Made by a program: the position numbers and the translations under genes | Notes under the pieces: model-generated | Databases searched by the model: none | Told to the model about the DNA's origin: nothing | The model's input: the letters and a program-made list of their open reading frames with translations, nothing else | From: a virus | IMG/VR virus record: IMGVR_UViG_3300002026_000004 | Span: 1-64,000 of that record | Strand: one strand, 5' to 3' | Length of the DNA: 64,000 bases | Shown here: in pieces, positions 1 through 64,000 of the stretch | Numbering within the stretch: the stretch's first letter is position 1 | Layout of the letters: each line of letters begins with the position of its first letter

Positions 1-908
1 GTTATTTAAACTCAGCATGATTACGCCATCTCTTGAAATTGCAAATGTATCATCTGTTACAGAACTATCAGCACCGATTCCCATGTCCCAATAATGGGTT
101 GCGGCTGTATCGGAAGCCATCCTTACTCTTGCACCAGCACTATTACCAGTAAAACCATTTGAACCATTCCGCATAAATGGAAGATGAGGAGAAATAATAG
201 CAACATACTTATCAACTGTTGTGCCATATAGAGTCGGCATAGTTGAAGCACCAGCCCAAGATGATGATGTATAACCTACAACGGCTTTGTTTGTATTATC
301 ACCAACGGTCAAAGTTCCTGTGACATTTAATGCACCATTAACATCACCTAATGTTAATGCTCCTGCTGGACCTGTTTCACCTTGAATACCTTGAATTCCT
401 TGACTTCCTGTTGCGCCTTGAATACCTTGACTTCCTGTTGCGCCTGTTGAACCAGTTGCGCCTGTTGGTCCTGTGGGTCCCATTACAGGATATCCACCAC
501 CAACATTGAAAATACAACTATCTAATGATACCCAAATATTTAAACCAAGAGCTGGCATAACATTTCCAGTAGTATAAATATCTATTCTTCCAGTAGTTTG
601 ATTTGAAATAGTAGATACAAGTTTTAAAACATTTGGCCTATAGCCTACTGGAAGTGTGAATACAGTTGCACTTATAGTTCCTCCTGATATCATGCCTTCT
701 ATAAAAACATTACCCGCACTATCCTTACGAAATCTTGTCGTTCCAAATCCATTATTATAATTAACCCAACCATTTTGAAATGCTGGTTCTCCTACTGCTC
801 CTACATAATGCCAATCTGTATCATATTGAGCACCTGTTATTGTGGAGTATTTACTGTTCCTATTGTTCCTGGATTATTTAATAATATTGGGTCTTCAAAT
901 TTAGACAT
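1..908 (-). CDS. Collagen-repeat tail fibre/receptor-binding protein; runs off the window and is interrupted by an apparent -1 frameshift near 840
   Basis: GAGGA RBS and ATG at 908 give MSKFEDPILLNNPGTIGTVNTPQ, then TAA at 839-837. The -1 frame is open from 873 to 1: ITGAQYDTDWHYVGAVGEPAFQNGWVNY...VFTLPVGYRP (fibre domain motif), 13 GXY triplets, then beta-rich sequence. Hand-translated, not in the ORF track. Confidence 0.75.
361..480 (-). repeat. Collagen-like (Gly-X-Y)13 coding repeat
   Basis: GPTGPTGATGSTGATGSQGIQGATGSQGIQGIQGETGPAG. Confidence 0.9.
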
Positions 909-926
909 TTAGAATCCTCATAAATA

Positions 927-958
927 AATTAGAGTAGATATTTCTACCTACTCTAATT
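927..958 (-). terminator. Intergenic hairpin overlapping a late-promoter-like motif
   Basis: AATTAGAGTAG-N10-CTACTCTAATT inverted repeat; ACTAATTA on the minus strand at 954-961. Confidence 0.55.
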
Positions 959-978
959 AGTTAATTTATTTAATTTTA

Positions 979-2574
979 TTAAACTGATGCTGTCTCTGTG
1001 TAGTAATAGCAATATAGTGTATGATATCCAGTCGCTCCTGCTGTTCCTGCACCACCAGTAGCACCAGTACCACCAGAGCCATAATCACCACCTCCATAAC
1101 CACCAGCACCTCCATAACCACCTTGACCATTAGGCCCATTAGCAGGGGAAGATGCCGCACTTGCCCCTCCCGAAGCATAACCAGGAGAGCCACATCCAGC
1201 AACCAATCTATTACCATTAGCACCGGGGTTACCATAATAGTAATAAATATTATGACCTAAAAAACTTTTTATTTTCATCCCTTGTCTCCCCCCCTCATTA
1301 TTTGGAATCCAATCTTCTCCAAATCCACCATAAGAGTACATATTATAGTTAAAAGACTCAAAAATACCCCCACCTGAAGATAACGCTTCTCCACCATTAA
1401 TGAAAAGTTTAGATGCTTGAGTACTAAAAGTACCTGATGTTCCTATTGTCGGATTACCAGCATTTTGATTAAACCCCTGAGAGGCACCAGAACCACCAGA
1501 AAAACCAGCTTGACCAGTACTAGTAGCAATGCTTAGAGTTAAAGAAGTTCCTGTTGTTATTGTTGGATATGTAAAAGTACCACTAGCAGAAGGCACAGCA
1601 GTAGAGTAACTTGGAGCGGTCCCAGGAACACCACCTCCTCCACCACCTCCACCAGAGGAACGCCAATCCCCATAGCCATTATAATCAAAACACATGTAAG
1701 CTCCGCCGCCACCACCACCACCTAAGCCGCCTAAACCCCCAGCACCACACGCATAAACAGAACCACTTACACGAGGATATTGTGCACTAGAAACATATAA
1801 AGGTTTAGAAATAGGAACAGTATATCCATTATAAATAGCATCTGAATGATATAAGTATTTAGGACCAGCATATAAAGTTTGACCACCAAATCTAACTTTA
1901 AAAAATCTGACTCCATCACTTTTACCATATTGGCTATCGGCATATAACATTAAATAATAATCAGTACTACCATATCTTACTTTCATAGTAGCGGTTTGTG
2001 CTATTGAATTTCCTGTTGTAGTAGTATAAAGAGGTATATCTACTCCTGGTAATGTCTTAACATATGCGTACATAGCCGCAGTTACATCTAAACCAGAATT
2101 AAAAAATAGGTCTAAAAACTGATTTTTTGTTTCTATTTTATTAGCTGATAGCTCTTCATATTTAAGTAATTCTGAATTAAACTTAGATGTTTTACCAGTA
2201 GTCTTATCAAATATAAATGTAGGTTGAAATACAGCTATTTGGCCTTGTATATTTTTACCAATAATTTTATTATTAATATCCTTAGCATAATCAGAATTAG
2301 CTTCTGGAATAGAAATAAACCAAAAGTCCTTTTCTAATAATGATAGATACTCAGGAGCTTCATCAAATAATTCTTCTTCTGTTTTAATAGTTTTAGAATA
2401 AGATATAGGGTCTGTATTGGTTGAAAGATTTACACTTGTATCTAATAGTATTTCTTTACAACTTTCATCTTTATATGTTCTTAATGCACATGAAGCAAAA
2501 AAAGCTTGCTTAGAAAAAGTCATAGAATCTATTCTAGTATAAGACCCCGGTATTAAAAAATTTTTGAAAGCCAT
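979..2574 (-). CDS. Glycine-rich tail-tip adhesin-like protein (polyglycine motifs reminiscent of T-even gp38), with an N-terminal tail-fibre-associated domain
   Basis: Multiple GGxGGxGGGGGGG runs; N-terminal domain ends AMYAYVKTLPG; lies in the fibre module. Confidence 0.65.
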   Translation of the reverse strand: MAFKNFLIPGSYTRIDSMTFSKQAFFASCALRTYKDESCKEILLDTSVNLSTNTDPISYSKTIKTEEELFDEAPEYLSLLEKDFWFISIPEANSDYAKDINNKIIGKNIQGQIAVFQPTFIFDKTTGKTSKFNSELLKYEELSANKIETKNQFLDLFFNSGLDVTAAMYAYVKTLPGVDIPLYTTTTGNSIAQTATMKVRYGSTDYYLMLYADSQYGKSDGVRFFKVRFGGQTLYAGPKYLYHSDAIYNGYTVPISKPLYVSSAQYPRVSGSVYACGAGGLGGLGGGGGGGAYMCFDYNGYGDWRSSGGGGGGGGVPGTAPSYSTAVPSASGTFTYPTITTGTSLTLSIATSTGQAGFSGGSGASQGFNQNAGNPTIGTSGTFSTQASKLFINGGEALSSGGGIFESFNYNMYSYGGFGEDWIPNNEGGRQGMKIKSFLGHNIYYYYGNPGANGNRLVAGCGSPGYASGGASAASSPANGPNGQGGYGGAGGYGGGDYGSGGTGATGGAGTAGATGYHTLYCYYYTETASV

Positions 2575-2588
2575 TTATATTCTCCTTA

Positions 2589-3467
2589 TTATTTTCCGCC
2601 ACAACCACAATCGGCTGAAGTATTTACACATTCTGAATAAAAAGCTAAGTAGTTCCTACAGGTATCTAAACACTTGTAAGGGTTTACTTCTTTTTTAAAA
2701 ACTTTCCTATTCATAATTAAATCTCTTGAATACTCCTCAGAGTTTTCAAAATTACTACACTTATATACTCTATTTTCAACAAAATCAATAAGTATAGATT
2801 TATGCTGATTATAACATTTATCAATAGGATATTTATAATCAACTTTCTCTAAAGAACGAACAATATAATTAATTAGTAATAGAGAGGACTCCTGAACTTT
2901 ACTCTTATTTTTATATAGAGTATCTCTAACTATTCTATAATCATTTAAGTCTAGTTTATTATAAACAGTATTACTAACAAACTTAGACATCTGTACTGGG
3001 TCAACATAAATCTTATTAGTAGTAGGAATAGTATCCAACATTGTTTGTATTTTAGATAAATCAGATTTAGTTACTACTATTAATGGATATATTTGTTCAT
3101 TTTGTCTTATTAAATAATTATCAGTAACATGATAAATATATTTAGTTTTATACTTATTTATATACCTAAAGTTTGGATGAGAAAATAACTTTCCATTTGT
3201 ATATATCTTTACTGAGTCTAATTTGTTGATTAGACCAGACTCATAGACTATTTCTTCAATACTATTCCAAATAGCTTCAGACCATAATCCAGGTTCCCCA
3301 CCAGAAAAGCTTAGAATAGGGTTTTTAAACTTATCGATTACCCAAGGAATTTCTGATTCTAACCTACTGATAACCAATTCATTATCAATAGTCTCAACAG
3401 AGCTAGGGTCATTACAATACTTACAATTAAGATTGCATTTCCCTCCCAGTTTTATATTTATTTCCAT
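2589..3467 (-). CDS. Radical SAM enzyme with C-terminal Twitch/SPASM-like Cys domain (paralogue 4)
   Basis: CNLNCKYC, FSGGEPGLW, IYTNG; C-terminal CYNQ...YKCS...CLDTC; tail SADCGCGGK. Confidence 0.9.
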   Translation of the reverse strand: MEINIKLGGKCNLNCKYCNDPSSVETIDNELVISRLESEIPWVIDKFKNPILSFSGGEPGLWSEAIWNSIEEIVYESGLINKLDSVKIYTNGKLFSHPNFRYINKYKTKYIYHVTDNYLIRQNEQIYPLIVVTKSDLSKIQTMLDTIPTTNKIYVDPVQMSKFVSNTVYNKLDLNDYRIVRDTLYKNKSKVQESSLLLINYIVRSLEKVDYKYPIDKCYNQHKSILIDFVENRVYKCSNFENSEEYSRDLIMNRKVFKKEVNPYKCLDTCRNYLAFYSECVNTSADCGCGGK

Positions 3468-3517
3468 ACTTCTTTTCCTTATATTAAACTAATATAATTA
3501 TTATATAAATCTTAACT

Positions 3518-4204
3518 TTAAGAAAAAGGAATAAACCCAATTCTTTTACTAAGGATTCTCAACTTTTCTCTCTGTTCAGTAGAACTTTGTCTTGGTGGAG
3601 TTAATGATAAATTACCTAAAATATAATTATCAGTAATATAACCAAAAGAAGCACCAACAAGATATAAAACTCTTCCTAAAAAGGAGTCCTCTAACCCCCA
3701 TTCCCCATCAAAATCAGAATGGAAGCATCTCCTTTTCATAATTTCTAACTTTCTTACTTTTTTTAAATATTTAGTAGAAATCACTAACCCACAAGAAAAT
3801 ATCAAAAAACGAGAAATTGGATTCCCTATTTGGATTTCCACTTTATTTCTTATATCTATTTCGCATAGAAACATTGCACATGCCTTTTTTTCTAAATAAT
3901 TTTCTAAACTTGTTTTAGAAACAACTTTATTAGTTATTCTATCACCATCAAAGAATAGAACAGCATCATAATCTTTTTCTAATATTACATCTAATCCCAA
4001 ATCTCTCATTTTTCCTGCTAGGAACCCTTCACCAACACTATTTACAATTACATTAGTCTCATTACATAGTAGTTTTTCTGAATCATCTGTGCATCTATCT
4101 AATACCCAATACCTATCCTCACTAGGAAACTCTTTAAGCTGATTAAGCATTTTATCAATAAAAGGTGCTTGATTTTGATTAATTACTAATGTAGCTATCT
4201 TCAT
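3518..4204 (-). CDS. GT-A fold (GT2-like) glycosyltransferase (paralogue 2)
   Basis: WVLDRCTDDS, RDLGL, FFDGD (DxD), WGLED. Confidence 0.85.
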   Translation of the reverse strand: MKIATLVINQNQAPFIDKMLNQLKEFPSEDRYWVLDRCTDDSEKLLCNETNVIVNSVGEGFLAGKMRDLGLDVILEKDYDAVLFFDGDRITNKVVSKTSLENYLEKKACAMFLCEIDIRNKVEIQIGNPISRFLIFSCGLVISTKYLKKVRKLEIMKRRCFHSDFDGEWGLEDSFLGRVLYLVGASFGYITDNYILGNLSLTPPRQSSTEQREKLRILSKRIGFIPFS

Positions 4205-4221
4205 ATACTATTTAGTAATTT

Positions 4222-4923
4222 TTATACAACTATAAATTTAAAGTTTTTTAAGGAATCTAAAGAGATTAATTTACTGCTTAATGCTTGTATAATTTGAGTT
4301 TGATTAATATTTATGTTTGTAGAACTCCCCTCTAATGGTCCTTTTACTTTAATATCAGTAGTAAATCCTATTTTATTACCTAAACAATGAAGAACTACAC
4401 CTAGAAAATTATCTTCTGCACCCCATCTTCCATCAAAAGCAGAATGAAAGCACCGTCCTTCCATAATTTTCATTTTTCTTACTTTTTTTAATACTGTTGT
4501 TTTTATTACCATACCACAAGAAACCAATTTAGAATAAAGAAATGTACTATAAATAAAATCATGTTCACGATAATCAAATAGGGTGCAAGAGAATTGAAGT
4601 GCATCAACTAATAACATCTTCTCCCTTATCTGTTCTAAATTAAACTCTTTTTCAGGAACTCTATCACCATCTAAAAAAATAACATAATCATAATCTTTTT
4701 CTAATATTACATCTAATCCCAAATCTCTCATTTTTCCTGCTAAGAAACCAAAACCTTCATTATTTATGATAACATTTTCATCATTAAATAGTGTGTAACT
4801 ATCATCAGTACATCTATCTAATACCCAATACTGGTCTTTTTTAGGGATATTTTTTAATTTAGATTGTATTAAAGGAATTGAATCAATTTGATTATTACTT
4901 ATGATTAAAGAGGCTATTTCCAT
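4222..4923 (-). CDS. GT-A fold (GT2-like) glycosyltransferase (paralogue 1)
   Basis: WVLDRCTDDS, RDLGL, FLDGD, WGAED. Confidence 0.85.
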   Translation of the reverse strand: MEIASLIISNNQIDSIPLIQSKLKNIPKKDQYWVLDRCTDDSYTLFNDENVIINNEGFGFLAGKMRDLGLDVILEKDYDYVIFLDGDRVPEKEFNLEQIREKMLLVDALQFSCTLFDYREHDFIYSTFLYSKLVSCGMVIKTTVLKKVRKMKIMEGRCFHSAFDGRWGAEDNFLGVVLHCLGNKIGFTTDIKVKGPLEGSSTNININQTQIIQALSSKLISLDSLKNFKFIVV

Positions 4924-5800
4924 TAGCTAAGTGCTCCAAATAAAAGAATGTTTCATGAACACAAGTATTACAGGATTCTTTAGGAAAAAGAGATTTATTA
5001 GTAACTAAATTTAATAACATTTTTTTAGAGTAAGGTAGTGTATCAGAAAAGTTACAACATTTATAAAATACTCCTTCAGATACATCAATTATTATTGAAA
5101 CTCTTTGATTATAACAGACATTTCGTAGCATATCTAACCTATTATTTTTTAGAGCACTATAAGAAAACATAATTTCATCTAAGCTATTCTTAGATATTTT
5201 TGACTCATACTTTAAGCACATTGATAAAAGGTTTTTATAATCATCTAAATCAAATCTTTCTGTTTTAGGTAGTTTAACAGAATGAGAAACCTGTACAGGG
5301 TCAAAATGTATATTAGAAATCCAAGGATTTAACTCAAAGAATATAGGTATGTTCTCAATATCTTTTTTTGATAATACTGCCATTAATTTAATATTATTAG
5401 TAATTTCATTATTTAATGACTCAGGAAGCTTAATAGCTTTACCAATATGAGGAGCTACATGCCAAATAATTTCTATATTATTTTTAGATTGGATAAAACT
5501 AAGTACTTCTTTATTTTCAAAGATACTTCCATTAGAGAATATTCTTATTTTAACAGTAGGTAAACATGAGGTTTCAATTATTTTCCAAATTTCATTCCAT
5601 AACCTTGAAGACCATAATCCAGGTTCCCCACCAGAAAACTCAAGCGTAGGTTTAGGTACAGCTTTAAATAAATAATTTATATTCTCTTTTAACCAAATAA
5701 TAAAAGCATCTTCAGAAATATGCTTACTATTTTTTTTATCTTGGTTACAGTAATCGCAATCCCAATTACAATCTTTATTAAACTTTAGGTCTATATTCAT
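4895..5800 (-). CDS. Radical SAM enzyme with Twitch-like domain (paralogue 3)
   Basis: CNWDCDYC, FSGGEPGLW, IFSNG; CYNQ...YKCC...CNTC. Confidence 0.9.
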   Translation of the reverse strand: MNIDLKFNKDCNWDCDYCNQDKKNSKHISEDAFIIWLKENINYLFKAVPKPTLEFSGGEPGLWSSRLWNEIWKIIETSCLPTVKIRIFSNGSIFENKEVLSFIQSKNNIEIIWHVAPHIGKAIKLPESLNNEITNNIKLMAVLSKKDIENIPIFFELNPWISNIHFDPVQVSHSVKLPKTERFDLDDYKNLLSMCLKYESKISKNSLDEIMFSYSALKNNRLDMLRNVCYNQRVSIIIDVSEGVFYKCCNFSDTLPYSKKMLLNLVTNKSLFPKESCNTCVHETFFYLEHLANGNSLFNHK

Positions 5801-6653
5801 TATTCAACTCTCTATTAGAAGATTTAAAACTTGCATAATTAAAGCAAGAATCACAATAATTAGTCTTAATAGGAATTTTTTTAAAAAAGTAGTTAATAAA
5901 ATTTTCTTTAGTTAATTCTATTTTATCCATTCTATTACAACAAGCGTAAATACAATTTTCTCCTATGTCTATATATACAAGTTTACATAAAGTGGAACAA
6001 ACTTTTCTATAGGAGTTTATTACATCCTTATTAGCACATTCTAGTTTTAGAATAGCTTCATCTGCTGATGATTTAATAATTTTAGGTTCTTTATAGCAAT
6101 ATTCAATAAAAGTTTTAATTTCTTCATTATTAAACTCAAGATTATTATATTTTTCTATAGGAGGGTATACAGCCATAGTTGTATTTATTTCTTTTATCCA
6201 AGAATTATTTTTAATAAATTGGTCTAAAAGTAATAAGTTTTTTTTGTCTATAACTACTAAAGGCTTGATGTTTCTATTAGTTAAATAAGTATATATATAA
6301 GATTTCTTAACTTTATCACTTAAACTAATATTAACATGCCATAAAAACTCTGCTTTAGAAAAACATTCCATAGCAATTTTGTTTTCAAAAACTAATCCAT
6401 TTGTAAAAATAGATACTTTGGCATTTGAGTATTTCAGAGCATTACTAAATGCTAACCAAATGGCATTAGACCACATCCCAGGTTCTCCTCCTATTAATTG
6501 AATACGGGAGGCTTTTGATATTTCTACATACTTTTTTACATTGGTATCTATCCAATTTATAACTTGTTCTTCTGTTTGAGTAGTATTATTTCTTTGAGTA
6601 CAATAATCACAATTCCAATTACACCCAGCATCATATCTAAATGATATTCTCAT
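5778..6653 (-). CDS. Radical SAM enzyme with Twitch-like domain (paralogue 2)
   Basis: CNWNCDYC, LIGGEPGMW, IFTNG; CSTL...YACC...CDSC. Confidence 0.9.
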   Translation of the reverse strand: MRISFRYDAGCNWNCDYCTQRNNTTQTEEQVINWIDTNVKKYVEISKASRIQLIGGEPGMWSNAIWLAFSNALKYSNAKVSIFTNGLVFENKIAMECFSKAEFLWHVNISLSDKVKKSYIYTYLTNRNIKPLVVIDKKNLLLLDQFIKNNSWIKEINTTMAVYPPIEKYNNLEFNNEEIKTFIEYCYKEPKIIKSSADEAILKLECANKDVINSYRKVCSTLCKLVYIDIGENCIYACCNRMDKIELTKENFINYFFKKIPIKTNYCDSCFNYASFKSSNRELNNEYRPKV

Positions 6654-6688
6654 TCTATTTTATCCTATTTTACTTTATTCTTATGTTT

Positions 6689-7549
6689 TTAAAAGTTTTT
6701 CTCTAAATAAAAAAATATTAAATTCCAACAATCCTTACATTCTTTTCGAGAGAAAATAAGAGAAGGGTGATGTAGAACCCCTTTTATGTAATTTGATTTA
6801 TTTAAGTCTAGTCTTTCATGAGCGTAGCAACAACCATATATTTTATTAGTAACTATATTTAATATTACTGAATTTCTTTGCATAGAACATTCTTTCCTTA
6901 TATCATCGATATCAGTATTTATAATAGCTTTTCCAAATTCTGCCATTTGTTTACTTATATCAGATATTTTTGGGTTTGAATAAAATATTTTTAATAATCT
7001 TTTATAATCATCAAGACTAAATTGGTCTGATTCTTTTCTAAGAGTTGGAGAGATTTGGGATATACTAATATTAAGTTTAGTAATCCAAGAGTTGTTATTT
7101 ATAAACTCCTGTATAGAATCAATATCTTCTTTATCAATAACAACCAATTCTTGTACATTTTTAGAGAATGTTAAGTAATTATTAGGAACTTTAATTTCAG
7201 TTTTTTCTCTAATACTAGGAGTTAAATGCCAACGATATCTTATATTCTCTTGTTTTTTTATTTCTGAAAATATGGGTATTCCAAATACTAAGCCATTTGT
7301 CATAATAAGAAAAGTAATATTATTAAATTTTTGTATTTTTAATAATAACACCTTCCAAATAGCTTCAGACCATAACCCAGGCTCTCCACCAGTAAAACTG
7401 ATATGTACTTTAGGTGTTATTTTAGCATAATAATCAAAATTATTATTTATCCAATTAATAAAGATACTATCATCATAATGTTGATGATTTTGAATACAAT
7501 AATTACAGTTCCAATTACAACCTGAATTAAATTTAATTGCTAAATGCAT
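6689..7549 (-). CDS. Radical SAM enzyme with Twitch-like domain (paralogue 1)
   Basis: CNWNCNYC, FTGGEPGLW, IMTNG; CSMQ...YGCC...CKDC. Confidence 0.9.
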   Translation of the reverse strand: MHLAIKFNSGCNWNCNYCIQNHQHYDDSIFINWINNNFDYYAKITPKVHISFTGGEPGLWSEAIWKVLLLKIQKFNNITFLIMTNGLVFGIPIFSEIKKQENIRYRWHLTPSIREKTEIKVPNNYLTFSKNVQELVVIDKEDIDSIQEFINNNSWITKLNISISQISPTLRKESDQFSLDDYKRLLKIFYSNPKISDISKQMAEFGKAIINTDIDDIRKECSMQRNSVILNIVTNKIYGCCYAHERLDLNKSNYIKGVLHHPSLIFSRKECKDCWNLIFFYLEKNF

Positions 7550-7559
7550 ATAAAGTTAG

Positions 7560-10500
7560 TTAATTTATCCAAATAGCTCTATCAGTAATGCTAGTAGTGC
7601 TAGGGATAACTAAAGTTCCTGTAACAGTTAATCCACCACTAGCATTTAAAGTTCCTGGGATTGTTGTATTTCCGCTTCCATCTAATAGTGTTAATGTTCT
7701 TGCCGCAGTAGTAAACGAATCTGAATATTGTCTAACATAAATAGGTTCAGTTCCGTTATCAGCAGTAGCTATTTCTAACCAACCAGCATCAGCGGCACCA
7801 CCTGTTGCTATTCTAAATGCATCAGATGTAGCCATAGCTCCACCTAAAACAACACCAGTAGAACTTGCGGCTGTATCCCTAAAAAATCCTAATCCTGAAT
7901 AAATCTTTTTAGCAGAAGCTAATCCACCAGCTAAAGTAACTGAACCAGCTATTGAGGAAGTAGCGTCTGTATCTAAAACGAAATTAGTTATTCCTGTTGA
8001 TAATAATTGTAGTCTGGGAACTCCTACAGACTTTAAGTTAAAATCAGAAGCTTCTACAGTTCCTATGTTTAAGGCTCCTGTGCCTTTATGAGTAATATCT
8101 GTAATTCCATTAGCTGTATTATTTCTAGTTACTAAAAATCCTTGAGAATAAGTAGAGTCTGCTTTTAATGCTAATGACGCTGAACCAGTTGTTGCTGTTG
8201 AGTCTACAGTAAAAGTAGCTGTGGAATAAGCTACAGGAGGTTGTAATACTGTATCTCTTCCTAATGTAACTAATGCAGAAGTAACTTTCATAGCTTCTGT
8301 ATTTGTTCCTATTCGTAAAAACCCTTCATTGGTAGCATTAGAATATAAGTTTAACCCTGTATAAGAACTAAAATAGGTAGTGTCTTTAACTAATAAAGAT
8401 TTTCCTATTGATGCTCCACCCCATACAGTTAATGCCGCTTCTTTTTCAGAAGTAGTATCTGTAGTAGAAATAACTGTTAATGATGAAGTTACTGCACCAA
8501 CTTTCTCTCCACTCTTTTCATTGAATAATAGATTAAGCTCTGGTTGAGTTAAAGCTTTATTATAAATACGAGCTTCATCAATCATACCCTCGTAATAATA
8601 AGTAGAACCAACATTATTTTTAATGTAAGTATTATTACCTAAATACTTATCAGTAGTAGCAAAACTGACCCCTGCTGATAATGTTGTTGAAGTTTCCCCA
8701 ACATAAATATTATTCATATAGAAGGATAACTTTCTAGTAGAACCATTATAAATCATTACCGCATGATACCAAGTATCCCTAGTAATTACAAATGGGATTA
8801 ATAATTCTGAAGTACCATCTGAAGCATACGCTGATATAATATTATTTGTAGAATCTCTAATAATACCATAAGGTTTACTTGCTGTTAATGAACCTACTGA
8901 GAATAATGAGAATTTATCTGTTGCTGACCATGAAGAGGTAGCAGGAATACTAAACCAACAAGACATTGTAAAAGAAGTATTAGTAGTAAAGTTCTCTGAA
9001 GTAAAATTAACTGAGCTTCCTGATTTAAACTTTAATGCTCTTCCCTGCATCCCACTAACAGGTAATACCCCTACCATTGAAGCATTATTCATATTATTAG
9101 AATCATCTAATAACTCTGAGGTATATGCACCAGTACCAATATAAATCCAGTCTATAGCGAAAGAATCTCCTGTTGATGCTGTATCATTAGCTCTAATTGA
9201 GAACTCTGTAGCAGTATCCGCTTGTAATAATACTAAATCTACAATATTAGATTTACCATTCTCAATAACGAATGCTGTATTATATTCTGTAGAAGAAATC
9301 GTGTAATAAAAACCATAGTTGACTCTGGAACCTGAGACATTCCTTATCTTTAGTCTTACATATTTTTGGTCAAAGCTTAAAGTTCTAGTTGCTCTAAATG
9401 GACCATTAACAGTAGAAGTAACAACTAATTCCCCATTAGATACAGATAGATTAGCTGATGACCCTGTAAAGGAATCTGTAGTAGCAAAGACATCTTGTAA
9501 GTAGTTTCTATTAGTAGGAGAATCCGGTATTAATCTAACATTATCAAAAGAATAGTAATTCCTTAAATTCTCATCAGATATTTTTGAACCGAATAATGTA
9601 TTTATTTTATAATCAGTAGTAGAATCTAAATACCTATTAACTCTATCTGTTTTACTAACAATAATTTTTATTGTCCAAGTATTATCAATAGGATTAACGC
9701 CTGTTCCTGATGAGTAAGCTAATCCTTGAGCGCCATATCTAATTCTAATTGAGTTTAAATCAATATACTCATATGTATATCCATATACCTTATCAGTAAT
9801 ATTTGTGAACTGGAATAAGTCAGGAATTGAATATGTTCCTACTGCTGATTTATAAGCATACATACGAACAGATAATTCTTTAAATTGGTCTGCTGAAGTT
9901 AAATCTAATGTAGAAATATCTACAACAGGATTAGTTGCTGGATTATAAGTTTCCCAAGTTGTGTTTGAAGGATATTCAACACGAGAAATTGCTGTAACAA
10001 ATGAAGGATTTTGTCCAAAGGCTTTATACTTAATTTGGTACTTTTCAGCACTAAGAGTATTCATATCTTTTAATATAAAATCAGTATTATCAATACCACC
10101 CCATAGATTTCCAATAACATCATAAAGAGCTTGATATTCAGGATTTGTAACTGCATCATAAGCTGTTCCATCCATTAATAAACAACCAGAATCAGAAGTT
10201 GGTTGTGTTGGGAAGTCTATTAATGATATAGTTCCTAATGGTGCAGTATCTGTAATGTCATAAGCGGGTTGAATAGAAGCAATTATTTCTGTTGCGGATA
10301 ATGCTAATCCAACATTAATATAAGAATCATAATAGGGGTTTATTGAATTAATATTCTGTGTAGTTTCACCAAAATTAGCAATATCAGTACCAGAAGCATA
10401 TACAGGAGAACCAGGAACTAATCCTGTAAATCCTTGTACTAATCCTAATCTACGAATAATAACTTTAGCGTTTGTTAATAATGTTCCAGTATTTACTAAG

Positions 10501-11132
10501 AACCCTACAACATTAGTTTTTAATACGGATTTTTGTTTAGAAGCTAAATATACTTTACCATCATCCGTTTCTGCCATTAATAATGGGTCACCAGCAGTAG
10601 TGATATCCTCACCTAATGTATATTGGTTTTCAGTATAACCTAGAGGACCACGAGAGTCACCTTCTAGTTTAATTACCATTTTATTAGCAGAAACAATTTG
10701 TCCTACTGATAATAGGTTATTACCATCTAAGGCGGCTGTATCTCTATCAGTAGTTAAACTACCATCAGGAGTATCAGCAACATAAACTGTCTTACCTGTA
10801 TTCCCAGCGAAACAAGCAGGAGCAGAACTATATGTATATAATCCTTCTCTTTGAATTTCAATTGGGTCACCGTCAACAGTTGTAGTATTTAGTGCTATAC
10901 CAATTACTTTATCAGTTAATTCAGAATCTGTAGCATATACTTTACCAGCAGTTGTCCCTGTCCAAGCGGCATTACCTACTGATACGAAGTCACCAGCAGT
11001 AATAGCTTCACCAGCTACTAACCAAGTTTGTGAAGGTTGAGTATAATCAGTTCCATCAATATTATATTTTAATGTTTTTGTATCTCTGTTAAGCCAAATA
11101 TCACCTGACTCTGAAAAAGGTAAGTCTGCCAT
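7560..11132 (-). CDS. Long tail fibre with capsid-cement-like repeats, tail-collar domain and LamG/concanavalin-like domain
   Basis: AGEAITAGDFV repeats; PLGTI...LLMDGTAYDAVTNPEYQALYDVIG (collar); SFTMSCWF...WYHAVMIY...EGMIDEARIYNKALT (LamG). Confidence 0.85.
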   Translation of the reverse strand: MADLPFSESGDIWLNRDTKTLKYNIDGTDYTQPSQTWLVAGEAITAGDFVSVGNAAWTGTTAGKVYATDSELTDKVIGIALNTTTVDGDPIEIQREGLYTYSSAPACFAGNTGKTVYVADTPDGSLTTDRDTAALDGNNLLSVGQIVSANKMVIKLEGDSRGPLGYTENQYTLGEDITTAGDPLLMAETDDGKVYLASKQKSVLKTNVVGFLVNTGTLLTNAKVIIRRLGLVQGFTGLVPGSPVYASGTDIANFGETTQNINSINPYYDSYINVGLALSATEIIASIQPAYDITDTAPLGTISLIDFPTQPTSDSGCLLMDGTAYDAVTNPEYQALYDVIGNLWGGIDNTDFILKDMNTLSAEKYQIKYKAFGQNPSFVTAISRVEYPSNTTWETYNPATNPVVDISTLDLTSADQFKELSVRMYAYKSAVGTYSIPDLFQFTNITDKVYGYTYEYIDLNSIRIRYGAQGLAYSSGTGVNPIDNTWTIKIIVSKTDRVNRYLDSTTDYKINTLFGSKISDENLRNYYSFDNVRLIPDSPTNRNYLQDVFATTDSFTGSSANLSVSNGELVVTSTVNGPFRATRTLSFDQKYVRLKIRNVSGSRVNYGFYYTISSTEYNTAFVIENGKSNIVDLVLLQADTATEFSIRANDTASTGDSFAIDWIYIGTGAYTSELLDDSNNMNNASMVGVLPVSGMQGRALKFKSGSSVNFTSENFTTNTSFTMSCWFSIPATSSWSATDKFSLFSVGSLTASKPYGIIRDSTNNIISAYASDGTSELLIPFVITRDTWYHAVMIYNGSTRKLSFYMNNIYVGETSTTLSAGVSFATTDKYLGNNTYIKNNVGSTYYYEGMIDEARIYNKALTQPELNLLFNEKSGEKVGAVTSSLTVISTTDTTSEKEAALTVWGGASIGKSLLVKDTTYFSSYTGLNLYSNATNEGFLRIGTNTEAMKVTSALVTLGRDTVLQPPVAYSTATFTVDSTATTGSASLALKADSTYSQGFLVTRNNTANGITDITHKGTGALNIGTVEASDFNLKSVGVPRLQLLSTGITNFVLDTDATSSIAGSVTLAGGLASAKKIYSGLGFFRDTAASSTGVVLGGAMATSDAFRIATGGAADAGWLEIATADNGTEPIYVRQYSDSFTTAARTLTLLDGSGNTTIPGTLNASGGLTVTGTLVIPSTTSITDRAIWIN

Positions 11133-11141
11133 TTTTATTCC

Positions 11142-13286
11142 TTACTTAATTATTAATTCATTTAATTGCTGTACTGCTTTTATTAGTAGTCCTATACAAT
11201 TAGTAATGTCCATAGCATTCTTTTCAGGAGTACTTAATAAGGGATTAGTATCCTCGGCTATGAATCCTATCTTAGGTAAATCTAAGTTTGTCTTAAAATT
11301 ATAATCAACTATCTTTGTATCAACTAAAATCTTTAATGCGTCACTTAAAGTATCAACTATATTGGTTTTCATTTCTCTTGATGATGTTGTATTAACATTA
11401 GTAGCATAGAAGTTTCCATTATAGTTTAATCTAGTTGAAGCTGAAGGGTTTGTAGTTCCTGCGTAGAAGCATCCATCACGGACAGATTGCCCATAAATTT
11501 TTAATGTCCCAGCTACTCCAACATTAAAAGCACCAAAGTTACCATTATATTGTAAATACTTAGTAAGGTCATTAGGTGATGTAGGATATTGTAATGAAAC
11601 TAAAGCATCACCAGAATCAATCATAGTTCCATAATATATGGCTAAATCGTTTTGAGTAACACTAGAAGTTGTGTCATCAAAATATACTTTTGTAAATGTA
11701 GAGTTTCCTGTTACTTCTAAATCATTAGATAATGTTGTTAATCCACTAGCAGTTAAAGTAGTAGCTGTTATTGCGTTAAACTCTGCTGTTGTATCAGTTA
11801 CTATAAATGTTCCTGAAGAGAAATGTGCGTTTCCAACTACAATTAAATCACTTGTAGCAAAATCTGAAGTAACTAAATCTGCTATTGTTGCTGTAGTAGT
11901 AACTAAGTCTGTAGTTAATATTTTTGATGTACTAAAAATACCATCATAATTTAATGTATAATTTGTATGTGATGGTTTAGCTACATGATACACAGGGGAA
12001 GTTCCAAGGAATTGATTTGGATTATACCCCATAAATACTAAACCAGGGAAAGTACCATCATCTTTAAATAGAATCTTTGTAGCGGGATCAATACCAGCTA
12101 TTGCTATTTTAGTTGAAGAATAAGGAATAAACTGGAAGGAATTAGAAAAATTAAATATAGAGGATTCTATTAAACACAATACATCCTCAATAAAGGACTG
12201 TCCAACTATATCAATTATTTCTATTCTAGTAGCACCGTTCTGAGCTTTATCTTCATTTCCTAATAGTATTAAGCTTTTATACCCTTGTGAGTTATCTACT
12301 GAAGCTGTTATTTTAGTAGATATTGCTATTCCTCCAAAAGTTTTTGCACCGAACTCTGTAGTTAACATTGATACTAAGTTTTCAATAGTTGTAGGTTTTA
12401 CAGGAACTTCAATTTTTACTAGCTCAGAATCTTCACAATCATTGAATCTAATATAAAAACCAGGAGTATAAGGAAGAGTACTCCAATCAGCAACATTATA
12501 AGGAGTTGTAATAAAGGCATTACCACTACTCATGTTGGTAGTAGAAAGAAAACTAAAGTCGTTAACACCACCACTACCATTATTATTTAACTTATCATTA
12601 GCATAATCACAAAATTCTTGTAAGGTATATGTATGAGTATTTGAATCTAAAGATACTTCATAAAAAGCTGAATCTGTTCCTAATGTAGTAATTCCTTCAT
12701 CAATAGCTACATGAAAAACTTGAGGAATACCAGAAGTAATAGTTACTGAGGAACCAATATCACCAGCAGGAATTAATAATAATTCAGAGCCACCATATAA
12801 AGCTCCTTCTAATTCTTGATATCCATTATATTTAATATATCCTGAAGCTGTTTCTGCGGCAATTTTAGGTAAGCTTTCTATTACTGTAACTCTTTCTTGA
12901 TGATTAGTTAAGCCCTCTGCTAAATAAAAGAAGTTATCATGAACTTGTTGTCCTGATAATGGAACTAAAATTGAGGTAAAATCACCAGGATTAGCACTAA
13001 AAGTAAATTCTTTACTTAGTTGACCTGTAACTATTGGGTTACCACCAAAGGTTACTGTCTTTTCTATATAATCAATACTAGTAACACTACGAAGGTCGAA
13101 ACCAGTTACACCAGAACAAAGAATACTTTGTCCTACAGATAAAACTGTTAATTGAGCATTAGAGAATCCTGTAATTAAATTACTATTACTAGGTATATTT
13201 AGACCAGTATATACATATGTAGGTCTAATATTATACTTTTCAACTGTAGTTAATTTCGTGTAGTCAAAGTTCCAAGGTGTTGCCAT
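11142..13286 (-). CDS. Tail fibre with C-terminal intramolecular chaperone (peptidase S74-like)
   Basis: TSSREMKTNI...ALKIL...KIGFIAED...LLIKAVQQL C-terminus. Confidence 0.85.
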   Translation of the reverse strand: MATPWNFDYTKLTTVEKYNIRPTYVYTGLNIPSNSNLITGFSNAQLTVLSVGQSILCSGVTGFDLRSVTSIDYIEKTVTFGGNPIVTGQLSKEFTFSANPGDFTSILVPLSGQQVHDNFFYLAEGLTNHQERVTVIESLPKIAAETASGYIKYNGYQELEGALYGGSELLLIPAGDIGSSVTITSGIPQVFHVAIDEGITTLGTDSAFYEVSLDSNTHTYTLQEFCDYANDKLNNNGSGGVNDFSFLSTTNMSSGNAFITTPYNVADWSTLPYTPGFYIRFNDCEDSELVKIEVPVKPTTIENLVSMLTTEFGAKTFGGIAISTKITASVDNSQGYKSLILLGNEDKAQNGATRIEIIDIVGQSFIEDVLCLIESSIFNFSNSFQFIPYSSTKIAIAGIDPATKILFKDDGTFPGLVFMGYNPNQFLGTSPVYHVAKPSHTNYTLNYDGIFSTSKILTTDLVTTTATIADLVTSDFATSDLIVVGNAHFSSGTFIVTDTTAEFNAITATTLTASGLTTLSNDLEVTGNSTFTKVYFDDTTSSVTQNDLAIYYGTMIDSGDALVSLQYPTSPNDLTKYLQYNGNFGAFNVGVAGTLKIYGQSVRDGCFYAGTTNPSASTRLNYNGNFYATNVNTTSSREMKTNIVDTLSDALKILVDTKIVDYNFKTNLDLPKIGFIAEDTNPLLSTPEKNAMDITNCIGLLIKAVQQLNELIIK

Positions 13287-13326
13287 TTATTATTTCCTTA
13301 TTCCTAATTAGTTATTATTGGTAAAC

Positions 13327-14358
13327 TTAATATACAGGTAATTTAAACCTAGATACACTTTCAGGAACACCTATTTGTTGTAATAAAGGATTTACAATTA
13401 AACATTCACTAGGCCAAATTGGTGTTGTTGCTAATAAACCATTACGAGCACGAACAGCGAATAAAATTGAGTACCCCTGGTCTAAGAATGTAAAGTTAAA
13501 TCCATCGATAAATGTTTCTACCGTAATAAACCCTGCTATACTTTTTAAATATGATTCCCATGCTAAATAAGGGGTATTAACAGCATCATCATTAGTCTCT
13601 GTTTTTATTCTTAATACATCAATTTGGAAATAATCAGAAGCAACTCCAACAGTAACAGTAACAGGAGTAGGCCAATTGGTTGCTGAGTCACAAGTTAATG
13701 TAGAAGTATTACTTATATAAGTATCACCTAATAAGCAATTACCTCTACCTATAGTAATAGACAACCCGTCACCACTAAATGTAGTTTGGAAGTTATTATT
13801 AACTTCATATAAGTTTTTTAATACATTTCTATGCTCTTGATATTGATATGATACTTTGTATGAAGAAAAGCTATTTTTAGCTACACTATGATTTAAGAAT
13901 GTAGCTAGGATAAGGTCACCATTAGCAATTATTTCATTTCTATTACTTAATGTATTAGTAAAAATCTGGAAGTCTACATAAATGTTTGTAGAATCTGATA
14001 CATTGTAATCCCAAATACCTACTAATAATAATGAATCTGCTAGACCATAAGTAACTACATTATTTAAATCTGTTGAGGTTAATGTTACTACTGCATCGGA
14101 TTGTAATACAACTTTACCAATAATAGGCTCACCTAAATAAGTTTTTTGAAATAATAATGTAGTTCCTGCAAGAATATTAAAATCACAATTGGTGCTAGGT
14201 GTACCTATAGTAGCAGTAACATCACAGTTATATACCCCTGGCTCAAATAAACTATTTAATAATTTATTAGCATTGTAAGAAGTTAAATCCTGAGTAGGAT
14301 TAAAACTTACTTGTTGAGAACCATTATCAGTCTGTGTCGGTACAGAAATATATGCCAT
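13327..14358 (-). CDS. Putative baseplate/fibre-attachment structural protein
   Basis: Position between baseplate and fibre genes; beta-rich T/S/N composition. Confidence 0.55.
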   Translation of the reverse strand: MAYISVPTQTDNGSQQVSFNPTQDLTSYNANKLLNSLFEPGVYNCDVTATIGTPSTNCDFNILAGTTLLFQKTYLGEPIIGKVVLQSDAVVTLTSTDLNNVVTYGLADSLLLVGIWDYNVSDSTNIYVDFQIFTNTLSNRNEIIANGDLILATFLNHSVAKNSFSSYKVSYQYQEHRNVLKNLYEVNNNFQTTFSGDGLSITIGRGNCLLGDTYISNTSTLTCDSATNWPTPVTVTVGVASDYFQIDVLRIKTETNDDAVNTPYLAWESYLKSIAGFITVETFIDGFNFTFLDQGYSILFAVRARNGLLATTPIWPSECLIVNPLLQQIGVPESVSRFKLPVY

Positions 14359-14374
14359 TTTTTATCTCCAATTA

Positions 14375-16363
14375 TTAAGGAAGCTCTAATAAACAATTAA
14401 ATGTTAGATGGAATTCTTCCGTATTATAAATAATAGGAGGAAATGTTCCATATGCTACTAAGTTATTATTAGAATTAAATATTCCTACTTCAGTAATCCC
14501 AACAGTTTTTTCTGAGGACTCTGTACTAAAATTAGTAGAGTATGAACAAAGTAAATTTCCGTTCTGAGATATTACTCCTGTTCCGTTAAAGCCTATTGTT
14601 TTTCCTAATAAAGAATCTAATCCTATTTTTAGTTTTACTGTTAATATTCCTGTTTTATGATCTAAATCTGCATATACAGGATTTACTAATGATATTAATT
14701 CTAATTGAATTATACCTTGTGTATTACTAGAGGTATATTCACCTACTGCAAAAATATCACTATCTGTTATTTCACTATTTGTAGATAAAGTAAGTCCTGA
14801 ATATAATTCTCCATTAGCATCATATCCTTCATAAACAGAAGGTAATAATACATATTTATTTAATGCTTTACTATAGCTCTCTTGTAATACTACTGACCTA
14901 TTATAGGTGATATCTTGAAAAGAATCATAGAAATTAAGATTAATAATAAACTTACAATTACCAGGAGCTAGAAAGGTATGAGGAAGTTGAATTGTAGTTG
15001 TTGTACTTGTTATTGCATTCGATTCAGCTATAGAAAAAAGAACTGGAATAATTCTTTGTTCTTCAAATTTCTGAGGGTGAATAGAAGTAACTACTGCTTG
15101 ATAACCATTAATAGTATTAATATCATAATTACCAATTATTGATTGGAATACTGGATTAGAAACATCTGTAGGAGCGGGTTTTTCAGCTTCAGTGTCATCA
15201 GAAAAATAAGATAAACCAAGAGAACCTGTTCCTAGTCTTAGGTAGGAGGTAGTTCCGACTCCCCAATTATTGTTAAATACTTGAAATCTAGCTTTGATAT
15301 TAGGATGAGTATATTTAGTAGTACCATTTACTTGTAATACAGGGTCATCAATATATTTACCAGAATTACTAGCAACTAAAGATATCTGAGTTCCTATCAT
15401 TGCTGAAGTTGAAGCTTGCTCTACATTAGGTAATAATTCCTTTACATATAAAAGCCAAGGATTATCCATTAAACATTCATTAGTTCCTACAGAGTTTGTA
15501 TGAGATAAAATAGAATCAGCATTTAATTCTATCATTAAGCCTTTAGCATCAACACCGAATTCTAGTCCATTGTCATAATGGAGGTCAGGGTCATCATAAC
15601 TACGTTGTGTATCATATTTATAATATATCTTATCTGATAATAATGAATAATCCTGAACAGCCCTAATTCCTACAGAAGTAGGCCAAACACTGTTAATACC
15701 AGGAAGAAGTTTAGAAATATAATTATCAGAAGTATTCTTAGCGAAGAAGTTTGTTACCTTAAAATATTTACCAGTTAACTCAGTGAAGCTACCCATGCCT
15801 ACATAACCAGAACGTAAAAAAACATAGCCATGATGAAATAGTGAAGTAAATAAATAAGTATAACCTTTAGTTGTACCAGCCCATTTCCTCATTATATAAG
15901 AGTTTTTAACGAAATCAGATAACCAACGAGTTTTTATATCAGTGTTATTTGTTAATTCTGTTACTGGTAAATATGTATCTAAATAGTAATAAGAACTGAG
16001 TTTATCTAAAACTTCAGGTTTTATTTTTATATTTAGCATATTTAAAATGTTATCTATACGAGAAGAGTATTCTGAAATATCTCCAAAATACTTATCTTCA
16101 TTAAAGACACATTCTAATAAATATAAATATTCTCTTTTCTGTTTAGCCTCTTCTTTATAAGCATCAATAAAATCTGAATAAAATGTATTTTGTAATAATG
16201 AGTGTAGGTTGTTCTCAATTTCTAAACTAGGAATTGGATTATAACTAGTATCTATACTTTCAGTATTTTTTATTTTCTCTGAGTTAGATTCAACTACTTC
16301 TACATAATTGTTTACAGGAATCTGAGAATATGTAGAGGGGATTAATATTTTATACTCAGACAT
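14375..16363 (-). CDS. Baseplate wedge protein (gpI/gp7-like) with a C-terminal tail-collar-fibre-like motif
   Basis: RKWAGTTKGY motif; C-terminal ITEVGIFNSNNNLVAYGTFPPI; follows the baseplate J-like gene. Confidence 0.65.
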   Translation of the reverse strand: MSEYKILIPSTYSQIPVNNYVEVVESNSEKIKNTESIDTSYNPIPSLEIENNLHSLLQNTFYSDFIDAYKEEAKQKREYLYLLECVFNEDKYFGDISEYSSRIDNILNMLNIKIKPEVLDKLSSYYYLDTYLPVTELTNNTDIKTRWLSDFVKNSYIMRKWAGTTKGYTYLFTSLFHHGYVFLRSGYVGMGSFTELTGKYFKVTNFFAKNTSDNYISKLLPGINSVWPTSVGIRAVQDYSLLSDKIYYKYDTQRSYDDPDLHYDNGLEFGVDAKGLMIELNADSILSHTNSVGTNECLMDNPWLLYVKELLPNVEQASTSAMIGTQISLVASNSGKYIDDPVLQVNGTTKYTHPNIKARFQVFNNNWGVGTTSYLRLGTGSLGLSYFSDDTEAEKPAPTDVSNPVFQSIIGNYDINTINGYQAVVTSIHPQKFEEQRIIPVLFSIAESNAITSTTTTIQLPHTFLAPGNCKFIINLNFYDSFQDITYNRSVVLQESYSKALNKYVLLPSVYEGYDANGELYSGLTLSTNSEITDSDIFAVGEYTSSNTQGIIQLELISLVNPVYADLDHKTGILTVKLKIGLDSLLGKTIGFNGTGVISQNGNLLCSYSTNFSTESSEKTVGITEVGIFNSNNNLVAYGTFPPIIYNTEEFHLTFNCLLELP

Positions 16364-18342
16364 TAAGTTATCTCCACTAAGATAGCTTCTTCCGCTAATC
16401 TAATTAAACTATTTTCCTCAGTAGGTAGAATAGTTCCTTGATAAAAGTTTTTAGGATATGAATAAGCATGTATCTGAATACAATCATCTAACATCTCAGG
16501 GGCTTGATTAGGTAGAATGTAAGTATCAGGAAAAGTAATAGTTGAATCAAATAATGAAGAACCCCAATCTATAGAGATAATCATATCAACATAGTCAAGA
16601 CTACCATCTAAAATTACAGGATAACCATTTACAGTTCCTGCAAGTAATCCATCAATATTAGAATCATCTACAATGAAATCAATAAAAGTAAATTGAGTAA
16701 TTATAAATGGAGAAATCCCAGGAGTTTCTGTTTCATCAATATACTCAGAGTTTTTTGTTAAAAAGAATGACCTATTTTTAGTAGATAATGACTCACAAGC
16801 AAAAACAACGTCTATCCTCATATAGAAAGGAACACATTCGTATCTTAATATATTTATAAAAGCTGGATTAAATTGAAAGCTTTTCCTAAAAAGAAATTGT
16901 TGAGAATCATAAATAAAAGTAGATGTTTGTAAATACTGTTTAGCTAGAATAAAACTTAAAGTTGGAGTAATAATCTCCTTATACATGTTAGTGATGTATG
17001 AACTAACATCAATATTTGATATTGATTCTTTAAACTCAGTATTTAGGATACCATAATTATTATTTAATAATGTTTTAATTGAAGTATACAAAGTAGTCTG
17101 ATAATCAACACGAGATTGGTCAGGTTTTAATTCAGCTTTATAATTATACTGAATATCTATAAAATCAGGAGTAACAAACTTTATTAAATCTAATGAAGAT
17201 TTTCTATCTGAAATACGAGATAATAAATCTGCTTCAATATTAGTCTCATCAGGAGCATCTCCATAAGTATCAATAGCTGAAAATAATACTGAATCTCTAC
17301 CTAAATAAGTTCCTGAGTATACTATAGCTTTATAAACATAAGGTATTGACTCAATAGCTTGCTTATATTGTAGTTTAGAGATTATACTTCCTTCTAATAG
17401 ATACTGCTTAGGAGCTTTACCTCTAATAGATTCTATATCATCTCTATCAGAGCCACCAATTATTTTTGAATAATTTTTATAATAATAAGTAGTATTCTCT
17501 ATAATAATACTACCATTAACAACACCTATATCTGTTATATTTCCATTTAATCCTAATGTAGATAATCCATCAAAAATTACTATAGAACCAGAAGGAGGAA
17601 TTTTTCCAGTAACATTATTTCCAAACTTTAATATAAAGTAATCACTATCAGGGTCATTATCATTAAATACATTTATTACTTCATATGCATATGTGTCTGA
17701 ATCTGCTAAATAAATACTATCTACTTTTTCACAATTAATAATTGTATTATCAGTAAGCTGTAATTGAACAGAAAAATAATTACCAGAGACTGTATCTAAT
17801 GCCGCTTCAATATCAGACCGAGGTATTTTAATTTCTTGGAAAGGAATACCTAAAAGCTCTTGCCCAACCATAGTTAAACTATCAATTCTAGTACCTTGGA
17901 TAACAGGAACTTCTACATACTTACCGTCTTTTACAAAGGTAACATCTTCTGTTACTAATAAAGGAATAGAATAAGGAATTACAGTTAATGCTGGAATTGT
18001 AACTTCATCATGAGTATTACTAAGATTTTCTAATTCACCTACAGTTATTGCTGTTAAATCTTCATAAGCAAAATGTAAATATCCAATAGAAGATACCTTT
18101 CTATGAGGAGAATACCCAAAGAAACCAGCTTGTTCTGTTGCTGAAGATAGATTTTGTAATTGATTCCAAGTTTTTTCTCTAAATAGATTTTCGGAATACC
18201 TAACATCTTCTGATTCAGCTTCACTCAGAACAGTTATTAATGAATCTAATGCACTATCTTCAATTATATTCTTCCAAGAATCCTTTTGAGATAGTCTTGA
18301 TAATAATCGTGCTTTAATAGAATAGGAATCATAAGATTTCAT
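16363..18342 (-). CDS. Baseplate wedge subunit (T4 gp6/baseplate J-like)
   Basis: FFGYSPHRK, VPVIQG, LKFGNNVTGKIP, GGSDRDDIESIR. Confidence 0.85.
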   Translation of the reverse strand: MKSYDSYSIKARLLSRLSQKDSWKNIIEDSALDSLITVLSEAESEDVRYSENLFREKTWNQLQNLSSATEQAGFFGYSPHRKVSSIGYLHFAYEDLTAITVGELENLSNTHDEVTIPALTVIPYSIPLLVTEDVTFVKDGKYVEVPVIQGTRIDSLTMVGQELLGIPFQEIKIPRSDIEAALDTVSGNYFSVQLQLTDNTIINCEKVDSIYLADSDTYAYEVINVFNDNDPDSDYFILKFGNNVTGKIPPSGSIVIFDGLSTLGLNGNITDIGVVNGSIIIENTTYYYKNYSKIIGGSDRDDIESIRGKAPKQYLLEGSIISKLQYKQAIESIPYVYKAIVYSGTYLGRDSVLFSAIDTYGDAPDETNIEADLLSRISDRKSSLDLIKFVTPDFIDIQYNYKAELKPDQSRVDYQTTLYTSIKTLLNNNYGILNTEFKESISNIDVSSYITNMYKEIITPTLSFILAKQYLQTSTFIYDSQQFLFRKSFQFNPAFINILRYECVPFYMRIDVVFACESLSTKNRSFFLTKNSEYIDETETPGISPFIITQFTFIDFIVDDSNIDGLLAGTVNGYPVILDGSLDYVDMIISIDWGSSLFDSTITFPDTYILPNQAPEMLDDCIQIHAYSYPKNFYQGTILPTEENSLIRLAEEAILVEIT

Positions 18343-18346
18343 TTAG

Positions 18347-19105
18347 TTATTTCTCCGTAATTGTAAATACTATAGGTATTATAAACTTATTATAATCATC
18401 TGATAAATATAAAGTAACTTTAAATAGTTTATTCTCAGGTTCAGGAGTAACAATTAGCTCCTTAGTAGTTAGTGAATAAAACTTTTCAGTTATTTGACTT
18501 CTTAATAATGTATCTATTTCTTTAGCATAAGACTCAGTTACTTGTTTACCTAATATAGTATCTAAAGGACCACCTAAATTAAGTTTTCTACCATAATCAC
18601 CTTTCTTAGAAAATAACCATAATTTTAATGCATTCTTAAAAGCTTCTACATCATATAAAACTAATGTAGATGTAGATAATTCTGGTCTGGATACAGAATA
18701 GATATTTATAGGAGTAATAGTAGAGTTAGCTAAAGTTGATTTAACAAACCTACAGTATACCGCTTGTGAAGGTAATGGTAGAATAATATCAACATCCTCA
18801 AGAGTATTACTAGAAGTGGAGCGACCAAAGTTTAATAATTCAACTTTATTAGTATTATAAAACTTTAAACTAATAATGCCAGATGCTACTGACCATTGCA
18901 TTTTAATATGAATAATAGTAGATTGTTGTAAATCAATATAAGTATCTATTCCTAATGGTAGTAGTTCTAAAGTAGTAATAGTATTAGGATTCTTATATAA
19001 ATCTATTTCTGTGGAAGAATAAGAAGAAGAATAATTCTTATACCCCTTATAGTTTAAGTCTGCGTATTTTATATTAGCATTATTCTTTTTAGTTATTACA
19101 TTCAT
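18347..19105 (-). CDS. Baseplate protein with a C-terminal gp25/GPW-like domain
   Basis: DVEAFKNALKLWLFSKKGDYGRKLNLGG pattern; directly upstream of the gp6-like gene. Confidence 0.7.
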   Translation of the reverse strand: MNVITKKNNANIKYADLNYKGYKNYSSSYSSTEIDLYKNPNTITTLELLPLGIDTYIDLQQSTIIHIKMQWSVASGIISLKFYNTNKVELLNFGRSTSSNTLEDVDIILPLPSQAVYCRFVKSTLANSTITPINIYSVSRPELSTSTLVLYDVEAFKNALKLWLFSKKGDYGRKLNLGGPLDTILGKQVTESYAKEIDTLLRSQITEKFYSLTTKELIVTPEPENKLFKVTLYLSDDYNKFIIPIVFTITEK

Positions 19106-19614
19106 TTAGTATACTCAAAACTCACTGAATTACATTTAAAAGATACTTGATACACAATAGGTTTAGAATCAGACCATCCTAATGTTAAACTAGGACACTT
19201 CTCTATCATAGCAGAATTAGTGCTTATAGTTAATGCTGGCGTATCCATACTATTACCATACGTAGTTATTTTTATATTTCTTTTTTTAGGAGGATTGCTC
19301 CCTACTTTATATGTGTTTGTAATAGGGTCAAACATAGAAGTGAACCAATCATTAAGGTATTTCAAAAAATAAAAATCAGAACTTTCCCTTACTGATAATG
19401 ATAAAGAGTTTATTTTATTACCTTTCTTAATAAAGAACTGTTTAATAGCTTCTGATTGTCCATATTCCATATTGTAACCATCTATTTGGATAGTCTCTAC
19501 TCGTAATTTGAACTTACTTATAGTAGGTTCTTCATTACCAATAACTATATCATATAGATTACTAAAAGCATTATTATCAGCGATATCAAGTAATGGTGTT
19601 ATGTTTATTCCCAT
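19102..19614 (-). CDS. Tail tube-like protein (paralogue 3; gp19/gp48/gp54 fold)
   Basis: Shares N-terminal AFSNLYDI and C-terminal beta pattern with the neighbouring tube paralogues. Confidence 0.65.
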   Translation of the reverse strand: MGINITPLLDIADNNAFSNLYDIVIGNEEPTISKFKLRVETIQIDGYNMEYGQSEAIKQFFIKKGNKINSLSLSVRESSDFYFLKYLNDWFTSMFDPITNTYKVGSNPPKKRNIKITTYGNSMDTPALTISTNSAMIEKCPSLTLGWSDSKPIVYQVSFKCNSVSFEYTK

Positions 19615-19630
19615 GTATAATTAGTATAAT

Positions 19631-19659
19631 AAAAAAAGACTTCATTTTACTGAAGCCTT
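19631..19659 (-). terminator. Rho-independent terminator
   Basis: AAGGCTTCA-gtaaaa-TGAAGTCTT followed by a T-run on the minus strand. Confidence 0.75.
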
Positions 19660-19667
19660 AATTTTAA

Positions 19668-20258
19668 TTAGTTATCATATGGAGTTAGATATTCTCCAAA
19701 TATAAAATCTGCTTGTATAATCACAGGATTAGCAGATTCTCTAGTAAATGTAGGTTCTACAACATTTTTACAAATAACTTGCTTAAACGTCCATTTAGGA
19801 GCAGTAGTACTATCAGCTTCAATAGTACTAAGTGACGTATTTGAATTATAAGATTTTACAACAATCGACCCTAATTTAGTAATGTCTGTGTTAGAAAGCT
19901 GAGTAAAATTAATATTAGAATCATACTCATCTTGAAATATTTTTTTCCATGCTTTTAATTTAGTATATAAATACCAATTTGAATCAACCCTAAAAGATAA
20001 TTGTAATTTTCTTTGTCCAGTAAATTTAGGCTTAATTCTTTTTAATTGAATTGCTTTATAATTTATAGAGTAGGTATCAGGAGCTATAGTAGGAAATGGA
20101 AAGTTCTGAATACGAATAGTCATATCATTTGCTAATACTTCTCCATCATATCCAGCAGGGTAATCTTTTATTATAGTTGGAGGAGTAAATGTTACATCAA
20201 AAAGATTCGTAAAAGCATCTGGACCAGCATCAACTAGTGTTATTATATTTTGTCCCAT
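19668..20258 (-). CDS. Tail tube-like protein (paralogue 2)
   Basis: DAFTNLFDV, FRVDSNWYLY, WTFKQV; downstream of the sheath. Confidence 0.7.
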   Translation of the reverse strand: MGQNIITLVDAGPDAFTNLFDVTFTPPTIIKDYPAGYDGEVLANDMTIRIQNFPFPTIAPDTYSINYKAIQLKRIKPKFTGQRKLQLSFRVDSNWYLYTKLKAWKKIFQDEYDSNINFTQLSNTDITKLGSIVVKSYNSNTSLSTIEADSTTAPKWTFKQVICKNVVEPTFTRESANPVIIQADFIFGEYLTPYDN

Positions 20259-20264
20259 TTTAGT

Positions 20265-20870
20265 TTAAGCTCCTCCTGCTATAATTGGGGAAACTGAAGT
20301 ACCTACTATATATTTCCCAAACATACATTTACAGTCTATATCAATAGGAGATGAGGAACTTCTGTCAAATTGAGGCTCAACCATATCGTATAACATTACA
20401 CTACTAAATTGCCAGTAGAGTTCGGGGTCAACTACACCAGAAGTTGATAATGTACCACCATTTGTTGTTGCCGCTTTAATTTTGAATGAACCATAATCAC
20501 CAGCGGTTACTGAGTTTGATAATGTTCCTAATTTTATTGTATCATTAGAAACATTTGAATAAAGATTTTTCCATTTCTTTGCTAATGTATATAGTCTCCA
20601 ATTAGCATCTATTCTAATCTTTATAGAAAACTCTCTACTGCCTTCACTAAACATAGCGTTCATTCTAGTAATATCTATAGTTTTGTAATGTGATTGGTAT
20701 TCACCTAATCCTAGTGTAGGAGGGATAAAATCCATAGCTCTCACCATATAAGTACTAGAAGTTATTGGGTTAGCCGCCTCTACATTCTCAGGTAAAGTAA
20801 TTTCAACATCATAGAGATTACTAAAAGCATCAAATCCTGAAGTAAGTAATATTTCTAAATTATCTGACAT
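20265..20870 (-). CDS. Tail tube-like protein (paralogue 1)
   Basis: DAFSNLYDV, IRIDANWRLY, WQFSSV; adjacent to the sheath. Confidence 0.7.
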   Translation of the reverse strand: MSDNLEILLTSGFDAFSNLYDVEITLPENVEAANPITSSTYMVRAMDFIPPTLGLGEYQSHYKTIDITRMNAMFSEGSREFSIKIRIDANWRLYTLAKKWKNLYSNVSNDTIKLGTLSNSVTAGDYGSFKIKAATTNGGTLSTSGVVDPELYWQFSSVMLYDMVEPQFDRSSSSPIDIDCKCMFGKYIVGTSVSPIIAGGA

Positions 20871-20922
20871 AGTTTATCCTTAATAAATTAGTAGTTTTCA
20901 TTCTTTTTATACTCCTAATTTA

Positions 20923-22992
20923 CTATAGGTTTGTAGTTTGATTTACGTTATTTAAGACCATTTCTACATATTCAGCAAATGGAGTTACCTTTACTCTAAC
21001 TTTAACTACGAACTTATTCTGCATCTTAGTCTCATCATTGTTAACAGAAACATCGTTAATTAAAACTTTAGCATCAGTCCATATTGCTGTAGCACCTTGT
21101 AGTCTTTTATTAACAATAATTTCGCATTGTGATTGTCTTAATTCTAAGTAGAATGGGCTTATTGCTTTACCAATCTGAGGAATTAATATGTTTTGTTTTA
21201 TTTCTCTCTTTAGTAAATCAAAAGCCATAGCATGACCTAAGAAAGACCAATCTGTTAAGAAAATAGCAGAAGCGGCTGTTTTTTGTGAAGTTAACATTAA
21301 TCCGTAGAAAGAATCTTTAACAATAGGATTAACACCAGCGGCATCTAGTGTATCTAAATGGTCTGCTGTAAACTTATATTTAGCTTTCTTTACTGAACGA
21401 TTTAATTGTCCACCTAAACCACTACCATCATTAGTAAACATTGGGGCCGTGCCGCCTAATTTAATATCCATTATCTTAGCTAAATTAGCGGCAACTGTTC
21501 CAATAATAGGAGTATAGTAATCGTCTCCATACGCATCTCTAACTAAGAACTCATTACAAGTATAGGTTAATCCACCTAAAGTATTTGGTAAAGAAGCTCT
21601 AGTAACAGCAATAGCGGCAACAGCAGTACTAGTATCTGAAGAAGCATTTTTAATAGGAGCTACAAATGTGGCTGTAAGATGTATCCCTGACCGTAATGAT
21701 GCCATTGTTGTCTTTAATGAATCAATACCTGAGTTATCAAAGAAGATATTAACTTCTTCATAATCTGGGTCATTAGCTTCAGTCCAACCTAATGCTAGTG
21801 TTCCTGCTAAATCTGAGGAATCTACGAAGGTAGAACTAAGAACAACACGAGTTCCTGTAACATCTTTAGTAATAGGAGAAGAGAAGTTCCAAGTTCCGGT
21901 TGTATCAAAATAATCTTGATATACTTTTGAACCAATATACCATAATGTTTTATTAGCAAATACATCTTCATAGAATAATGATTGGTTATAACCATCAACA
22001 GCAGTAGGCTCAGGAGAACAAATAATAGTTGAAGAAGTATATTCTACTGTGCTTCCATCTGTTTCAGTAAAACTAAATGAAATTGTATTGTAATAAGGAT
22101 TATCAGTTAAAGGAACTCCAACTTGTTCATCTAAATCTACACCTTTAAAGGTAAAAGATGTTCCTGTTTGTCTAGGAGAGTTCTGATAGAAAGTTTGAAT
22201 TACAAACTGTTCGATATTTAATAACCAAGAAACACTTGTTAATGTAACATTAGCAGGAGTAGATAAAAATACATCTAAGTCACCAGCACCAGTAAAGTCT
22301 AATGTTTCTACAGTAGCATTACCAGAAAGAACTATTTGGGATGTAGTAGTTCCAACAACAATATCACCAACAACAATATCAGCGGCAATAGCTCCACCAG
22401 AAAGGTTTACGTTCCCTATATCTGTAGAAACTACAGTACCAACTATTTTTAATTTTACTAAAACAGTTCCTGTAGCACCAGGAGTATGTGCTGATAATGG
22501 ATAAGATATTTCTATTTTAGATACACCTGTACCAAAATATTCATTTTTGATTGATGCTATTGTTAAATCATTAGTAGCGTAAGCTTTTGTAGTTCCTGTA
22601 CTTAAAGGAGATAGAGAATTACTTGCTACTACTCTTGCTAAGAAATTTGGATTCTCAGGGTCAGTAACTTCATGAAAGTCCTCAAAAGAAGCTAAGGTTG
22701 TTGCATAAACTCCACCATAATAATTGGTTAATTCACTCTTAACTCCTGGTGGTGCTGAAACGTATAAAGAATAGTTATTATTAAATTCAATCATCTCTTG
22801 AATATCTGGGTAATCTTTAGTAGGATTACCAAATCTTGCTCTTAACTGATATTCAGCACCTTGAGGGAATTTCATAGGGATAGTATTTCCTCTAGGAGCT
22901 TTAATTGTTGTATAACCAATAATAGCTGTGTCTCCACCAGGAAGGTATGCGCTGTCATTCTGGTCAATAAAATTTATACGATTTGTTTGCAC
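20923..22992 (-). CDS. Contractile tail sheath protein (T4 gp18-like); start reassigned to GTG at 22992
   Basis: RARFGNP, LDTLDAAGVNPI, MLTSQKT, NKFVVKVRVKVTPFAEYV; GAGGA lies 8 nt upstream of GTG 22992. Confidence 0.9.
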   Translation of the reverse strand: MQTNRINFIDQNDSAYLPGGDTAIIGYTTIKAPRGNTIPMKFPQGAEYQLRARFGNPTKDYPDIQEMIEFNNNYSLYVSAPPGVKSELTNYYGGVYATTLASFEDFHEVTDPENPNFLARVVASNSLSPLSTGTTKAYATNDLTIASIKNEYFGTGVSKIEISYPLSAHTPGATGTVLVKLKIVGTVVSTDIGNVNLSGGAIAADIVVGDIVVGTTTSQIVLSGNATVETLDFTGAGDLDVFLSTPANVTLTSVSWLLNIEQFVIQTFYQNSPRQTGTSFTFKGVDLDEQVGVPLTDNPYYNTISFSFTETDGSTVEYTSSTIICSPEPTAVDGYNQSLFYEDVFANKTLWYIGSKVYQDYFDTTGTWNFSSPITKDVTGTRVVLSSTFVDSSDLAGTLALGWTEANDPDYEEVNIFFDNSGIDSLKTTMASLRSGIHLTATFVAPIKNASSDTSTAVAAIAVTRASLPNTLGGLTYTCNEFLVRDAYGDDYYTPIIGTVAANLAKIMDIKLGGTAPMFTNDGSGLGGQLNRSVKKAKYKFTADHLDTLDAAGVNPIVKDSFYGLMLTSQKTAASAIFLTDWSFLGHAMAFDLLKREIKQNILIPQIGKAISPFYLELRQSQCEIIVNKRLQGATAIWTDAKVLINDVSVNNDETKMQNKFVVKVRVKVTPFAEYVEMVLNNVNQTTNL

Positions 22993-23078
22993 GGTTATAT
23001 TCCTCACTTAATATTAGTAATAATTTCATTTACTATACCTAATTAGTAATTAGCTTAGATGGTAGGATTGCTCTTCAT

Positions 23079-24191
23079 TTAGAATAAAAGCCCTATCATT
23101 CCTTTTAAAGTCTTCTGGTTCTCAGGGTCAACAGTTTCAAATGTTTTAGATAACTTTACGACTTGCCCTGTTAACGAAGTAAAGTAAATATTAGCAATAT
23201 ATGTAGATTCAGGCTCTAACTCAGTAAAACTATATGTTTTATTAGTTGTAGTTACATACGCTTGTAAACCATTATTTAACATAACTAAAACTTCTGAAGC
23301 ATAATTAGGTAGTGCTAATACATTATAATCCCAAACTAATGTTGCTGAAGTTTCTGTTATCGGAGTTACATCAAAGGTAGCTGATAATGTTGGGTCAGGA
23401 GTAAATTGTGATATAATATCCATAACTATATTTTCTTCATTTAATAATGGGTCATTTTTATAAGACATAAAATCTAATATTGACTCTCTAGTAATAAAGA
23501 ACTGACCGATTTCTGATTCTGCTGGCATTACTTCAAACATATTTGAAGCTGACCCTGAAGCATATTGGTCCATTAAGACTGACTTAATATTAATTGAAGC
23601 TCTAATAGTTATAACTCTATTCTCTTCTAACCATTCTTTTTCTTTATATTCATTAGTCCAATTTAGGTTTTCTACAGTGAATATAATAGGGATATCAATA
23701 TTATAGTTTTTATATTTTAATCCAGAATAAGCAAATTGCTTTGGAGTAGGATTCTGCATCCACATTAATATATCATATGCATTTTGGGCATCATCATCTC
23801 TATTAAAATAGAATGTCATAGTATAATTCTGTTGAGTTTGTAAAAACCTTACATCAAAAGGAAGGTCTTCACTTAAAGGAATTCCGAATAATGCGGCTTG
23901 AGGGGATTGAATACCATGACGAGTATCCATAGACCAATTTTTTTCTCTAAAGTAATTAGCAAAAGGAAACTGTAATTGATTAGCTTGTATTGAAGTATAA
24001 GGAGGAGTTAAAGTAGGATATAACTTATTTATTCTTTGTCTAAAAGCAAACTCATCAGAACAAAACATTACCCTAGAAGCGTCACCTTTGAATATTTCTT
24101 GAGCAATGTATTTTTCTATTGCCATGAACACGATATAAGTAGTGTTTGCTATTTTACGAGGTTCATAATATCTAGTTTCAACTAATTCCAC
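23079..24191 (-). CDS. Tail terminator/sheath stabiliser (gp15-like) with a C-terminal fibronectin-III domain
   Basis: Upstream of the sheath; ITETSATLVWD...YSFTELEPESTY Fn3 signature. Confidence 0.6.
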   Translation of the reverse strand: MELVETRYYEPRKIANTTYIVFMAIEKYIAQEIFKGDASRVMFCSDEFAFRQRINKLYPTLTPPYTSIQANQLQFPFANYFREKNWSMDTRHGIQSPQAALFGIPLSEDLPFDVRFLQTQQNYTMTFYFNRDDDAQNAYDILMWMQNPTPKQFAYSGLKYKNYNIDIPIIFTVENLNWTNEYKEKEWLEENRVITIRASINIKSVLMDQYASGSASNMFEVMPAESEIGQFFITRESILDFMSYKNDPLLNEENIVMDIISQFTPDPTLSATFDVTPITETSATLVWDYNVLALPNYASEVLVMLNNGLQAYVTTTNKTYSFTELEPESTYIANIYFTSLTGQVVKLSKTFETVDPENQKTLKGMIGLLF

Positions 24192-24197
24192 AGAGTT

Positions 24198-24236
24198 CTC
24201 CTATACCAATACTATAATTAGTATTTAGTATAGGAG
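24198..24236 (-). promoter_or_regulatory. RBS-sequestering hairpin with an internal late promoter
   Basis: CTCCTATAC-TAAATACT-aattat-AGTATT-G-GTATAGGAG; the 3' arm is the RBS of the gene starting at 24191; ACTAATTA at 24215-24222. Confidence 0.7.
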
Positions 24237-24239
24237 TGG

Positions 24240-25163
24240 TTAAAATCGTTTATTGAAGGCTTCTCTTCTTTTTTCAGACCAAGGTTTTCCTTTACTAGCT
24301 AAACTCATTTTTAGTTTAGTTTCTTCAGAGTGTTTACGACCTAAAAAATTTTTTAGTCCTTTATGAGCTTCACCTATTTTTCTCCTAGCTTCTTCAGAAT
24401 GTTTACGACCTTTATTAGCTTTACTTATTTTTAGTTTAGTTTCTTCAGAAAGTTTACGACCTAGACCCTTTATTCCTTTACTAGCTAAACTCATTTTTAG
24501 TTTAGTTTCTTCAGAAAGTTTACGACCTTTATTAGCTTTACTTATTTTTAGTTTAGTTTCTTCAGAAGCTTTGTGACCTAAATTAGATTTTTTTCCTAAA
24601 TTAGCTTTACTTATTTTTAGTTTAGTTTCTTCAGAATGTTTACGACCTTTTCTAACTTCACTCCATTTTTTTTTAGTTTCTTCAGAAAATTTGAAACCTT
24701 TATGAGATTCCCTCCATTTATTTATAGTTTCTTCAGAGCGTTTACGACCTCTACCAGCTTCACCTATTTTTCTCCTAGCTTCTTCTGAGGGTTTACGACC
24801 TTTTAGAGTTTTACTTATTTTTAATCTAATTTCTTCAGATATTAAACCTCCACTCCCCCCACCTTTTTTATTATACCCAAAATTGTTAGACATAGAGTTA
24901 TATTCTATAATAAGTTTGTTTTCTAAAGAATCTAATATATTTTGAGTAATCTCATTCTCATTAAAAGAATGAAGTATTTCAAAACTAAAGTTTTCTATTC
25001 CATATTTAATAATGGAGGAATAAAGATGTTTATGCCTTGGGCTTTTACTTTTAAATCTGTGCTTATGGCTCTCCCAACGCTTATAAATATTCCAACTTTG
25101 ACCTATATATACTTTATTATTTACTAAATTTGTTATTTTATAAATACCTATTATCTTTTCCAA
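24240..25163 (-). mobile_element. Free-standing GIY-YIG homing endonuclease with tandem NUMOD3 repeats
   Basis: GIYKITNLVNNKVYIGQS; repeated KGRKHSEETKLKISKA units. Confidence 0.93.
24270..24840 (-). repeat. NUMOD3 coding tandem repeats
   Basis: Repeated (H/L)SEE(T/A)KLK(I/M)S units with near-identical DNA copies (tttagtttagtttcttcagaa). Confidence 0.9.
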
Positions 25164-25214
25164 TAATATAGCTCCAATAATTTTGTTATAATTAAATTAA
25201 AAGATTATTAAACC

Positions 25215-26207
25215 TTAACTTGCTGTTGAGTAATATATAATCTTATCCCGTAGTTTTTGACTTAATTGTGAACCCTTTTCTAAAATCCAATCATTTAAAA
25301 AGAAATTAAGACCACCTGTAACTTCCGCAGAGGTTACTTGTTCAAATGCTTTTGTATCAATAGTAGATGAATAATTACATTTACGAATAAACATATTAGG
25401 TTTAGAATAGTGTATTTTAATTAAATCCATATCCTGAGCATTATTAACAGTCCATACAACTACTTTTGCTTTTGTTCTAGGTAGAATATCAGGGTATGTT
25501 ACTTCTTTATACTCTAAGAAATCTCTAGGTAACTCTTCATAATTACATTGAAGGTCACTACCAATTTTATTAATCTTAGCTATATATCTAGGAAAGTCAT
25601 TCTCAGCAACAGAGTTAGGAATTACTGAACCTATATACCCAATGTCTTTATATTCACCAGAATGAATATGACCATATATCCTTAATTTAGATTTTAAGTG
25701 AGATACATCTACTTTATCTATAGAAGGAAATGGACAACGAGAATCAGTAAAATGACCAAAGATTACATCATATTCTTTATCATCAGGGTATTTATTATAA
25801 TCCTGTAATGATTTAGTACCATCAGGGTATACATGGGGTAGAAATAGGCAACTAACATTATCAATAACTTCTGGACCCATTGAAGTAAATACTTTAACAT
25901 TTGTAGTTAATTTTAAGTTTAATAAAAACTCATATGTCAATGAGAGTTTTCCATTTCTAATTTCACCTTCGTGGTTACCAACGCATATATAAGTATTACT
26001 ATATTTTAATCCAACAAAAAGTCTACGAACAGCTTCAGTAACACTTCCATCTACTGAAGCTTTATCAGTAATATCCCCTAATAATACTAAAGTATTTTCC
26101 TTAGTGTTATCATTAGAATCTAAAATCCAATCAATAATAGAATTAGATACTGCCATTGACCAGGGACGAGAATTAGATAAATGTAAATCACCAATAGTTA
26201 TAATCAT
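25215..26207 (-). CDS. Mre11/SbcD-like nuclease (T4 gp47-like)
   Basis: IGDLH, LLGDITD, VGNHE, FGH, YGHIH, YIGS. Confidence 0.9.
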   Translation of the reverse strand: MIITIGDLHLSNSRPWSMAVSNSIIDWILDSNDNTKENTLVLLGDITDKASVDGSVTEAVRRLFVGLKYSNTYICVGNHEGEIRNGKLSLTYEFLLNLKLTTNVKVFTSMGPEVIDNVSCLFLPHVYPDGTKSLQDYNKYPDDKEYDVIFGHFTDSRCPFPSIDKVDVSHLKSKLRIYGHIHSGEYKDIGYIGSVIPNSVAENDFPRYIAKINKIGSDLQCNYEELPRDFLEYKEVTYPDILPRTKAKVVVWTVNNAQDMDLIKIHYSKPNMFIRKCNYSSTIDTKAFEQVTSAEVTGGLNFFLNDWILEKGSQLSQKLRDKIIYYSTAS

Positions 26208-26224
26208 AATACCCTCTCATTGTA

Positions 26225-26253
26225 AGTATATACTTAATTATGTATTTTGGCTA
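26225..26253 (-). promoter_or_regulatory. Middle-class promoter TAGCCA-N17-TATACT
   Basis: Exact 17-nt spacer; same motif at four other replication genes. Confidence 0.75.
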
Positions 26254-26606
26254 TTAAATTCTTTACATTCATAACCGTTTTTATTCAACCATTCAGCAAC
26301 CAAGTGTCTATGACAAAACTCTTCAGGTTTCTCGTAACATAATAAAGTAAACTCAGTAGTTTTTACTAAATTTGTTAGTTTATTAACAATCTCTACTGCC
26401 ACTAATGGTCCTAATACTTCTTCATTAAAAGCCTTAGTATAATCAGCAATAGTATACTTACCTTCTTTATATAATTTAAAGAACCAGTATTGAGGAGCTA
26501 GTAACTTAAACTCTAAACCTAAATACCAATTAGGACATTTACCAGCAATTGATATTACTGGTGTATTAATACTACTACTATTATTATAGTAAGAAGTATA
26601 TATCAT
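26238..26606 (-). CDS. DUF488-like protein
   Basis: MIYTSYY, LAP, LLCYEKPEEFCHRHLVAEWL. Confidence 0.8.
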   Translation of the reverse strand: MIYTSYYNNSSSINTPVISIAGKCPNWYLGLEFKLLAPQYWFFKLYKEGKYTIADYTKAFNEEVLGPLVAVEIVNKLTNLVKTTEFTLLCYEKPEEFCHRHLVAEWLNKNGYECKEFNSQNT

Positions 26607-26953
26607 TTATCAAACTTCGCTTTTAATTCTTCATATAACTTTCTATCCTCTTCTTCTTGTCTCCTACTTCTAACTTCTAACTCTTCTTTCTTACGTCTTG
26701 CTCTAAAATCTTCTTCTAATAGCCTTAATTGAATTTCTTCTTCAGTTTCTTCATGGCATTTCATAATCTTAAAATATGTTTTTATGTCGTCGGACCATTC
26801 GGAGGATTCAATATCGATTTCCAAATGTTCATTCTTAAACAGTTCGTCCTTATATAGACCTACAATAGAATCCCATAATTCTTGAGGATTGGTAAATGTC
26901 ATTACGTCAAAGTAGTTAGTATCAATTTCTTCTAAACATGTTCTAATTATCAT
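26603..26953 (-). CDS. Hypothetical early protein (coiled-coil C-terminus)
   Basis: ORF in a tight operon; ends LYEELKAKFDK. Confidence 0.65.
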   Translation of the reverse strand: MIIRTCLEEIDTNYFDVMTFTNPQELWDSIVGLYKDELFKNEHLEIDIESSEWSDDIKTYFKIMKCHEETEEEIQLRLLEEDFRARRKKEELEVRSRRQEEEDRKLYEELKAKFDK

Positions 26954-27325
26954 TTAGTCCTCCACTAATTCTTGATTAGCATCTCTCCAATAAATAGTGT
27001 AGCCTTTTCCGCATTTGCAATGATATTCGTCTGAGTCCATTATTTGCATTCTTGACTTATAAAGTAATAGTCCACAAGAAGGACACAATCTATCAGTACC
27101 ATGACAAGCTTTTTCAAAGTTCCAATTATACCTAATTAAATTGTTATAGCATTCCATTATACCAAAGCCTGAAACTTCTTTTACTTTATAAATAAGGTTT
27201 CTTTGTTCATCGGATAGTGCTGAACTACCTATGTGTGATTGAGATTTACTGTAGTCTAAATTAACATCATCTGCAATATGGTCAGACCAACTTGATGTTG
27301 AACCATCTTCGTGAATATAAGACAT
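26954..27325 (-). CDS. Protein with an EF-Ts N-terminal (UBA-like) domain and a Zn ribbon
   Basis: VKEVSGFGIMECYNNLIRYNWNFEKA resembles the EF-Ts N-terminus; CPSC...CKC. Confidence 0.55.
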   Translation of the reverse strand: MSYIHEDGSTSSWSDHIADDVNLDYSKSQSHIGSSALSDEQRNLIYKVKEVSGFGIMECYNNLIRYNWNFEKACHGTDRLCPSCGLLLYKSRMQIMDSDEYHCKCGKGYTIYWRDANQELVED

Positions 27326-27538
27326 TTAGGCATTTCCTGTTATCATAGCATTAAAGACCATTCCCTTCTTATAGATAACTCTTCCTCCCTTCATTAACAT
27401 CCCATTCCTATTTATCTTAGGAACTTTCCAAGTAACAGAAACAGCAGAGTCAGATGAGTAACCAGCGTACTCGCAAATTTCTTCATAGGTAATAATCCTA
27501 TCTAATTTTCGTTCTTCACCATTAAGAATTATTTTCAT
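27326..27538 (-). CDS. Stand-alone ubiquitin-like beta-grasp protein (Multi-ubiquitin-like)
   Basis: IILNGEER...ITYEEI...VSVTW...GMLMKG...KKGMVFNAMITGNA. Confidence 0.65.
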   Translation of the reverse strand: MKIILNGEERKLDRIITYEEICEYAGYSSDSAVSVTWKVPKINRNGMLMKGGRVIYKKGMVFNAMITGNA

Positions 27539-27831
27539 ACTAATACCTCTTTCATCTTATTATATTCATCAATAGAAATCAATGCTACCATATTTTCAAT
27601 ATTAGCATTGTAAACCTTTTGAATAATATTGTAAACTATTAAATCAAAATTGTCAATGAATTCCTTTTCAGAAAAATGTTTAGTTTCCATAGGAAGGTTC
27701 AATTCTTCATTCATACGCTTTGTAAGAATAACATTAACTAGCTCATTAAAAGTAATATTATTTTCGTGAGCTTGTTTTGCTAATGTTAAAAAGTCATTAT
27801 CACTAATATCGATTTGAACTTCTTCACTCAT
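27535..27831 (-). CDS. Small ribbon-helix-helix-like protein; start reassigned to ATG at 27831
   Basis: AGGAG RBS; VQIDISDNDFLTLAKQAHENNITFNELVNVIL. Confidence 0.55.
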   Translation of the reverse strand: MSEEVQIDISDNDFLTLAKQAHENNITFNELVNVILTKRMNEELNLPMETKHFSEKEFIDNFDLIVYNIIQKVYNANIENMVALISIDEYNKMKEVLV

Positions 27832-27988
27832 TTTCAAGACTCCTTTTGTAAAGCCGAATACCAAAATTCTTATGGCCAACTATAAAAAGAATAGCAAACC
27901 ATGATCCTGACTTTTTATCAAAGGCTATTGTGGGAAATACCCAGCATTGCGGAATATAGGCAGGGGTGTTATGCAGAATCTGAATCAT
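27824..27988 (-). CDS. Small hypothetical protein (54 aa)
   Basis: Hand-translated MIQILHNTPAYIPQCWVFP...KRSLENE; fills a gap in the operon. Confidence 0.45.
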   Translation of the reverse strand: MIQILHNTPAYIPQCWVFPTIAFDKKSGSWFAILFIVGHKNFGIRLYKRSLENE

Positions 27989-28280
27989 TTTGTTTATCCT
28001 TTATAAAATCTATGTATGATTCAAGTTCTGATAGTTCTAAATCAGGTCTGCCTTCTACAATTCTTCCACTATTTTCTTCATAGATAAAAGAATCTCCAAA
28101 TCTGGATTTTATTCTATAAATAGTATTAAGGACCATTTTAGGGTCATCATCCTTTTCTATCTTTAATAACATCATAACGTTAGAACCTAAACATTCAGCG
28201 TCAGTAGTAATTTTCTTTATATGAAAATCTTCAAAAGTTTTCTTTTTACCTAAAATACCATCAACGGTTAGTATAATCAT
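27969..28280 (-). CDS. Hypothetical protein
   Basis: ORF in an overlapping operon. Confidence 0.6.
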   Translation of the reverse strand: MIILTVDGILGKKKTFEDFHIKKITTDAECLGSNVMMLLKIEKDDDPKMVLNTIYRIKSRFGDSFIYEENSGRIVEGRPDLELSELESYIDFIKDKQNDSDSA

Positions 28281-28573
28281 TTGTTTAATCCTGTTTGATT
28301 TCTAAACTTTGATAAACGCTTTTCGTAGTTTTCATCAATTACTTTCATTGACCTCATGAATTTGGTAAAAGGTGTAATTAAGATATCTTCAACCATATTA
28401 TTCCAAGAAACTTTCAATGGGTATGATTTATAATCGACTTTATAATCCATCATAACTAATTCTACAGGGCTTGACACATCGGCTGTGGACGTAGAAGTGA
28501 CGGTATATGGTATGCGATTAGCTTCTACATCAGATTTCATCGTTAAAAATTGTTTAAGATTTCCCATTGTCAC
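28277..28573 (-). CDS. Hypothetical protein
   Basis: ORF in an overlapping operon. Confidence 0.6.
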   Translation of the reverse strand: MTMGNLKQFLTMKSDVEANRIPYTVTSTSTADVSSPVELVMMDYKVDYKSYPLKVSWNNMVEDILITPFTKFMRSMKVIDENYEKRLSKFRNQTGLNK

Positions 28574-28740
28574 TTTTGAACCCTCTTCAATACTCTTAAA
28601 TCAAAGGTATTTTCTTGAGAATGACCAGTTGTATCAACCCAAACGCAAATTGCATTAGGATTAGCCCATTCGATAACGCAATTCACTGTCATCTTTGGGC
28701 CACCACTATTCAGCTTAACTATATCGCCTACTTTAATCAT
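28570..28740 (-). CDS. YodC/DUF2158-family small protein (56 aa)
   Basis: Hand-translated MIKVGDIVKLNSGGPKMTV...CVW...F. Confidence 0.8.
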   Translation of the reverse strand: MIKVGDIVKLNSGGPKMTVNCVIEWANPNAICVWVDTTGHSQENTFDLRVLKRVQK

Positions 28741-28913
28741 TTTTCTTCCTTATAATAAGAACAAGATAATAGTTGCTTATAATAAATCTTAAAAGGATGA
28801 ATAGATTCTTCACCCTTAAAGGTAGGGTTCGCTTGTTTATTTAAGCAGAACCCCTTTAATTCATTTTGATGATAAAAGATATAAGATATACACGTTTTAC
28901 AATTAACCTTCAT
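28737..28913 (-). CDS. Small Cys-rich hypothetical protein (58 aa)
   Basis: Hand-translated MKVNCKTCISY...GFC...SCSYYKEEK; GAGG RBS. Confidence 0.55.
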   Translation of the reverse strand: MKVNCKTCISYIFYHQNELKGFCLNKQANPTFKGEESIHPFKIYYKQLLSCSYYKEEK

Positions 28914-28936
28914 TTTTAGAGCCTCTATAATAAAGT

Positions 28937-29335
28937 TTAATTGCCGATGCTATTATCATATTTTTCCTTCAATCGCTTTAATGTTTCTCTTTCCTTAATT
29001 TCTATTTTTTCTTTTTCCTTTTGTATAGATAATAATTGTTTTTGTTTATCTTCTTCAACCTTTTTTCTAATCTCAAAATAATATTTCTCTCTAGCTTCTA
29101 AACTAGATAAAATTTCAGTAGGGAAAGTATACCAATAAGATTCTTCTCCCCCATACTGCCAATACTCAGTACCTTCAAATTCAACTGAACCATAATCAAG
29201 TTCTTTAAAATGTAAGTATTTAAATCCTTCTATTGGACAAATCCTATTAAGTTCTTCTAAAATAGAAGATGCTAATTCATCAATATCTTTTTGTTCTATT
29301 AAAAAAGAATCAACGTCTATAATTTTATTATTCAT
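28937..29335 (-). CDS. Hypothetical early protein
   Basis: ORF; ends LKRLKEKYD, like the protein at 26603. Confidence 0.65.
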   Translation of the reverse strand: MNNKIIDVDSFLIEQKDIDELASSILEELNRICPIEGFKYLHFKELDYGSVEFEGTEYWQYGGEESYWYTFPTEILSSLEAREKYYFEIRKKVEEDKQKQLLSIQKEKEKIEIKERETLKRLKEKYDNSIGN

Positions 29336-29733
29336 TCTCTACTCTTTAAGAATTCTGCAAGGTCTACTTCGGCCATTTCTTGTGCTATTTTAATAGCCTT
29401 ATATTTCATAGATTCAAAGTATTGTTTATCAATTATCTTTTGTATAGCAGTTTCTTGAACTTTAGTAAGTGGAGTAGGTGTAAACTTTAAATCAGAAAGC
29501 TGTTCGTAAATTACTTCCTTTAGCTTTATGTATAAAGGAGAAGAAGAGCTTACTTCCCAATGACTCCAACGATATTGTAATCCGATAGAATTACACATTG
29601 TTTCTTTCATTTTCTCTAATATAGATGTTCTAACTTCTTCAGCAAGATTTTTAATTTCTTTATCAGAAAGACAAATTTCAACTTCTTTATCAATAAGCTC
29701 TTTCATCTTTTCTAGTCGTTCAGATTTCTTCAT
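29332..29733 (-). CDS. Hypothetical early protein
   Basis: First gene after a sigma70-type promoter; GAGG RBS. Confidence 0.65.
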   Translation of the reverse strand: MKKSERLEKMKELIDKEVEICLSDKEIKNLAEEVRTSILEKMKETMCNSIGLQYRWSHWEVSSSSPLYIKLKEVIYEQLSDLKFTPTPLTKVQETAIQKIIDKQYFESMKYKAIKIAQEMAEVDLAEFLKSRE

Positions 29734-29753
29734 TTTAGATACCTCTATAAGTA

Positions 29754-29782
29754 AGTATATACTATTTTTACATAATTGTCAA
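29754..29782 (-). promoter_or_regulatory. Early sigma70-type promoter
   Basis: TTGACA-N17-TATACT. Confidence 0.85.
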
Positions 29783-29787
29783 CAAAA

Positions 29788-30744
29788 TTATTGACTTTTT
29801 GGTATTATTCTTGGTGTTTTAATTCCACCGAAAGTAAACTTAATTTCAGCTTTCTCAGAACCATAGAGTATCTTATTCAATGCTGATTTAAGTTTTTCTG
29901 AGCCTCTGCCTGTAGTATAATGGGATAGAAATTGTTCATCAGAGACAGGTAATGCAGTTATTAACTGATAGTTAACTTTTAGTTCATTCTCTCTATCTTT
30001 AATTAAACTAACAAATTCCTTTAAATAATCCTTTTGACTAGCATATAGAATTAAATCAAATACAGAATCAAAATCATTTAGAATCTTTCTTTTTATCTCT
30101 GGCTTAATCTCAGGGAAAACTTGTGAAATGTTATCAGCAGTATCGCCGAATAATACTTTATCTAAAACTACTTTATCTTCAGTAGGGGTATAACCATGTT
30201 TATAAATAAACTCGGTAACACCTTTAGGAGAATCATAAATATTAGGTAAGTATAGAATAGAGTCAGTAAGGTACTTAGTCCAATCAGAATCATTAGTAAT
30301 TAATAATGCTGTTAAATCTTTTACTATTGTTCTTAAACAAGGTAATACTAAATCATCAGCTTCTAATTTCATAATTTGAACTGTATGAAAGTTTGTATCT
30401 GTAACCATGTAATAATACTTAATAAAATCTAATGACCAATAGAACTCATCGGTTTCTCTTTTTCTGTTAGCTTTATACGTTTCTTTTATTTCTTTTCTAC
30501 CAATGCCAGCAACAGGAGTAAAAGCTAATCGTAATTCTTCTTTAGAATTATGATTATCGAATAATAATATTACTTCTGAAGAGGAGTAGGTCTTAACCAA
30601 AGTATTAATAGTTTCTATATATTTAGAAACAAAGTTCTTATAAATGAACTTGTTTGATACTCTAGTTATGGACCTATCAATAACTGAATTTATTACATGG
30701 TAGCCTAAGTTGTTAGCATCTATAATGAGGTATTTGAACTCCAT
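29788..30744 (-). CDS. rnh: 5'-3' exonuclease/flap endonuclease (T4 RNase H-like)
   Basis: LIIDANN, YKANR, LEADD, ITNDSD, LFGDTADNI. Confidence 0.9.
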   Translation of the reverse strand: MEFKYLIIDANNLGYHVINSVIDRSITRVSNKFIYKNFVSKYIETINTLVKTYSSSEVILLFDNHNSKEELRLAFTPVAGIGRKEIKETYKANRKRETDEFYWSLDFIKYYYMVTDTNFHTVQIMKLEADDLVLPCLRTIVKDLTALLITNDSDWTKYLTDSILYLPNIYDSPKGVTEFIYKHGYTPTEDKVVLDKVLFGDTADNISQVFPEIKPEIKRKILNDFDSVFDLILYASQKDYLKEFVSLIKDRENELKVNYQLITALPVSDEQFLSHYTTGRGSEKLKSALNKILYGSEKAEIKFTFGGIKTPRIIPKSQ

Positions 30745-30762
30745 CCCTACTCCCCTTTTTAT

Positions 30763-31188
30763 TTAACCGTTCATTCTCTGTAGTGTCTTATATTCCCCTG
30801 GATAAGTTTCAACAATACGAATATCGGTACGAGTCTTCTGTTGCTCTTTAATATATCGTAATGTTACTGGATTTCCATCTAAACGAACAATCTTGTTCTC
30901 ATCAATTTTCATTTGAATTTTCTCCTTTTCAGTAATGACATCATTAGCCATTTCTGTAATAACGCTTGGTACAATTGCTTCCTGAATTGTTTCTGTAACA
31001 GGTTCAGGAGTTTCCTCTGGTTTAACATAATCAGAAAACTTAGCATCTAAATCAATAATTTCTTCTTCTGAGTCTTCAATAACTGTTTCCTCTACAACTG
31101 GACCTTCTTCTACTGTTAATTCAGGTGTACTCATAATAACATTAGGAAGGACAATACCTTCTTCCTTAACTACACTTTTCTTTGCCAT
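30763..31188 (-). CDS. Acidic hypothetical protein
   Basis: E-rich N-terminus; AGGAG RBS. Confidence 0.6.
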   Translation of the reverse strand: MAKKSVVKEEGIVLPNVIMSTPELTVEEGPVVEETVIEDSEEEIIDLDAKFSDYVKPEETPEPVTETIQEAIVPSVITEMANDVITEKEKIQMKIDENKIVRLDGNPVTLRYIKEQQKTRTDIRIVETYPGEYKTLQRMNG

Positions 31189-31561
31189 TTGTTTCTCCTT
31201 TAGCTAAATCTAATAATTTTTCATAGGATGTTTCACCTACAATTCTTTTCCAATATTCATCACGTTCTTCTCTAGTTATCAATTCACCAGTAATAGGATG
31301 TTTACAATCATCTAAATTATGATGAACATACCTATTCATTAAAACAATGTTCTCATCAACATAACAAAGATGAGGGTACAAACTAACGGGCCAAATATGG
31401 CAATGGTCTAATCTTGTTAAGAGATTTTTAGGCGCATATTTACAAAGCATCTGTACTTCTTTTACAGTACAATCTAGTAAAAATCTACATCTATTCTTAT
31501 CTCTCTTAGTAACTCTCTCTTTAACTGCTTTCCATTTTAAATCATTCTTGTCCCGCCGCAT
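31166..31561 (-). CDS. HNH endonuclease
   Basis: KWKAVKERVTKRD..RC, LDHCHI, ENIVLMNRYVHH. Confidence 0.8.
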   Translation of the reverse strand: MRRDKNDLKWKAVKERVTKRDKNRCRFLLDCTVKEVQMLCKYAPKNLLTRLDHCHIWPVSLYPHLCYVDENIVLMNRYVHHNLDDCKHPITGELITREERDEYWKRIVGETSYEKLLDLAKGETNGKEKCS

Positions 31562-32121
31562 TAAACCTCCTTAGTGTCAATTTTATTTAATAATTCTGCA
31601 TTATCAAAAAAGAAGTCTCCTGCTTGTTCTTTAGAAAATTTTCCATTCCTAATATTTTTAAGAAAGAATACTGAGGACTTATTTAATTTATATCTAAAAA
31701 CTTCTAAAGTTTCTTTATCTATTAAGATAAATGTATCCTTATAAATAATAACTTTATCAATTAGATATTCCTTCTTACTTAACAATACTTTTTTAGTAGG
31801 AATAGTATCGATAGGTACTCCTGACTGAGCAATTTTTGTTTGTTCTTCAATAGTTGTAGGAATTTCTGTTTTAGAAATCTTTATAATTATTGGGTAACAA
31901 TTTTGAATTAATACTTGTTTAATAGCATGAATAAACTCTTTAACATCAATAGTATAATCCCAAGGGAATTCATAAACAGTATCTTGAGACTCATCTATAA
32001 CTTGGACTAAAGAAGCAGAAGTAGTAAAGCTTAATAGTATCGGGGATTTTTCACAGAAATTAGTAAATCTTTTTTTAAACTCCATTTCGTAGGATTTTGA
32101 ATCTTTTCTTGTGTAAAGCAT
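31561..32121 (-). CDS. Hypothetical protein
   Basis: ORF with AGGAG RBS. Confidence 0.65.
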   Translation of the reverse strand: MLYTRKDSKSYEMEFKKRFTNFCEKSPILLSFTTSASLVQVIDESQDTVYEFPWDYTIDVKEFIHAIKQVLIQNCYPIIIKISKTEIPTTIEEQTKIAQSGVPIDTIPTKKVLLSKKEYLIDKVIIYKDTFILIDKETLEVFRYKLNKSSVFFLKNIRNGKFSKEQAGDFFFDNAELLNKIDTKEV

Positions 32122-32122
32122 G

Positions 32123-32404
32123 TTAGCTCCTTAAATATTTTGCAACTTCTTCTTGAGTTGGAAGTTTTTGATACTCTGACCAATAACTGAAAAAAAACTG
32201 ACCAAACTTACCGAACGTTTGAGCGTCGTTTCTATTAACATTATTTTCCCTAGTATAATCTAACCAAATTTCATATTGAACTCTATTCCATAGTGCTAAA
32301 TTATGTCTACCGAAATTAGTAGTATCTATACTTTCTTTCAAAGTAGATAATTGTCTAAATGCGTCATTCATTCTTACTTTAAAGTTTTTCATTATTAACC
32401 TCAT
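32123..32404 (-). CDS. Hypothetical late protein
   Basis: ACTAATTT motif 4 nt before ATG; contains LKE-S site. Confidence 0.6.
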   Translation of the reverse strand: MRLIMKNFKVRMNDAFRQLSTLKESIDTTNFGRHNLALWNRVQYEIWLDYTRENNVNRNDAQTFGKFGQFFFSYWSEYQKLPTQEEVAKYLRS

Positions 32405-32415
32405 ACATAAATTAG

Positions 32416-33402
32416 TTATGCTAAAGCAAATGAATTATTACTAATAGCCTTAAACCCTCCTTTATTTCTAAAATCTTCTACCGAAGTATGTAATTTTTCA
32501 AAAACTTCTCCAACATCCTTTATTGCTAATTCTCTAATTTTCAATACAGAAACAGGAACCTTAAATTCCTTCATAGAGTCTTTTAAGTTTATTACTGATG
32601 TATTACCAGCAATATCATTATTAGGAATAATAATGATTTCAGGAAAATGTTTAAGCATGTTTATTTGGTATGCGGATACTGCTGACCCAAACATTACTGA
32701 AGAGTTCTTAAAGTAGAAGTCTGACCGTAATAGCATTAAATCAATTAAACCTTCAACTATATATAATGGTTTAGTTTTATCTAAATTATTAATATCAAAT
32801 ATTGGTTTAATAGAGTTCCTAGGATATAAGACTTTAGCTTTTAATAATCTGCTAATATCCCTACCTTCCATATTTACTAACTTTCCTGACTCCCCATAAA
32901 TAGGAATCATTAGTCTATTTCTAAACCTTAGTCCGTTAATAAAGGAATCTGATGTATATTGAACATTAAGACTTCTAGCTATATCAAAGGATATTCCTCT
33001 TGATATTAAATAATTTTTAGCTTCTATAGAGTGCTCAAAAGGTAATAGAACTCCTCTAATATCAATATTAATTTTATTCTCATCAGGAAGTTCCTCAACA
33101 AAATCAACTTTTGTAAACCCTCTATGACTTTTTGTCAACTTAAAATCATCATCATAACCAAGAACTTGGAATATGTTTTGAGAGTATTTATCTTGACATA
33201 ATTTGTTAATAGAACCAGCATAATGGCAAGAGAAACAATGGAAAGTTCCACGAGTAAAAGATACAGATAATGAAGGTGTTTTATCTTTATGTCTAGGACA
33301 ATGATAAAAACCAGAGGTTCGTGAAATTGATTTTGTTGAAGTTAATCCACAAAGCTCTACCGCCCTTCTGTAGTCATCTGGTGTTAGTTCTGACCATTCC
33401 AT
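32416..33402 (-). CDS. DNA primase (CHC2 zinc finger and TOPRIM); start reassigned to ATG at 33402
   Basis: CPRHKDKTPSLS...FHCFSC, RLMIPI, IVEGLIDL, NNDIAG; the track's extra N-terminal codons coincide with the promoter. Confidence 0.9.
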   Translation of the reverse strand: MEWSELTPDDYRRAVELCGLTSTKSISRTSGFYHCPRHKDKTPSLSVSFTRGTFHCFSCHYAGSINKLCQDKYSQNIFQVLGYDDDFKLTKSHRGFTKVDFVEELPDENKINIDIRGVLLPFEHSIEAKNYLISRGISFDIARSLNVQYTSDSFINGLRFRNRLMIPIYGESGKLVNMEGRDISRLLKAKVLYPRNSIKPIFDINNLDKTKPLYIVEGLIDLMLLRSDFYFKNSSVMFGSAVSAYQINMLKHFPEIIIIPNNDIAGNTSVINLKDSMKEFKVPVSVLKIRELAIKDVGEVFEKLHTSVEDFRNKGGFKAISNNSFALA

Positions 33403-33408
33403 ACCTAT

Positions 33409-33437
33409 AGTATATAGTAAAAACTCATTTTTGGCTA
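33409..33437 (-). promoter_or_regulatory. Middle-class promoter TAGCCA-N17-TATACT
   Basis: Ends 6 nt before the primase ATG. Confidence 0.75.
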
Positions 33438-33460
33438 TCATTTTTGTAAATAAAGATTAA

Positions 33461-33630
33461 CAATACTACATAGGATTTTTCATATATATGAGTCCACCAG
33501 ATATACAGTTTTTACATATATGTATATGCAGTTTTTAATGATAGTAATACTAATATATAATTAATAATATTAGTTATATTAGAGCAAGCTCAAATTAAAA
33601 AGAAATTACTCAGTTTAATGAAGAAATATT
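33461..33630. repeat. Dispersed ~170-bp intergenic element, copy 1
   Basis: Shares CAATACTACATAGGATTTTT, CCAGATATACAGTTTTTACATATATGTATAT, ATAGTAATACTAATATAT and ACTCAGTTTAATGAAGAA with 60521-60688. Confidence 0.9.
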
Positions 33631-33656
33631 ATTATTACAAATTATGTTAATTCCTA

Positions 33657-33685
33657 TTGACATTTGTTGACTTTTAGTATATGAT
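33657..33685 (+). promoter_or_regulatory. Early sigma70-type promoter
   Basis: TTGACA-N17-TATGAT. Confidence 0.8.
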
Positions 33686-33702
33686 TACTAAGAGGTGTAA
33701 AA

Positions 33703-34647
33703 ATGTTCAATGAACTGATAACTAGACTACCTGATAATATAATAATTCGACTTCAAAACTGTATGCAAGGCCCAAAGTGGCACCCAGAAGGGTCTGTATA
33801 TAATCATATGAAGAACATCGCTAGTATTCTTCCTAACGATATTAATTTACAGATTGCTAATATTTTTCATGACTTAGGGAAGTTAAATACTACCGAGGCT
33901 ATAATAAAGAAGGGTATATTAAAAATAACTTCATATGGTCACGAAGACTACGCTGATGAGTATATTAATGACTATAAGGAGCTTTTCGACGACCTGAACC
34001 CTGATTGGGATTTGATTAGGTATATCTGTATTAATCATATGGATGCTCATAATTTTGCTAATGGAAGTATTACTAAGAAGTCTAAGGTAGATGCTTGGAC
34101 TTTAGAAAAGTATCATTCTCAAGTTATGGAGTTTGAGAAGGCAGATAGTACAATTCCTACTAGTAAAGCTCTACCTATTGTTATACTTACTTTAGGGATT
34201 CCGGGGAGTGGGAAATCGACTTGGAGAAATGAGTTTATTACTAATAACCCTGATTTTAGTTTTATCTGTCCTGATGATTTGAGAAAGCAAGTTACTGGTG
34301 ATATTTCAAATATTTCTCAGGATTATAAGGTATGGCAAATTGCTGAGTACCTATTGAAGGAAAATATCTTAGAAAGAAAGAATACTGTTTTTGATTCAAC
34401 AATGTGTTCACAACGAACAGTCACTCAGTTTCAGAAAATAGCTAATGACTCTATTATTGTTTATAAGATTTTTGCTGTTGACCCTGTTACAGCTAATGAG
34501 AGGATTGCGAAAGATATTAGTAATAATGTTAACCGTTCTAAGGTTCCTTCAGATGTTGTTTATAGAATGTTTTCTAAGTTTAGTAATATAGTTCTGAATA
34601 TTAAAGTTCAGGCTATGAATAATGAAGTATTAATAATTAAGGAGTAA
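33703..34647 (+). CDS. HD-domain and polynucleotide-kinase-like (AAA_33) fusion; probable RNA end repair
   Basis: QGPKWHPEGSVYNH, FHDLGK, GHE, HM; LGIPGSGKSTW, CPDDLR, VFDST. Confidence 0.85.
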   Translation: MFNELITRLPDNIIIRLQNCMQGPKWHPEGSVYNHMKNIASILPNDINLQIANIFHDLGKLNTTEAIIKKGILKITSYGHEDYADEYINDYKELFDDLNPDWDLIRYICINHMDAHNFANGSITKKSKVDAWTLEKYHSQVMEFEKADSTIPTSKALPIVILTLGIPGSGKSTWRNEFITNNPDFSFICPDDLRKQVTGDISNISQDYKVWQIAEYLLKENILERKNTVFDSTMCSQRTVTQFQKIANDSIIVYKIFAVDPVTANERIAKDISNNVNRSKVPSDVVYRMFSKFSNIVLNIKVQAMNNEVLIIKE

Positions 34648-34650
34648 AAT

Positions 34651-34791
34651 ATGGATATCAATGCAACGCTCTATCTAATGAGGGACTACAAAATTCGATT
34701 ATCTGAGGATATTAATAAAGCTAATAAGCTTTATGATAAAATCAATAATGTAATTAAAAGTAGGAAAGAACTTATATCAAGGTGGAAATAA
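34651..34791 (+). CDS. Small hypothetical protein (46 aa)
   Basis: AAGGAG RBS; MDINATLYLMRDYK...SRWK. Confidence 0.5.
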   Translation: MDINATLYLMRDYKIRLSEDINKANKLYDKINNVIKSRKELISRWK

Positions 34792-35142
34792 ATGAAAAAG
34801 CAAATAACATTAGATTATGAGGAATATGAAGAGATTCAGAAAAAATTAAAGGTAATAAGGGATTTAAAAAGTAAATTACCTTTTTATACCATTTATAGAA
34901 ATTATTATTTACGGCATGAAAGATATGATTTTTATACAAGTTCATATGAAGGTGTTTTTTGTTTAGAAACTAACGCAGAAGCTCTGAAATCAATAAAGGA
35001 AGAGTTTGATGTATTGAATAATACTTATACTGATGTTCTTAAAAAGAGGAGAATACTAATATCTGAGATTTATGACTTATCTTTATTTGATAGAATATTT
35101 GGTTGGGGTAAAGTTTTAAAACTCCTAAAGGATAATGCATGA
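34792..35142 (+). CDS. Hypothetical protein
   Basis: ORF in an early operon. Confidence 0.6.
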   Translation: MKKQITLDYEEYEEIQKKLKVIRDLKSKLPFYTIYRNYYLRHERYDFYTSSYEGVFCLETNAEALKSIKEEFDVLNNTYTDVLKKRRILISEIYDLSLFDRIFGWGKVLKLLKDNA

Positions 35143-35747
35143 AAACCATTGAAGTAACTGATGAGCAATATGAGTTTCTTAAAGAGGCTCAGAACCTTAT
35201 AAAAACTCAAAATAATCGTTCAACTCGTGACCCTATTTATGTAGTAATGAGTAGGAAAAAAGTATATGGAATGGATTCCGAGTATTCAGAAGAATATGGT
35301 TGGTATAATGATGACCAAGGTTTTGACCCTGAAACTAATGAGGAACTCTTTGAAAACTTAATGGAAGAAGATTGTTTACAAGATTTAATTGATATTCATA
35401 ACAATGAGGAAGAATCAGTAATTCTTGACAGTGATGAAAATGCTTGTAAATTATGGTTCTTAGCAGAATTAGAAGAAAACATTTGTTCTTCAGTAGAAGA
35501 TTTTATTGAGAGTAAGGGGTATAGAAAAGTCTATTATACTTATGAAGAGAAGATTTCAACATCCTCAAATATTTTTAGTCTATTTGAAGCTGATGCTGTT
35601 GACTTTGTTAAGAGTAAATGCTATGATGTAGATAATGGGAATAAGAATGATATTTGGTCTTATGCTGATTCTTCTTGGAGGTCAGTAAGAATGAATAAAG
35701 TTAGGGATTTATTAACTACAATTAAATTAGGGGAATCATATGTTTAG
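35139..35747 (+). CDS. Hypothetical phage protein
   Basis: IKTQNNRSTRDPIYVV motif common in phage early proteins. Confidence 0.65.
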   Translation: MKTIEVTDEQYEFLKEAQNLIKTQNNRSTRDPIYVVMSRKKVYGMDSEYSEEYGWYNDDQGFDPETNEELFENLMEEDCLQDLIDIHNNEEESVILDSDENACKLWFLAELEENICSSVEDFIESKGYRKVYYTYEEKISTSSNIFSLFEADAVDFVKSKCYDVDNGNKNDIWSYADSSWRSVRMNKVRDLLTTIKLGESYV

Positions 35748-36180
35748 ATTCAGAGGATGGTCTGTTTTAGAAAAGAAGTTTATAACAGAATTTTGGATTA
35801 TGACTCCTGACGGTCATGCTATATGGCCTATAAATCATTTTAATCGTGGAGAAATAATTCCAAACTTATCCACAAATCAATTTGATAAGAATAATGTAGA
35901 GATATACCAATCAGATATTATTATTGTTCCTGAAGGTTGGTCAGGAGATTACTTAGAAAAAAGTCATTTAGATACAGTAATATATTATGATAACTATGGT
36001 GATTTAGGGTTTAGTGTAGATAAGCCTGATGATTGTCAATGGTGTAATTTAGAAGTAATTACAAATATTCATGAGTCACCAAAGTTTACTGACTACGTTG
36101 ACGCTCTAATTGACCTTAAAGTATGTAAAGGGTTTAAGCAAGCATTTGAAGATTATAAGAAGGGAATTGACTATGAGTGA
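35740..36180 (+). CDS. YopX-family protein
   Basis: FRFRGW...STNQFDKNNVEIYQSDII...LEVITNIHE. Confidence 0.8.
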   Translation: MFRFRGWSVLEKKFITEFWIMTPDGHAIWPINHFNRGEIIPNLSTNQFDKNNVEIYQSDIIIVPEGWSGDYLEKSHLDTVIYYDNYGDLGFSVDKPDDCQWCNLEVITNIHESPKFTDYVDALIDLKVCKGFKQAFEDYKKGIDYE

Positions 36181-36991
36181 ATATTATTCTTTTATTTATG
36201 ATGTAGAGGAATTAAAATACTTCTATGATAATATCCTCCCTGACTTAAACCCTACTGAGGTATATTTCGTTTCACTTTCAGCTAGAAAAAAATATCTAAC
36301 AGAAGAAGAAATTGTAGAATATCAATTAGGTAGAACAGAAATGTTTTGTAAGTCATTAATAAGAAAACGAGAATGGGATAGGTTTCTTAGAACTATTAGG
36401 AAATTTGAATGTCATAAAGGAGGATATACTACAAAGAATGGAAAATCTATTCCAGAGAAATCTATAGTAGTTTATATCAACATTAATCCTAGCTCTACTC
36501 TACAAGCTATTGCTGGGTTTAAAAAGGTATTAGCAGAATATGAGGTTGAATTAGCTTCAATGGCCTTATTAGGAAAGCGTGGTGATATTGAGAGTCTTGG
36601 TTATAGATTAAATAAGATTGATAATAATTTATATACAGAGTACCAACAATCTCGTGGTAAAAAAGTTTGGATTGATATTGATATGGATATTGATAAAGGT
36701 TTTAAGATATATAAGGATAAAGACTTTAAAAAGTTCTTAAAAGAAAAGAAAATCAATACTTATTATTTTATTGATACTAAATCAGGCTATCATATGTTAA
36801 TTAAGAAAGATGAACTTAAATTCAATCCTAAAGATATTATTGATAGAGCTACTGAGCTTTACGAGGAATGGCATTTTGAAGAATATGGAGTCAATGTTAA
36901 AGATTTTGAGATTATTATTAATCGTAATGAGATGCTATGTGTACCTGGAACCCTACAAGGAGGTTATCCTGTTATAATACTAAATAAGTAA
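36173..36991 (+). CDS. Possible archaeo-eukaryotic primase-polymerase (AEP)-fold protein; start reassigned to ATG at 36173
   Basis: WIDIDMD (DxD), DTKSGYHML (sGxH), CVPGT. Confidence 0.45.
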   Translation: MSEYYSFIYDVEELKYFYDNILPDLNPTEVYFVSLSARKKYLTEEEIVEYQLGRTEMFCKSLIRKREWDRFLRTIRKFECHKGGYTTKNGKSIPEKSIVVYININPSSTLQAIAGFKKVLAEYEVELASMALLGKRGDIESLGYRLNKIDNNLYTEYQQSRGKKVWIDIDMDIDKGFKIYKDKDFKKFLKEKKINTYYFIDTKSGYHMLIKKDELKFNPKDIIDRATELYEEWHFEEYGVNVKDFEIIINRNEMLCVPGTLQGGYPVIILNK

Positions 36992-37503
36992 TGAAGATAA
37001 CAGCTAACACAATTAAAACCGCCTTACTTTGTTATTATAGATTCCACAAAGGAGAACTATGTGCTACTGAGTATTCTCATCCATATGGGATTGCTGATGT
37101 AGTAACATTAACTAAAAATAATGTAACATTAACTGAGATAGAAGTAAAAATATCTAAATCAGATTTATTAAACGAGCTTAAACATAAAGAAGTTAAACAT
37201 ATTATGCTTAATGAAGATAAGCATATAACTAAAAGTTTAAATAACAAAATACCTAATAAGTTTTACTTTTGTGTTCCAGAGGAATTAGTTGAGGAAGCTA
37301 ATAAACTTTGTGAAATAATAAATCCTAAATATGGTATTATTGTTTTCAAACCAAAAAAGCGTCCAGAAGCTTCCTTAGAGATAGTTAGAAATGCTTATAA
37401 ATTACATTCAACTAAATTAGATTATGATGAGATTAGAAGAACAATAACAAATAGAATTTGTAATGATATCTGTGTGTTCTATCGTGATGAGTATTGGTCC
37501 TAA
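36991..37503 (+). CDS. MmcB-like PD-(D/E)XK nuclease
   Basis: GIADVV...EIEVKISKSDL...PNKFYFCVP...YGII. Confidence 0.75.
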   Translation: MKITANTIKTALLCYYRFHKGELCATEYSHPYGIADVVTLTKNNVTLTEIEVKISKSDLLNELKHKEVKHIMLNEDKHITKSLNNKIPNKFYFCVPEELVEEANKLCEIINPKYGIIVFKPKKRPEASLEIVRNAYKLHSTKLDYDEIRRTITNRICNDICVFYRDEYWS

Positions 37504-39539
37504 CCTAATCCTTGTTCTCTCATAAAAGTATCTAACTTCTTTTTTTTCATCTCAGGAGAAATTATTATTTCTTCTTCATTAAATGTTTCTGAACATTTTT
37601 CTGATAGATAAATTCTACATCCTTCTACAGAAGCACAAACAGCATCAGAAATATCCTTAGCATGTAATCCTACTGCTGATGTTTCCCATCGTAAATCTCC
37701 ACCTAAATCACCAGTATCTCCTACAGTATGGTCAATTTTACGAGACTCAGAACGCTTACGTTTTACTACTCGTAATGATTTAAAGTTGTTTTTTAAGAAT
37801 ATATTTTGACCTACTCTAATTCTATTCTGATTTAGTAATTGTGTTAATGCTAAGTATGGACCCATCTCAGTATCAACAGATAATTTCTCAACAATATCTT
37901 CACCTAATGCCCTTTTAATATATTGTATAGAAGCTTCTGATTGAAATTGGTCAAAGGTAACTTTTACTATAGGAACATTTCCTTTCATAACTAAATCACA
38001 AATAAATAATTTAATTGCGTCTAAGTTTATTCTCCCTCCTAATGGAGCTATCGCTATTGTGAAGTCAATAATATATATAGGGTCTAAGGAACCAAACTCA
38101 TTTCTAAACATCTCTACATGGGACATAGCAATTCCTGTTAAGTCTCCTGATATAGATTGGTCAATAGAAATAACTCTTGGTAAGTGTGGTTTATAATAAT
38201 ACCTATATCCTTTTTCTGTTTTAATAAAGAAGTCGTTAACTACTTTATTCCAAATTAATCCTTCAGGAGTATCAGTTTCATTAGCTTGAATATAACTATA
38301 CATATTTTTCATCTTAGGAATAAACACTTGGTCTATCTTACTAAAGTCAGCAAATATTCTATCTGTAGAACCTTGAGGAATTCCTAAAATATCTTTAATA
38401 GATTTAGTAGTATCATTCTTAAATAACTGATATATATTAGGTTCTTTAGGAACCCATAAAATATCAATAGGGTCAACACCTTCAGTAGATGTTAATACTT
38501 CTGCTATCTTTCCATTACCACCAACGAATACAGGGAACTTCTCAGTAATACCTTCAAAGTCTTCAGGAGCGAAATCAACACGACCACCAGTACACACTAA
38601 ATTACTTGGGTCTTTTTTAGCTTCATACCAACAATAATTATCAATAGGTGATTCAATATCATTAGGAGAGGAGTCTATAATTGCTCTACCAAAATAGTTT
38701 CCCTTCATACGAGAATCAATACGAAGCTTCAAGTCATTATACATACGCATAATATATGAGTCTGGTTTTCCTGCTTCTCTGAAGAAGGCTAACTCAGATA
38801 AAACTCCTGAAACAATTGTTAATCCTAATAAGGAGTGAACAGATGAAGCTAACTTAATGTTAGAACCATTAGAGAATGCTATTTCAGATGTAGGAGAAGC
38901 TGTAGTCCAGAATATCCTATCAATTTGTTCTAAGTTCTTAAACTCTTCTTCCTTCTTTATCATTGATTCTTTAGTACGAACCTTCTCAAAATAAGGGGAA
39001 GCTTCTAGTATATTTGTCATAGGCTCTAATAATAATTCTGAAGATTTATCTAATGAATATGAAATTAATAATTGTGCTAAAGTAGTTGCTGGATTTAATC
39101 CAAAGAACTTTTTAGGATTACGCATTAATGACATATGAACAGCAATATATATTGTAATCAATGAAGATAAATAGGATTTTCCAAAACCGAGTCCTTGGTA
39201 CAATACTAAATTGCGTTTCTCTGAAGGTGTTAAGAACTCTATAAAGATTTTCTTAACTCTTTCATACGTTGATTCTGCTACTGAACCTAGATACTTAGAA
39301 GAAATAAAGTTTTCAGCAGTAGGTGGCTCTGCCCTATAATGGATTCTCCATGACTGTTGTGTTAATCTCATTTTATCATAATCTGTTAGTTTAGGATTAT
39401 TGATAATGAAATCATAAGCTCTCTGAATTTTCTTCATATCATAACTAACTAATAGCTTATTATATATTTCTTCATCACCCTCTAAAAAATCTAATACTTG
39501 GAATGAAGTATCTATCAACTCTTTCTTTATTATGTCCAT
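37500..39539 (-). CDS. terL: Terminase large subunit
   Basis: Walker A GLGFGKS, Walker B-like GVLSE, coupling motif IDSSPN; nuclease motifs VISIDQS, TFDQFQS, KDISDAVC. Confidence 0.85.
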   Translation of the reverse strand: MDIIKKELIDTSFQVLDFLEGDEEIYNKLLVSYDMKKIQRAYDFIINNPKLTDYDKMRLTQQSWRIHYRAEPPTAENFISSKYLGSVAESTYERVKKIFIEFLTPSEKRNLVLYQGLGFGKSYLSSLITIYIAVHMSLMRNPKKFFGLNPATTLAQLLISYSLDKSSELLLEPMTNILEASPYFEKVRTKESMIKKEEEFKNLEQIDRIFWTTASPTSEIAFSNGSNIKLASSVHSLLGLTIVSGVLSELAFFREAGKPDSYIMRMYNDLKLRIDSRMKGNYFGRAIIDSSPNDIESPIDNYCWYEAKKDPSNLVCTGGRVDFAPEDFEGITEKFPVFVGGNGKIAEVLTSTEGVDPIDILWVPKEPNIYQLFKNDTTKSIKDILGIPQGSTDRIFADFSKIDQVFIPKMKNMYSYIQANETDTPEGLIWNKVVNDFFIKTEKGYRYYYKPHLPRVISIDQSISGDLTGIAMSHVEMFRNEFGSLDPIYIIDFTIAIAPLGGRINLDAIKLFICDLVMKGNVPIVKVTFDQFQSEASIQYIKRALGEDIVEKLSVDTEMGPYLALTQLLNQNRIRVGQNIFLKNNFKSLRVVKRKRSESRKIDHTVGDTGDLGGDLRWETSAVGLHAKDISDAVCASVEGCRIYLSEKCSETFNEEEIIISPEMKKKKLDTFMREQGLG

Positions 39540-39561
39540 ATCATCCTTTATTTCGTTATTA

Positions 39562-39575
39562 TAACTAATTAGTTA
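39562..39575. promoter_or_regulatory. Palindromic bidirectional late promoter
   Basis: TAACTAATTAGTTA between the divergent terL and 39586 genes. Confidence 0.7.
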
Positions 39576-39585
39576 GGGGTGAATA

Positions 39586-39885
39586 ATGGCTAAATTAAAT
39601 AAAGACTTACTACCACTATATATAGCTTTAGTATCAGGATTATTCTCTATTTTATCTACGATAGCAGACAATTTAACTAAAAATGTCAAAATAGAAGTAT
39701 TAACTAAGTCAGTTCAATTAAAAGCACCAACAATATCTAAAGTAATTTATAATAAAAACAATGAAATTATTGCGTTTATTTTAGCTAACCCTAAACCAAT
39801 AGCCTTTGGCCTAATAAGTCTCCTAGCTATTATAATTTATGTAGTAATCAGGCTTAAAAAACGACCATCACGGAAGTCAAAATAA
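39586..39885 (+). CDS. Small two-TM membrane protein (holin-like candidate)
   Basis: Two hydrophobic segments; basic C-terminus KKRPSRKSK. Confidence 0.5.
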   Translation: MAKLNKDLLPLYIALVSGLFSILSTIADNLTKNVKIEVLTKSVQLKAPTISKVIYNKNNEIIAFILANPKPIAFGLISLLAIIIYVVIRLKKRPSRKSK

Positions 39886-40541
39886 TGAAAATAACACTAA
39901 AAGAAGTTAGTAACCTAAATGATAATTTTTATCGTTGGTTTGGTAAGTCTAAAGTTGTTGACAAGAATGGAAAACCATTAGTAGTACATCATGGAACAAA
40001 AGGTGAGTGGGAAGATACAACAATCTTTATTCCCTCATTAAAAAATGATATTGGTTCCCACTTTGGCACAAAAGACCAAGCTAACAAAATTTTAATTCCT
40101 TCAGAACCAGAAGAAATTATTGATTTAGATTCTAAGTATTATAAATATATGAGAATGATGCCCTGTTATTTAAAAATAGAGAACCCTCTTTATTTAGAAG
40201 ATTTATTGACCTGGGATATGGATTCAATGGGTGATACTTTAACAGATTTATATATTATGGATGATATAGAAGTATTCAAATTATCTAAATTATATAGAAG
40301 GCACTCCTTTGGAGCAAAGACAAGAACAGAGGAATCTGATGATATTCTAAGTTTTATTCAAGAAAAAATAATACGTGCGTTAAAGAAAGCTGGATATGAT
40401 GGAATTATTTATGAGAACCAAACTGAAGGCGTTGGTGAATCTTTTATGGTTTTTAGACCAAATCAAATTAAGTCTATTTTTAATAAAGGCACTTGGAATC
40501 CTAAATCAAGTAAAATTAATGAAAATATAGGGAGTGTATAA
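39885..40541 (+). CDS. ADP-ribosyltransferase-like (ART-PolyVal type) protein
   Basis: NFYRWFGKSKVVDKNGKPLVVHHGT, GSHFG, CYLKIENP, GYDGIIYEN.EG, VFRPNQIKS. Confidence 0.8.
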   Translation: MKITLKEVSNLNDNFYRWFGKSKVVDKNGKPLVVHHGTKGEWEDTTIFIPSLKNDIGSHFGTKDQANKILIPSEPEEIIDLDSKYYKYMRMMPCYLKIENPLYLEDLLTWDMDSMGDTLTDLYIMDDIEVFKLSKLYRRHSFGAKTRTEESDDILSFIQEKIIRALKKAGYDGIIYENQTEGVGESFMVFRPNQIKSIFNKGTWNPKSSKINENIGSV

Positions 40542-41596
40542 TGAAGTATAGATTAAAAGAACTTAATAATCTTAATGATAATTTTTATCGTTGGTTTGGT
40601 GATAGCAAAGTTGTTGATAATCAAGGAAAACCTATCGTGGTTTATCACGGTACTTCAGCTAAGTTTAGGGCTTTTAATAAGAAAAAAGCGGCTATGGGTG
40701 GGATATTTTGGTTTACAACTAACAAACAAGAAGTTGAAGATGGTAATGTTGGGGCCGCTGGTCATGGTGTTATATTAGAACTGTATGCTAGAATAATAAA
40801 TCCTGCTGGTTGGAAAGAATATGAAAAATTAGGATTAGGACAACTAGTAGATAGAGGATATGATGGAGTTATCTTAGAACATAGTGATGGTTTTATTGGT
40901 TTCGTATTTGAACCAAATCAATTAAAATCTATTAACAATAAAGGTACGTGGAGTTTGAATTCTAATAAAATTAATGAGATGGCTTATCCAACTCAATTCT
41001 CTTTTGAAAAATTATTATCATTAACTTCTTATAAGAAAAGATTAGATTATGTTCAAAGTCTATTACAAAGAATATCTTCAGGGTCTTCAAGAGTAGTATA
41101 TAAAGTTGACGATGAGAAAGTATTAAAGATAGCTAGGAATAAAAAAGGTTTAGCTCAGAATGAAGTTGAATCAGATGAGGAATTTCAATATATGTATCCT
41201 AGTTTAGTTGCTAAGGTTTTTGAGAAGGATAAAAATAATCTATTCTTAGAAATGGAATTGGCTAGGAAAGTAACACCTACTAAGTTCAAACAAGTATTAG
41301 GATTTACTACCGATGATTTAACTAGATTATTAGAGAATACTGCCTATAGAGCTTATGGTAATAATAAAACTCCTAGTTATTGGAGTAAAGCAGATGAAGG
41401 GTTAGAACACCTTTGGGATAATGAGTTTGTAATGAGTCTTACTGACTATGCTGTAAACTTTAATATTCCTATTCCTGGGGATTTAGATAGATTATCTTCA
41501 TATGGTTTAGTTACAAGAGAAGGTCAAGAGTCTATTGTTTTAATTGATTTTGGATTAACTCAATATGTATATGACACTCACTATGGTAGGAGATAA
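40541..41596 (+). CDS. ART-PolyVal-like domain fused to a protein-kinase-like domain
   Basis: N-half: WFGDSKVVD...VYHGT...GYDGV...FEPNQLKS; C-half: SSGSSRVVY, VLKIA, QNEVE, GDL, LIDFG. Confidence 0.8.
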   Translation: MKYRLKELNNLNDNFYRWFGDSKVVDNQGKPIVVYHGTSAKFRAFNKKKAAMGGIFWFTTNKQEVEDGNVGAAGHGVILELYARIINPAGWKEYEKLGLGQLVDRGYDGVILEHSDGFIGFVFEPNQLKSINNKGTWSLNSNKINEMAYPTQFSFEKLLSLTSYKKRLDYVQSLLQRISSGSSRVVYKVDDEKVLKIARNKKGLAQNEVESDEEFQYMYPSLVAKVFEKDKNNLFLEMELARKVTPTKFKQVLGFTTDDLTRLLENTAYRAYGNNKTPSYWSKADEGLEHLWDNEFVMSLTDYAVNFNIPIPGDLDRLSSYGLVTREGQESIVLIDFGLTQYVYDTHYGRR

Positions 41597-41599
41597 TTA

Positions 41600-42115
41600 A
41601 TGCAATTTTGGCATGGTGGCAATTTAGATGACTACAAAGATTTCCCTACTCAGAGTAAAGGTAGATATGAATATGGACCAGGATTATATTTAACTACTCA
41701 TTATGATACAGCAAAAAAGTATTCTAAAGGCAGTAGAAAATTATACTTAATTGATGTAGAAGTTGGTATTGATGCTACTAAATCTTTTATTGATAATAAT
41801 AGTGCTTTTGAGTTCATTAATACTTGGTGTATAAAATCTAAAATAAAAGAAATAGGATATAGCTTAAACAAATATATTAAAAGTAATAAAATACCTGCTA
41901 ATATATTCATAAATGTAATTCTTAATACTAATGCAATTCCATCTAAGTACACTAATAAACTTAGAGAGTTTTTAGTTAACAATAATATAGATTATGAAGT
42001 AGTTAAAAATGCCTTTGGTTGGAATGAAACTATGTTAGTTCTCTATAACATGAAGAAGATTAAGAGAATAAAGCAGATTAAATCTACTGATAAAATAGAA
42101 AAATATGACTTATAA
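41600..42115 (+). CDS. ADP-ribosyltransferase-like protein
   Basis: FWHGG...YGPGLYLTT...AKKYS. Confidence 0.7.
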   Translation: MQFWHGGNLDDYKDFPTQSKGRYEYGPGLYLTTHYDTAKKYSKGSRKLYLIDVEVGIDATKSFIDNNSAFEFINTWCIKSKIKEIGYSLNKYIKSNKIPANIFINVILNTNAIPSKYTNKLREFLVNNNIDYEVVKNAFGWNETMLVLYNMKKIKRIKQIKSTDKIEKYDL

Positions 42116-42119
42116 ATAC

Positions 42120-42148
42120 TTGACAAAAGTTTAATTCTAATGTATTAT
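42120..42148 (+). promoter_or_regulatory. Early sigma70-type promoter
   Basis: TTGACA-N17-TATTAT. Confidence 0.75.
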
Positions 42149-42169
42149 AGCTATAGATAGGAGAAAATT

Positions 42170-42484
42170 ATGAAGAAAATAACAGTTAGATTAGCGGAAA
42201 TGGATGTTAATTCCAGTATTAAGGCTATGGACCCTACCGGAAAATATTCAAAGTGGATTATTAAAATGCTTAATAGTGATAAGGAAGAGGCTAAATGGGC
42301 ATTAGGAAATGTTCCTAGAATGAAGAAGGCTTTTGCTTTACATTCAGCTATCGTTAATGCTGGTGGATTTGAAAAGGGTGATTGGCCTAATAGGGATGAT
42401 ATTAACTCCTTTGACTCTATTTTTGATTTTGAAGGATATATGGGTGACTATGGTCCTAATTACGTTCGAAAATATAATTTATAA
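42170..42484 (+). CDS. Small protein consisting only of the DPT..KYSxW domain shared with 42520 and 57896
   Basis: MDPTGKYSKWIIK...DDINSF. Confidence 0.65.
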   Translation: MKKITVRLAEMDVNSSIKAMDPTGKYSKWIIKMLNSDKEEAKWALGNVPRMKKAFALHSAIVNAGGFEKGDWPNRDDINSFDSIFDFEGYMGDYGPNYVRKYNL

Positions 42485-42486
42485 TT

Positions 42487-42515
42487 AAAAAGCCCTGAAA
42501 ATTAATCAGGGCTTT
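42487..42515. terminator. Bidirectional terminator
   Basis: AAAAGCCCTGA-N7-TCAGGGCTTTT between convergent genes. Confidence 0.85.
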
Positions 42516-42519
42516 TCAT

Positions 42520-43923
42520 TTATAATCCGTAAGGTAAATCTTGTTGCTTATCTTTTTTTCTTTGGAATTCTGTTGAAGCAGGATTATCAGCACTAGAGTA
42601 ATTATACTCTAATTGATAATAAATAGTATAGGTTGTTTCCCCCATAGATATTTCTACTTCTTCATAAGAGTCAATATAATTATATCCATAACCACTATCA
42701 GTTTCTACTTTATGTCTGAACTCAAAATTGTCCCTAAACATATCTTGGAATACATCATCTGAGCGTAGTCCTTCTTGATTACAAATTAAATAATCATATT
42801 TTACGTCTTTACCTAAAAGGTCAGTAACAGCATGAGTTAGTTCATAAGTATCATAACTATCGCTTCTTTCTGCTTGATGCCATTTATTATTAGCATTATT
42901 AATAGCATCATCTGGCATTACATCACTACGCATTTCTACATAAATACCAATACCGTTTTCTACACTAAATCCTTCTAAACCATATATATCTTCAATTTCT
43001 GAATAGTATTCTTGACCTTTACCTATTTTATAAACTTTAAAAGTTGAGTAAGTAGTTTCATCACCACTATCTTCTTCCCCATAATCTTCACCAGAATAGG
43101 AATATAAGGATGCTGATACTGAACCATTTAAAACACCATCATTATCAATTTCACCATAATAGCTATTCATTATCTCATATGTTTTTTTATCACCAGCAAA
43201 TCCACCAGCGTCTTCAATTTTTTCTTTTAAATCTGAAACAATTTCATCAGGGATATCTCTAAAGAAAGTATCATCAATATCTTCAACAGTATCATCAGAA
43301 ACATCTCTACATTCTACTTCAGATAATGAACGAGAATTACCATTAGGGATATATAATTGATATGCCTCATTAGCAAATTCACCATTTTTAAAGAATCTAT
43401 GAATATATAAAGTTCCCTGTTCTGAATATGATTCATAATGTCCTGAATATGTTTTAGAAGTAGTACACCAATGAGTATTAGCACCATACTTACAAGAAGC
43501 TTGGTATGATAATGGTATTAATAATAAATTATTTTCATCCTTATATAGGATTTTTATATTTTTATCAGCTTTCTTTTCTATCTCTTTATCAACTAAATCC
43601 TGTTTAAATCTTCTGTGATTTTGTTCCATGAACTCCATAAAAGTAGTATATATTTTAAACTTATTTATATCTGTCCATGTGCTATTAATGATATTACTTT
43701 TCTTAAACTTATCATACTCACCTAAATAGAATTTAAGATTAATACCTTCTGATTCTAAATACTCTCTATTTTGTTCAGGGTTTTTTAGATATTTATCAAC
43801 TAACCAGCGTGAATATAATTTAGTTGGAGTAGGGTCTAAAGAAAGTAGATATTCAAAAGTAGGTTCATCAATTTTATCTTTGTAAAAGTTATAGTTTATA
43901 GCTTCTAGTATACGAATATTCAT
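42520..43923 (-). CDS. Putative virion-internal protein (DPT-KYSRW and ASCKYGANTHWCT family; PcfJ-like)
   Basis: LDPTPTKLYSRWL, DINKF, ASCKYGANTHWCTTS; paralogue of 57896. Confidence 0.6.
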   Translation of the reverse strand: MNIRILEAINYNFYKDKIDEPTFEYLLSLDPTPTKLYSRWLVDKYLKNPEQNREYLESEGINLKFYLGEYDKFKKSNIINSTWTDINKFKIYTTFMEFMEQNHRRFKQDLVDKEIEKKADKNIKILYKDENNLLLIPLSYQASCKYGANTHWCTTSKTYSGHYESYSEQGTLYIHRFFKNGEFANEAYQLYIPNGNSRSLSEVECRDVSDDTVEDIDDTFFRDIPDEIVSDLKEKIEDAGGFAGDKKTYEIMNSYYGEIDNDGVLNGSVSASLYSYSGEDYGEEDSGDETTYSTFKVYKIGKGQEYYSEIEDIYGLEGFSVENGIGIYVEMRSDVMPDDAINNANNKWHQAERSDSYDTYELTHAVTDLLGKDVKYDYLICNQEGLRSDDVFQDMFRDNFEFRHKVETDSGYGYNYIDSYEEVEISMGETTYTIYYQLEYNYSSADNPASTEFQRKKDKQQDLPYGL

Positions 43924-44096
43924 TATTATTCTCCTATATACTTAAATTAGTTACATAAACATACTGAAAGTAATTACTACTAATTATTATATATGAATCC
44001 AAATAATTAACTACCAAAAAATGTAAGTAGTTATGGATAAAACAGAACTATATAAATTTATGTTCTAAACTTAACTAAGCTATTAAGGAGTTAACT

Positions 44097-45278
44097 ATGG
44101 CTGGTGAATTTAAGGTTTACAAGAAGAAAGAATGGTGGAGAGAGGATTCAGAAGTTCCCGATTATGCTCGGAAAATGGATGAATCAGTAAAGCAAAAGAA
44201 AGAAGAAGAATATGAATTAAAACGTGGCTCTGATGGTCGTAACAAGCCCTCAATTACTGGTAGTTATGCTGGTACTAAGGGAAAAGCTCGTGCTAAGAAA
44301 ACTGTTGCAGAAAAAACTGAAGTTCGCGCTCGTACTATGAAAGAAGCTGATTATGATGAATATGATGATTACGAAGGTGATGACTTAGAAGATGAAGGAA
44401 TGGATGACGTTGGTATGGACGATGAAGGTATCAATGATGAATCTGATGTTCCAATGGAAGCTGATGGTGAAGACTTTGGTGGTTCCGTTTGCACATGCCC
44501 AAATTGCGGTGCGAAGTTAGTAATTGAAACTGCTGATGAAGAAGAAGCCGAAGGTGAAGACATTGATGGAATGGATGATGTTTCCCCTGAAGAAGAATCA
44601 GAGTTCAAAGACGATGAAATGGGTGCAGAATCAGAAGAAAAAGATTTAACTGTTCCTAAGTTTGAGTCAAAGAAAGATAAGTATGATAGAATTCAAAAGA
44701 AAGTAGAATCAAAAAGAAACTCTAAAAAAGAGGAGAGTGATGCTGATTTTGAGAAAGCTTACTTAGAATGGAAAAAAGAGAGAATGAAGAGAATTGAAGC
44801 TTTAAAGGCTAAGGGAAAGAAAAGAGTAGAAAGTGAATCAGAAATTGGTATTGAATATGGTTCAGATACTCCTGACATGGTTAAGAAAGGTACTACTAAT
44901 ACTGGAACTAAAACAGACGTAGGTGCTGGTAACGATGACGACCCCGATATTACTTCTTCTTCAACTCCTGATTTAGTTACTAAAGGCCAGACTAATACTG
45001 GAACTAAGACTATTCAATCAGAAAAGACTAAAGCAAGAAAAGCTATTGCTGAAAAAGAGCAAAGTGCTGTTACTGACCCCTTTGAAGATGAAGCTGATGC
45101 CGATGCGGTTACAACTGATGACTTCGCTAACCTCCCTGTAGATGTTGGTGCTGACCCTGATGCTATTACTAAATATAAAGGCGTTCAAGAACGCAGAGCA
45201 GTAAGAAAGACTAACCCCGATGGTGCTATCCATGAATCCTTTGACTTCAAGAAGTTAGTTCGTGGCGAGTATAAATAA
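44097..45278 (+). CDS. Acidic prohead core/scaffold-like protein with a CxCPxC motif
   Basis: D/E-rich with charged coils, many xxE-S sites and duplicated TPD(M/L)VxKGxTNTGTKT; late motif at 43979; strong RBS and terminator. Confidence 0.5.
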   Translation: MAGEFKVYKKKEWWREDSEVPDYARKMDESVKQKKEEEYELKRGSDGRNKPSITGSYAGTKGKARAKKTVAEKTEVRARTMKEADYDEYDDYEGDDLEDEGMDDVGMDDEGINDESDVPMEADGEDFGGSVCTCPNCGAKLVIETADEEEAEGEDIDGMDDVSPEEESEFKDDEMGAESEEKDLTVPKFESKKDKYDRIQKKVESKRNSKKEESDADFEKAYLEWKKERMKRIEALKAKGKKRVESESEIGIEYGSDTPDMVKKGTTNTGTKTDVGAGNDDDPDITSSSTPDLVTKGQTNTGTKTIQSEKTKARKAIAEKEQSAVTDPFEDEADADAVTTDDFANLPVDVGADPDAITKYKGVQERRAVRKTNPDGAIHESFDFKKLVRGEYK

Positions 45279-45302
45279 CTAAAAACTATTAAAAAAAGTT
45301 CG

Positions 45303-45333
45303 AATCCTGCCCGTAAAAAGGCAGGATTTTTTT
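45303..45333 (+). terminator. Rho-independent terminator
   Basis: AATCCTGCC-N8-GGCAGGATT followed by a T-run. Confidence 0.85.
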
Positions 45334-45357
45334 ATTTAAAAATAATATTAAAACCTA

Positions 45358-45386
45358 TTGACATTTATTCTACAATAGAGTATACT
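45358..45386 (+). promoter_or_regulatory. Early sigma70-type promoter
   Basis: TTGACA-N17-TATACT. Confidence 0.85.
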
Positions 45387-45451
45387 ATCATAGTCAGGTG
45401 AGCAACGAAAGAGTTACCAACCTGATAAAATCTGTTAAGTAGGAGTCAAAT

Positions 45452-46393
45452 ATGGCCGCGAATGTAGAAAATATGTTTTATGTAGGTCGTCAAGTTCCCT
45501 GGCATGGCCTTGGAGTTTCTGTGGTAGAAGCTCCGAATTCGGCGGAAGCCATCAAGCTTGCAGGACTCAATTGGCAAGTTGAAACCACTTGCATGAAAAT
45601 TGAACATAAGGGTAATGATATTATCGTTCCTAACGTCTTTGCAAACAAACGGTCTACCGATGGTGCTGTTCTCGGAGTTGTTACTGGCAAGTATAAGATT
45701 GTCCAGAACGAAGAAGCTTTCAGCTTTACTGATGGACTCCTTGGAGAGGATATCAAATATGAAACCGCTGGCTCTCTTGCTGGTGGAAAGAAAATCTGGC
45801 TTCTCGCTCGTATGCCTGATTCGGAAATTGTTGGAGATAAGTTCGAGAATTATCTCGCCTTTTGTAATTCTCATGATGGTAAAGGCTCTGTCCAGGTAGC
45901 GGCAACCAAAGTAAGAATTGTTTGCGAGAATACGATGAACCTCGCTCTTAATACGGCTAAACGGTCCTGGTCCACCAAGCATATGGGAAACATGGAGTCC
46001 AAGATGGCTGAAGCTCATCGGACTCTTGAACTCGCTAATACTTATAATGATGCTTTCGTTCTGGAAGCTTCCAAACTTGCTGACGAAAAGATTACCGACA
46101 TTTCCTTCGAGCTTTTCGTTCAGAACCTCGTTAATATCCCTGAAGGTGCTACTGACCGTATCATTCGCGGTATCACTGAACAGCGCGACGACCTCATGAT
46201 GCGCTACATGAAGGCTCCTGACCTCAGCACCATTCGCGGAACCAAGTGGGGCGTTCTTCAGGCTGTGTCTGACTTCGCCACTCACAAGACTCCCCAGCGC
46301 AATACTGCTACCCACCAAGAGAATCTCTTTGATGAGACGATTCAGGGTAATAAGCTCATTGATAAAGCCTACGACCTTCTGAAGGCGGTTTAA
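45452..46393 (+). CDS. DUF932 / TIGR03299 phage-plasmid protein
   Basis: MFYVGRQVPWHGLG, YKIVQNEEAF, ETAGSLAGGKKIW, NSHDG, VRIVCENT, GTKWG. Confidence 0.92.
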   Translation: MAANVENMFYVGRQVPWHGLGVSVVEAPNSAEAIKLAGLNWQVETTCMKIEHKGNDIIVPNVFANKRSTDGAVLGVVTGKYKIVQNEEAFSFTDGLLGEDIKYETAGSLAGGKKIWLLARMPDSEIVGDKFENYLAFCNSHDGKGSVQVAATKVRIVCENTMNLALNTAKRSWSTKHMGNMESKMAEAHRTLELANTYNDAFVLEASKLADEKITDISFELFVQNLVNIPEGATDRIIRGITEQRDDLMMRYMKAPDLSTIRGTKWGVLQAVSDFATHKTPQRNTATHQENLFDETIQGNKLIDKAYDLLKAV

Positions 46394-46399
46394 TAATAA

Positions 46400-46430
46400 A
46401 AGCCTACCCTTTTTTGGGTGGGCTTAATTT
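46400..46430 (+). terminator. Terminator hairpin
   Basis: AAGCCTACCC-tttttt-GGGTGGGCTT. Confidence 0.7.
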
Positions 46431-46447
46431 CTATTTAGGAGTATAAT

Positions 46448-46849
46448 ATGAACAGCTTAAACTCGATTCTGGTAGAAGGAAACATTGTTGCTGACCCTGT
46501 AGTAGGAACAACACCCGCAGGAACCCCTGTTTGCACTTTTTCTGTAGCATCAAATCGATTTTATAAGGAAAAGGGTGAATCAGACTTTACTAAAGAAACT
46601 TCCTTCTTTAAGGTAGAAACTTGGGCGCGACTTGCTGAATCTGTTTCTGATTTAGGAAAGAAAGGCAGGGGTGTTCGTGTTGTAGGACGATTAAAACAAA
46701 ATCGTTGGGTAGATTCCAATGGTAAAAATAATTCTGAAATTATTATCGTTGCTGAACATGTTGAGTTCAAGCCTGAGTTCAAGCCAGAAACTCCTATTTA
46801 TAATCCTAATGAATCTACTGAAGAAAACGAGACTAATGATACTTTTTAA
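46448..46849 (+). CDS. ssb: Bacterial-type single-stranded DNA-binding protein
   Basis: LNSILVEGNIVADP, FSVASNR, VETWARLAE, KGRGVRVVGRLKQNRW; acidic tail ending DTF. Confidence 0.93.
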   Translation: MNSLNSILVEGNIVADPVVGTTPAGTPVCTFSVASNRFYKEKGESDFTKETSFFKVETWARLAESVSDLGKKGRGVRVVGRLKQNRWVDSNGKNNSEIIIVAEHVEFKPEFKPETPIYNPNESTEENETNDTF

Positions 46850-46874
46850 TGACTAATTAGTATAGGAGAACTGA

Positions 46875-47075
46875 ATGAAAATACTATTGCCACTGTCTAT
46901 AGATAATTGTCAGAGTGATTGTATTTTCTATCACGCCGATACATCTACTTCACCTTTTAGAGAGTTCTGTACATTTTCAATGAGAATGGAGGAAATTGAT
47001 TCTAGGAAATCATTAGTAGAAAATGATTGCCCTTTAATTAAGTTTGAAGTTAAATTAGAACTAAAAACCGAATAA
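46875..47075 (+). CDS. Small Cys-containing hypothetical protein
   Basis: ACTAATTAGT and AGGAG RBS upstream; CxxxC...C...CPL. Confidence 0.55.
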   Translation: MKILLPLSIDNCQSDCIFYHADTSTSPFREFCTFSMRMEEIDSRKSLVENDCPLIKFEVKLELKTE

Positions 47076-47795
47076 GATTTTTGATGAATAGAATGTTCTA
47101 GTTTCACCAGAGTAATAATCTTTCCTAACACATTTATATTTGTTTAGGAAGGTTATTGCTCTTTTTTTTAGTTCAGCTTCATATTGAGATAAATACTCTG
47201 ATTCTGATTTATTATTAATAATAGCAAATTTCTTAATATCATCTGATGAATATGGTGTATTTATATCTTCTTCTGAAGCTACCATGCTAAGAATAAAATT
47301 TAGAATTTCACTAGACTCATACCCTTTTGAAACTACTTCAGTATGGGTATGCGCCCCTGCTTTACCTTTAACTATTTCCATTCCTGATGATAATCCATAA
47401 TTACCAGCATCAGCAAAATAAGCATCTTTAGGAATATTAACAAGTTTATTATTAGTATATAATTCTAAATAAGGTTCTTTAAAATCCTCTAAACGAAAAT
47501 GGGCTATTCTTAACTCAAAATCAGCATCCTTAACAGGCATCATTAATAATGCTCCGAATGTTCCCATGTCAGTTAGGTATTTAGTATCAACAAAATTAAA
47601 AGGAGCTAATACTTTATACATATGAACAGAAGAATATCCTCTATCTACGCCTAAATGAGTTCGTAATACTTCAAATGTGTTATCTAATCCAAATGGTGTT
47701 GTTACATAAGCTCCTGGTCGAAATAGACAATTGGGAAAGGTATAAGAACCATCATCATACTTTTCCATAAACTCTTTAATCATACTAATCTCCAT
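47061..47795 (-). CDS. M23-family peptidase-like endolysin
   Basis: HLGVD, RIAH, AGNYGLS, GAHTHTEV. Confidence 0.7.
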   Translation of the reverse strand: MEISMIKEFMEKYDDGSYTFPNCLFRPGAYVTTPFGLDNTFEVLRTHLGVDRGYSSVHMYKVLAPFNFVDTKYLTDMGTFGALLMMPVKDADFELRIAHFRLEDFKEPYLELYTNNKLVNIPKDAYFADAGNYGLSSGMEIVKGKAGAHTHTEVVSKGYESSEILNFILSMVASEEDINTPYSSDDIKKFAIINNKSESEYLSQYEAELKKRAITFLNKYKCVRKDYYSGETRTFYSSKILFGF

Positions 47796-48370
47796 TTAGA
47801 TGTAACATGCTCGGTTATTCCTATTCCTGTTCTCATCATTGACATTAACTTCTGAGCATCACTATTATTTCTACATAAAACAATTTTAGAAAAAGCGTTA
47901 CTATCATTATCTAAGACAGCATTACGAGCTTTAGCTACAGAGTAATCAGAATCTACAATGTCTGTATCAGGGTCATGGTCACCAAAAGAAGTAACTTTTA
48001 TCTCATCAAAGTTAAAGTTTTCTTTATCTTTATTTAATCTATCTAAAGTATCCTGCATCTCTTTAACATGGTCTAACCCCATTATGAATATAACTTTCTT
48101 ATATTTTCTATTAAATAAGAATGCTAATACATCCTCAACATTTTCTACTTGAGGGTCATCACAAACATAAATAGGTAATACTGATTTTAAGTATTCTGCT
48201 TTTAATTCAAAGGGAATAGGGTTCTGTTTAGCATCATATTTCTGAGATAAAAACACTAATGGATCAGCTTGAAGTTGTGCCGCAGTAGTTCTTAAATGTT
48301 TGAATAACTGCTCATGAGCCTTAGTAGGAGGATTCGCTTTTTGGTAACAAATTACTGCTGTATCTTTCAT
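47780..48370 (-). CDS. HxGH nucleotidyltransferase (phage cytidylyltransferase/NMNAT-like)
   Basis: KANPPTKAHEQL, QNPIPFELK, FIMGLD, FGDHDPD...YSVAKARNAV. Confidence 0.75.
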   Translation of the reverse strand: MKDTAVICYQKANPPTKAHEQLFKHLRTTAAQLQADPLVFLSQKYDAKQNPIPFELKAEYLKSVLPIYVCDDPQVENVEDVLAFLFNRKYKKVIFIMGLDHVKEMQDTLDRLNKDKENFNFDEIKVTSFGDHDPDTDIVDSDYSVAKARNAVLDNDSNAFSKIVLCRNNSDAQKLMSMMRTGIGITEHVTSKWRLV

Positions 48371-48382
48371 TATTTTATTTCC

Positions 48383-48916
48383 TTACCACTCTAATAATTC
48401 TCTACGTTTAGCTATATCAATAGCCCAGGTTACAACTTGTTCTGGTAACTGCCCATCATAATAAGTTAATTTAAACTTAGTATAAATAATAGACCTAGCA
48501 CCAAAGGAACCTAGCATATCCTTGACCTGGAAGATAGTTAAAAATGGGTCTTCATTAGCATTATTTTGATAAAACTTAAATAGTAAATCATCCTGGTCTA
48601 AATTAGCTGTTGATGGTATTAATACTTCTATAGGTTGAGAATTTTTAACATAGGGAGAAATAATAATTTTCCCTGATGAATGAACTATTTTTCTTATTGG
48701 TATATCTATCATTGGAGGAAATATAACTGATACTACATCTAATCCTTCTATCTTCCTAGAGATAATATCATTCTGTGTAGATAACTTTACTGATATCTTA
48801 ATACAATCAGAAGCGGTTCCAGATAATCGAATTCCGTTATCTAATAATTTTTTAGATATTCTGTTTGTGTGGGCCGCTAGTCTTGACTGAAATGTAGTAG
48901 CAATGGTTTCATCCAT
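48383..48916 (-). CDS. Putative head-completion/neck protein
   Basis: Late operon; beta-rich head-closure-like pattern (inferred). Confidence 0.35.
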   Translation of the reverse strand: MDETIATTFQSRLAAHTNRISKKLLDNGIRLSGTASDCIKISVKLSTQNDIISRKIEGLDVVSVIFPPMIDIPIRKIVHSSGKIIISPYVKNSQPIEVLIPSTANLDQDDLLFKFYQNNANEDPFLTIFQVKDMLGSFGARSIIYTKFKLTYYDGQLPEQVVTWAIDIAKRRELLEW

Positions 48917-48927
48917 TAATTATTTCC

Positions 48928-49191
48928 TTAATAAAATACCTTATCTTTTCCTGAAGGTCGTTTACCCTTATTCATACGTTCTTTAATAAAACTAGCATTA
49001 GCACCAGTGTCTGAATTATATAAATCAGAAGTTGCTCTCATTGATTCAGGAACATTTAATGACATATTAGACCATACTCTTGTAGCTTTTTTAGCACAAC
49101 GAGTACAGGTAACTGACTTAGGAATCTTATCAGTCATTGACAATTCCTTTTCCTCTAAATTCCCACATTCACATCGATATTCGTAAACCAT
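48928..49191 (-). CDS. FmdB-like zinc-ribbon protein
   Basis: YEYRCECG...CTRC...RVWS. Confidence 0.8.
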   Translation of the reverse strand: MVYEYRCECGNLEEKELSMTDKIPKSVTCTRCAKKATRVWSNMSLNVPESMRATSDLYNSDTGANASFIKERMNKGKRPSGKDKVFY

Positions 49192-49199
49192 AATTCCCC

Positions 49200-49853
49200 C
49201 TAAACGAAACTCTTTAAACCTTGAATTATTCTATTTTGGTTATTCTGAGAAGCCCAAACTGTGTTAATCCATACGAAATTAGTATCAATGAATCCAACCT
49301 CTTCATTCTCAGAAATAGCATAAAACTGTATAGGTTTTATTAACTTTAAGTTCTTCTCCCTAATTAATGTTCTTACATACTGAGTTACCTTAGTTTCAGA
49401 TTCTTCTTTTCCATTATAAAAATAAGAATATCCATAAGCTTTATCCATATAATATATAATTTGATTAAAAAATTTATCTTGAGGATTATACTCGCGGTGT
49501 TTATTTGGATAGAACCTTTGATTCTTTGGAAACGATGGGAGTAGTGTAACATTCTTCATCTTTGCTATATTATACAAACGCCAATAACGTGGCTTTCTAG
49601 CGTTATTAGTTATTTCTGTACCAAAGTTCTTATTACGAGAATAAGAGTATTTGTTTAATAAATATCCTCTAAAATAAATGCCCTTCTTACCTGAAGGCCA
49701 TTGTTTAACACCTAGAACAACAGGTTGAACAATACGGGGGTGTTCAGGAGATTCTGCATCTGGAAAGAAAGGAGACTTATTTGAAGAGTAATTAAATTGA
49801 ATTGGGCAATTTAGAGAGATTGCCTGTTTGAATAATTTTTCATACTGTGCCAT
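49200..49853 (-). CDS. WYL-like domain protein
   Basis: IQFNY...RIVQPVVLG...FRGY...YWRLYNIAKM. Confidence 0.6.
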   Translation of the reverse strand: MAQYEKLFKQAISLNCPIQFNYSSNKSPFFPDAESPEHPRIVQPVVLGVKQWPSGKKGIYFRGYLLNKYSYSRNKNFGTEITNNARKPRYWRLYNIAKMKNVTLLPSFPKNQRFYPNKHREYNPQDKFFNQIIYYMDKAYGYSYFYNGKEESETKVTQYVRTLIREKNLKLIKPIQFYAISENEEVGFIDTNFVWINTVWASQNNQNRIIQGLKSFV

Positions 49854-49884
49854 GTATAATTAGTTATATTATAACTAATACCTA

Positions 49885-50136
49885 CTATCTATATAATTCC
49901 CAAGGGTCTTCTGGCAATTCTTCCGCTGTAACCCCTGCAAATGGGCAATGATTATCTGATTTCTGATAATCAACCCAATCTTTGAACTCTTTGTCTTTAA
50001 CAGCAATGTGAATTGCTTCTCTTTTACTTTTAGCTTCTACTTCTAAATAACAGCAATAATACTCTGTAGGGCCAGAACCGTCATCGCATATTGGCTCGAC
50101 TCTGGATAACTCTTTGCTATATACAGCATACTTCAT
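49885..50136 (-). CDS. Hypothetical protein
   Basis: ORF with AGGAG RBS. Confidence 0.6.
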   Translation of the reverse strand: MKYAVYSKELSRVEPICDDGSGPTEYYCCYLEVEAKSKREAIHIAVKDKEFKDWVDYQKSDNHCPFAGVTAEELPEDPWELYR

Positions 50137-50146
50137 TATAGTCTCC

Positions 50147-51412
50147 TTATACTAAGTTTTCTATCGTGACTTTATTATTGCTGAAATTCCTAACATTATA
50201 GTTCTCTAATTCTTCTAAGATATCATAGCCTTCATTTGAACAATTCTGTAAATCAATTTTGATAGCGTTAACTGAATGGTCCTCACTAACAATATAAATA
50301 TTCTGAGAAGCTCTGGACATAAACATTAAATCATTTGTAGAATAACTATTCCCTCCACATAATGAGGATGAACGATTAATATAATCAGAGATGGAAGCTG
50401 AGTGATAATGACCATAGAAAACACCATGAATAGTAATATTCCTATGAGAATAATTCTGTAATAAAGAACCTACTTGTTTCTCAATAGACCCTGATTTAAA
50501 AGTATGACCATGAAGTAATAAAGCATTATAGCCATTCTTTAATTGTACATAAGATTGAATATTATTTTTACTATTAATGAACTCTACTTTAGTCCCTGTA
50601 AATATCAATCTAAGATTATTAAAAATTAGATAGTCCCAGTTTTCTGATGATAGTAAATCAGAGCTTTCCATATCCTCATCTAAACGAGATTCATTGCCTA
50701 CTACAGAAGCTACATGAATATTAAAATATTTACTTAATTCTATTATTACCTGTTTATAAAGGTAAGTAGCTAATAATGATGCTCTAACTAATGAGGAGTT
50801 CTGTGCTAGTCTTTCTGAGAGCCTACGAGATGAATTAATAAGGTCACCAGTAAAGAATATATAAACATCGTTTACTTTAGCATACTTAAAGTAACTTATT
50901 GATTCTGTAACAAACTTCTTTAATCTTTTTGAAGCGATATCAAAATTAAAACTATTACCAAAAGATTCTGACTCATAAATAATCTCATTCAAATGATGGT
51001 CAGATAATTGCATTATTCCTATTTTACTCTTAGTATCAGTAACATGTTCTTTAATTTTGAACTTAGTTAAATCTACTGAGTTCATCACATCTACATATTC
51101 TGAGAATATTTCTTCTAATGAATTATATAAACGATAGGATTCTCGATTAGTCTTTCTAACTGAATTATTGATATCTAATAATCTTTGTTTCTGTGCTTCT
51201 AATTTAATTAAATCTTCTTCAGGAACTTCAATATCTATATTGTCTTTAAAATCTGCTACACATCTTCTTACTGTTCTTTTAAATGAATCTAAATACCAAG
51301 AGCAGTTATTATCTGAATTAAACTGAGTAAACATCTTATAAATATTATCTATAGATATTCCTTTTCTTACCTTATCTTCTATCCAAGCTCTTTTTGAGAA
51401 TAAATTGTTCAT
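50147..51412 (-). CDS. Calcineurin-like metallophosphoesterase with an N-terminal helical region
   Basis: LSDHH, FTGDLI, VGNESR, LHGH, GHYH. Confidence 0.85.
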   Translation of the reverse strand: MNNLFSKRAWIEDKVRKGISIDNIYKMFTQFNSDNNCSWYLDSFKRTVRRCVADFKDNIDIEVPEEDLIKLEAQKQRLLDINNSVRKTNRESYRLYNSLEEIFSEYVDVMNSVDLTKFKIKEHVTDTKSKIGIMQLSDHHLNEIIYESESFGNSFNFDIASKRLKKFVTESISYFKYAKVNDVYIFFTGDLINSSRRLSERLAQNSSLVRASLLATYLYKQVIIELSKYFNIHVASVVGNESRLDEDMESSDLLSSENWDYLIFNNLRLIFTGTKVEFINSKNNIQSYVQLKNGYNALLLHGHTFKSGSIEKQVGSLLQNYSHRNITIHGVFYGHYHSASISDYINRSSSLCGGNSYSTNDLMFMSRASQNIYIVSEDHSVNAIKIDLQNCSNEGYDILEELENYNVRNFSNNKVTIENLV

Positions 51413-51425
51413 TAACCCTCCGGTT

Positions 51426-51689
51426 TTATTTCCAAATATTTAGAATTTTCTTTCTATTGATAATAAGTAGTATATATCCAAGTATCCGATATAAATAAAA
51501 TACTTTACCGAAATGAGTAAGATACTCTACCCCCGTAGATTTACCACCCTTATAACTTTTGTTAGTCATGCTACAAGCAAACATATTCACTTTTGTTGAT
51601 ATTTTTTTATGGTCGGGGTCAAGCTCAAATATGGTATCTGAGTATTTCTGGTCAATCTTCTTACCAAGCTCATAGAAAAACTTATTCAT
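51426..51689 (-). CDS. Hypothetical early protein
   Basis: First gene after a sigma70-type promoter. Confidence 0.55.
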   Translation of the reverse strand: MNKFFYELGKKIDQKYSDTIFELDPDHKKISTKVNMFACSMTNKSYKGGKSTGVEYLTHFGKVFYLYRILGYILLIINRKKILNIWK

Positions 51690-51708
51690 TTATAGTACCT
51701 CTATATAG

Positions 51709-51737
51709 AGTATATACTATTTTTTGTCAAATGTCAA
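51709..51737 (-). promoter_or_regulatory. Early sigma70-type promoter
   Basis: TTGACA-N17-TATACT. Confidence 0.85.
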
Positions 51738-51744
51738 GTAAAAT

Positions 51745-52182
51745 CTAATATTTCTTTGATTTATTAAATACATCCTGACGAGAACCTTGTTGTCCTAATT
51801 TAGCAATACTTTTATCAACATTTTCTGTAGGAACAACATTTTTTACTATATGAGTTAATATCGTTAATAAATCTTTATCTGCATTTAAATAGTATTCTAC
51901 AGCTTCATTATTCGTTTTAAACCCCTTAGTTCTTTTAACTTGAAGGATATTAGATTTTAGTGCATCTGAAAGTAAGCCTTTTTGTATAATCAATCTAAAT
52001 AATTCTAATGGTGTATCTAAAATAATTTCATCACCAGAATCTGCATCATAAAAATCTGTTGACATTATTTTGTCTAAGTTTTGAGCATACATTTTTCTAT
52101 TAGGGATTACTAACTTAACCAATTGCTGTAGTGATACTTTTTCTTTTAATCTATTTTCCAATAATGTTACTTTAATTTTCAT
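51745..52182 (-). CDS. Hypothetical protein with a putative capsid-targeting N-terminus
   Basis: MKIKVTLLE; AAGGAG RBS. Confidence 0.6.
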   Translation of the reverse strand: MKIKVTLLENRLKEKVSLQQLVKLVIPNRKMYAQNLDKIMSTDFYDADSGDEIILDTPLELFRLIIQKGLLSDALKSNILQVKRTKGFKTNNEAVEYYLNADKDLLTILTHIVKNVVPTENVDKSIAKLGQQGSRQDVFNKSKKY

Positions 52183-52258
52183 TTCATCTCCTTAATGCAA
52201 AACTAAGATAGATTAAGTATAATCCTAATAAGCCCATTATACCTAATATTCCTAACAA

Positions 52259-52486
52259 TTATAGTCCAGCGTCTAATAGCTTTTTATAATAATCAGGAAC
52301 TTCTCGTAAATGGTCCCTTGCTACCCATTCATATACTAAATCTTCATCAGGAAATTCTGAGTGTTCTTCATACCAGTCTCGTATTTTTTGATACATAGTT
52401 CTGTGTTCTTTTTCTACAGAAATTCCTGTTTTCAATTGTCCAGCATCAATGGGGTCAGTTTCATATAATCTAAGTTTGTAGTTCAT
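52259..52486 (-). CDS. DUF5661-like protein
   Basis: QLKTGISVEKEH...VARDHLREVPDYYKKL. Confidence 0.75.
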   Translation of the reverse strand: MNYKLRLYETDPIDAGQLKTGISVEKEHRTMYQKIRDWYEEHSEFPDEDLVYEWVARDHLREVPDYYKKLLDAGL

Positions 52487-52497
52487 ATTAAATTAGT

Positions 52498-52527
52498 AAG
52501 GACCAACACATTTAAGTATTGGTCCTT
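52498..52527 (-). terminator. Terminator hairpin abutting a late promoter
   Basis: AAGGACCAATAC-ttaaat-GTGTTGGTCCTT, then ACTAATTT. Confidence 0.7.
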
Positions 52528-52531
52528 TTAT

Positions 52532-52726
52532 TTACTCATCGTCAGATTTTATATACTTATTAATTAGGTACTCTGAGTAACCCATTCCTGCTAAGAAACG
52601 TGAAAATAAATCACAAACTTCTCCAATAGTAGCGGCTTCCATCCCTTCTTTAGAAATAACAGTATCATGATAATACTCTATATCCTCTTCAGTCATATCT
52701 TCAGTTGTAAACATAAATTGAATCAT
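52532..52726 (-). CDS. Hypothetical protein
   Basis: ORF with RBS; FSRFLAGMGY. Confidence 0.6.
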   Translation of the reverse strand: MIQFMFTTEDMTEEDIEYYHDTVISKEGMEAATIGEVCDLFSRFLAGMGYSEYLINKYIKSDDE

Positions 52727-52735
52727 AGTTATCTC

Positions 52736-53068
52736 CTATCTATTATCACCAGAGCCATTAATGGTTCCAGCTTCTTTACGAGATTGTAATTTAGCAATAT
52801 TATATATAGCTACGTCTTCTAAAGTAAACCCTAATTCTTTTGATAATGTTGCTGAATACCAAAGTACATCAGAAACTTCATCCATAATCTTTACTTTTAA
52901 TTCTTCAGTAAAAACTCCATTAGCATCTCTTAATACTTTCTTTACCTTACCAGCAACCTCCCCTGCTTCTGAAGCTAATCCTAATGCTGTATATAGAATA
53001 GGTATATTCCCACCTCTAGGATAGATAGCTGTTGACATTGCCTTTTCTTGGTACTCATTAAAATCCAT
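52736..53068 (-). CDS. mazG: MazG-like nucleotide pyrophosphohydrolase
   Basis: MDFNEYQ, LGLASEAGEVAGKVKK, DEVSDVLWY, NIAKL..R. Confidence 0.92.
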   Translation of the reverse strand: MDFNEYQEKAMSTAIYPRGGNIPILYTALGLASEAGEVAGKVKKVLRDANGVFTEELKVKIMDEVSDVLWYSATLSKELGFTLEDVAIYNIAKLQSRKEAGTINGSGDNR

Positions 53069-53256
53069 TAATAATCTCCTCTAAATATAGATTCTCCTGT
53101 TGTATTCCAGTAAATTCTAAAATTTCCTTTTTCTGCATAGTAATAAGATATATCCTCACTCTCTATTAGTTTAACAATACACCTAAGTAATAGTAACTCT
53201 AAAGTTTCTCTATCTTTGTCTTTTATTCTTTTAGTAATCTCATCAATGTAATTCAT
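53068..53256 (-). CDS. Hypothetical protein
   Basis: Operonic ORF. Confidence 0.55.
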   Translation of the reverse strand: MNYIDEITKRIKDKDRETLELLLLRCIVKLIESEDISYYYAEKGNFRIYWNTTGESIFRGDY

Positions 53257-53535
53257 TTACTTTACCCCTGTAATTGTTTCCATTTCACATTTCTGAATAG
53301 GTTCAAACCCTACTTGATTTTGACTCTTAATTACTTTCATACTGTGAATAAAAACCCCATTAGAATTCTTAAACCCCCGTAATTTACATTTAGGACAAGT
53401 TTCTATTTTAATAGCTTGGTTTCCTGTAGGCCCAACAATAATATGGTCATCAGTTTCTGAATTAATAAAATCAATATAATCTCCTGATTGTAATTCATAC
53501 ATTAAGTTTAATATACCCAATTTATTTAATTCCAC
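53257..53535 (-). CDS. Hypothetical protein with CPKC
   Basis: Operonic ORF. Confidence 0.55.
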   Translation of the reverse strand: MELNKLGILNLMYELQSGDYIDFINSETDDHIIVGPTGNQAIKIETCPKCKLRGFKNSNGVFIHSMKVIKSQNQVGFEPIQKCEMETITGVK

Positions 53536-54112
53536 CTAATTTCTCATAAGAAAAATAACAATTTCTATAAGTTTTTTTCTTTGTTTTGTTGTTACAAATC
53601 TGAGATATTCTTCCAATACTAAAACCCAATTTCTTTAACTGAGATAAAGACTCATACTCCTTTATTAAAACTTTATTTAAATCATATTGATACACTTTTT
53701 TTTCTTCATATAAAAATCCTCTATTTCCTTTTGAAACAATTTCTTTATATGAATGAGTATTATTTTCATTCATTGATACCCATTCTAGGTTTTCTATTCT
53801 ATTATCTTTTTTATTTCCATTAATATGATTAGTATAAGGTTTATCTTCAGGAGATAGACCTAAAAATGCTTGAATAATAAATCTATGCGCTAAAAACTTT
53901 TTATAAACTTTTGGTTCTATACAAACATTAAAACCTAAATAGCCATGATTATGATTATAAAAAGATATTTCTTTGCTTTTTCTTTGCTTTAATAAAGGAT
54001 AGTGCTTAAACATATCATTAAACTTCTCTGCATCGAATAATAAACGCCCATCTGAACAAGCAATAATAAAAGGATATGTGGGGTGAGGTCTTGTACTAAA
54101 AATATTATTCAT
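53522..54112 (-). mobile_element. HNH homing endonuclease with a NUMOD1-like C-terminus; start reassigned to 54112
   Basis: AHRFIIQAF, NHINGNKKDNRIENLEWVS...N; KVYQYDLNKVLIKEYES. Confidence 0.88.
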
Positions 54113-54686
54113 TATATTGACCCAACTTTGCATATTTTTGAACATCTAATATCGATGTTCTCCAATAATTTTCTTTATACTCCATATCCCAAACAAACCA
54201 ACCAGTAACAAGATTTCCAACATGAAAAAGTCCATCATCCCTGTGAGGAGTTCTATAATCCACTTGTCTATTAAATAAATAGACATATTTTAAATTATTC
54301 CATATACCTTCATTATTTCTCTTATACGCTCCAAAGAAATTAACTTTACCTAGAAAAATAAAACTCTTTGAAACTTTTTTAGCTTGAACAACAAAGTCAT
54401 CAAAAATAGAAAAAGCAGGATTAGTAATGATTAAATCTTTTTTTTCATTATCTAATAAAAAGTCTTTTCCTGTTGTTCTTATATCATCACAGATTGTTTC
54501 TATTCCTAAAGTATTTAAAGCCGAGGATAATGAGTTATTTCCTGCCGCTGGTTCATAAGCCAATTGAACTTCATCTAAAATATTTGTTTGTTCTTTTAAA
54601 ACCCATATTAAAGATTTTGGCGTCTCATAAAAATCTGCTTCAGGTCTTTCTGATAAAGGTTTTCTATTAGCATAAGCTTTCCCCAT
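54105..54686 (-). CDS. N6-adenine DNA methyltransferase
   Basis: DFYETP, YEPAAG, DFL, IITNPAF (NPPF variant). Confidence 0.8.
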   Translation of the reverse strand: MGKAYANRKPLSERPEADFYETPKSLIWVLKEQTNILDEVQLAYEPAAGNNSLSSALNTLGIETICDDIRTTGKDFLLDNEKKDLIITNPAFSIFDDFVVQAKKVSKSFIFLGKVNFFGAYKRNNEGIWNNLKYVYLFNRQVDYRTPHRDDGLFHVGNLVTGWFVWDMEYKENYWRTSILDVQKYAKLGQYNE

Positions 54687-55366
54687 TATACTTCCTCAAT
54701 AAGTCTATTTCTAATTTCTAGCATAGCTAAATCATATACTTCTTTTAATTTACTATTAAGATAAGAATCTCTAAACTTCTGTAGAGTTGTATTCTTTCTA
54801 AAAGTCTGTAAAAACATAATAGATAGAATCATCATATCTCTATTACTTAATCCTAATGTATCCTTTAAATCTACAACAACTGAAATCACTGTTCTAATTG
54901 CTAAATCTTCAGTATGATATAGTTTTAATACAGGGTCTTCAACCTCAGTAGAAGGACTCCAAAAGGGTTTCATTGATAGTGTTGTTTGTAGTTCTTCTAA
55001 TTCCTTTTCAGAGGAAGCATTAGAAATAATAGAGTTTAAGGATAATATTCTATCATCCTTTCTATTCTTTTGTCCATATAAAACTTCTAATACTTTATAT
55101 CTAAGAACTCCTCCAAAGGATATCTCAATCATATACTCAGGATTTTTTTCATACTGTTCTAAAAATACCATAGTACATTCTACTGCTTTAGAAAAAACAT
55201 AATCAGGGTTTAAGAACTTTTTACCCTTAGTCATCTTTAATATCATTGACCTTGAGTATTGAACTAATAATCCAAACATTTCTTGATAAGCAACCTTGTC
55301 ATTACATAATCGCCATTTCCTTTGTAATTCATATAGTCTAATTTCTGTTTCAGAGCGTATTCCCAT
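54686..55366 (-). CDS. Sigma-factor-like protein (region 2-like, no clear region 4); candidate late sigma. Start reassigned to 55366
   Basis: Helical pattern DKVAYQEMF...SKAVECTMVFLEQY...SFGGVLRY...LSLN; co-transcribed with the clamp-like gene. Confidence 0.5.
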   Translation of the reverse strand: MGIRSETEIRLYELQRKWRLCNDKVAYQEMFGLLVQYSRSMILKMTKGKKFLNPDYVFSKAVECTMVFLEQYEKNPEYMIEISFGGVLRYKVLEVLYGQKNRKDDRILSLNSIISNASSEKELEELQTTLSMKPFWSPSTEVEDPVLKLYHTEDLAIRTVISVVVDLKDTLGLSNRDMMILSIMFLQTFRKNTTLQKFRDSYLNSKLKEVYDLAMLEIRNRLIEEV

Positions 55367-55376
55367 ATTTATTTCC

Positions 55377-56573
55377 TTAAATAATAAACTTTTGAATATA
55401 AATTTGCGATACACCTTTTAAGTATACTGCTCGTTTTTCATCAATATATACTTCAATATCTGAATCAGGAGATTCCTTAGCTAAGAAATCTTTTATTGAA
55501 TCATAGATGATTAATGCTGTTTCATCATTAGTAAATGTATTAGAAACTTGAATAGTCTTTTCTATTGAACAAGCTCCAAAACCTGAAACTCCTGAATCTC
55601 TTAAAAAGAACTTAAAGTCTTGAGTTCCTTTAACAATCTCAATTCCTAATACCTTGAACTCAGATGACGATGTATAATATCCTGAAAAGAACTTAATTGC
55701 ATCTAAAAGAACTGAAGCTTTTATTGTAGCAATTCTTACATCAGGTTTAATAGTTAGTAAATCTTCTTGAGAAGGTGGAACAGCATTACTCATAGCGTTT
55801 GAGAATAGTCCAATAAACCCTTGAGCAATAATAATCATTTTATCTTTTTCTTTATTGATTCTCATTTCATAAGGTTTCTCTGTATCCAAAGATTCATAAT
55901 ATAATTTTAGATTCTTTTTATGAATAGGAATAAAGGAAGTTAAATCTGTAGCAAAATTAGCTGATTGAATAAAGACATGACGAACATCATTAACAATAAG
56001 CATATTTGAATATAGTGAAGCGGCATTGTTTTTATTCTCATCCTTTCCAAAGAAAGAAGATGATTTTTCAATAGCGGAATATAAGCATTGGCATTGTTCT
56101 TTATTTGTAGTTGAAGAAAATGAATGATAATCTTTCCAATCAAAAACTAATAGTGCTTCCTTCTCTTCTATTCTTTTATTCTCTATCTTAAAATTAGGTA
56201 GTGATAGTCTATCCTTATTAAGACTAATAATAAACTCTGAAGTTTCTCCACTTTGAATTAAAGTAATTACTAGTTCATTTCTCTGGTCATTTGAATACTG
56301 ATTTAGGGTATACATAAACTTATTAAAATCAATATACGTTCCTACTAAGGAAGGTAATTCCTCTTCTTCTAAAGAAGCACTTAATCCTACAGGTAATGTA
56401 ATTTTAACTATAGAAGTAGGGTCTTGAAGAATAATACCAACTTCTGACTTTTCTTGAGAAAATGTAAAAATTGCATTTAATGAACCAAATGTAGAAATTG
56501 GATTTAATAGAGATAATGTCTTTTCTAAATGCATAATAGAACTAAAGTCTATATTAGATAACTGTAACTTCAT
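55377..56573 (-). CDS. Putative DNA sliding clamp (beta-clamp-sized)
   Basis: Repeating alpha/beta pattern, ~400 aa, replication-class promoter. Confidence 0.45.
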   Translation of the reverse strand: MKLQLSNIDFSSIMHLEKTLSLLNPISTFGSLNAIFTFSQEKSEVGIILQDPTSIVKITLPVGLSASLEEEELPSLVGTYIDFNKFMYTLNQYSNDQRNELVITLIQSGETSEFIISLNKDRLSLPNFKIENKRIEEKEALLVFDWKDYHSFSSTTNKEQCQCLYSAIEKSSSFFGKDENKNNAASLYSNMLIVNDVRHVFIQSANFATDLTSFIPIHKKNLKLYYESLDTEKPYEMRINKEKDKMIIIAQGFIGLFSNAMSNAVPPSQEDLLTIKPDVRIATIKASVLLDAIKFFSGYYTSSSEFKVLGIEIVKGTQDFKFFLRDSGVSGFGACSIEKTIQVSNTFTNDETALIIYDSIKDFLAKESPDSDIEVYIDEKRAVYLKGVSQIYIQKFII

Positions 56574-56606
56574 TTCTGTTTACTCCTATTTATTCTGTTC
56601 ATTGTA

Positions 56607-56635
56607 AGTATATACCAAATATCCTATTTTGGCTA
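56607..56635 (-). promoter_or_regulatory. Middle-class promoter TAGCCA-N17-TATACT
   Basis: Exact motif, followed by TACAATGA as at 26225. Confidence 0.75.
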
Positions 56636-56645
56636 CTAAAAACTA

Positions 56646-56674
56646 TTGACAATTTGTCATAGTAGTTGTATACT
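56646..56674 (+). promoter_or_regulatory. Early sigma70-type promoter
   Basis: TTGACA-N17-TATACT. Confidence 0.85.
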
Positions 56675-56691
56675 ATTGAAAGGAGCCACAA

Positions 56692-57273
56692 ATGAATAAA
56701 GCAACAGAGTTGGATTACTTCTTAGTAAAAAGAATTAAGGAAAATAACGATGATAGTAGTAAACTAAAGCTATTTTACAAGTATAAGTACCTAGTTAAAG
56801 GAATGTATAATGAAAGCCTTTATTGGCTTAAAAGCTATATATCTGAAGAAGATTTTATTAATGAATCATATTTTGCTTTTATTAAGGCATTAGATTATTG
56901 CGATTTAACAAAAGTGTATTCACCTGAAAAATGGTTATTTCTAGGTTGTTTTAAAGATTGGTTATCTAACACAATTAGATTAATAAATGAAAAAGAAATG
57001 AGAATTTCTTATGTAAATGAAGATATTTTTAATATAGAAAGTTTTACATCCACCGTTAATAGAGAAAATAATAAAACTCTTAATGATATTCATGTTGATA
57101 AGTTCTATCAAAGCTTAAATGATAAAGAAAAAATAATCTTTTTTTATCGTTATAATTATGGTAAAGAGGATTATTCTATTCGTAGGCTTGCTGAAATGCT
57201 TGGATGTTCCCATCAATGGGTAAGTATTATGAATAAAAAGATTATAAAGAAATGGAAACATTATACATCGTAA
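56692..57273 (+). CDS. Phage sigma70-family factor (regions 2 and 4); candidate middle sigma
   Basis: LFYKYKYLV...EDFINESYFAFIKAL; LNDKEKIIF...YSIRRLAEMLGCSHQWVS (HTH). Confidence 0.8.
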   Translation: MNKATELDYFLVKRIKENNDDSSKLKLFYKYKYLVKGMYNESLYWLKSYISEEDFINESYFAFIKALDYCDLTKVYSPEKWLFLGCFKDWLSNTIRLINEKEMRISYVNEDIFNIESFTSTVNRENNKTLNDIHVDKFYQSLNDKEKIIFFYRYNYGKEDYSIRRLAEMLGCSHQWVSIMNKKIIKKWKHYTS

Positions 57274-57333
57274 TAAAAGTGAGAGCCACGTTGGAGGGGA
57301 ACGTGACTCTCTAAAAGGGAGGTAGGAGGACAT
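57272..57333 (-). ncRNA. Candidate ~60-nt late small RNA with three CCUCC anti-SD motifs
   Basis: ACTAATTA at 57336-57343; UCCUCCUACCUCCCUUUU, then a 12-bp stem with a CCCCUCC loop and a U-tract; stem fully paired only on the minus strand (G-U versus C-A). Confidence 0.55.
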
Positions 57334-57339
57334 AATAAT

Positions 57340-57358
57340 TAGTGAGATTAACTCACTA
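57340..57358 (-). terminator. Hairpin after hsp20, overlapping the late promoter
   Basis: TAGTGAG-ttaat-CTCACTA. Confidence 0.5.
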
Positions 57359-57363
57359 TATGT

Positions 57364-57798
57364 TTATTTTACCTTAATGTTTATTGATTTTGGTTTAGCT
57401 ACTTCTTTTGAAGGAATCTCAATAGAGAGCAATCCATTCTCAATTTTAGCTTCTACCTTATCCACATCATAATGGGATATTGGTACGAAGAACTTAGCCT
57501 CTGCTTTGCACTTTTTAATTCCCTTCTGACGATACATAACTTTTTCTGTTTCTTCTTTTGGTGTTAATTTTAATACTAAATAATCATTAGTAAAATCAAC
57601 AGAAACTTCCTCATCAGAATACCCAGCAATAGCAAACTTATAAAGTAAAGAATTATCTTCTTTCTTAATAATGTCGCAAGGAGGGAATGCTGAAGAAACG
57701 AAAATGTCTGGTAATTTGGATGGAGCAAACGTGTTGAAGTCATCGAGAAATTCATCAATCAAGTCAGAAAAGGAACCTAAGCGATAGTGGGAGTTCAT
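57364..57798 (-). CDS. Small heat-shock protein (Hsp20); start reassigned to 57798
   Basis: FPPCDI, FAIAGY, AKIENGLLSIEIP, PKSINI; AGGAGG RBS. Confidence 0.92.
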   Translation of the reverse strand: MNSHYRLGSFSDLIDEFLDDFNTFAPSKLPDIFVSSAFPPCDIIKKEDNSLLYKFAIAGYSDEEVSVDFTNDYLVLKLTPKEETEKVMYRQKGIKKCKAEAKFFVPISHYDVDKVEAKIENGLLSIEIPSKEVAKPKSINIKVK

Positions 57799-57895
57799 AA
57801 AGAACCTCCTTAATAATATATACTTCTCCATACAGAGCAAGTTTCGATTAATTAGATTTCTACATATATAGACAATCTATATAATTAGTAGTTTA

Positions 57896-59278
57896 TTAAA
57901 CTTCATATGTTTCTAAAACTTTTATAACATGCTCTGAAGTATAATAATTTTCTTGGTCTAATCCTAACAATGCTACTATTAATAAATATAATTCATCTTG
58001 TTTAGTATCAGCACTTTCTATTAAAATAGTTACACAAGCATCCCAAATCTTATGTCTAAAATTTTTAATAAAATTATAACCATAATTGTTATTTACAAAG
58101 TCCCTAGCTATTCGTTCTGTTTCATAATCAATAGCACTAGCTTCTGCCTCTTGTCCTGCTTGTTCTTTCTGTTCTTCTGAATATAAGTCTTCATCATGTT
58201 TCCAATATCTATTACTAGCTTTATCCTCAGTAGAAACTGTATCAGCTAACTCAGGTTCTTCTTCAATATACGCCCAAGGCTCTGAATACCCATCGTGGTA
58301 AGCAGAAGAATAATCAGAATCCTCCTCTAGATTATCACTTATAGCCCATTTATACGTTTCTAACGAAAATGGTGTATCTGAAGTTTCTGAATATAGATTT
58401 TCTATATCATTACAATCAATAGTATTACCAAATCTCTTTAAAAATTTAGGATTTTTTATTGCAGTAAATATACGAGTTTTAATATCTGGGTCAAATAAAA
58501 TATTATGAGTATTATTATAAATAGCTAATTTAACTTCACTAGGTAAGGAGTTTTTAAACTCTTCTCTATTTCCAATCTGATTGTCTTTTGCATCCATCCA
58601 TTGATAAGATTCAAAATGTAATTGAAACTTCTCATTCTTAATCTTATTAATTATTATTATTAATGGGCCTTTTTCTGAATAATACTCAAAGTAATTATTA
58701 TCACGAGATGCAGTACACCAACGAGTATTAGCTCCATATTTACATGCCGCTTTTTCCGTATTAGGAGATACAACTAACCATTCATTATCTTCAAACCATT
58801 TATCATATTCATCATTACCAATACTGTCAAATTCTAATTGTTGTAATTTATCTGCATAACTACTAACAACTTTATATAACCCAATAGCCCCTTTAATATT
58901 CATAATATTGTAAAGTTCTTCTGACTGTAATAACTTTTTACGTTTAAGTAAATCATAGTTTTTTAAGTCAGCAGTAATTTTAGAGTAGTCTTCAGATAAG
59001 AACATATCAAAGGCTCTAAACATATTATGGAAATGCATAGTTCCTAAAAGTTCCTTGATTCTTGATAAAGATATTGGATTAAATATTTTAACATCAGAGT
59101 TAGTATTTATTTTATTAACAAAGGGGTCTAAATACTCTTTGAAAAACCATTGAATAATCCAACGAGAATATTTTTTATCTGTAGTTGGGTCTAAACCTAC
59201 TAACCAGTTAAAAAGTTCTACATCTATTTTCTCTTTATAAAAGTCATAATTAACAGCTTCAACTAAAAGTAATTTCAT
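57896..59278 (-). CDS. Putative virion-internal protein, paralogue of 42520; start reassigned to 59278
   Basis: MKLLLVEAVNYDFYK, LDPTTDKKYSRWI, AACKYGANTRWCTAS, KFQLHF...MDAKD. Confidence 0.65.
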   Translation of the reverse strand: MKLLLVEAVNYDFYKEKIDVELFNWLVGLDPTTDKKYSRWIIQWFFKEYLDPFVNKINTNSDVKIFNPISLSRIKELLGTMHFHNMFRAFDMFLSEDYSKITADLKNYDLLKRKKLLQSEELYNIMNIKGAIGLYKVVSSYADKLQQLEFDSIGNDEYDKWFEDNEWLVVSPNTEKAACKYGANTRWCTASRDNNYFEYYSEKGPLIIIINKIKNEKFQLHFESYQWMDAKDNQIGNREEFKNSLPSEVKLAIYNNTHNILFDPDIKTRIFTAIKNPKFLKRFGNTIDCNDIENLYSETSDTPFSLETYKWAISDNLEEDSDYSSAYHDGYSEPWAYIEEEPELADTVSTEDKASNRYWKHDEDLYSEEQKEQAGQEAEASAIDYETERIARDFVNNNYGYNFIKNFRHKIWDACVTILIESADTKQDELYLLIVALLGLDQENYYTSEHVIKVLETYEV

Positions 59279-59313
59279 TATATCTCCACCTATAAACATT
59301 CATTAACGTAATT

Positions 59314-59323
59314 ACTAATTAGT
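59314..59323. promoter_or_regulatory. Palindromic bidirectional late promoter
   Basis: ACTAATTAGT between divergent genes. Confidence 0.7.
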
Positions 59324-59345
59324 TAGTATTAAGGAGATAGTTAGA

Positions 59346-60458
59346 ATGACCCATTTAGAATTACTATTATCTATATCTAACGCCCATAAAAGAGACACTT
59401 GGATGATTTATGGTGGTAAGGTTTATCCAGAAACTCAAACTCAATTTGCTAAAGATGATATATTTCAATTAGACGCATTAGGAACAATCTGGAATAATGC
59501 TATTTTTTATTGTAAAGAAGAGGTTTTCTTAGATGCTACTTTTGATTGGGCTAACTACACATTCAATGATGTTAGTAAAGGTAGAATTATGGATAATCTT
59601 AATATTATTCATCCTAACTTCCATTGTATTATGACTGAAGCTCAATTAACTGCAATAGTAGAACCTGTTGATTATACCTTCGTTGCTTTTAAGTCTATTG
59701 ACCCTGTAGATATTTCTGATATAGAATTAAATACAATTCTATTAGAAGTAGGTGTTCCTTTCGTTACTATGGAAGAATTAGAATTTACTCGTGAGGATAT
59801 TCTAAACTTAATGATAAAGCCAGCTATGGATGAATACTATAAATGGTTCCCTATTAGAACCGTAGAGCAATTCCCTGTCCCTACTGCTCTTATTGATATT
59901 CCTATTCCTCCGTATGTTAAAACAGTAATTAGAGCTTATATTAGTCCTGGGTATCCTGTTACAGGTGTTCACCAAAACCCCATTACTAGATATTTTGATG
60001 AAGTAGTACTAGCGGCTTCTTCTCGTGGAGCTTTTGCAAACCCTGCTATTAATTATAGAAATAGACAACCATATACTGATGTTCAGGCTTATTCTACATT
60101 CCTATTAGAAAAGGCTGTAAGACAAGGTGCTGTGAATCATGGAACTAGAAAGCGTATTAGAGTTGAAATGGTTAATAAAAGAATAAGAGGATATTCTAAT
60201 ATCCAAGGTATCCTAGAGGTAGAATGGGGAACAGCTTCTTACAACTGGGAAGATATACCTTATAATAGGTTAACTGAAGTTCGTAGGCTTGCTCAAGCAA
60301 AAGTATTAAGAGCATTAGGTTCATTACGTTCTCAGGCCAATGATGTATTACCAGGAAATGTTAATTATGAAAACTTCATAACTCGTGCTGAGGAATTAGA
60401 AGATAAAATAGTAACACTTTGGGAAGATTGCACAAAAGTCGTGGTTGTACGAGGATAA
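59346..60458 (+). CDS. Neck/head-tail adaptor (gp13-like)
   Basis: EVGVPFVTMEEL...AMDEYYKWFP...VRRLAQAKVLRALGSLRS...NYENFITRAEEL. Confidence 0.6.
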   Translation: MTHLELLLSISNAHKRDTWMIYGGKVYPETQTQFAKDDIFQLDALGTIWNNAIFYCKEEVFLDATFDWANYTFNDVSKGRIMDNLNIIHPNFHCIMTEAQLTAIVEPVDYTFVAFKSIDPVDISDIELNTILLEVGVPFVTMEELEFTREDILNLMIKPAMDEYYKWFPIRTVEQFPVPTALIDIPIPPYVKTVIRAYISPGYPVTGVHQNPITRYFDEVVLAASSRGAFANPAINYRNRQPYTDVQAYSTFLLEKAVRQGAVNHGTRKRIRVEMVNKRIRGYSNIQGILEVEWGTASYNWEDIPYNRLTEVRRLAQAKVLRALGSLRSQANDVLPGNVNYENFITRAEELEDKIVTLWEDCTKVVVVRG

Positions 60459-60484
60459 CTCCTTACATTACATAAACTTAAATA

Positions 60485-60518
60485 AAAGGGTTGGATTAAT
60501 AGTTCCAACCCTTTCTTT
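60485..60518 (+). terminator. Rho-independent terminator
   Basis: AAAGGGTTGGA-N8-TCCAACCCTTTCTTT. Confidence 0.85.
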
Positions 60519-60520
60519 AT

Positions 60521-60688
60521 CAATACTACATAGGATTTTTACTATATATGACTCGTCCAGATATACAGTTTTTACATATATGTATATTCAAATTTTAACT
60601 ATAGTAATACTAATATATGAATACTAATATTAATTAATTAGAGATTAGCATCTCCAATAAAAATAACTCAGTTTAATGAAGAATATTA
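60521..60688. repeat. Dispersed ~170-bp intergenic element, copy 2
   Basis: Direct-orientation copy of 33461-33630. Confidence 0.9.
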
Positions 60689-60733
60689 GGAATTTACGGA
60701 AGTAAATTCATTAACAATTTATGTCGATTTTGG

Positions 60734-60762
60734 TAGCCATTTTGGGTAGTTAGGTATATACT
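60734..60762 (+). promoter_or_regulatory. Middle-class promoter TAGCCA-N17-TATACT
   Basis: Exact motif upstream of the Rad50-like gene. Confidence 0.75.
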
Positions 60763-60780
60763 TCCTATGTAGGAGACAAA

Positions 60781-62874
60781 ATGGTAATAACTGAATTGAA
60801 ACTAAAGAACTTTATGAATATTGCTGATGCTCATCTCCACTTCAATGAAGGTATCAATGTTCTAGGTGGGGATAATGGTCAAGGAAAATCAGCGGTTCTT
60901 GCCGCCGCCGCCTTCTGCTTAACAGAATCAAAGCGGGGGGATTCTTGGAAAGACTTTATTAAAACGGGTACAGAGGGAATGACCATTGATATGACTTTAT
61001 ATAAGTTCATAGGTGATGCTCCTATGTATTTTCATTATGAAGGATTGTCATCCTCAGCTTCCATGACAAAAGAATTAAAATATAAAAGTGAAACTTACTT
61101 AAATGCTAAGTGTTCAGAGTTTATAGAGAAATACTTTGATATGGACATGATGGAAAATGTTATCTTCCATTTACAAGATGCTGTTAATATTGCTTCTATA
61201 GCCCCTTTCAAGCGTAGGGAATTATTAAAGAAAATATTTAAGTCAGAGTTTACAGAGATAACTAATAAGGTTAAGTTAGATATACAAACACTTAAAGATG
61301 TAGTTATAGCTAAAGAGAGTCAGATATCTTTATTAAAAAATAAAGAGTATAAAATTGTTGAACTAATTCCGATTAGTACTGATGACAAAACTACATTAGA
61401 ATTAAATAAGATAATTATTGAGAATAGACTTAGTGAAATATCCTCAATGAAAGAGGCTATTACCTCTAAGAAACAGTTATTATCTCAAGCTACACAAATA
61501 TACAATTCTTTAGTTCCAATGAAGAAATCTTTAGAGTCACAGATAACTTCTAATAGCGATTCTATAAGGAATTCTGAATCACTGTTAGCTTCTGAAGAGG
61601 AAAAGCTGTCTAACATCATATCCTCTTCAATGTCCTCTAATATTGATTTAGAAAAGATGAAAAAAGCTTATGATGACTCTTTATTAGAATCAACTAAACT
61701 TGATGAAGCTTATGGTGTTAGTGTTGATGAAAAGAGTAAGACTAATAAATTAGCAATAGAATTAGGTTCTGAAAGAGCTTCTTTATTTACACAACTAGGA
61801 GTCTTTGATACACAACCAACATGTCCTACTTGTGGGCAATCTTGTGATAAAGCTCATAAAGAATCTTTAGTTAAGAATCTTAATACTGTTACTAATAGTT
61901 ACAACTTAGCTGTTCAGGCTTTCAAGGAAGCAGAGGCTAATGAATTAACTAAAAAGAGTGAACTATTAACTTCTAAAAATAATAATACCACATTACTATT
62001 AGCAGTAAAAACTATTGAGAGTAAAATAAGTAACACTGCTGTTCAAAAAAAGAACTTAGAGGAAAAGATAGTAGGATTAAAAGCATTAATAGAATCTTAT
62101 TCATCAACACTCACAAAGACTAAGGAGCAATTAGAAAATGTCAACAATGATATTTCTATTAATAATTCTATTATTAATTCTGTTGGTACAATCACGACCG
62201 AAGTGTCAGAAGCAGAAGTCACAATTAAGTCAAAAGAGACTGAAATTGAAACGCTTAATAAGTTTATCAAAACGTATGAAACGAATGTCTTGGTTAATAC
62301 AGAACGTGAACGGTCCAACAAGGTTATTGAACAACAACAGAAAGACGATAAGAAAATAGTTGATACATTAACTTCAGAATTAATTTTGAATCAGAATGAA
62401 ATCTCTGACCTTGATTATGTTAAAGGATTCTATGATACAGAATTACCTAATCATATTATGACCAAAGCTTGTATGTTATTAGAAAATGAAATGAATAATT
62501 TTATGAATAAAACTAAATCAGGCTTTATTTGTAAGCTTGTTCAGAATTCTAAAGGGGTTGATTTCTTCTATAAGGCTCGTAATGAACCTGAGTGGTTGAA
62601 AGCTAAGATGGCTTCTGGTTTTGAAGCATTACTATTAACGGTAGCTTTTAAAGTTTCAGTAGCTCAGGCATATTCAACAAAGTTTATTGTTTGGGATGAA
62701 GTTGATAAAACAGCAACAGAAAATAATTCATTAAAGATGTTTGAGAACATTAATTCGATTGAAGGATTTGACCAGATGATGTTAATTACTCATAGACCTA
62801 AATCCTTAAATTACTTAAAAGAAATGGGAGCTACAATTTATATGGCAAAGAATGGAGAATTTGAACAATACTAA
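60781..62874 (+). CDS. Rad50/SbcC-like ATPase (T4 gp46-like)
   Basis: LKNFM, GDNGQGKS, Zn hook CPTCGQ, signature ASGFE, Walker B IVWDE, LITH. Confidence 0.93.
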   Translation: MVITELKLKNFMNIADAHLHFNEGINVLGGDNGQGKSAVLAAAAFCLTESKRGDSWKDFIKTGTEGMTIDMTLYKFIGDAPMYFHYEGLSSSASMTKELKYKSETYLNAKCSEFIEKYFDMDMMENVIFHLQDAVNIASIAPFKRRELLKKIFKSEFTEITNKVKLDIQTLKDVVIAKESQISLLKNKEYKIVELIPISTDDKTTLELNKIIIENRLSEISSMKEAITSKKQLLSQATQIYNSLVPMKKSLESQITSNSDSIRNSESLLASEEEKLSNIISSSMSSNIDLEKMKKAYDDSLLESTKLDEAYGVSVDEKSKTNKLAIELGSERASLFTQLGVFDTQPTCPTCGQSCDKAHKESLVKNLNTVTNSYNLAVQAFKEAEANELTKKSELLTSKNNNTTLLLAVKTIESKISNTAVQKKNLEEKIVGLKALIESYSSTLTKTKEQLENVNNDISINNSIINSVGTITTEVSEAEVTIKSKETEIETLNKFIKTYETNVLVNTERERSNKVIEQQQKDDKKIVDTLTSELILNQNEISDLDYVKGFYDTELPNHIMTKACMLLENEMNNFMNKTKSGFICKLVQNSKGVDFFYKARNEPEWLKAKMASGFEALLLTVAFKVSVAQAYSTKFIVWDEVDKTATENNSLKMFENINSIEGFDQMMLITHRPKSLNYLKEMGATIYMAKNGEFEQY

Positions 62875-62901
62875 TAATTACTAATTATTAATCCACTAGA
62901 G

Positions 62902-62930
62902 TGGCCAAAACGAAAGATTCACTATATACT
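62902..62930 (+). promoter_or_regulatory. Middle-class promoter TGGCCA-N17-TATACT
   Basis: Variant of the TAGCCA motif with exact spacing. Confidence 0.7.
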
Positions 62931-63000
62931 ATATGTAGTGATGAATGCCTTATTAGGCAAAATATTTTAATAGCTACTAAAGTAGCAAAAGGAGTTACAT

Positions 63001-64000
63001 ATGGGTGTAACAGATGATGAGTTTAAGATGTTTGCAACACAAGTTGAACAGGAGGAGCTTGCTCGTTCTCAAAAAAAATCCACTGGTGGTTTTGAGTATG
63101 AACAAGTTAAATGGACAGGATTACCTGAACGTGGATATAAGATTATCCGTGCATTAGGAGCGGCCCCTAATTCAAATGCATCTCCAACTACCTCAAGAAC
63201 AGTTAGATTTGCTGTAATTAAAGCTGACGATGGAAAGGATATTCGTGTTTCTTTACCTACTGGTCCTGAAAAAGATGACCATATCCTTTGGCGTATTATT
63301 AATAATATTGAAGAAGTTGCTTGGGTTCCTGGTGAAGATAAAAAGAATATTAAGGTATATACTAATAAACTTCGTCATCCTGATATCTTTAATATGGTTA
63401 CTAAAAACTCCCATCCAGAAGGCTCTGACCGTAATAAGTTTGATAGAGGTTGGGCTGGTAGAGATATGTTTATTATGAATTGCATTGATAGAAATCCTAC
63501 AATGTATGCATGGAGTCGTGCTAATAAACATACAGTATTGCTTTCTAAGCATATTAATATTGGAAAGAATGCTGAGGGAAAGCCAGTAGAGTACCCTGAG
63601 ACAGGAATTCCTGCTTTTGGTTTTACTAATATCCTTGCTCTAAACATTTTCAAACACTATGGTGATTGGAATAATTTTGACTTGGCTATAGAACGAACTG
63701 GAATTATGCAGAGTCCTAATAGGATTATTCATGCTTCTAAATATAAGGAAGAAATTCCTACAGCACTCCATCCTGAGATTGTTGATGGACCATTAACTGA
63801 AGAAGAATTATCTTGGGAACAATATGATTTATCTAAGTTATTTAAGGTTGTTAGTTATACTAAACTGTATAACCGCTTAAACAAATCAATTGCTAAAATT
63901 GACCTATCATTAGGTACTCACTATGTTGATGAATTAAAGTCATTAGCAGAAATTGAAAAGAAACAACGTGAGGATGCTAAAGCTGAAGAAGAAGATAGTG
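63001..64000 (+). CDS. Putative gp32-like phage ssDNA-binding protein (partial; runs off the window)
   Basis: AAGGAG RBS; open frame MGVTDDEFKMF...YKIIRALG...FIMNCIDR...FDLAIERTG...GPLTEEELSWEQYDL; replication-class promoter. Confidence 0.55.
   Translation, partial: MGVTDDEFKMFATQVEQEELARSQKKSTGGFEYEQVKWTGLPERGYKIIRALGAAPNSNASPTTSRTVRFAVIKADDGKDIRVSLPTGPEKDDHILWRIINNIEEVAWVPGEDKKNIKVYTNKLRHPDIFNMVTKNSHPEGSDRNKFDRGWAGRDMFIMNCIDRNPTMYAWSRANKHTVLLSKHINIGKNAEGKPVEYPETGIPAFGFTNILALNIFKHYGDWNNFDLAIERTGIMQSPNRIIHASKYKEEIPTALHPEIVDGPLTEEELSWEQYDLSKLFKVVSYTKLYNRLNKSIAKIDLSLGTHYVDELKSLAEIEKKQREDAKAEEEDS

Follow-up and report, generated by a model that had tools for sequence, protein, structure and literature searches.

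A radical SAM and glycosyltransferase-like gene cassette among the tail-fibre genes of an uncultured phage, with a tentative role in tailoring virion glycans

In a large phage that is uncultured and very divergent, represented here by the window, i.e. the whole 64,000-nucleotide stretch analysed (positions 1 to 64,000 of IMG/VR record IMGVR_UViG_3300002026_000004), the tail-fibre genes enclose a cassette of four radical SAM (rSAM) enzyme genes and two glycosyltransferase (GT)-like genes. Our best reading, held tentatively, is that of a late-expressed set of enzymes that adds glycans to virion fibres and tailors them. It draws on the observed gene order, folds, conserved cluster ligands, DGD motif, family contexts and upstream motif, from which we infer the following acceptor, donor, chemistry and timing. 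The cassette would be co-transcribed with the fibre genes, partly from a motif that precedes tail tube, sheath and fibre genes. Two soluble GT-A enzymes would use host nucleotide-sugars to glycosylate a cytoplasmic acceptor, most probably the Ser/Thr-rich LamG fibre, the Gly-rich protein or the collagen-like fibre, and four Twitch-type rSAM paralogues would tailor the sugar radically, before or after transfer, with oxidation, epimerisation, deoxygenation and C-C/C-X chemistry as candidate steps. The end product would be a host-recognition virion protein bearing a tailored sugar. A sequence-only reading of the same DNA had proposed virion tailoring by enzymes that would suit an anaerobic host; it is partly supported, in its enzyme classes, paralogy, position in the tail-fibre operon and the motif common to tail genes, with virion tailoring as a candidate function and no support for the anaerobic host.

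Inspection of the record confirmed that the eight ORFs assigned to this region (8/8) lie where they had been placed, all on the minus strand, and with them the six-gene cassette between the LamG fibre and the Gly-rich gene. The six intact enzyme genes run head to tail: rSAM-A (6689..7549, 286 aa, Twitch-type), rSAM-B (5778..6653, 291 aa), rSAM-C (4895..5800, 301 aa), GT-1 (4222..4923, 233 aa), GT-2 (3518..4204, 228 aa) and rSAM-D (2589..3467, 292 aa). On one side stands the gene for a 1190-aa tail fibre (7560..11132, Pfam Laminin_G_3 at 4.9e-17, Collar at 5.9e-4 and below cut-off) and on the other that for a 531-aa Gly-rich protein (979..2574), 14 nt after the end of rSAM-D. The block is co-directional, with intergenic gaps of at most 50 nt and two overlaps, of the 3' end of rSAM-B with rSAM-C (23 nt) and of the 3' end of rSAM-C with GT-1 (29 nt). 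Directly after the Gly-rich gene, a strong minus-strand hairpin (927..958; 14-bp stem, then a T-rich tail) probably marks the end of the operon. The next gene downstream (1..873, minus strand), which runs off the contig end, encodes a collagen-like (Gly-X-Y) tail fibre belonging to PHROG tail-fibre families, and the other flanking tail genes encode a tail-fibre C-terminus, a baseplate wedge and a sheath, the last two through remote PHROG matches only. With gaps of this size, no unannotated precursor-peptide gene fits in the block.

Both motifs earlier described as late-promoter-like, at 7553-7560 and 4209-4216, are present. The first, ACTAACTT (7560-7553, minus strand; AACTAACTT over 7553..7561), lies 12 nt ahead of the rSAM-A ATG, and the second, ACTAAATA (4216-4209, minus strand; TACTAAATA over 4209..4217), 13 nt ahead of the GT-2 ATG, with no Shine-Dalgarno sequence at either. 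The pattern WACTAA[ATC]T occurs 79 times, 22 of them within 60 nt upstream of a same-strand start compared with 2.9 expected, and seven copies stand exactly 12-13 nt ahead of an ATG. Copies also stand ahead of the genes for tail tube, sheath and fibres. Judged by these counts, both cassette motifs are part of a real upstream signal, one common to the tail genes; this, with the co-directional, hairpin-closed organisation of the block, supports the glycan-cassette reading.

The four rSAMs could be aligned end to end and are deep paralogues of one clade (26-35% identity), produced by a lineage-specific expansion. Alignment verified the motifs that had been claimed for them: C11/C15/C18 (CxxxCxxC) and GGEPG(L/M)W are invariant in all four copies, as are C229, C248, C277 and C280, the last pair being Cx2C, or Cx3C in the copy at 2589. 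Among 80 distant members of the family, C248, C277 and C280 show no variation and C229 is retained in at least 90%. Pfam Radical_SAM (PF04055) scored above its cut-off in rSAM-A (38.0 bits) and rSAM-B (29.7 bits) and just below it in the other two copies (19-27 bits). Motifs, Pfam and fold place all four proteins in the radical SAM superfamily, within an uncharacterised and apparently viral family that has no curated model. The four conserved C-terminal Cys, taken with the model described below, suggest Twitch-type enzymes, in which these Cys would ligate one auxiliary [4Fe-4S] cluster; BtrN has the same C-x18-C...CxxC spacing. Assignment to the SPASM two-cluster type was rejected, as PF13186 gave zero matches at E<=1 for the four proteins and only four Cys are conserved versus the seven of that motif. 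N_Twi_rSAM (NCBIfam NF033640) was also rejected, since the auxiliary Cys are C-terminal and CxxxCxxC already starts at residue 11; it was not among the matches of the window rSAM protein at E<=0.001 and matched 7 of the 80 family members weakly (best 1.8e-5).

When compared with Twitch and SPASM families, the AF2 model of rSAM-C (pLDDT 90.2) matched anSME (VIA-align Z 16.2), BlsE (15.5), SuiB (15.2) and BtrN (12.6), in agreement with the earlier sequence-based claim. The alignments to BtrN, anSME and BlsE run through the C-terminal domain, and the window rSAMs resemble BtrN, BlsE, SpeY and anSME in joining a partial TIM-barrel SAM core to a C-terminal Cys-ligated auxiliary-cluster domain; the Z values of 12.6-16.2 extend over most of the chain, at 12-17% identity and with no family-level HMM match. 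BlsE, BtrN, DesII and SpeY act on sugars, and these matches support the glycan-cassette reading. Against it, the best structural matches include the protein or peptide modifiers anSME, SuiB, SkfB, CteB and EpeE, and the nearest NCBIfam, HxsC, matures a protein (PMC13128918). These matches, ChlB among them, would suit the somewhat unlikely case that the rSAMs act directly on virion-protein residues, in the Gly/Tyr/Cys-rich half of the 979-2574 protein or in a fibre, with the GTs working independently. The reactions would be crosslinking, epimerisation or oxidation, like those of anSME, the sactisynthases, EpeE and HxsB/C, and the four paralogues would serve four kinds of site; a lineage-specific expansion is what diversifying site specificity would be expected to leave. 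The very short gap between rSAM-D and the Gly-rich gene and the 4 Cys and many Tyr in the C-terminal half of its product also point that way, as does HxsC being the best NCBIfam similarity in 68 of the 80 family members, since the HxsB/HxsC rSAM pair of HXS matures a repeat-bearing protein, not a small peptide (Li et al. 2026, PMC13128918). HXS, though, defends bacteria by means of a periplasmic effector, and neither an HxS-repeat protein nor HxsD was found in the window. HxsC itself (TIGR03977) was rejected as an assignment, there being no HxS-repeat gene in the block and a score of 37.9 bits, about one seventh of the 267.9-bit cut-off; sequence similarity to peptide maturases nowhere extends beyond the N-terminal SAM core and falls far under family cut-offs. 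The four-copy alignment shows no RRE-type, leader-binding N-terminal extension and the block has no small precursor gene, two findings that led us to reject a RiPP biosynthetic cluster and that favour the glycan-cassette reading. Moreover, no homologue of the Gly-rich protein stands alongside the rSAM family elsewhere in the contexts and homologues searched, and the distant rSAM kin sit among sugar-tailoring enzymes, not repeat proteins. Rather unlikely, in our estimate, is that the Twitch rSAMs are virion-protein maturases, introducing crosslinks or residue modifications into the adhesin or fibres, with a GT-added sugar on top.

GT-1 and GT-2 share ~50% identity, and GT-1 matched the GT family profile at 6.1e-80. 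The AF2 model of GT-2 (pLDDT 90.7) has a confident GT-A fold, with Foldseek matches to TarS, TarP, K4CP and SpsA (E ~1e-8, TM 0.62-0.67), and in 30 homologues D36, D86, G87, E172 and D173 are invariant and D88 is conserved in at least 90%. By model and conservation, both are GT-A fold, GT2-like proteins with a DxD (DGD) motif, as the earlier claim of two paralogous GT2-like enzymes had it, and this adds to the grounds for the glycan-cassette reading. Pfam gave no significant match for either copy, the best being Glyco_tranf_2_4 in one (E 0.16, 12.9 versus 27.5 bits) with none in the other; the named Pfam GT2 families (PF00535, PF13704 and others) were rejected, no score exceeding the gathering threshold. 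That the best structural matches are wall-teichoic-acid GTs, including the prophage-encoded TarP, would fit a distinctly unlikely scenario in which the cassette acts late in infection to alter a glycan of the host envelope (teichoic acid, LPS or capsule precursors), blocking superinfection or keeping progeny off debris, and lies in the fibre region merely because that region is a hypervariable host-interaction island. O-chain modification has been proposed for the GTs of the pelagimyophage host-recognition cluster (PMC7029224), and rSAM arrays of other phages lie in hypervariable islands, at times beside replication genes like those for gp32 and helicases. The window GTs, however, are small, soluble and consist of the catalytic domain only, without a membrane or polymer-binding module; no flippase, Gtr-type membrane partner or lysogeny gene was noticed in an analysis that included no dedicated search for them; and in the tail operon of a complete 45-kb phage, a GT gene of this family shows translational coupling to its neighbours.

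In that phage the GT gene lies between the tape-measure and tail-fibre genes and overlaps each neighbour by 4 nt, which argues for late, virion-linked expression. The GT family is small, and in 5/5 other loci, from unrelated phages, its genes either sit amid tail or fibre-like genes or adjoin them, a linkage that supports the glycan-cassette reading. Distant members of the rSAM family form arrays in T4-like phage contigs, next to genes for carbamoyltransferases, a sulfotransferase, an NDP-sugar dehydratase/epimerase, DegT aminotransferases and sugar deacetylases. Glycan chemistry is favoured by this context, which is that of distant relatives (~20-30% identity), not of the window's own rSAM clade. 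The two families may not have to go together: no rSAM family member was detected in four GT-bearing records, including the complete one of the 45-kb phage, and no GT family member in five phage records rich in rSAMs, although absence from fragmentary records shows little. Their separate occurrence in the records searched speaks against the glycan-cassette reading, as does the lack of an NAD-dependent sugar epimerase/dehydratase (Pfam Epimerase) in the record, from which ~63% of the genome is missing. We regard it as highly improbable that the enzymes make or modify something other than a virion component, whether DNA with a hypermodified base or sugar, or a diffusible compound, either an aminoglycoside-like small molecule or a nucleotide analogue. 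DNA is a frequent substrate of phage GTs (work cited in PMC12619734), multi-rSAM clusters of Campylobacter phages include amidinotransferases (PMC2853527), a Thermus-phage rSAM module has been speculated to modify DNA (bioRxiv 10.1101/2024.08.14.607894), and the SAM core of the rSAMs has viperin-like similarity. Viperins, however, lack the auxiliary cluster conserved here; the cassette lies in the tail operon, not with replication or nucleotide-metabolism genes; no base-modification partner genes were noticed in it; and the GT family is tail-linked in 5/5 other loci.

The claim that no characterised system has this composition holds, but PMC7029224 and PMC2853527 already mention rSAM cassettes with GTs, uncharacterised, from host-recognition regions of phages. 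One precedent for our preferred reading is the host recognition cluster of pelagimyophages and cyanomyophages, large myoviruses that carry rSAM cassettes and GTs among tail-fibre genes; these vary between close relatives and are uncharacterised, and host O-chain editing has only been proposed (Zaragoza-Solas et al. 2020, PMC7029224). Distant same-family rSAMs are common in T4-like contigs of this marine kind, so that the anaerobic host inferred earlier is not supported. Fibre, GT and rSAM genes lie together in the window phage as well, but it is not recognisable as a T4-like pelagimyophage: it has no match to any sequenced phage, and its sheath gave 0 tblastn matches in 50,697 phage records. 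Its cassette is a compact 4+2 set with its own rSAM clade and a different, unnamed GT family. The multi-rSAM clusters of Campylobacter phages CP220/CPt10 (Firehammervirus), low-GC myoviruses, are likewise uncharacterised (Timms et al. 2010, PMC2853527) and comprise five adjacent rSAM genes next to baseplate-hub and PAAR genes, with an amidinotransferase and no GT of the window's family. One protein of CPt10, gp087, resembles the rSAM family in its N-terminal core (2.7e-41) but, at 193 aa, is a short form that lacks the C-terminal cluster domain of the window rSAMs. A second precedent is virion O-glycosylation by soluble phage-encoded GTs in mycobacteriophages (Freeman et al. 2023, as cited in PMC12619734 and PMC12801897), which according to the citing papers affects capsid and tail-tube C-termini and involves no rSAMs.

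The theme is a recurrent one in large uncultured phages, and this cassette is a compact instance of six genes; neither of the two families that it combines has a curated model, and its size is suited to heterologous reconstitution. To our knowledge, virion glycosylation has been demonstrated only for mycobacteriophages, and the decoration of phage host-recognition proteins by enzymes has hardly been explored; we know of no rSAM enzyme linked experimentally to a virion component or phage-made glycan. The identity of the product would bear on host range, fibre protease resistance and immune or defence recognition of virions, and also on the unexplained abundance of rSAM genes in phages of oxic waters. 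Were the rSAMs maturases, a phage would be applying RiPP-type radical chemistry to its own host-recognition apparatus.

Among the flanking proteins, the LamG fibre (Ser/Thr 23% by composition) is a candidate acceptor, and the Gly-rich protein is a candidate adhesin and candidate substrate. The latter combines an orphan N-terminal domain of ~270 aa, for which a homologue search found none, with a Gly/Tyr/Ser-rich C-terminal half that contains G7 and G8 runs; its Gly content is 17%, reaching 25 Gly per 60 residues. A weak Atlas lead connects it to viral Gly_rich_2 proteins.

All the elements listed in the sequence-only reading are present, as six intact minus-strand genes between the gene of a LamG fibre (7560-11132, minus strand, 1190 aa) and that of a 531-aa Gly-rich protein (979-2574). 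Their order is rSAM-A (6689-7549), rSAM-B (5778-6653), rSAM-C (4895-5800), GT-1 (4222-4923), GT-2 (3518-4204) and rSAM-D (2589-3467), where rSAM denotes a radical SAM enzyme and GT a GT-A fold glycosyltransferase-like protein. The intergenic gaps, of 10-50 nt, are too short for any small ORF, and overlaps of 23 and 29 nt join rSAM-B to rSAM-C and rSAM-C to GT-1. The Gly-rich gene begins 14 nt beyond the end of rSAM-D, and 3' of it lies a hairpin with a 14-bp stem and a T-rich tail. The rSAM paralogues, elsewhere around 30% identical, show near-perfect nucleotide identity over GGEPGLWS (3249-3323, 5579-5653 and 7337-7411), and the GT paralogues are 82% identical over a 146-nt stretch (3925-4070 vs 4647-4792). 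Such islands could be due either to gene conversion or to strong codon-level constraint.

The cassette belongs to a myovirus tail module on the minus strand (positions 1-24,200), together with the genes for a sheath (20923-23007), a tube-like protein (19102-19614), a baseplate wedge (16363-18342), a protein with a tail-fibre C-terminal domain (11142-13286), the LamG fibre, whose tail-collar match was weak and sub-threshold, and, at the contig end, a collagen-like fibre. The source record is a 100,236-bp IMG/VR virus, of which the window represents the first 64 kb; as CheckV rates this record as only 37% complete, the phage is large. The GC content is ~29% and Shine-Dalgarno sites are frequent. 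DNA and protein searches of 50,697 sequenced phage records gave no match for the cassette, rSAM-C, GT-2 or the tail sheath (tblastn at E <=1e-3 for the latter, whose PHROG match was remote), and the phage seems to represent a deep-branching lineage. A GIY-YIG homing endonuclease gene (24240-25163; PHROG 314, 1.4e-54) marks the upstream edge of the module, adjoining a 370-aa gene that is beside the sheath gene, and two tandem paralogues of ~200 aa each with 30% identity (19668-20258 and 20265-20870) separate the tube-like and sheath genes. At the opposite end, the frame of the collagen-like fibre gene (minus strand, 1-908) is open up to 873, and its sole plausible start is in a 23-aa ORF (908-837) in a different frame, which could reflect a sequencing error, a frameshift or programmed slippage at the 5' end of the gene.

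The four rSAMs share 26-35% pairwise identity and all keep CxxxCxxC (residues 11-18), GGEPG(L/M)W, an NG motif, a His and four C-terminal Cys (C229, C248, C277 and C280). In an exhaustive profile search the family comprised 562 cluster representatives at E <1e-10, of which 66 reached E <1e-30; nearly all are of 265-320 aa, and no Pfam or NCBIfam model describes them. In 80 representatives the three SAM-cluster Cys, C248, C277 and C280 were invariant, and C229 was found in at least 90%. The best HMM matches (HxsC, prokaryotic viperin, MoaA, NrdG and PapB) covered the N-terminal core only and fell far under the cut-offs. The window enzymes do not belong to the N_Twi_rSAM family. Comparison of the AlphaFold model (pLDDT 90.2) with experimental structures gave Z scores of 16.2 for anSME, 15.5 for BlsE, 15.2 for both SuiB and SkfB, 14.8 for ChlB, 14.6 for viperin, 13.6 for MoaA and 12.6 for BtrN. 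By this comparison the window enzymes are predicted to be of the SPASM/Twitch class with one auxiliary cluster. The modelled fold is compatible with either a sugar or a protein substrate and does not discriminate between them. Both the best structural matches and the top-scoring HMM include protein maturases, and recent work has demonstrated that HxsB/C carry out the maturation of a repeat protein (PMC13128918); these two points speak for a rival reading in which the rSAMs modify the Gly-rich protein or the fibres directly by radical chemistry. We nevertheless consider this rather unlikely, and favour a glycan chemistry aimed at the virion, because there is neither a precursor-peptide gene nor a leader-binding domain.

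Glycan chemistry is also favoured by the company that the rSAM family keeps, although this concerns distant relatives only. In viral contigs the family forms arrays of two to four members, often with other rSAM types (a Radical_SAM domain is present in 27 of the 116 neighbours), on contigs with the T4-type markers gp20 portal, gp15 and gp32. Encoded beside these arrays are two carbamoyltransferases, a sulfotransferase, an NDP-sugar 4,6-dehydratase/epimerase, DegT aminotransferases, a polysaccharide deacetylase and PIG-L. On L015, a T4-like viral contig of 207 kb, genes for two NodU/TobZ-type carbamoyltransferases and one DUF6071 protein are interspersed in a run of seven consecutive rSAM genes (995-10813), and a papain-like peptidase follows the run. 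Phages of the kind in which these relatives occur have been described from oxic marine waters, and the anaerobic host proposed in the sequence-only reading, which rested solely on the oxygen sensitivity of rSAMs, was thus rejected as an inference. Among cultured phages, the sole family match was in Campylobacter Firehammerviruses, where CPt10 gp087 (2.7e-41) is a 193-aa short form without the auxiliary-cluster domain. This gene is part of a five-rSAM cluster with an amidinotransferase (NC_027996.1, 73874-79429), directly after the baseplate hub (lysozyme) and PAAR genes.

The four window copies form a single clade in a maximum-likelihood tree (support 88-92), and their duplication is judged to be old and lineage-specific. 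The four copies in the T4-like contigs L005 and L015, by contrast, are pairwise orthologous and come from distinct subfamilies. The nearest relatives are the database proteins P0034 and P0077 (from one 17-kb contig), P0080, P0004 and P0018, of which P0080 and P0018 were looked for in viral contigs and not found. Scans of metagenomes and genome contigs with the motifs of the window clade yielded generic rSAMs only, with no GT co-occurrence and no near relative.

GT-1 and GT-2 (233 and 228 aa) are ~50% identical, have no membrane segment or extra domain, and gave no significant match in Pfam or PHROG; their homologues constitute 31 clusters, none with a functional annotation. The model built with the homologue alignment (pLDDT 90.7) adopts a GT-A fold, with TarS, TarP, K4CP, SpsA and many viral GT-A proteins as the nearest structures. 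Invariant residues are D36, D86, G87, E172 and D173, while D88 is almost invariant. The GT gene was within or adjoining tail- or fibre-like genes in each of the five viral loci examined. One of these loci is from a complete 45-kb phage that has terminal repeats; there the gene is placed between the tape-measure and tail-fibre genes with a 4-nt overlap on each side. Elsewhere it is preceded by a LamG protein and two Ser/Thr-rich 470-aa proteins (locus L012), by a protein having its C-terminal 100 residues in common with these (L013), or adjoins four Ser/Thr-rich proteins (L014). As the GT genes of unrelated phages are embedded among tail genes and show translational coupling, a chemistry directed at the virion is again favoured; editing of host-envelope glycans seems improbable, and DNA or small-molecule products are more improbable still. 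Our tentative reading, to which we give somewhat less than an even chance, is that the GTs attach sugar to fibre or adhesin proteins and that the rSAMs tailor this sugar. The tailoring system proposed in the sequence-only reading is supported in part, with the fibres and the Gly-rich protein as candidate acceptors.

The Gly-rich protein had no Pfam, PHROG or PDB sequence match and a sub-threshold Atlas lead only, and no homologue of its N-terminal 270 residues turned up among 5.8 billion proteins in a word-based search. Polyglycine-II adhesin domains, as in gp38 of T-even phages and in ALK, are built from Gly-rich motifs. The public gene call for 979-2574 (P0226) takes an internal Met as the start and gives a product of 365 aa; a good AAGGAG site is present for the full ORF.

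Whole-record searches did not detect the rSAM family in GT-bearing viral records or the GT family in rSAM-rich records, and when 125 neighbour proteins of rSAM-rich clusters were compared with the GT profile by hhalign, no match emerged, the highest probability being 5%. Therefore, among the records searched, which did not include the contigs of the nearest relatives, the pairing was seen in the window contig only. CP220 and CPt10 carry 11-12 rSAM genes whose function is not known (PMC2853527), and a cyanophage has a trio of rSAM, aminotransferase and amidinotransferase (PMC12801897). Virion glycosylation is cited in PMC12619734 as established for mycobacteriophages only. A cassette of this type is characterised in none of these papers. 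The theme is thus already known but uncharacterised in function, and the cassette is small enough for reconstitution.

The motif WACTAA[ATC]T occurs 79 times, 22 of them no more than 60 nt ahead of a start on the same strand (2.9 expected), and stands before the tube, sheath and fibre genes and several others; for sigma-70 promoters the region showed no enrichment (66 vs 78 expected). Seven genes, among them rSAM-A and GT-2, have TAACTAAT-like bases at roughly positions -13 to -6 relative to the ATG (the motif being 12-13 nt before it) and lack a Shine-Dalgarno sequence (4209-4217, 7553-7561, 19618-19626, 32409-32417, 36978-36986, 49857-49865 and 52490-52498). We take this geometry to match the position that TATAAATA, the late promoter of T4, has with respect to the start of the transcript. 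The arrangement suggests a -10-like promoter element giving leaderless mRNAs for a subset of genes. The two motifs of the cassette that had been read as late-promoter-like do belong to a real class, common to tail genes, and this sharing would fit the late timing claimed for them. In other genes the same motif is located 23-41 nt upstream and is followed by GGAG.

Follow-up and report, generated by a model that had tools for sequence, protein, structure and literature searches.

To our knowledge, few small RNAs of lytic phages have a known function. The locus described here raises the question of whether a 90-nt gap between two convergent genes of an uncultivated phage, hsp20 on the minus strand and a sigma-factor-like gene on the plus strand, encodes an RNA of this kind. 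A preliminary description of the sequence had placed in this gap a late small RNA carrying three copies of CCUCC, the core of the anti-Shine-Dalgarno (anti-SD) sequence, which in the 3' tail of 16S rRNA is followed by a U-rich run. Our analysis indicates that the element is very probably a real, conserved and structured RNA unit with a sequence-specific function. The explanation that accounts best for the evidence as a whole, to which we assign a probability of about 50%, is that of a phage small RNA (sRNA), conserved and transcribed on its own, that would pair with SD regions.

The window, the stretch of 64 kb that was analyzed, is the first part of a 100,236-nt IMG/VR virus record (G000) with a GC content of ~30.5-30.6% and a coding share of 94%. 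CheckV estimates the record to be about 37% complete, which could correspond to a full genome of ~270 kb. The record belongs to a large uncultivated phage whose lineage is an orphan in DNA comparisons and for the majority of its proteins.

Layout and fold of the minus-strand unit

Read directly on the minus strand, the sequence at 57272-57343 agrees base for base with that given in the preliminary description. The whole unit (57343-57272) is made up of a promoter motif, a spacer, a C-rich tract, a hairpin and a U-tract, in that order. The motif is an exact copy of the late-type 8-mer ACTAATTA (57343-57336, minus strand) and is followed on the same strand by the 6-nt spacer TTATGT (57335-57330), the C-rich tract CCTCCTACCTCCC (57329-57317), and TTTTA (57316-57312), which lies between the tract and the stem. 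In the RNA, the unpaired 5' tract thus reads CCUCCUACCUCCC followed by UUUUA (57329-57312). The terminator hairpin (57311-57281, minus strand) has a 12-bp stem, with the 5' arm GAGAGTCACGTT (57311-57300) and the 3' arm AACGTGGCTCTC (57292-57281) enclosing the 7-nt loop CCCCTCC (57299-57293). The tail ACTTTTATT (57280-57272), which becomes the U-tract ACUUUUAUU in the RNA, extends into the stop codon with which the convergent sigma-like gene (56692-57273, plus strand) ends.

Two copies of CCTCC are found in the C-rich tract (57325-57329 and 57318-57322) and the third in the loop (57293-57297). The predicted fold of the minus strand (-28.4 kcal/mol, z -6.6) does not involve the C-rich tract, and both position and fold bear out the proposal of two single-stranded motifs and one in the loop. 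The preliminary description had also argued that a G-U pair favors the C-rich strand. There is one such pair in the stem (U57306-G57286), and the plus strand folds less well (z -3.4) because this pair becomes an A-C mismatch there. The element was rightly described as a GC-rich island, with a module GC content of 43% compared to 30.5% for the genome. A GC-rich hairpin directly followed by a U-tract, the hallmark of a Rho-independent terminator, is present on the minus strand only. By analogy with three late genes that have an ATG 3 nt past the motif, we infer that transcription would start at A57333 or G57331.

The late-type motif

The 8-mer ACTAATTA occurs 31-32 times in the record. About 28 of these copies are intergenic, and 21 sit no more than 60 nt upstream of a start. 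The motif precedes the genes for the tail tube, tail sheath and a tail protein as well as hsp20, and the label of late promoter given to it in the preliminary description is therefore a fair reading, in keeping with its intergenic bias. The copy at 57336-57343 is the only intergenic one in the window without a plausible SD-led open reading frame (ORF) behind it. Its flanks are atypical, with a C at position -1 that is found at 0 of 19 gene-proximal training sites and at all three copies of the putative sRNA gene, that of the window and those of the two relatives described below. The motif is placed at a fixed 6-nt offset from the C-rich tract in all three copies, and each of the two relatives has one mismatch in its core (ACTAACTA in L003 and ACTAATTG in L005). 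Both relatives also have ACTAATTA upstream of genes of their own, and the motif is thus common to the three phages. Because of the atypical flanks and of the mismatch in the core of both relatives, this copy should be regarded as a putative promoter and its late timing as tentative.

Conservation of the unit in two relatives

Relatives of this phage are rare in the collections that were searched. DNA and protein queries with the locus, the sigma-like protein and the tail sheath found none among GenBank phages, the tail sheath and sigma-like proteins had none in IMG/VR, and the Hsp20 protein matched GenBank phages only at ~30% identity, in unrelated phages. In the viral_contigs collection, single-protein queries (sigma, Hsp20, sheath) returned no useful relatives, the exact hairpin pattern gave 0 matches, a scan with the module pattern gave seven chance matches and the already known L003 contig, and alignment of the clamp-like neighbor returned only a contig that had already been found. 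The same module-pattern scan of genome_contigs yielded two matches, both due to chance, and an alignment search with Hsp20 retrieved nothing there. Relatives of hsp20 exist at 53-65% identity, and further ones are encoded on Logan/JGI contigs of up to 143,883 nt. Alignment of these relatives resolved two distinct loci, L003 and L005; L003, L004, L012 and L018 are one contig and were counted as one locus. The element family therefore comprises three copies (window, L003 and L005), two of which come from one metagenome.

The Hsp20 proteins of L003 and L005 are 59-61% identical to the window protein and the sigma-like proteins 22-24%. At conserved four-fold degenerate residues of hsp20, third codon positions are 32-35% identical, and synonymous sites are therefore saturated. 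Both relatives keep the synteny of hsp20, the convergent sigma-like gene and a clamp-like gene, and in both the module is found downstream of hsp20, in the same place as in the window. The order of its parts is the motif, a 6-nt spacer ending in TGTA, a C-rich tract, a U-rich run, a hairpin and a U-tract. The C-rich tract, CCCCUCCCCC in L003 and CCCCUCCCUCCC in L005, is predicted to be unpaired in all three copies, and the hairpin of the relatives has 11 bp and a loop that again contains CCUCC.

Covariation in relatives, proposed at the outset as a check, was found. Stem pairs were counted explicitly; the MAFFT alignments A2 and A7 had the window stem out of register. All 34 of 34 stem positions were paired, and eight of the 11 shared pairs carry compensatory double changes among the three copies, while the 5' arms agree at only 3-7 of 11 positions between copies. 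Across the three copies, tail and loop keep their CCUCC cores, the spacer keeps its TGT and its length, and the CCCUU run and the U-tract are fixed as well; the conserved core of the unpaired tract is CCUCCC(U)UUUU. The preliminary description had reasoned that a plain terminator would keep its stem and lose the CCUCC motifs. The reverse was observed, as the motifs are fixed while the sequence of the stem drifts. On the evidence of this comparison, the CCUCC motifs are functionally constrained, that is, under selection.

When the relatives alone were used to build a covariance model (R1), it matched the window copy with 40.3 bits (E 3.3e-7). This was the only significant match in the whole 100 kb record, which therefore has no paralogues of the element. 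Of the genome's 28 terminator-like hairpins, no other carries CCUCC in its loop, the remaining loops being A/U-rich, and none has an upstream tract as rich in C. Its uniqueness among these hairpins, together with its conservation at saturating divergence, argues that the arrangement is more than chance.

Resemblance to bacterial sRNAs that bind SD sequences

The closest architectural analogue that we found is LhrC of Listeria monocytogenes (RF00616). For this RNA, experiments have shown that CUCCC...UUUU motifs, located in single-stranded sequence and in the loop of the terminator, pair with the G-rich SD region of lapB (PMC4132741). The element shares with LhrC its redundant sites, their placement in single-stranded sequence and the terminator loop, and a G-poor RNA. 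Of all Rfam families, RF00616 alone came up in each of the three loci at the position and on the strand of the element, with scores of 23.0, 16.7 and 19.3 bits; set against a gathering threshold of 110, these values denote resemblance and not membership. No Rfam family matched the element, and the window had no match at the gathering threshold. LhrC is longer (111 nt compared to ~60 nt), and the element lacks stem-loop A of LhrC and its third site; a conserved 5' stem-loop with a C-rich loop is absent from the three copies. Unlike LhrC, the element is phage-encoded behind a phage late-type motif, and the likeness between the two is one of architecture, with no homology shown.

Other sRNAs, including RNAIII, RsaE, SprD and FsrA, use UCCC motifs against SD sequences (PMC4132741). 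The element resembles these RNAs (RsaE also under the name RoxS) in its exposed C-rich motifs complementary to the SD, and its AT-rich genome with strong SD-led genes recalls the low-GC Gram-positive setting of the UCCC sRNAs. They differ in being chromosomal and regulated by stress or quorum, and no sequence or Rfam match connects them to the element. The feature common to this class, C-rich motifs exposed in unpaired or loop positions of a short, intrinsically terminated RNA, is present in all three copies. The element is also similar to the 16S rRNA tail in its CCUCC core and U-rich sequence, but only the core is common to the three copies and the flanks differ.

Candidate targets

The preliminary description had proposed that the 5' segment of the RNA pairs with the ribosome-binding site (RBS) of an rnh-like exonuclease gene. 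The sequence match at 30745-30759 on the minus strand is real. The RBS, AAAAGGGGAGTAGGG (30759-30745), is of the AAAAGGGAGG type and lies directly before the ATG at 30744; it is the best RBS complement of the C-rich tract within the genome, ranking first among 107 RBSs with a predicted pairing of -22.6 kcal/mol. This makes it a candidate target, but 3.5% of same-composition shuffles equal the best RBS score, and two sites within coding sequences pair as well as or better than the rnh RBS. Across the 107 RBSs, the mean predicted affinity was no better than that of shuffles. The rnh RBS pairing is thus not exceptional, and no target stands out statistically. No rnh homologue was found in the 26 kb relative or the other fragments of the relatives, and no consistent target was seen across these fragments.

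Proposed function

The conservation of exposed CCUCC motifs within a promoter-to-terminator unit makes it probable that the product is a regulatory sRNA acting by base pairing at ribosome-binding sites. As interpreted in the preliminary description, the unit was strand-specific and its CCUCC motifs were functional, and conservation in the two relatives upholds this part of the interpretation; the silencing of mRNAs late in infection is a proposed role. In the mechanism that we propose, transcription from ACTAATTA or a one-mismatch variant would yield an RNA of ~58-62 nt. After 6 nt, this RNA would expose the unpaired C-rich 5' tract CCUCC...CCUCCCUUUU, and the loop of its intrinsic terminator would display a further CCUCC. 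The two exposed C-rich sites could then pair with the G-rich SD and the A-rich stretch upstream of it in particular phage or host mRNAs and so block 30S binding, at a late time if the late-type motif is a guide to timing.

Anti-SD function is plausible given the close bacterial precedent, the features conserved in the element being the ones by which C-rich sRNAs of bacteria keep ribosomes from binding. As the mechanism of the RNA, we consider anti-SD pairing an even proposition. The comparison presented here defines an sRNA gene family by comparative evidence alone, in an uncultivated and deeply divergent lineage of large phages. In the literature searched, coverage of which was incomplete, no phage-encoded anti-SD sRNA was found. 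If confirmed, the family would indicate that phages time translation in the course of infection by means of anti-SD seeds, and it would provide a compact, readily synthesized RNA for reporter tests of the anti-SD idea.

Neighboring transcripts and alternative explanations

The gene upstream of the unit on the same strand encodes the small heat-shock protein Hsp20 (57364-57798, minus strand). Between this gene and the unit is a 7-bp hairpin, TAGTGAG/CTCACTA (57340-57358), whose 3' arm overlaps the late motif. It receives a terminator-like score on each strand and is probably where the hsp20 transcript (minus strand) and the sigma transcript (plus strand) end; the corresponding hsp20-proximal hairpin of L005 likewise scores as a terminator on both strands. 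On the opposite side, the sigma-like gene is preceded at a distance of 18 nt by a match to TTGACA-N17-TATACT in 11 of 12 positions (56646-56674), a host-type and presumably early promoter that faces the small-RNA unit. No sigma70-type promoter was found near the unit in either relative. Counted from the hsp20 ATG favored by comparison with the relatives (57798), a separate late motif (57882-57889) is ~83 nt further upstream, and the long 5' leader so defined (57799-57889) could hold an RNA thermometer.

The convergent arrangement suggests that the RNA could act in cis. Lambda OOP, which acts on cII, and P22 sar are phage antisense RNAs, and the element is like them in being a short phage-encoded unit, running from promoter to terminator, that lies convergent with a regulatory gene and antisense to the 3' end of its transcript. 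The c4 RNA of P1 and P7, to which the same likeness applies, blocks an RBS by pairing from its loops (PMC12197685). In an OOP-like scheme, the late RNA would form a ~60-bp duplex with the sigma 3' untranslated region (UTR), leading to cleavage and shut-off of sigma. The geometry is in agreement with this. In each of the three phages, the sigma-like gene runs toward the unit from the other side, 0-10 nt separate its stop codon from the hairpin, and its overlap with the unit would fall in the 3' UTR. In all three copies, the U-tract after the hairpin is found only on the C-rich strand and the opposite strand continues as an A/G-rich run, and the sigma transcript is therefore expected to lie antisense across the whole unit. 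We infer that this transcript reads through the unit and ends at the hsp20-proximal hairpin. No other site in the genome comes close to the pairing energy of the perfect complement (-40.7 kcal/mol), and the early-type promoter match of the sigma-like gene would suit a late antagonist. Cis-antisense action does not, however, account for CCUCC cores that stay fixed in tail and loop while the stem drifts, since such an RNA is complementary to its target whatever its sequence. Overlap with the sigma coding region is minimal (0-3 nt), unlike in OOP-type systems, and there is no sequence relationship to those RNAs. The conserved C-rich motifs instead suggest recognition in trans, and we regard a mainly cis-antisense role of the RNA as a live but rather unlikely alternative. 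Cis-antisense and trans action are compatible and do not exclude one another.

A broader possibility combines the two, in that a late RNA could serve as a general anti-SD decoy, occupying strong SDs or competing with the 16S tail, and also act as antisense to the early sigma mRNA. Translation would then shift at the expense of host and early phage mRNAs that depend on an SD, leaderless-looking late genes with an ATG 3 nt past the motif, such as that for the tail tube, would escape, and one 60-nt RNA would be a translational shut-off switch of the phage. Most late genes of this phage are SD-led, and a general anti-SD action would therefore hit them too. We consider such a combined switch improbable.

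Equally doubtful is that the hairpin is simply the intrinsic terminator or 3' end of hsp20 and that its C-rich sequences have no function of their own. A GC-rich 12-bp stem with a U-tract does lie directly downstream of hsp20 on the same strand, and the hairpin in between is weak in the window (7 bp), so that hsp20 transcripts probably end at the element there. In the relatives, however, hsp20 has a strong hairpin and U-run terminator of its own, 40-60 nt upstream of the motif, which argues against taking the second hairpin simply as the terminator of hsp20 and in favor of a separate unit. An ordinary terminator would also leave two facts unexplained, the persistence of the motifs in the loop and upstream of the hairpin at a divergence that saturates synonymous sites, and the lack of C-rich sequence in the other 27 terminator-like hairpins.

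It is also conceivable that the G-rich strand is the functional one, with GGAGG or GGA in the 3' end of the sigma mRNA binding CsrA or the 30S subunit as a sponge or an SD-like stabilizer. As the complement of the conserved motifs, GGA/GGAGG does occur in the loop and the single-stranded tract of all three copies. CsrB/RsmZ-type sponges carry many GGA loops, whereas the element has one hairpin, and Rfam searches gave no significant Csr/Rsm match at the three loci. The plus strand has neither a U-tract after the hairpin nor a promoter motif, and it bears an A-C mismatch in the window stem. The CsrA sponge that the preliminary description offered as its alternative is accordingly disfavored, since it is the C-rich strand that carries the U-tract, the G-U pair and the promoter motif, and a functional G-rich strand of either kind seems quite unlikely. 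Small plus-strand ORFs after the GGAGG were rejected as well, with a GTG 12 nt downstream and peptides that are not conserved.

Little more can be said for a protein-binding decoy, in which the C-rich tract would sequester Rho or a KH/poly(C)-type protein without pairing to mRNA. The tract is C-rich, G-poor and unstructured, a rut-like composition, but at 13-18 nt it is far below the length of a Rho loading site, and its conserved core is specifically CCUCC, beyond general C-richness. No supporting protein evidence was found, and we consider this reading very unlikely. A leaderless small coding gene, a 72-aa minus-strand ORF (57115-57333) from the ATG at 57333, was rejected and has almost nothing to recommend it beyond that ATG being 2 nt past the motif (compared to 3 nt in three late genes), as the ORF crosses the terminator and continues antisense to sigma, the relatives have no equivalent start and differ in frames and start codons, and the compensatory stem changes alter its residues, which points to constraint on RNA pairing.

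Other occurrences of the late-type motif

Several further copies of ACTAATTA lie in unusual settings. An ATG exactly 3 nt past the motif, with no SD, is found at 19614-19625 and 49853-49864 in the window and at 76075-76088 of G000, outside the window. One of these three late genes is tail-tube-like, and they may be expressed from leaderless or near-leaderless mRNAs. A perfectly palindromic form of the motif, ACTAATTAGT, occurs at 39564-39573, 46852-46861 and 59314-59323 in the window and at 88509-88518 of G000. Three of the four palindromes are located between divergent genes, an arrangement that suggests bidirectional late promoters, and the copy at 46852 is in a convergent gap. This last copy was considered as a second sRNA locus and rejected because it drives an SD-led 66-aa ORF; the ORF (46875-47075) contains Cys, has a good SD directly behind the late motif, and is likely an unannotated small late gene. 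At 920-961, a 12-bp hairpin with a U-rich tail overlaps a late motif (954-961), and this overlap of terminator and promoter resembles that at 57340-57358.
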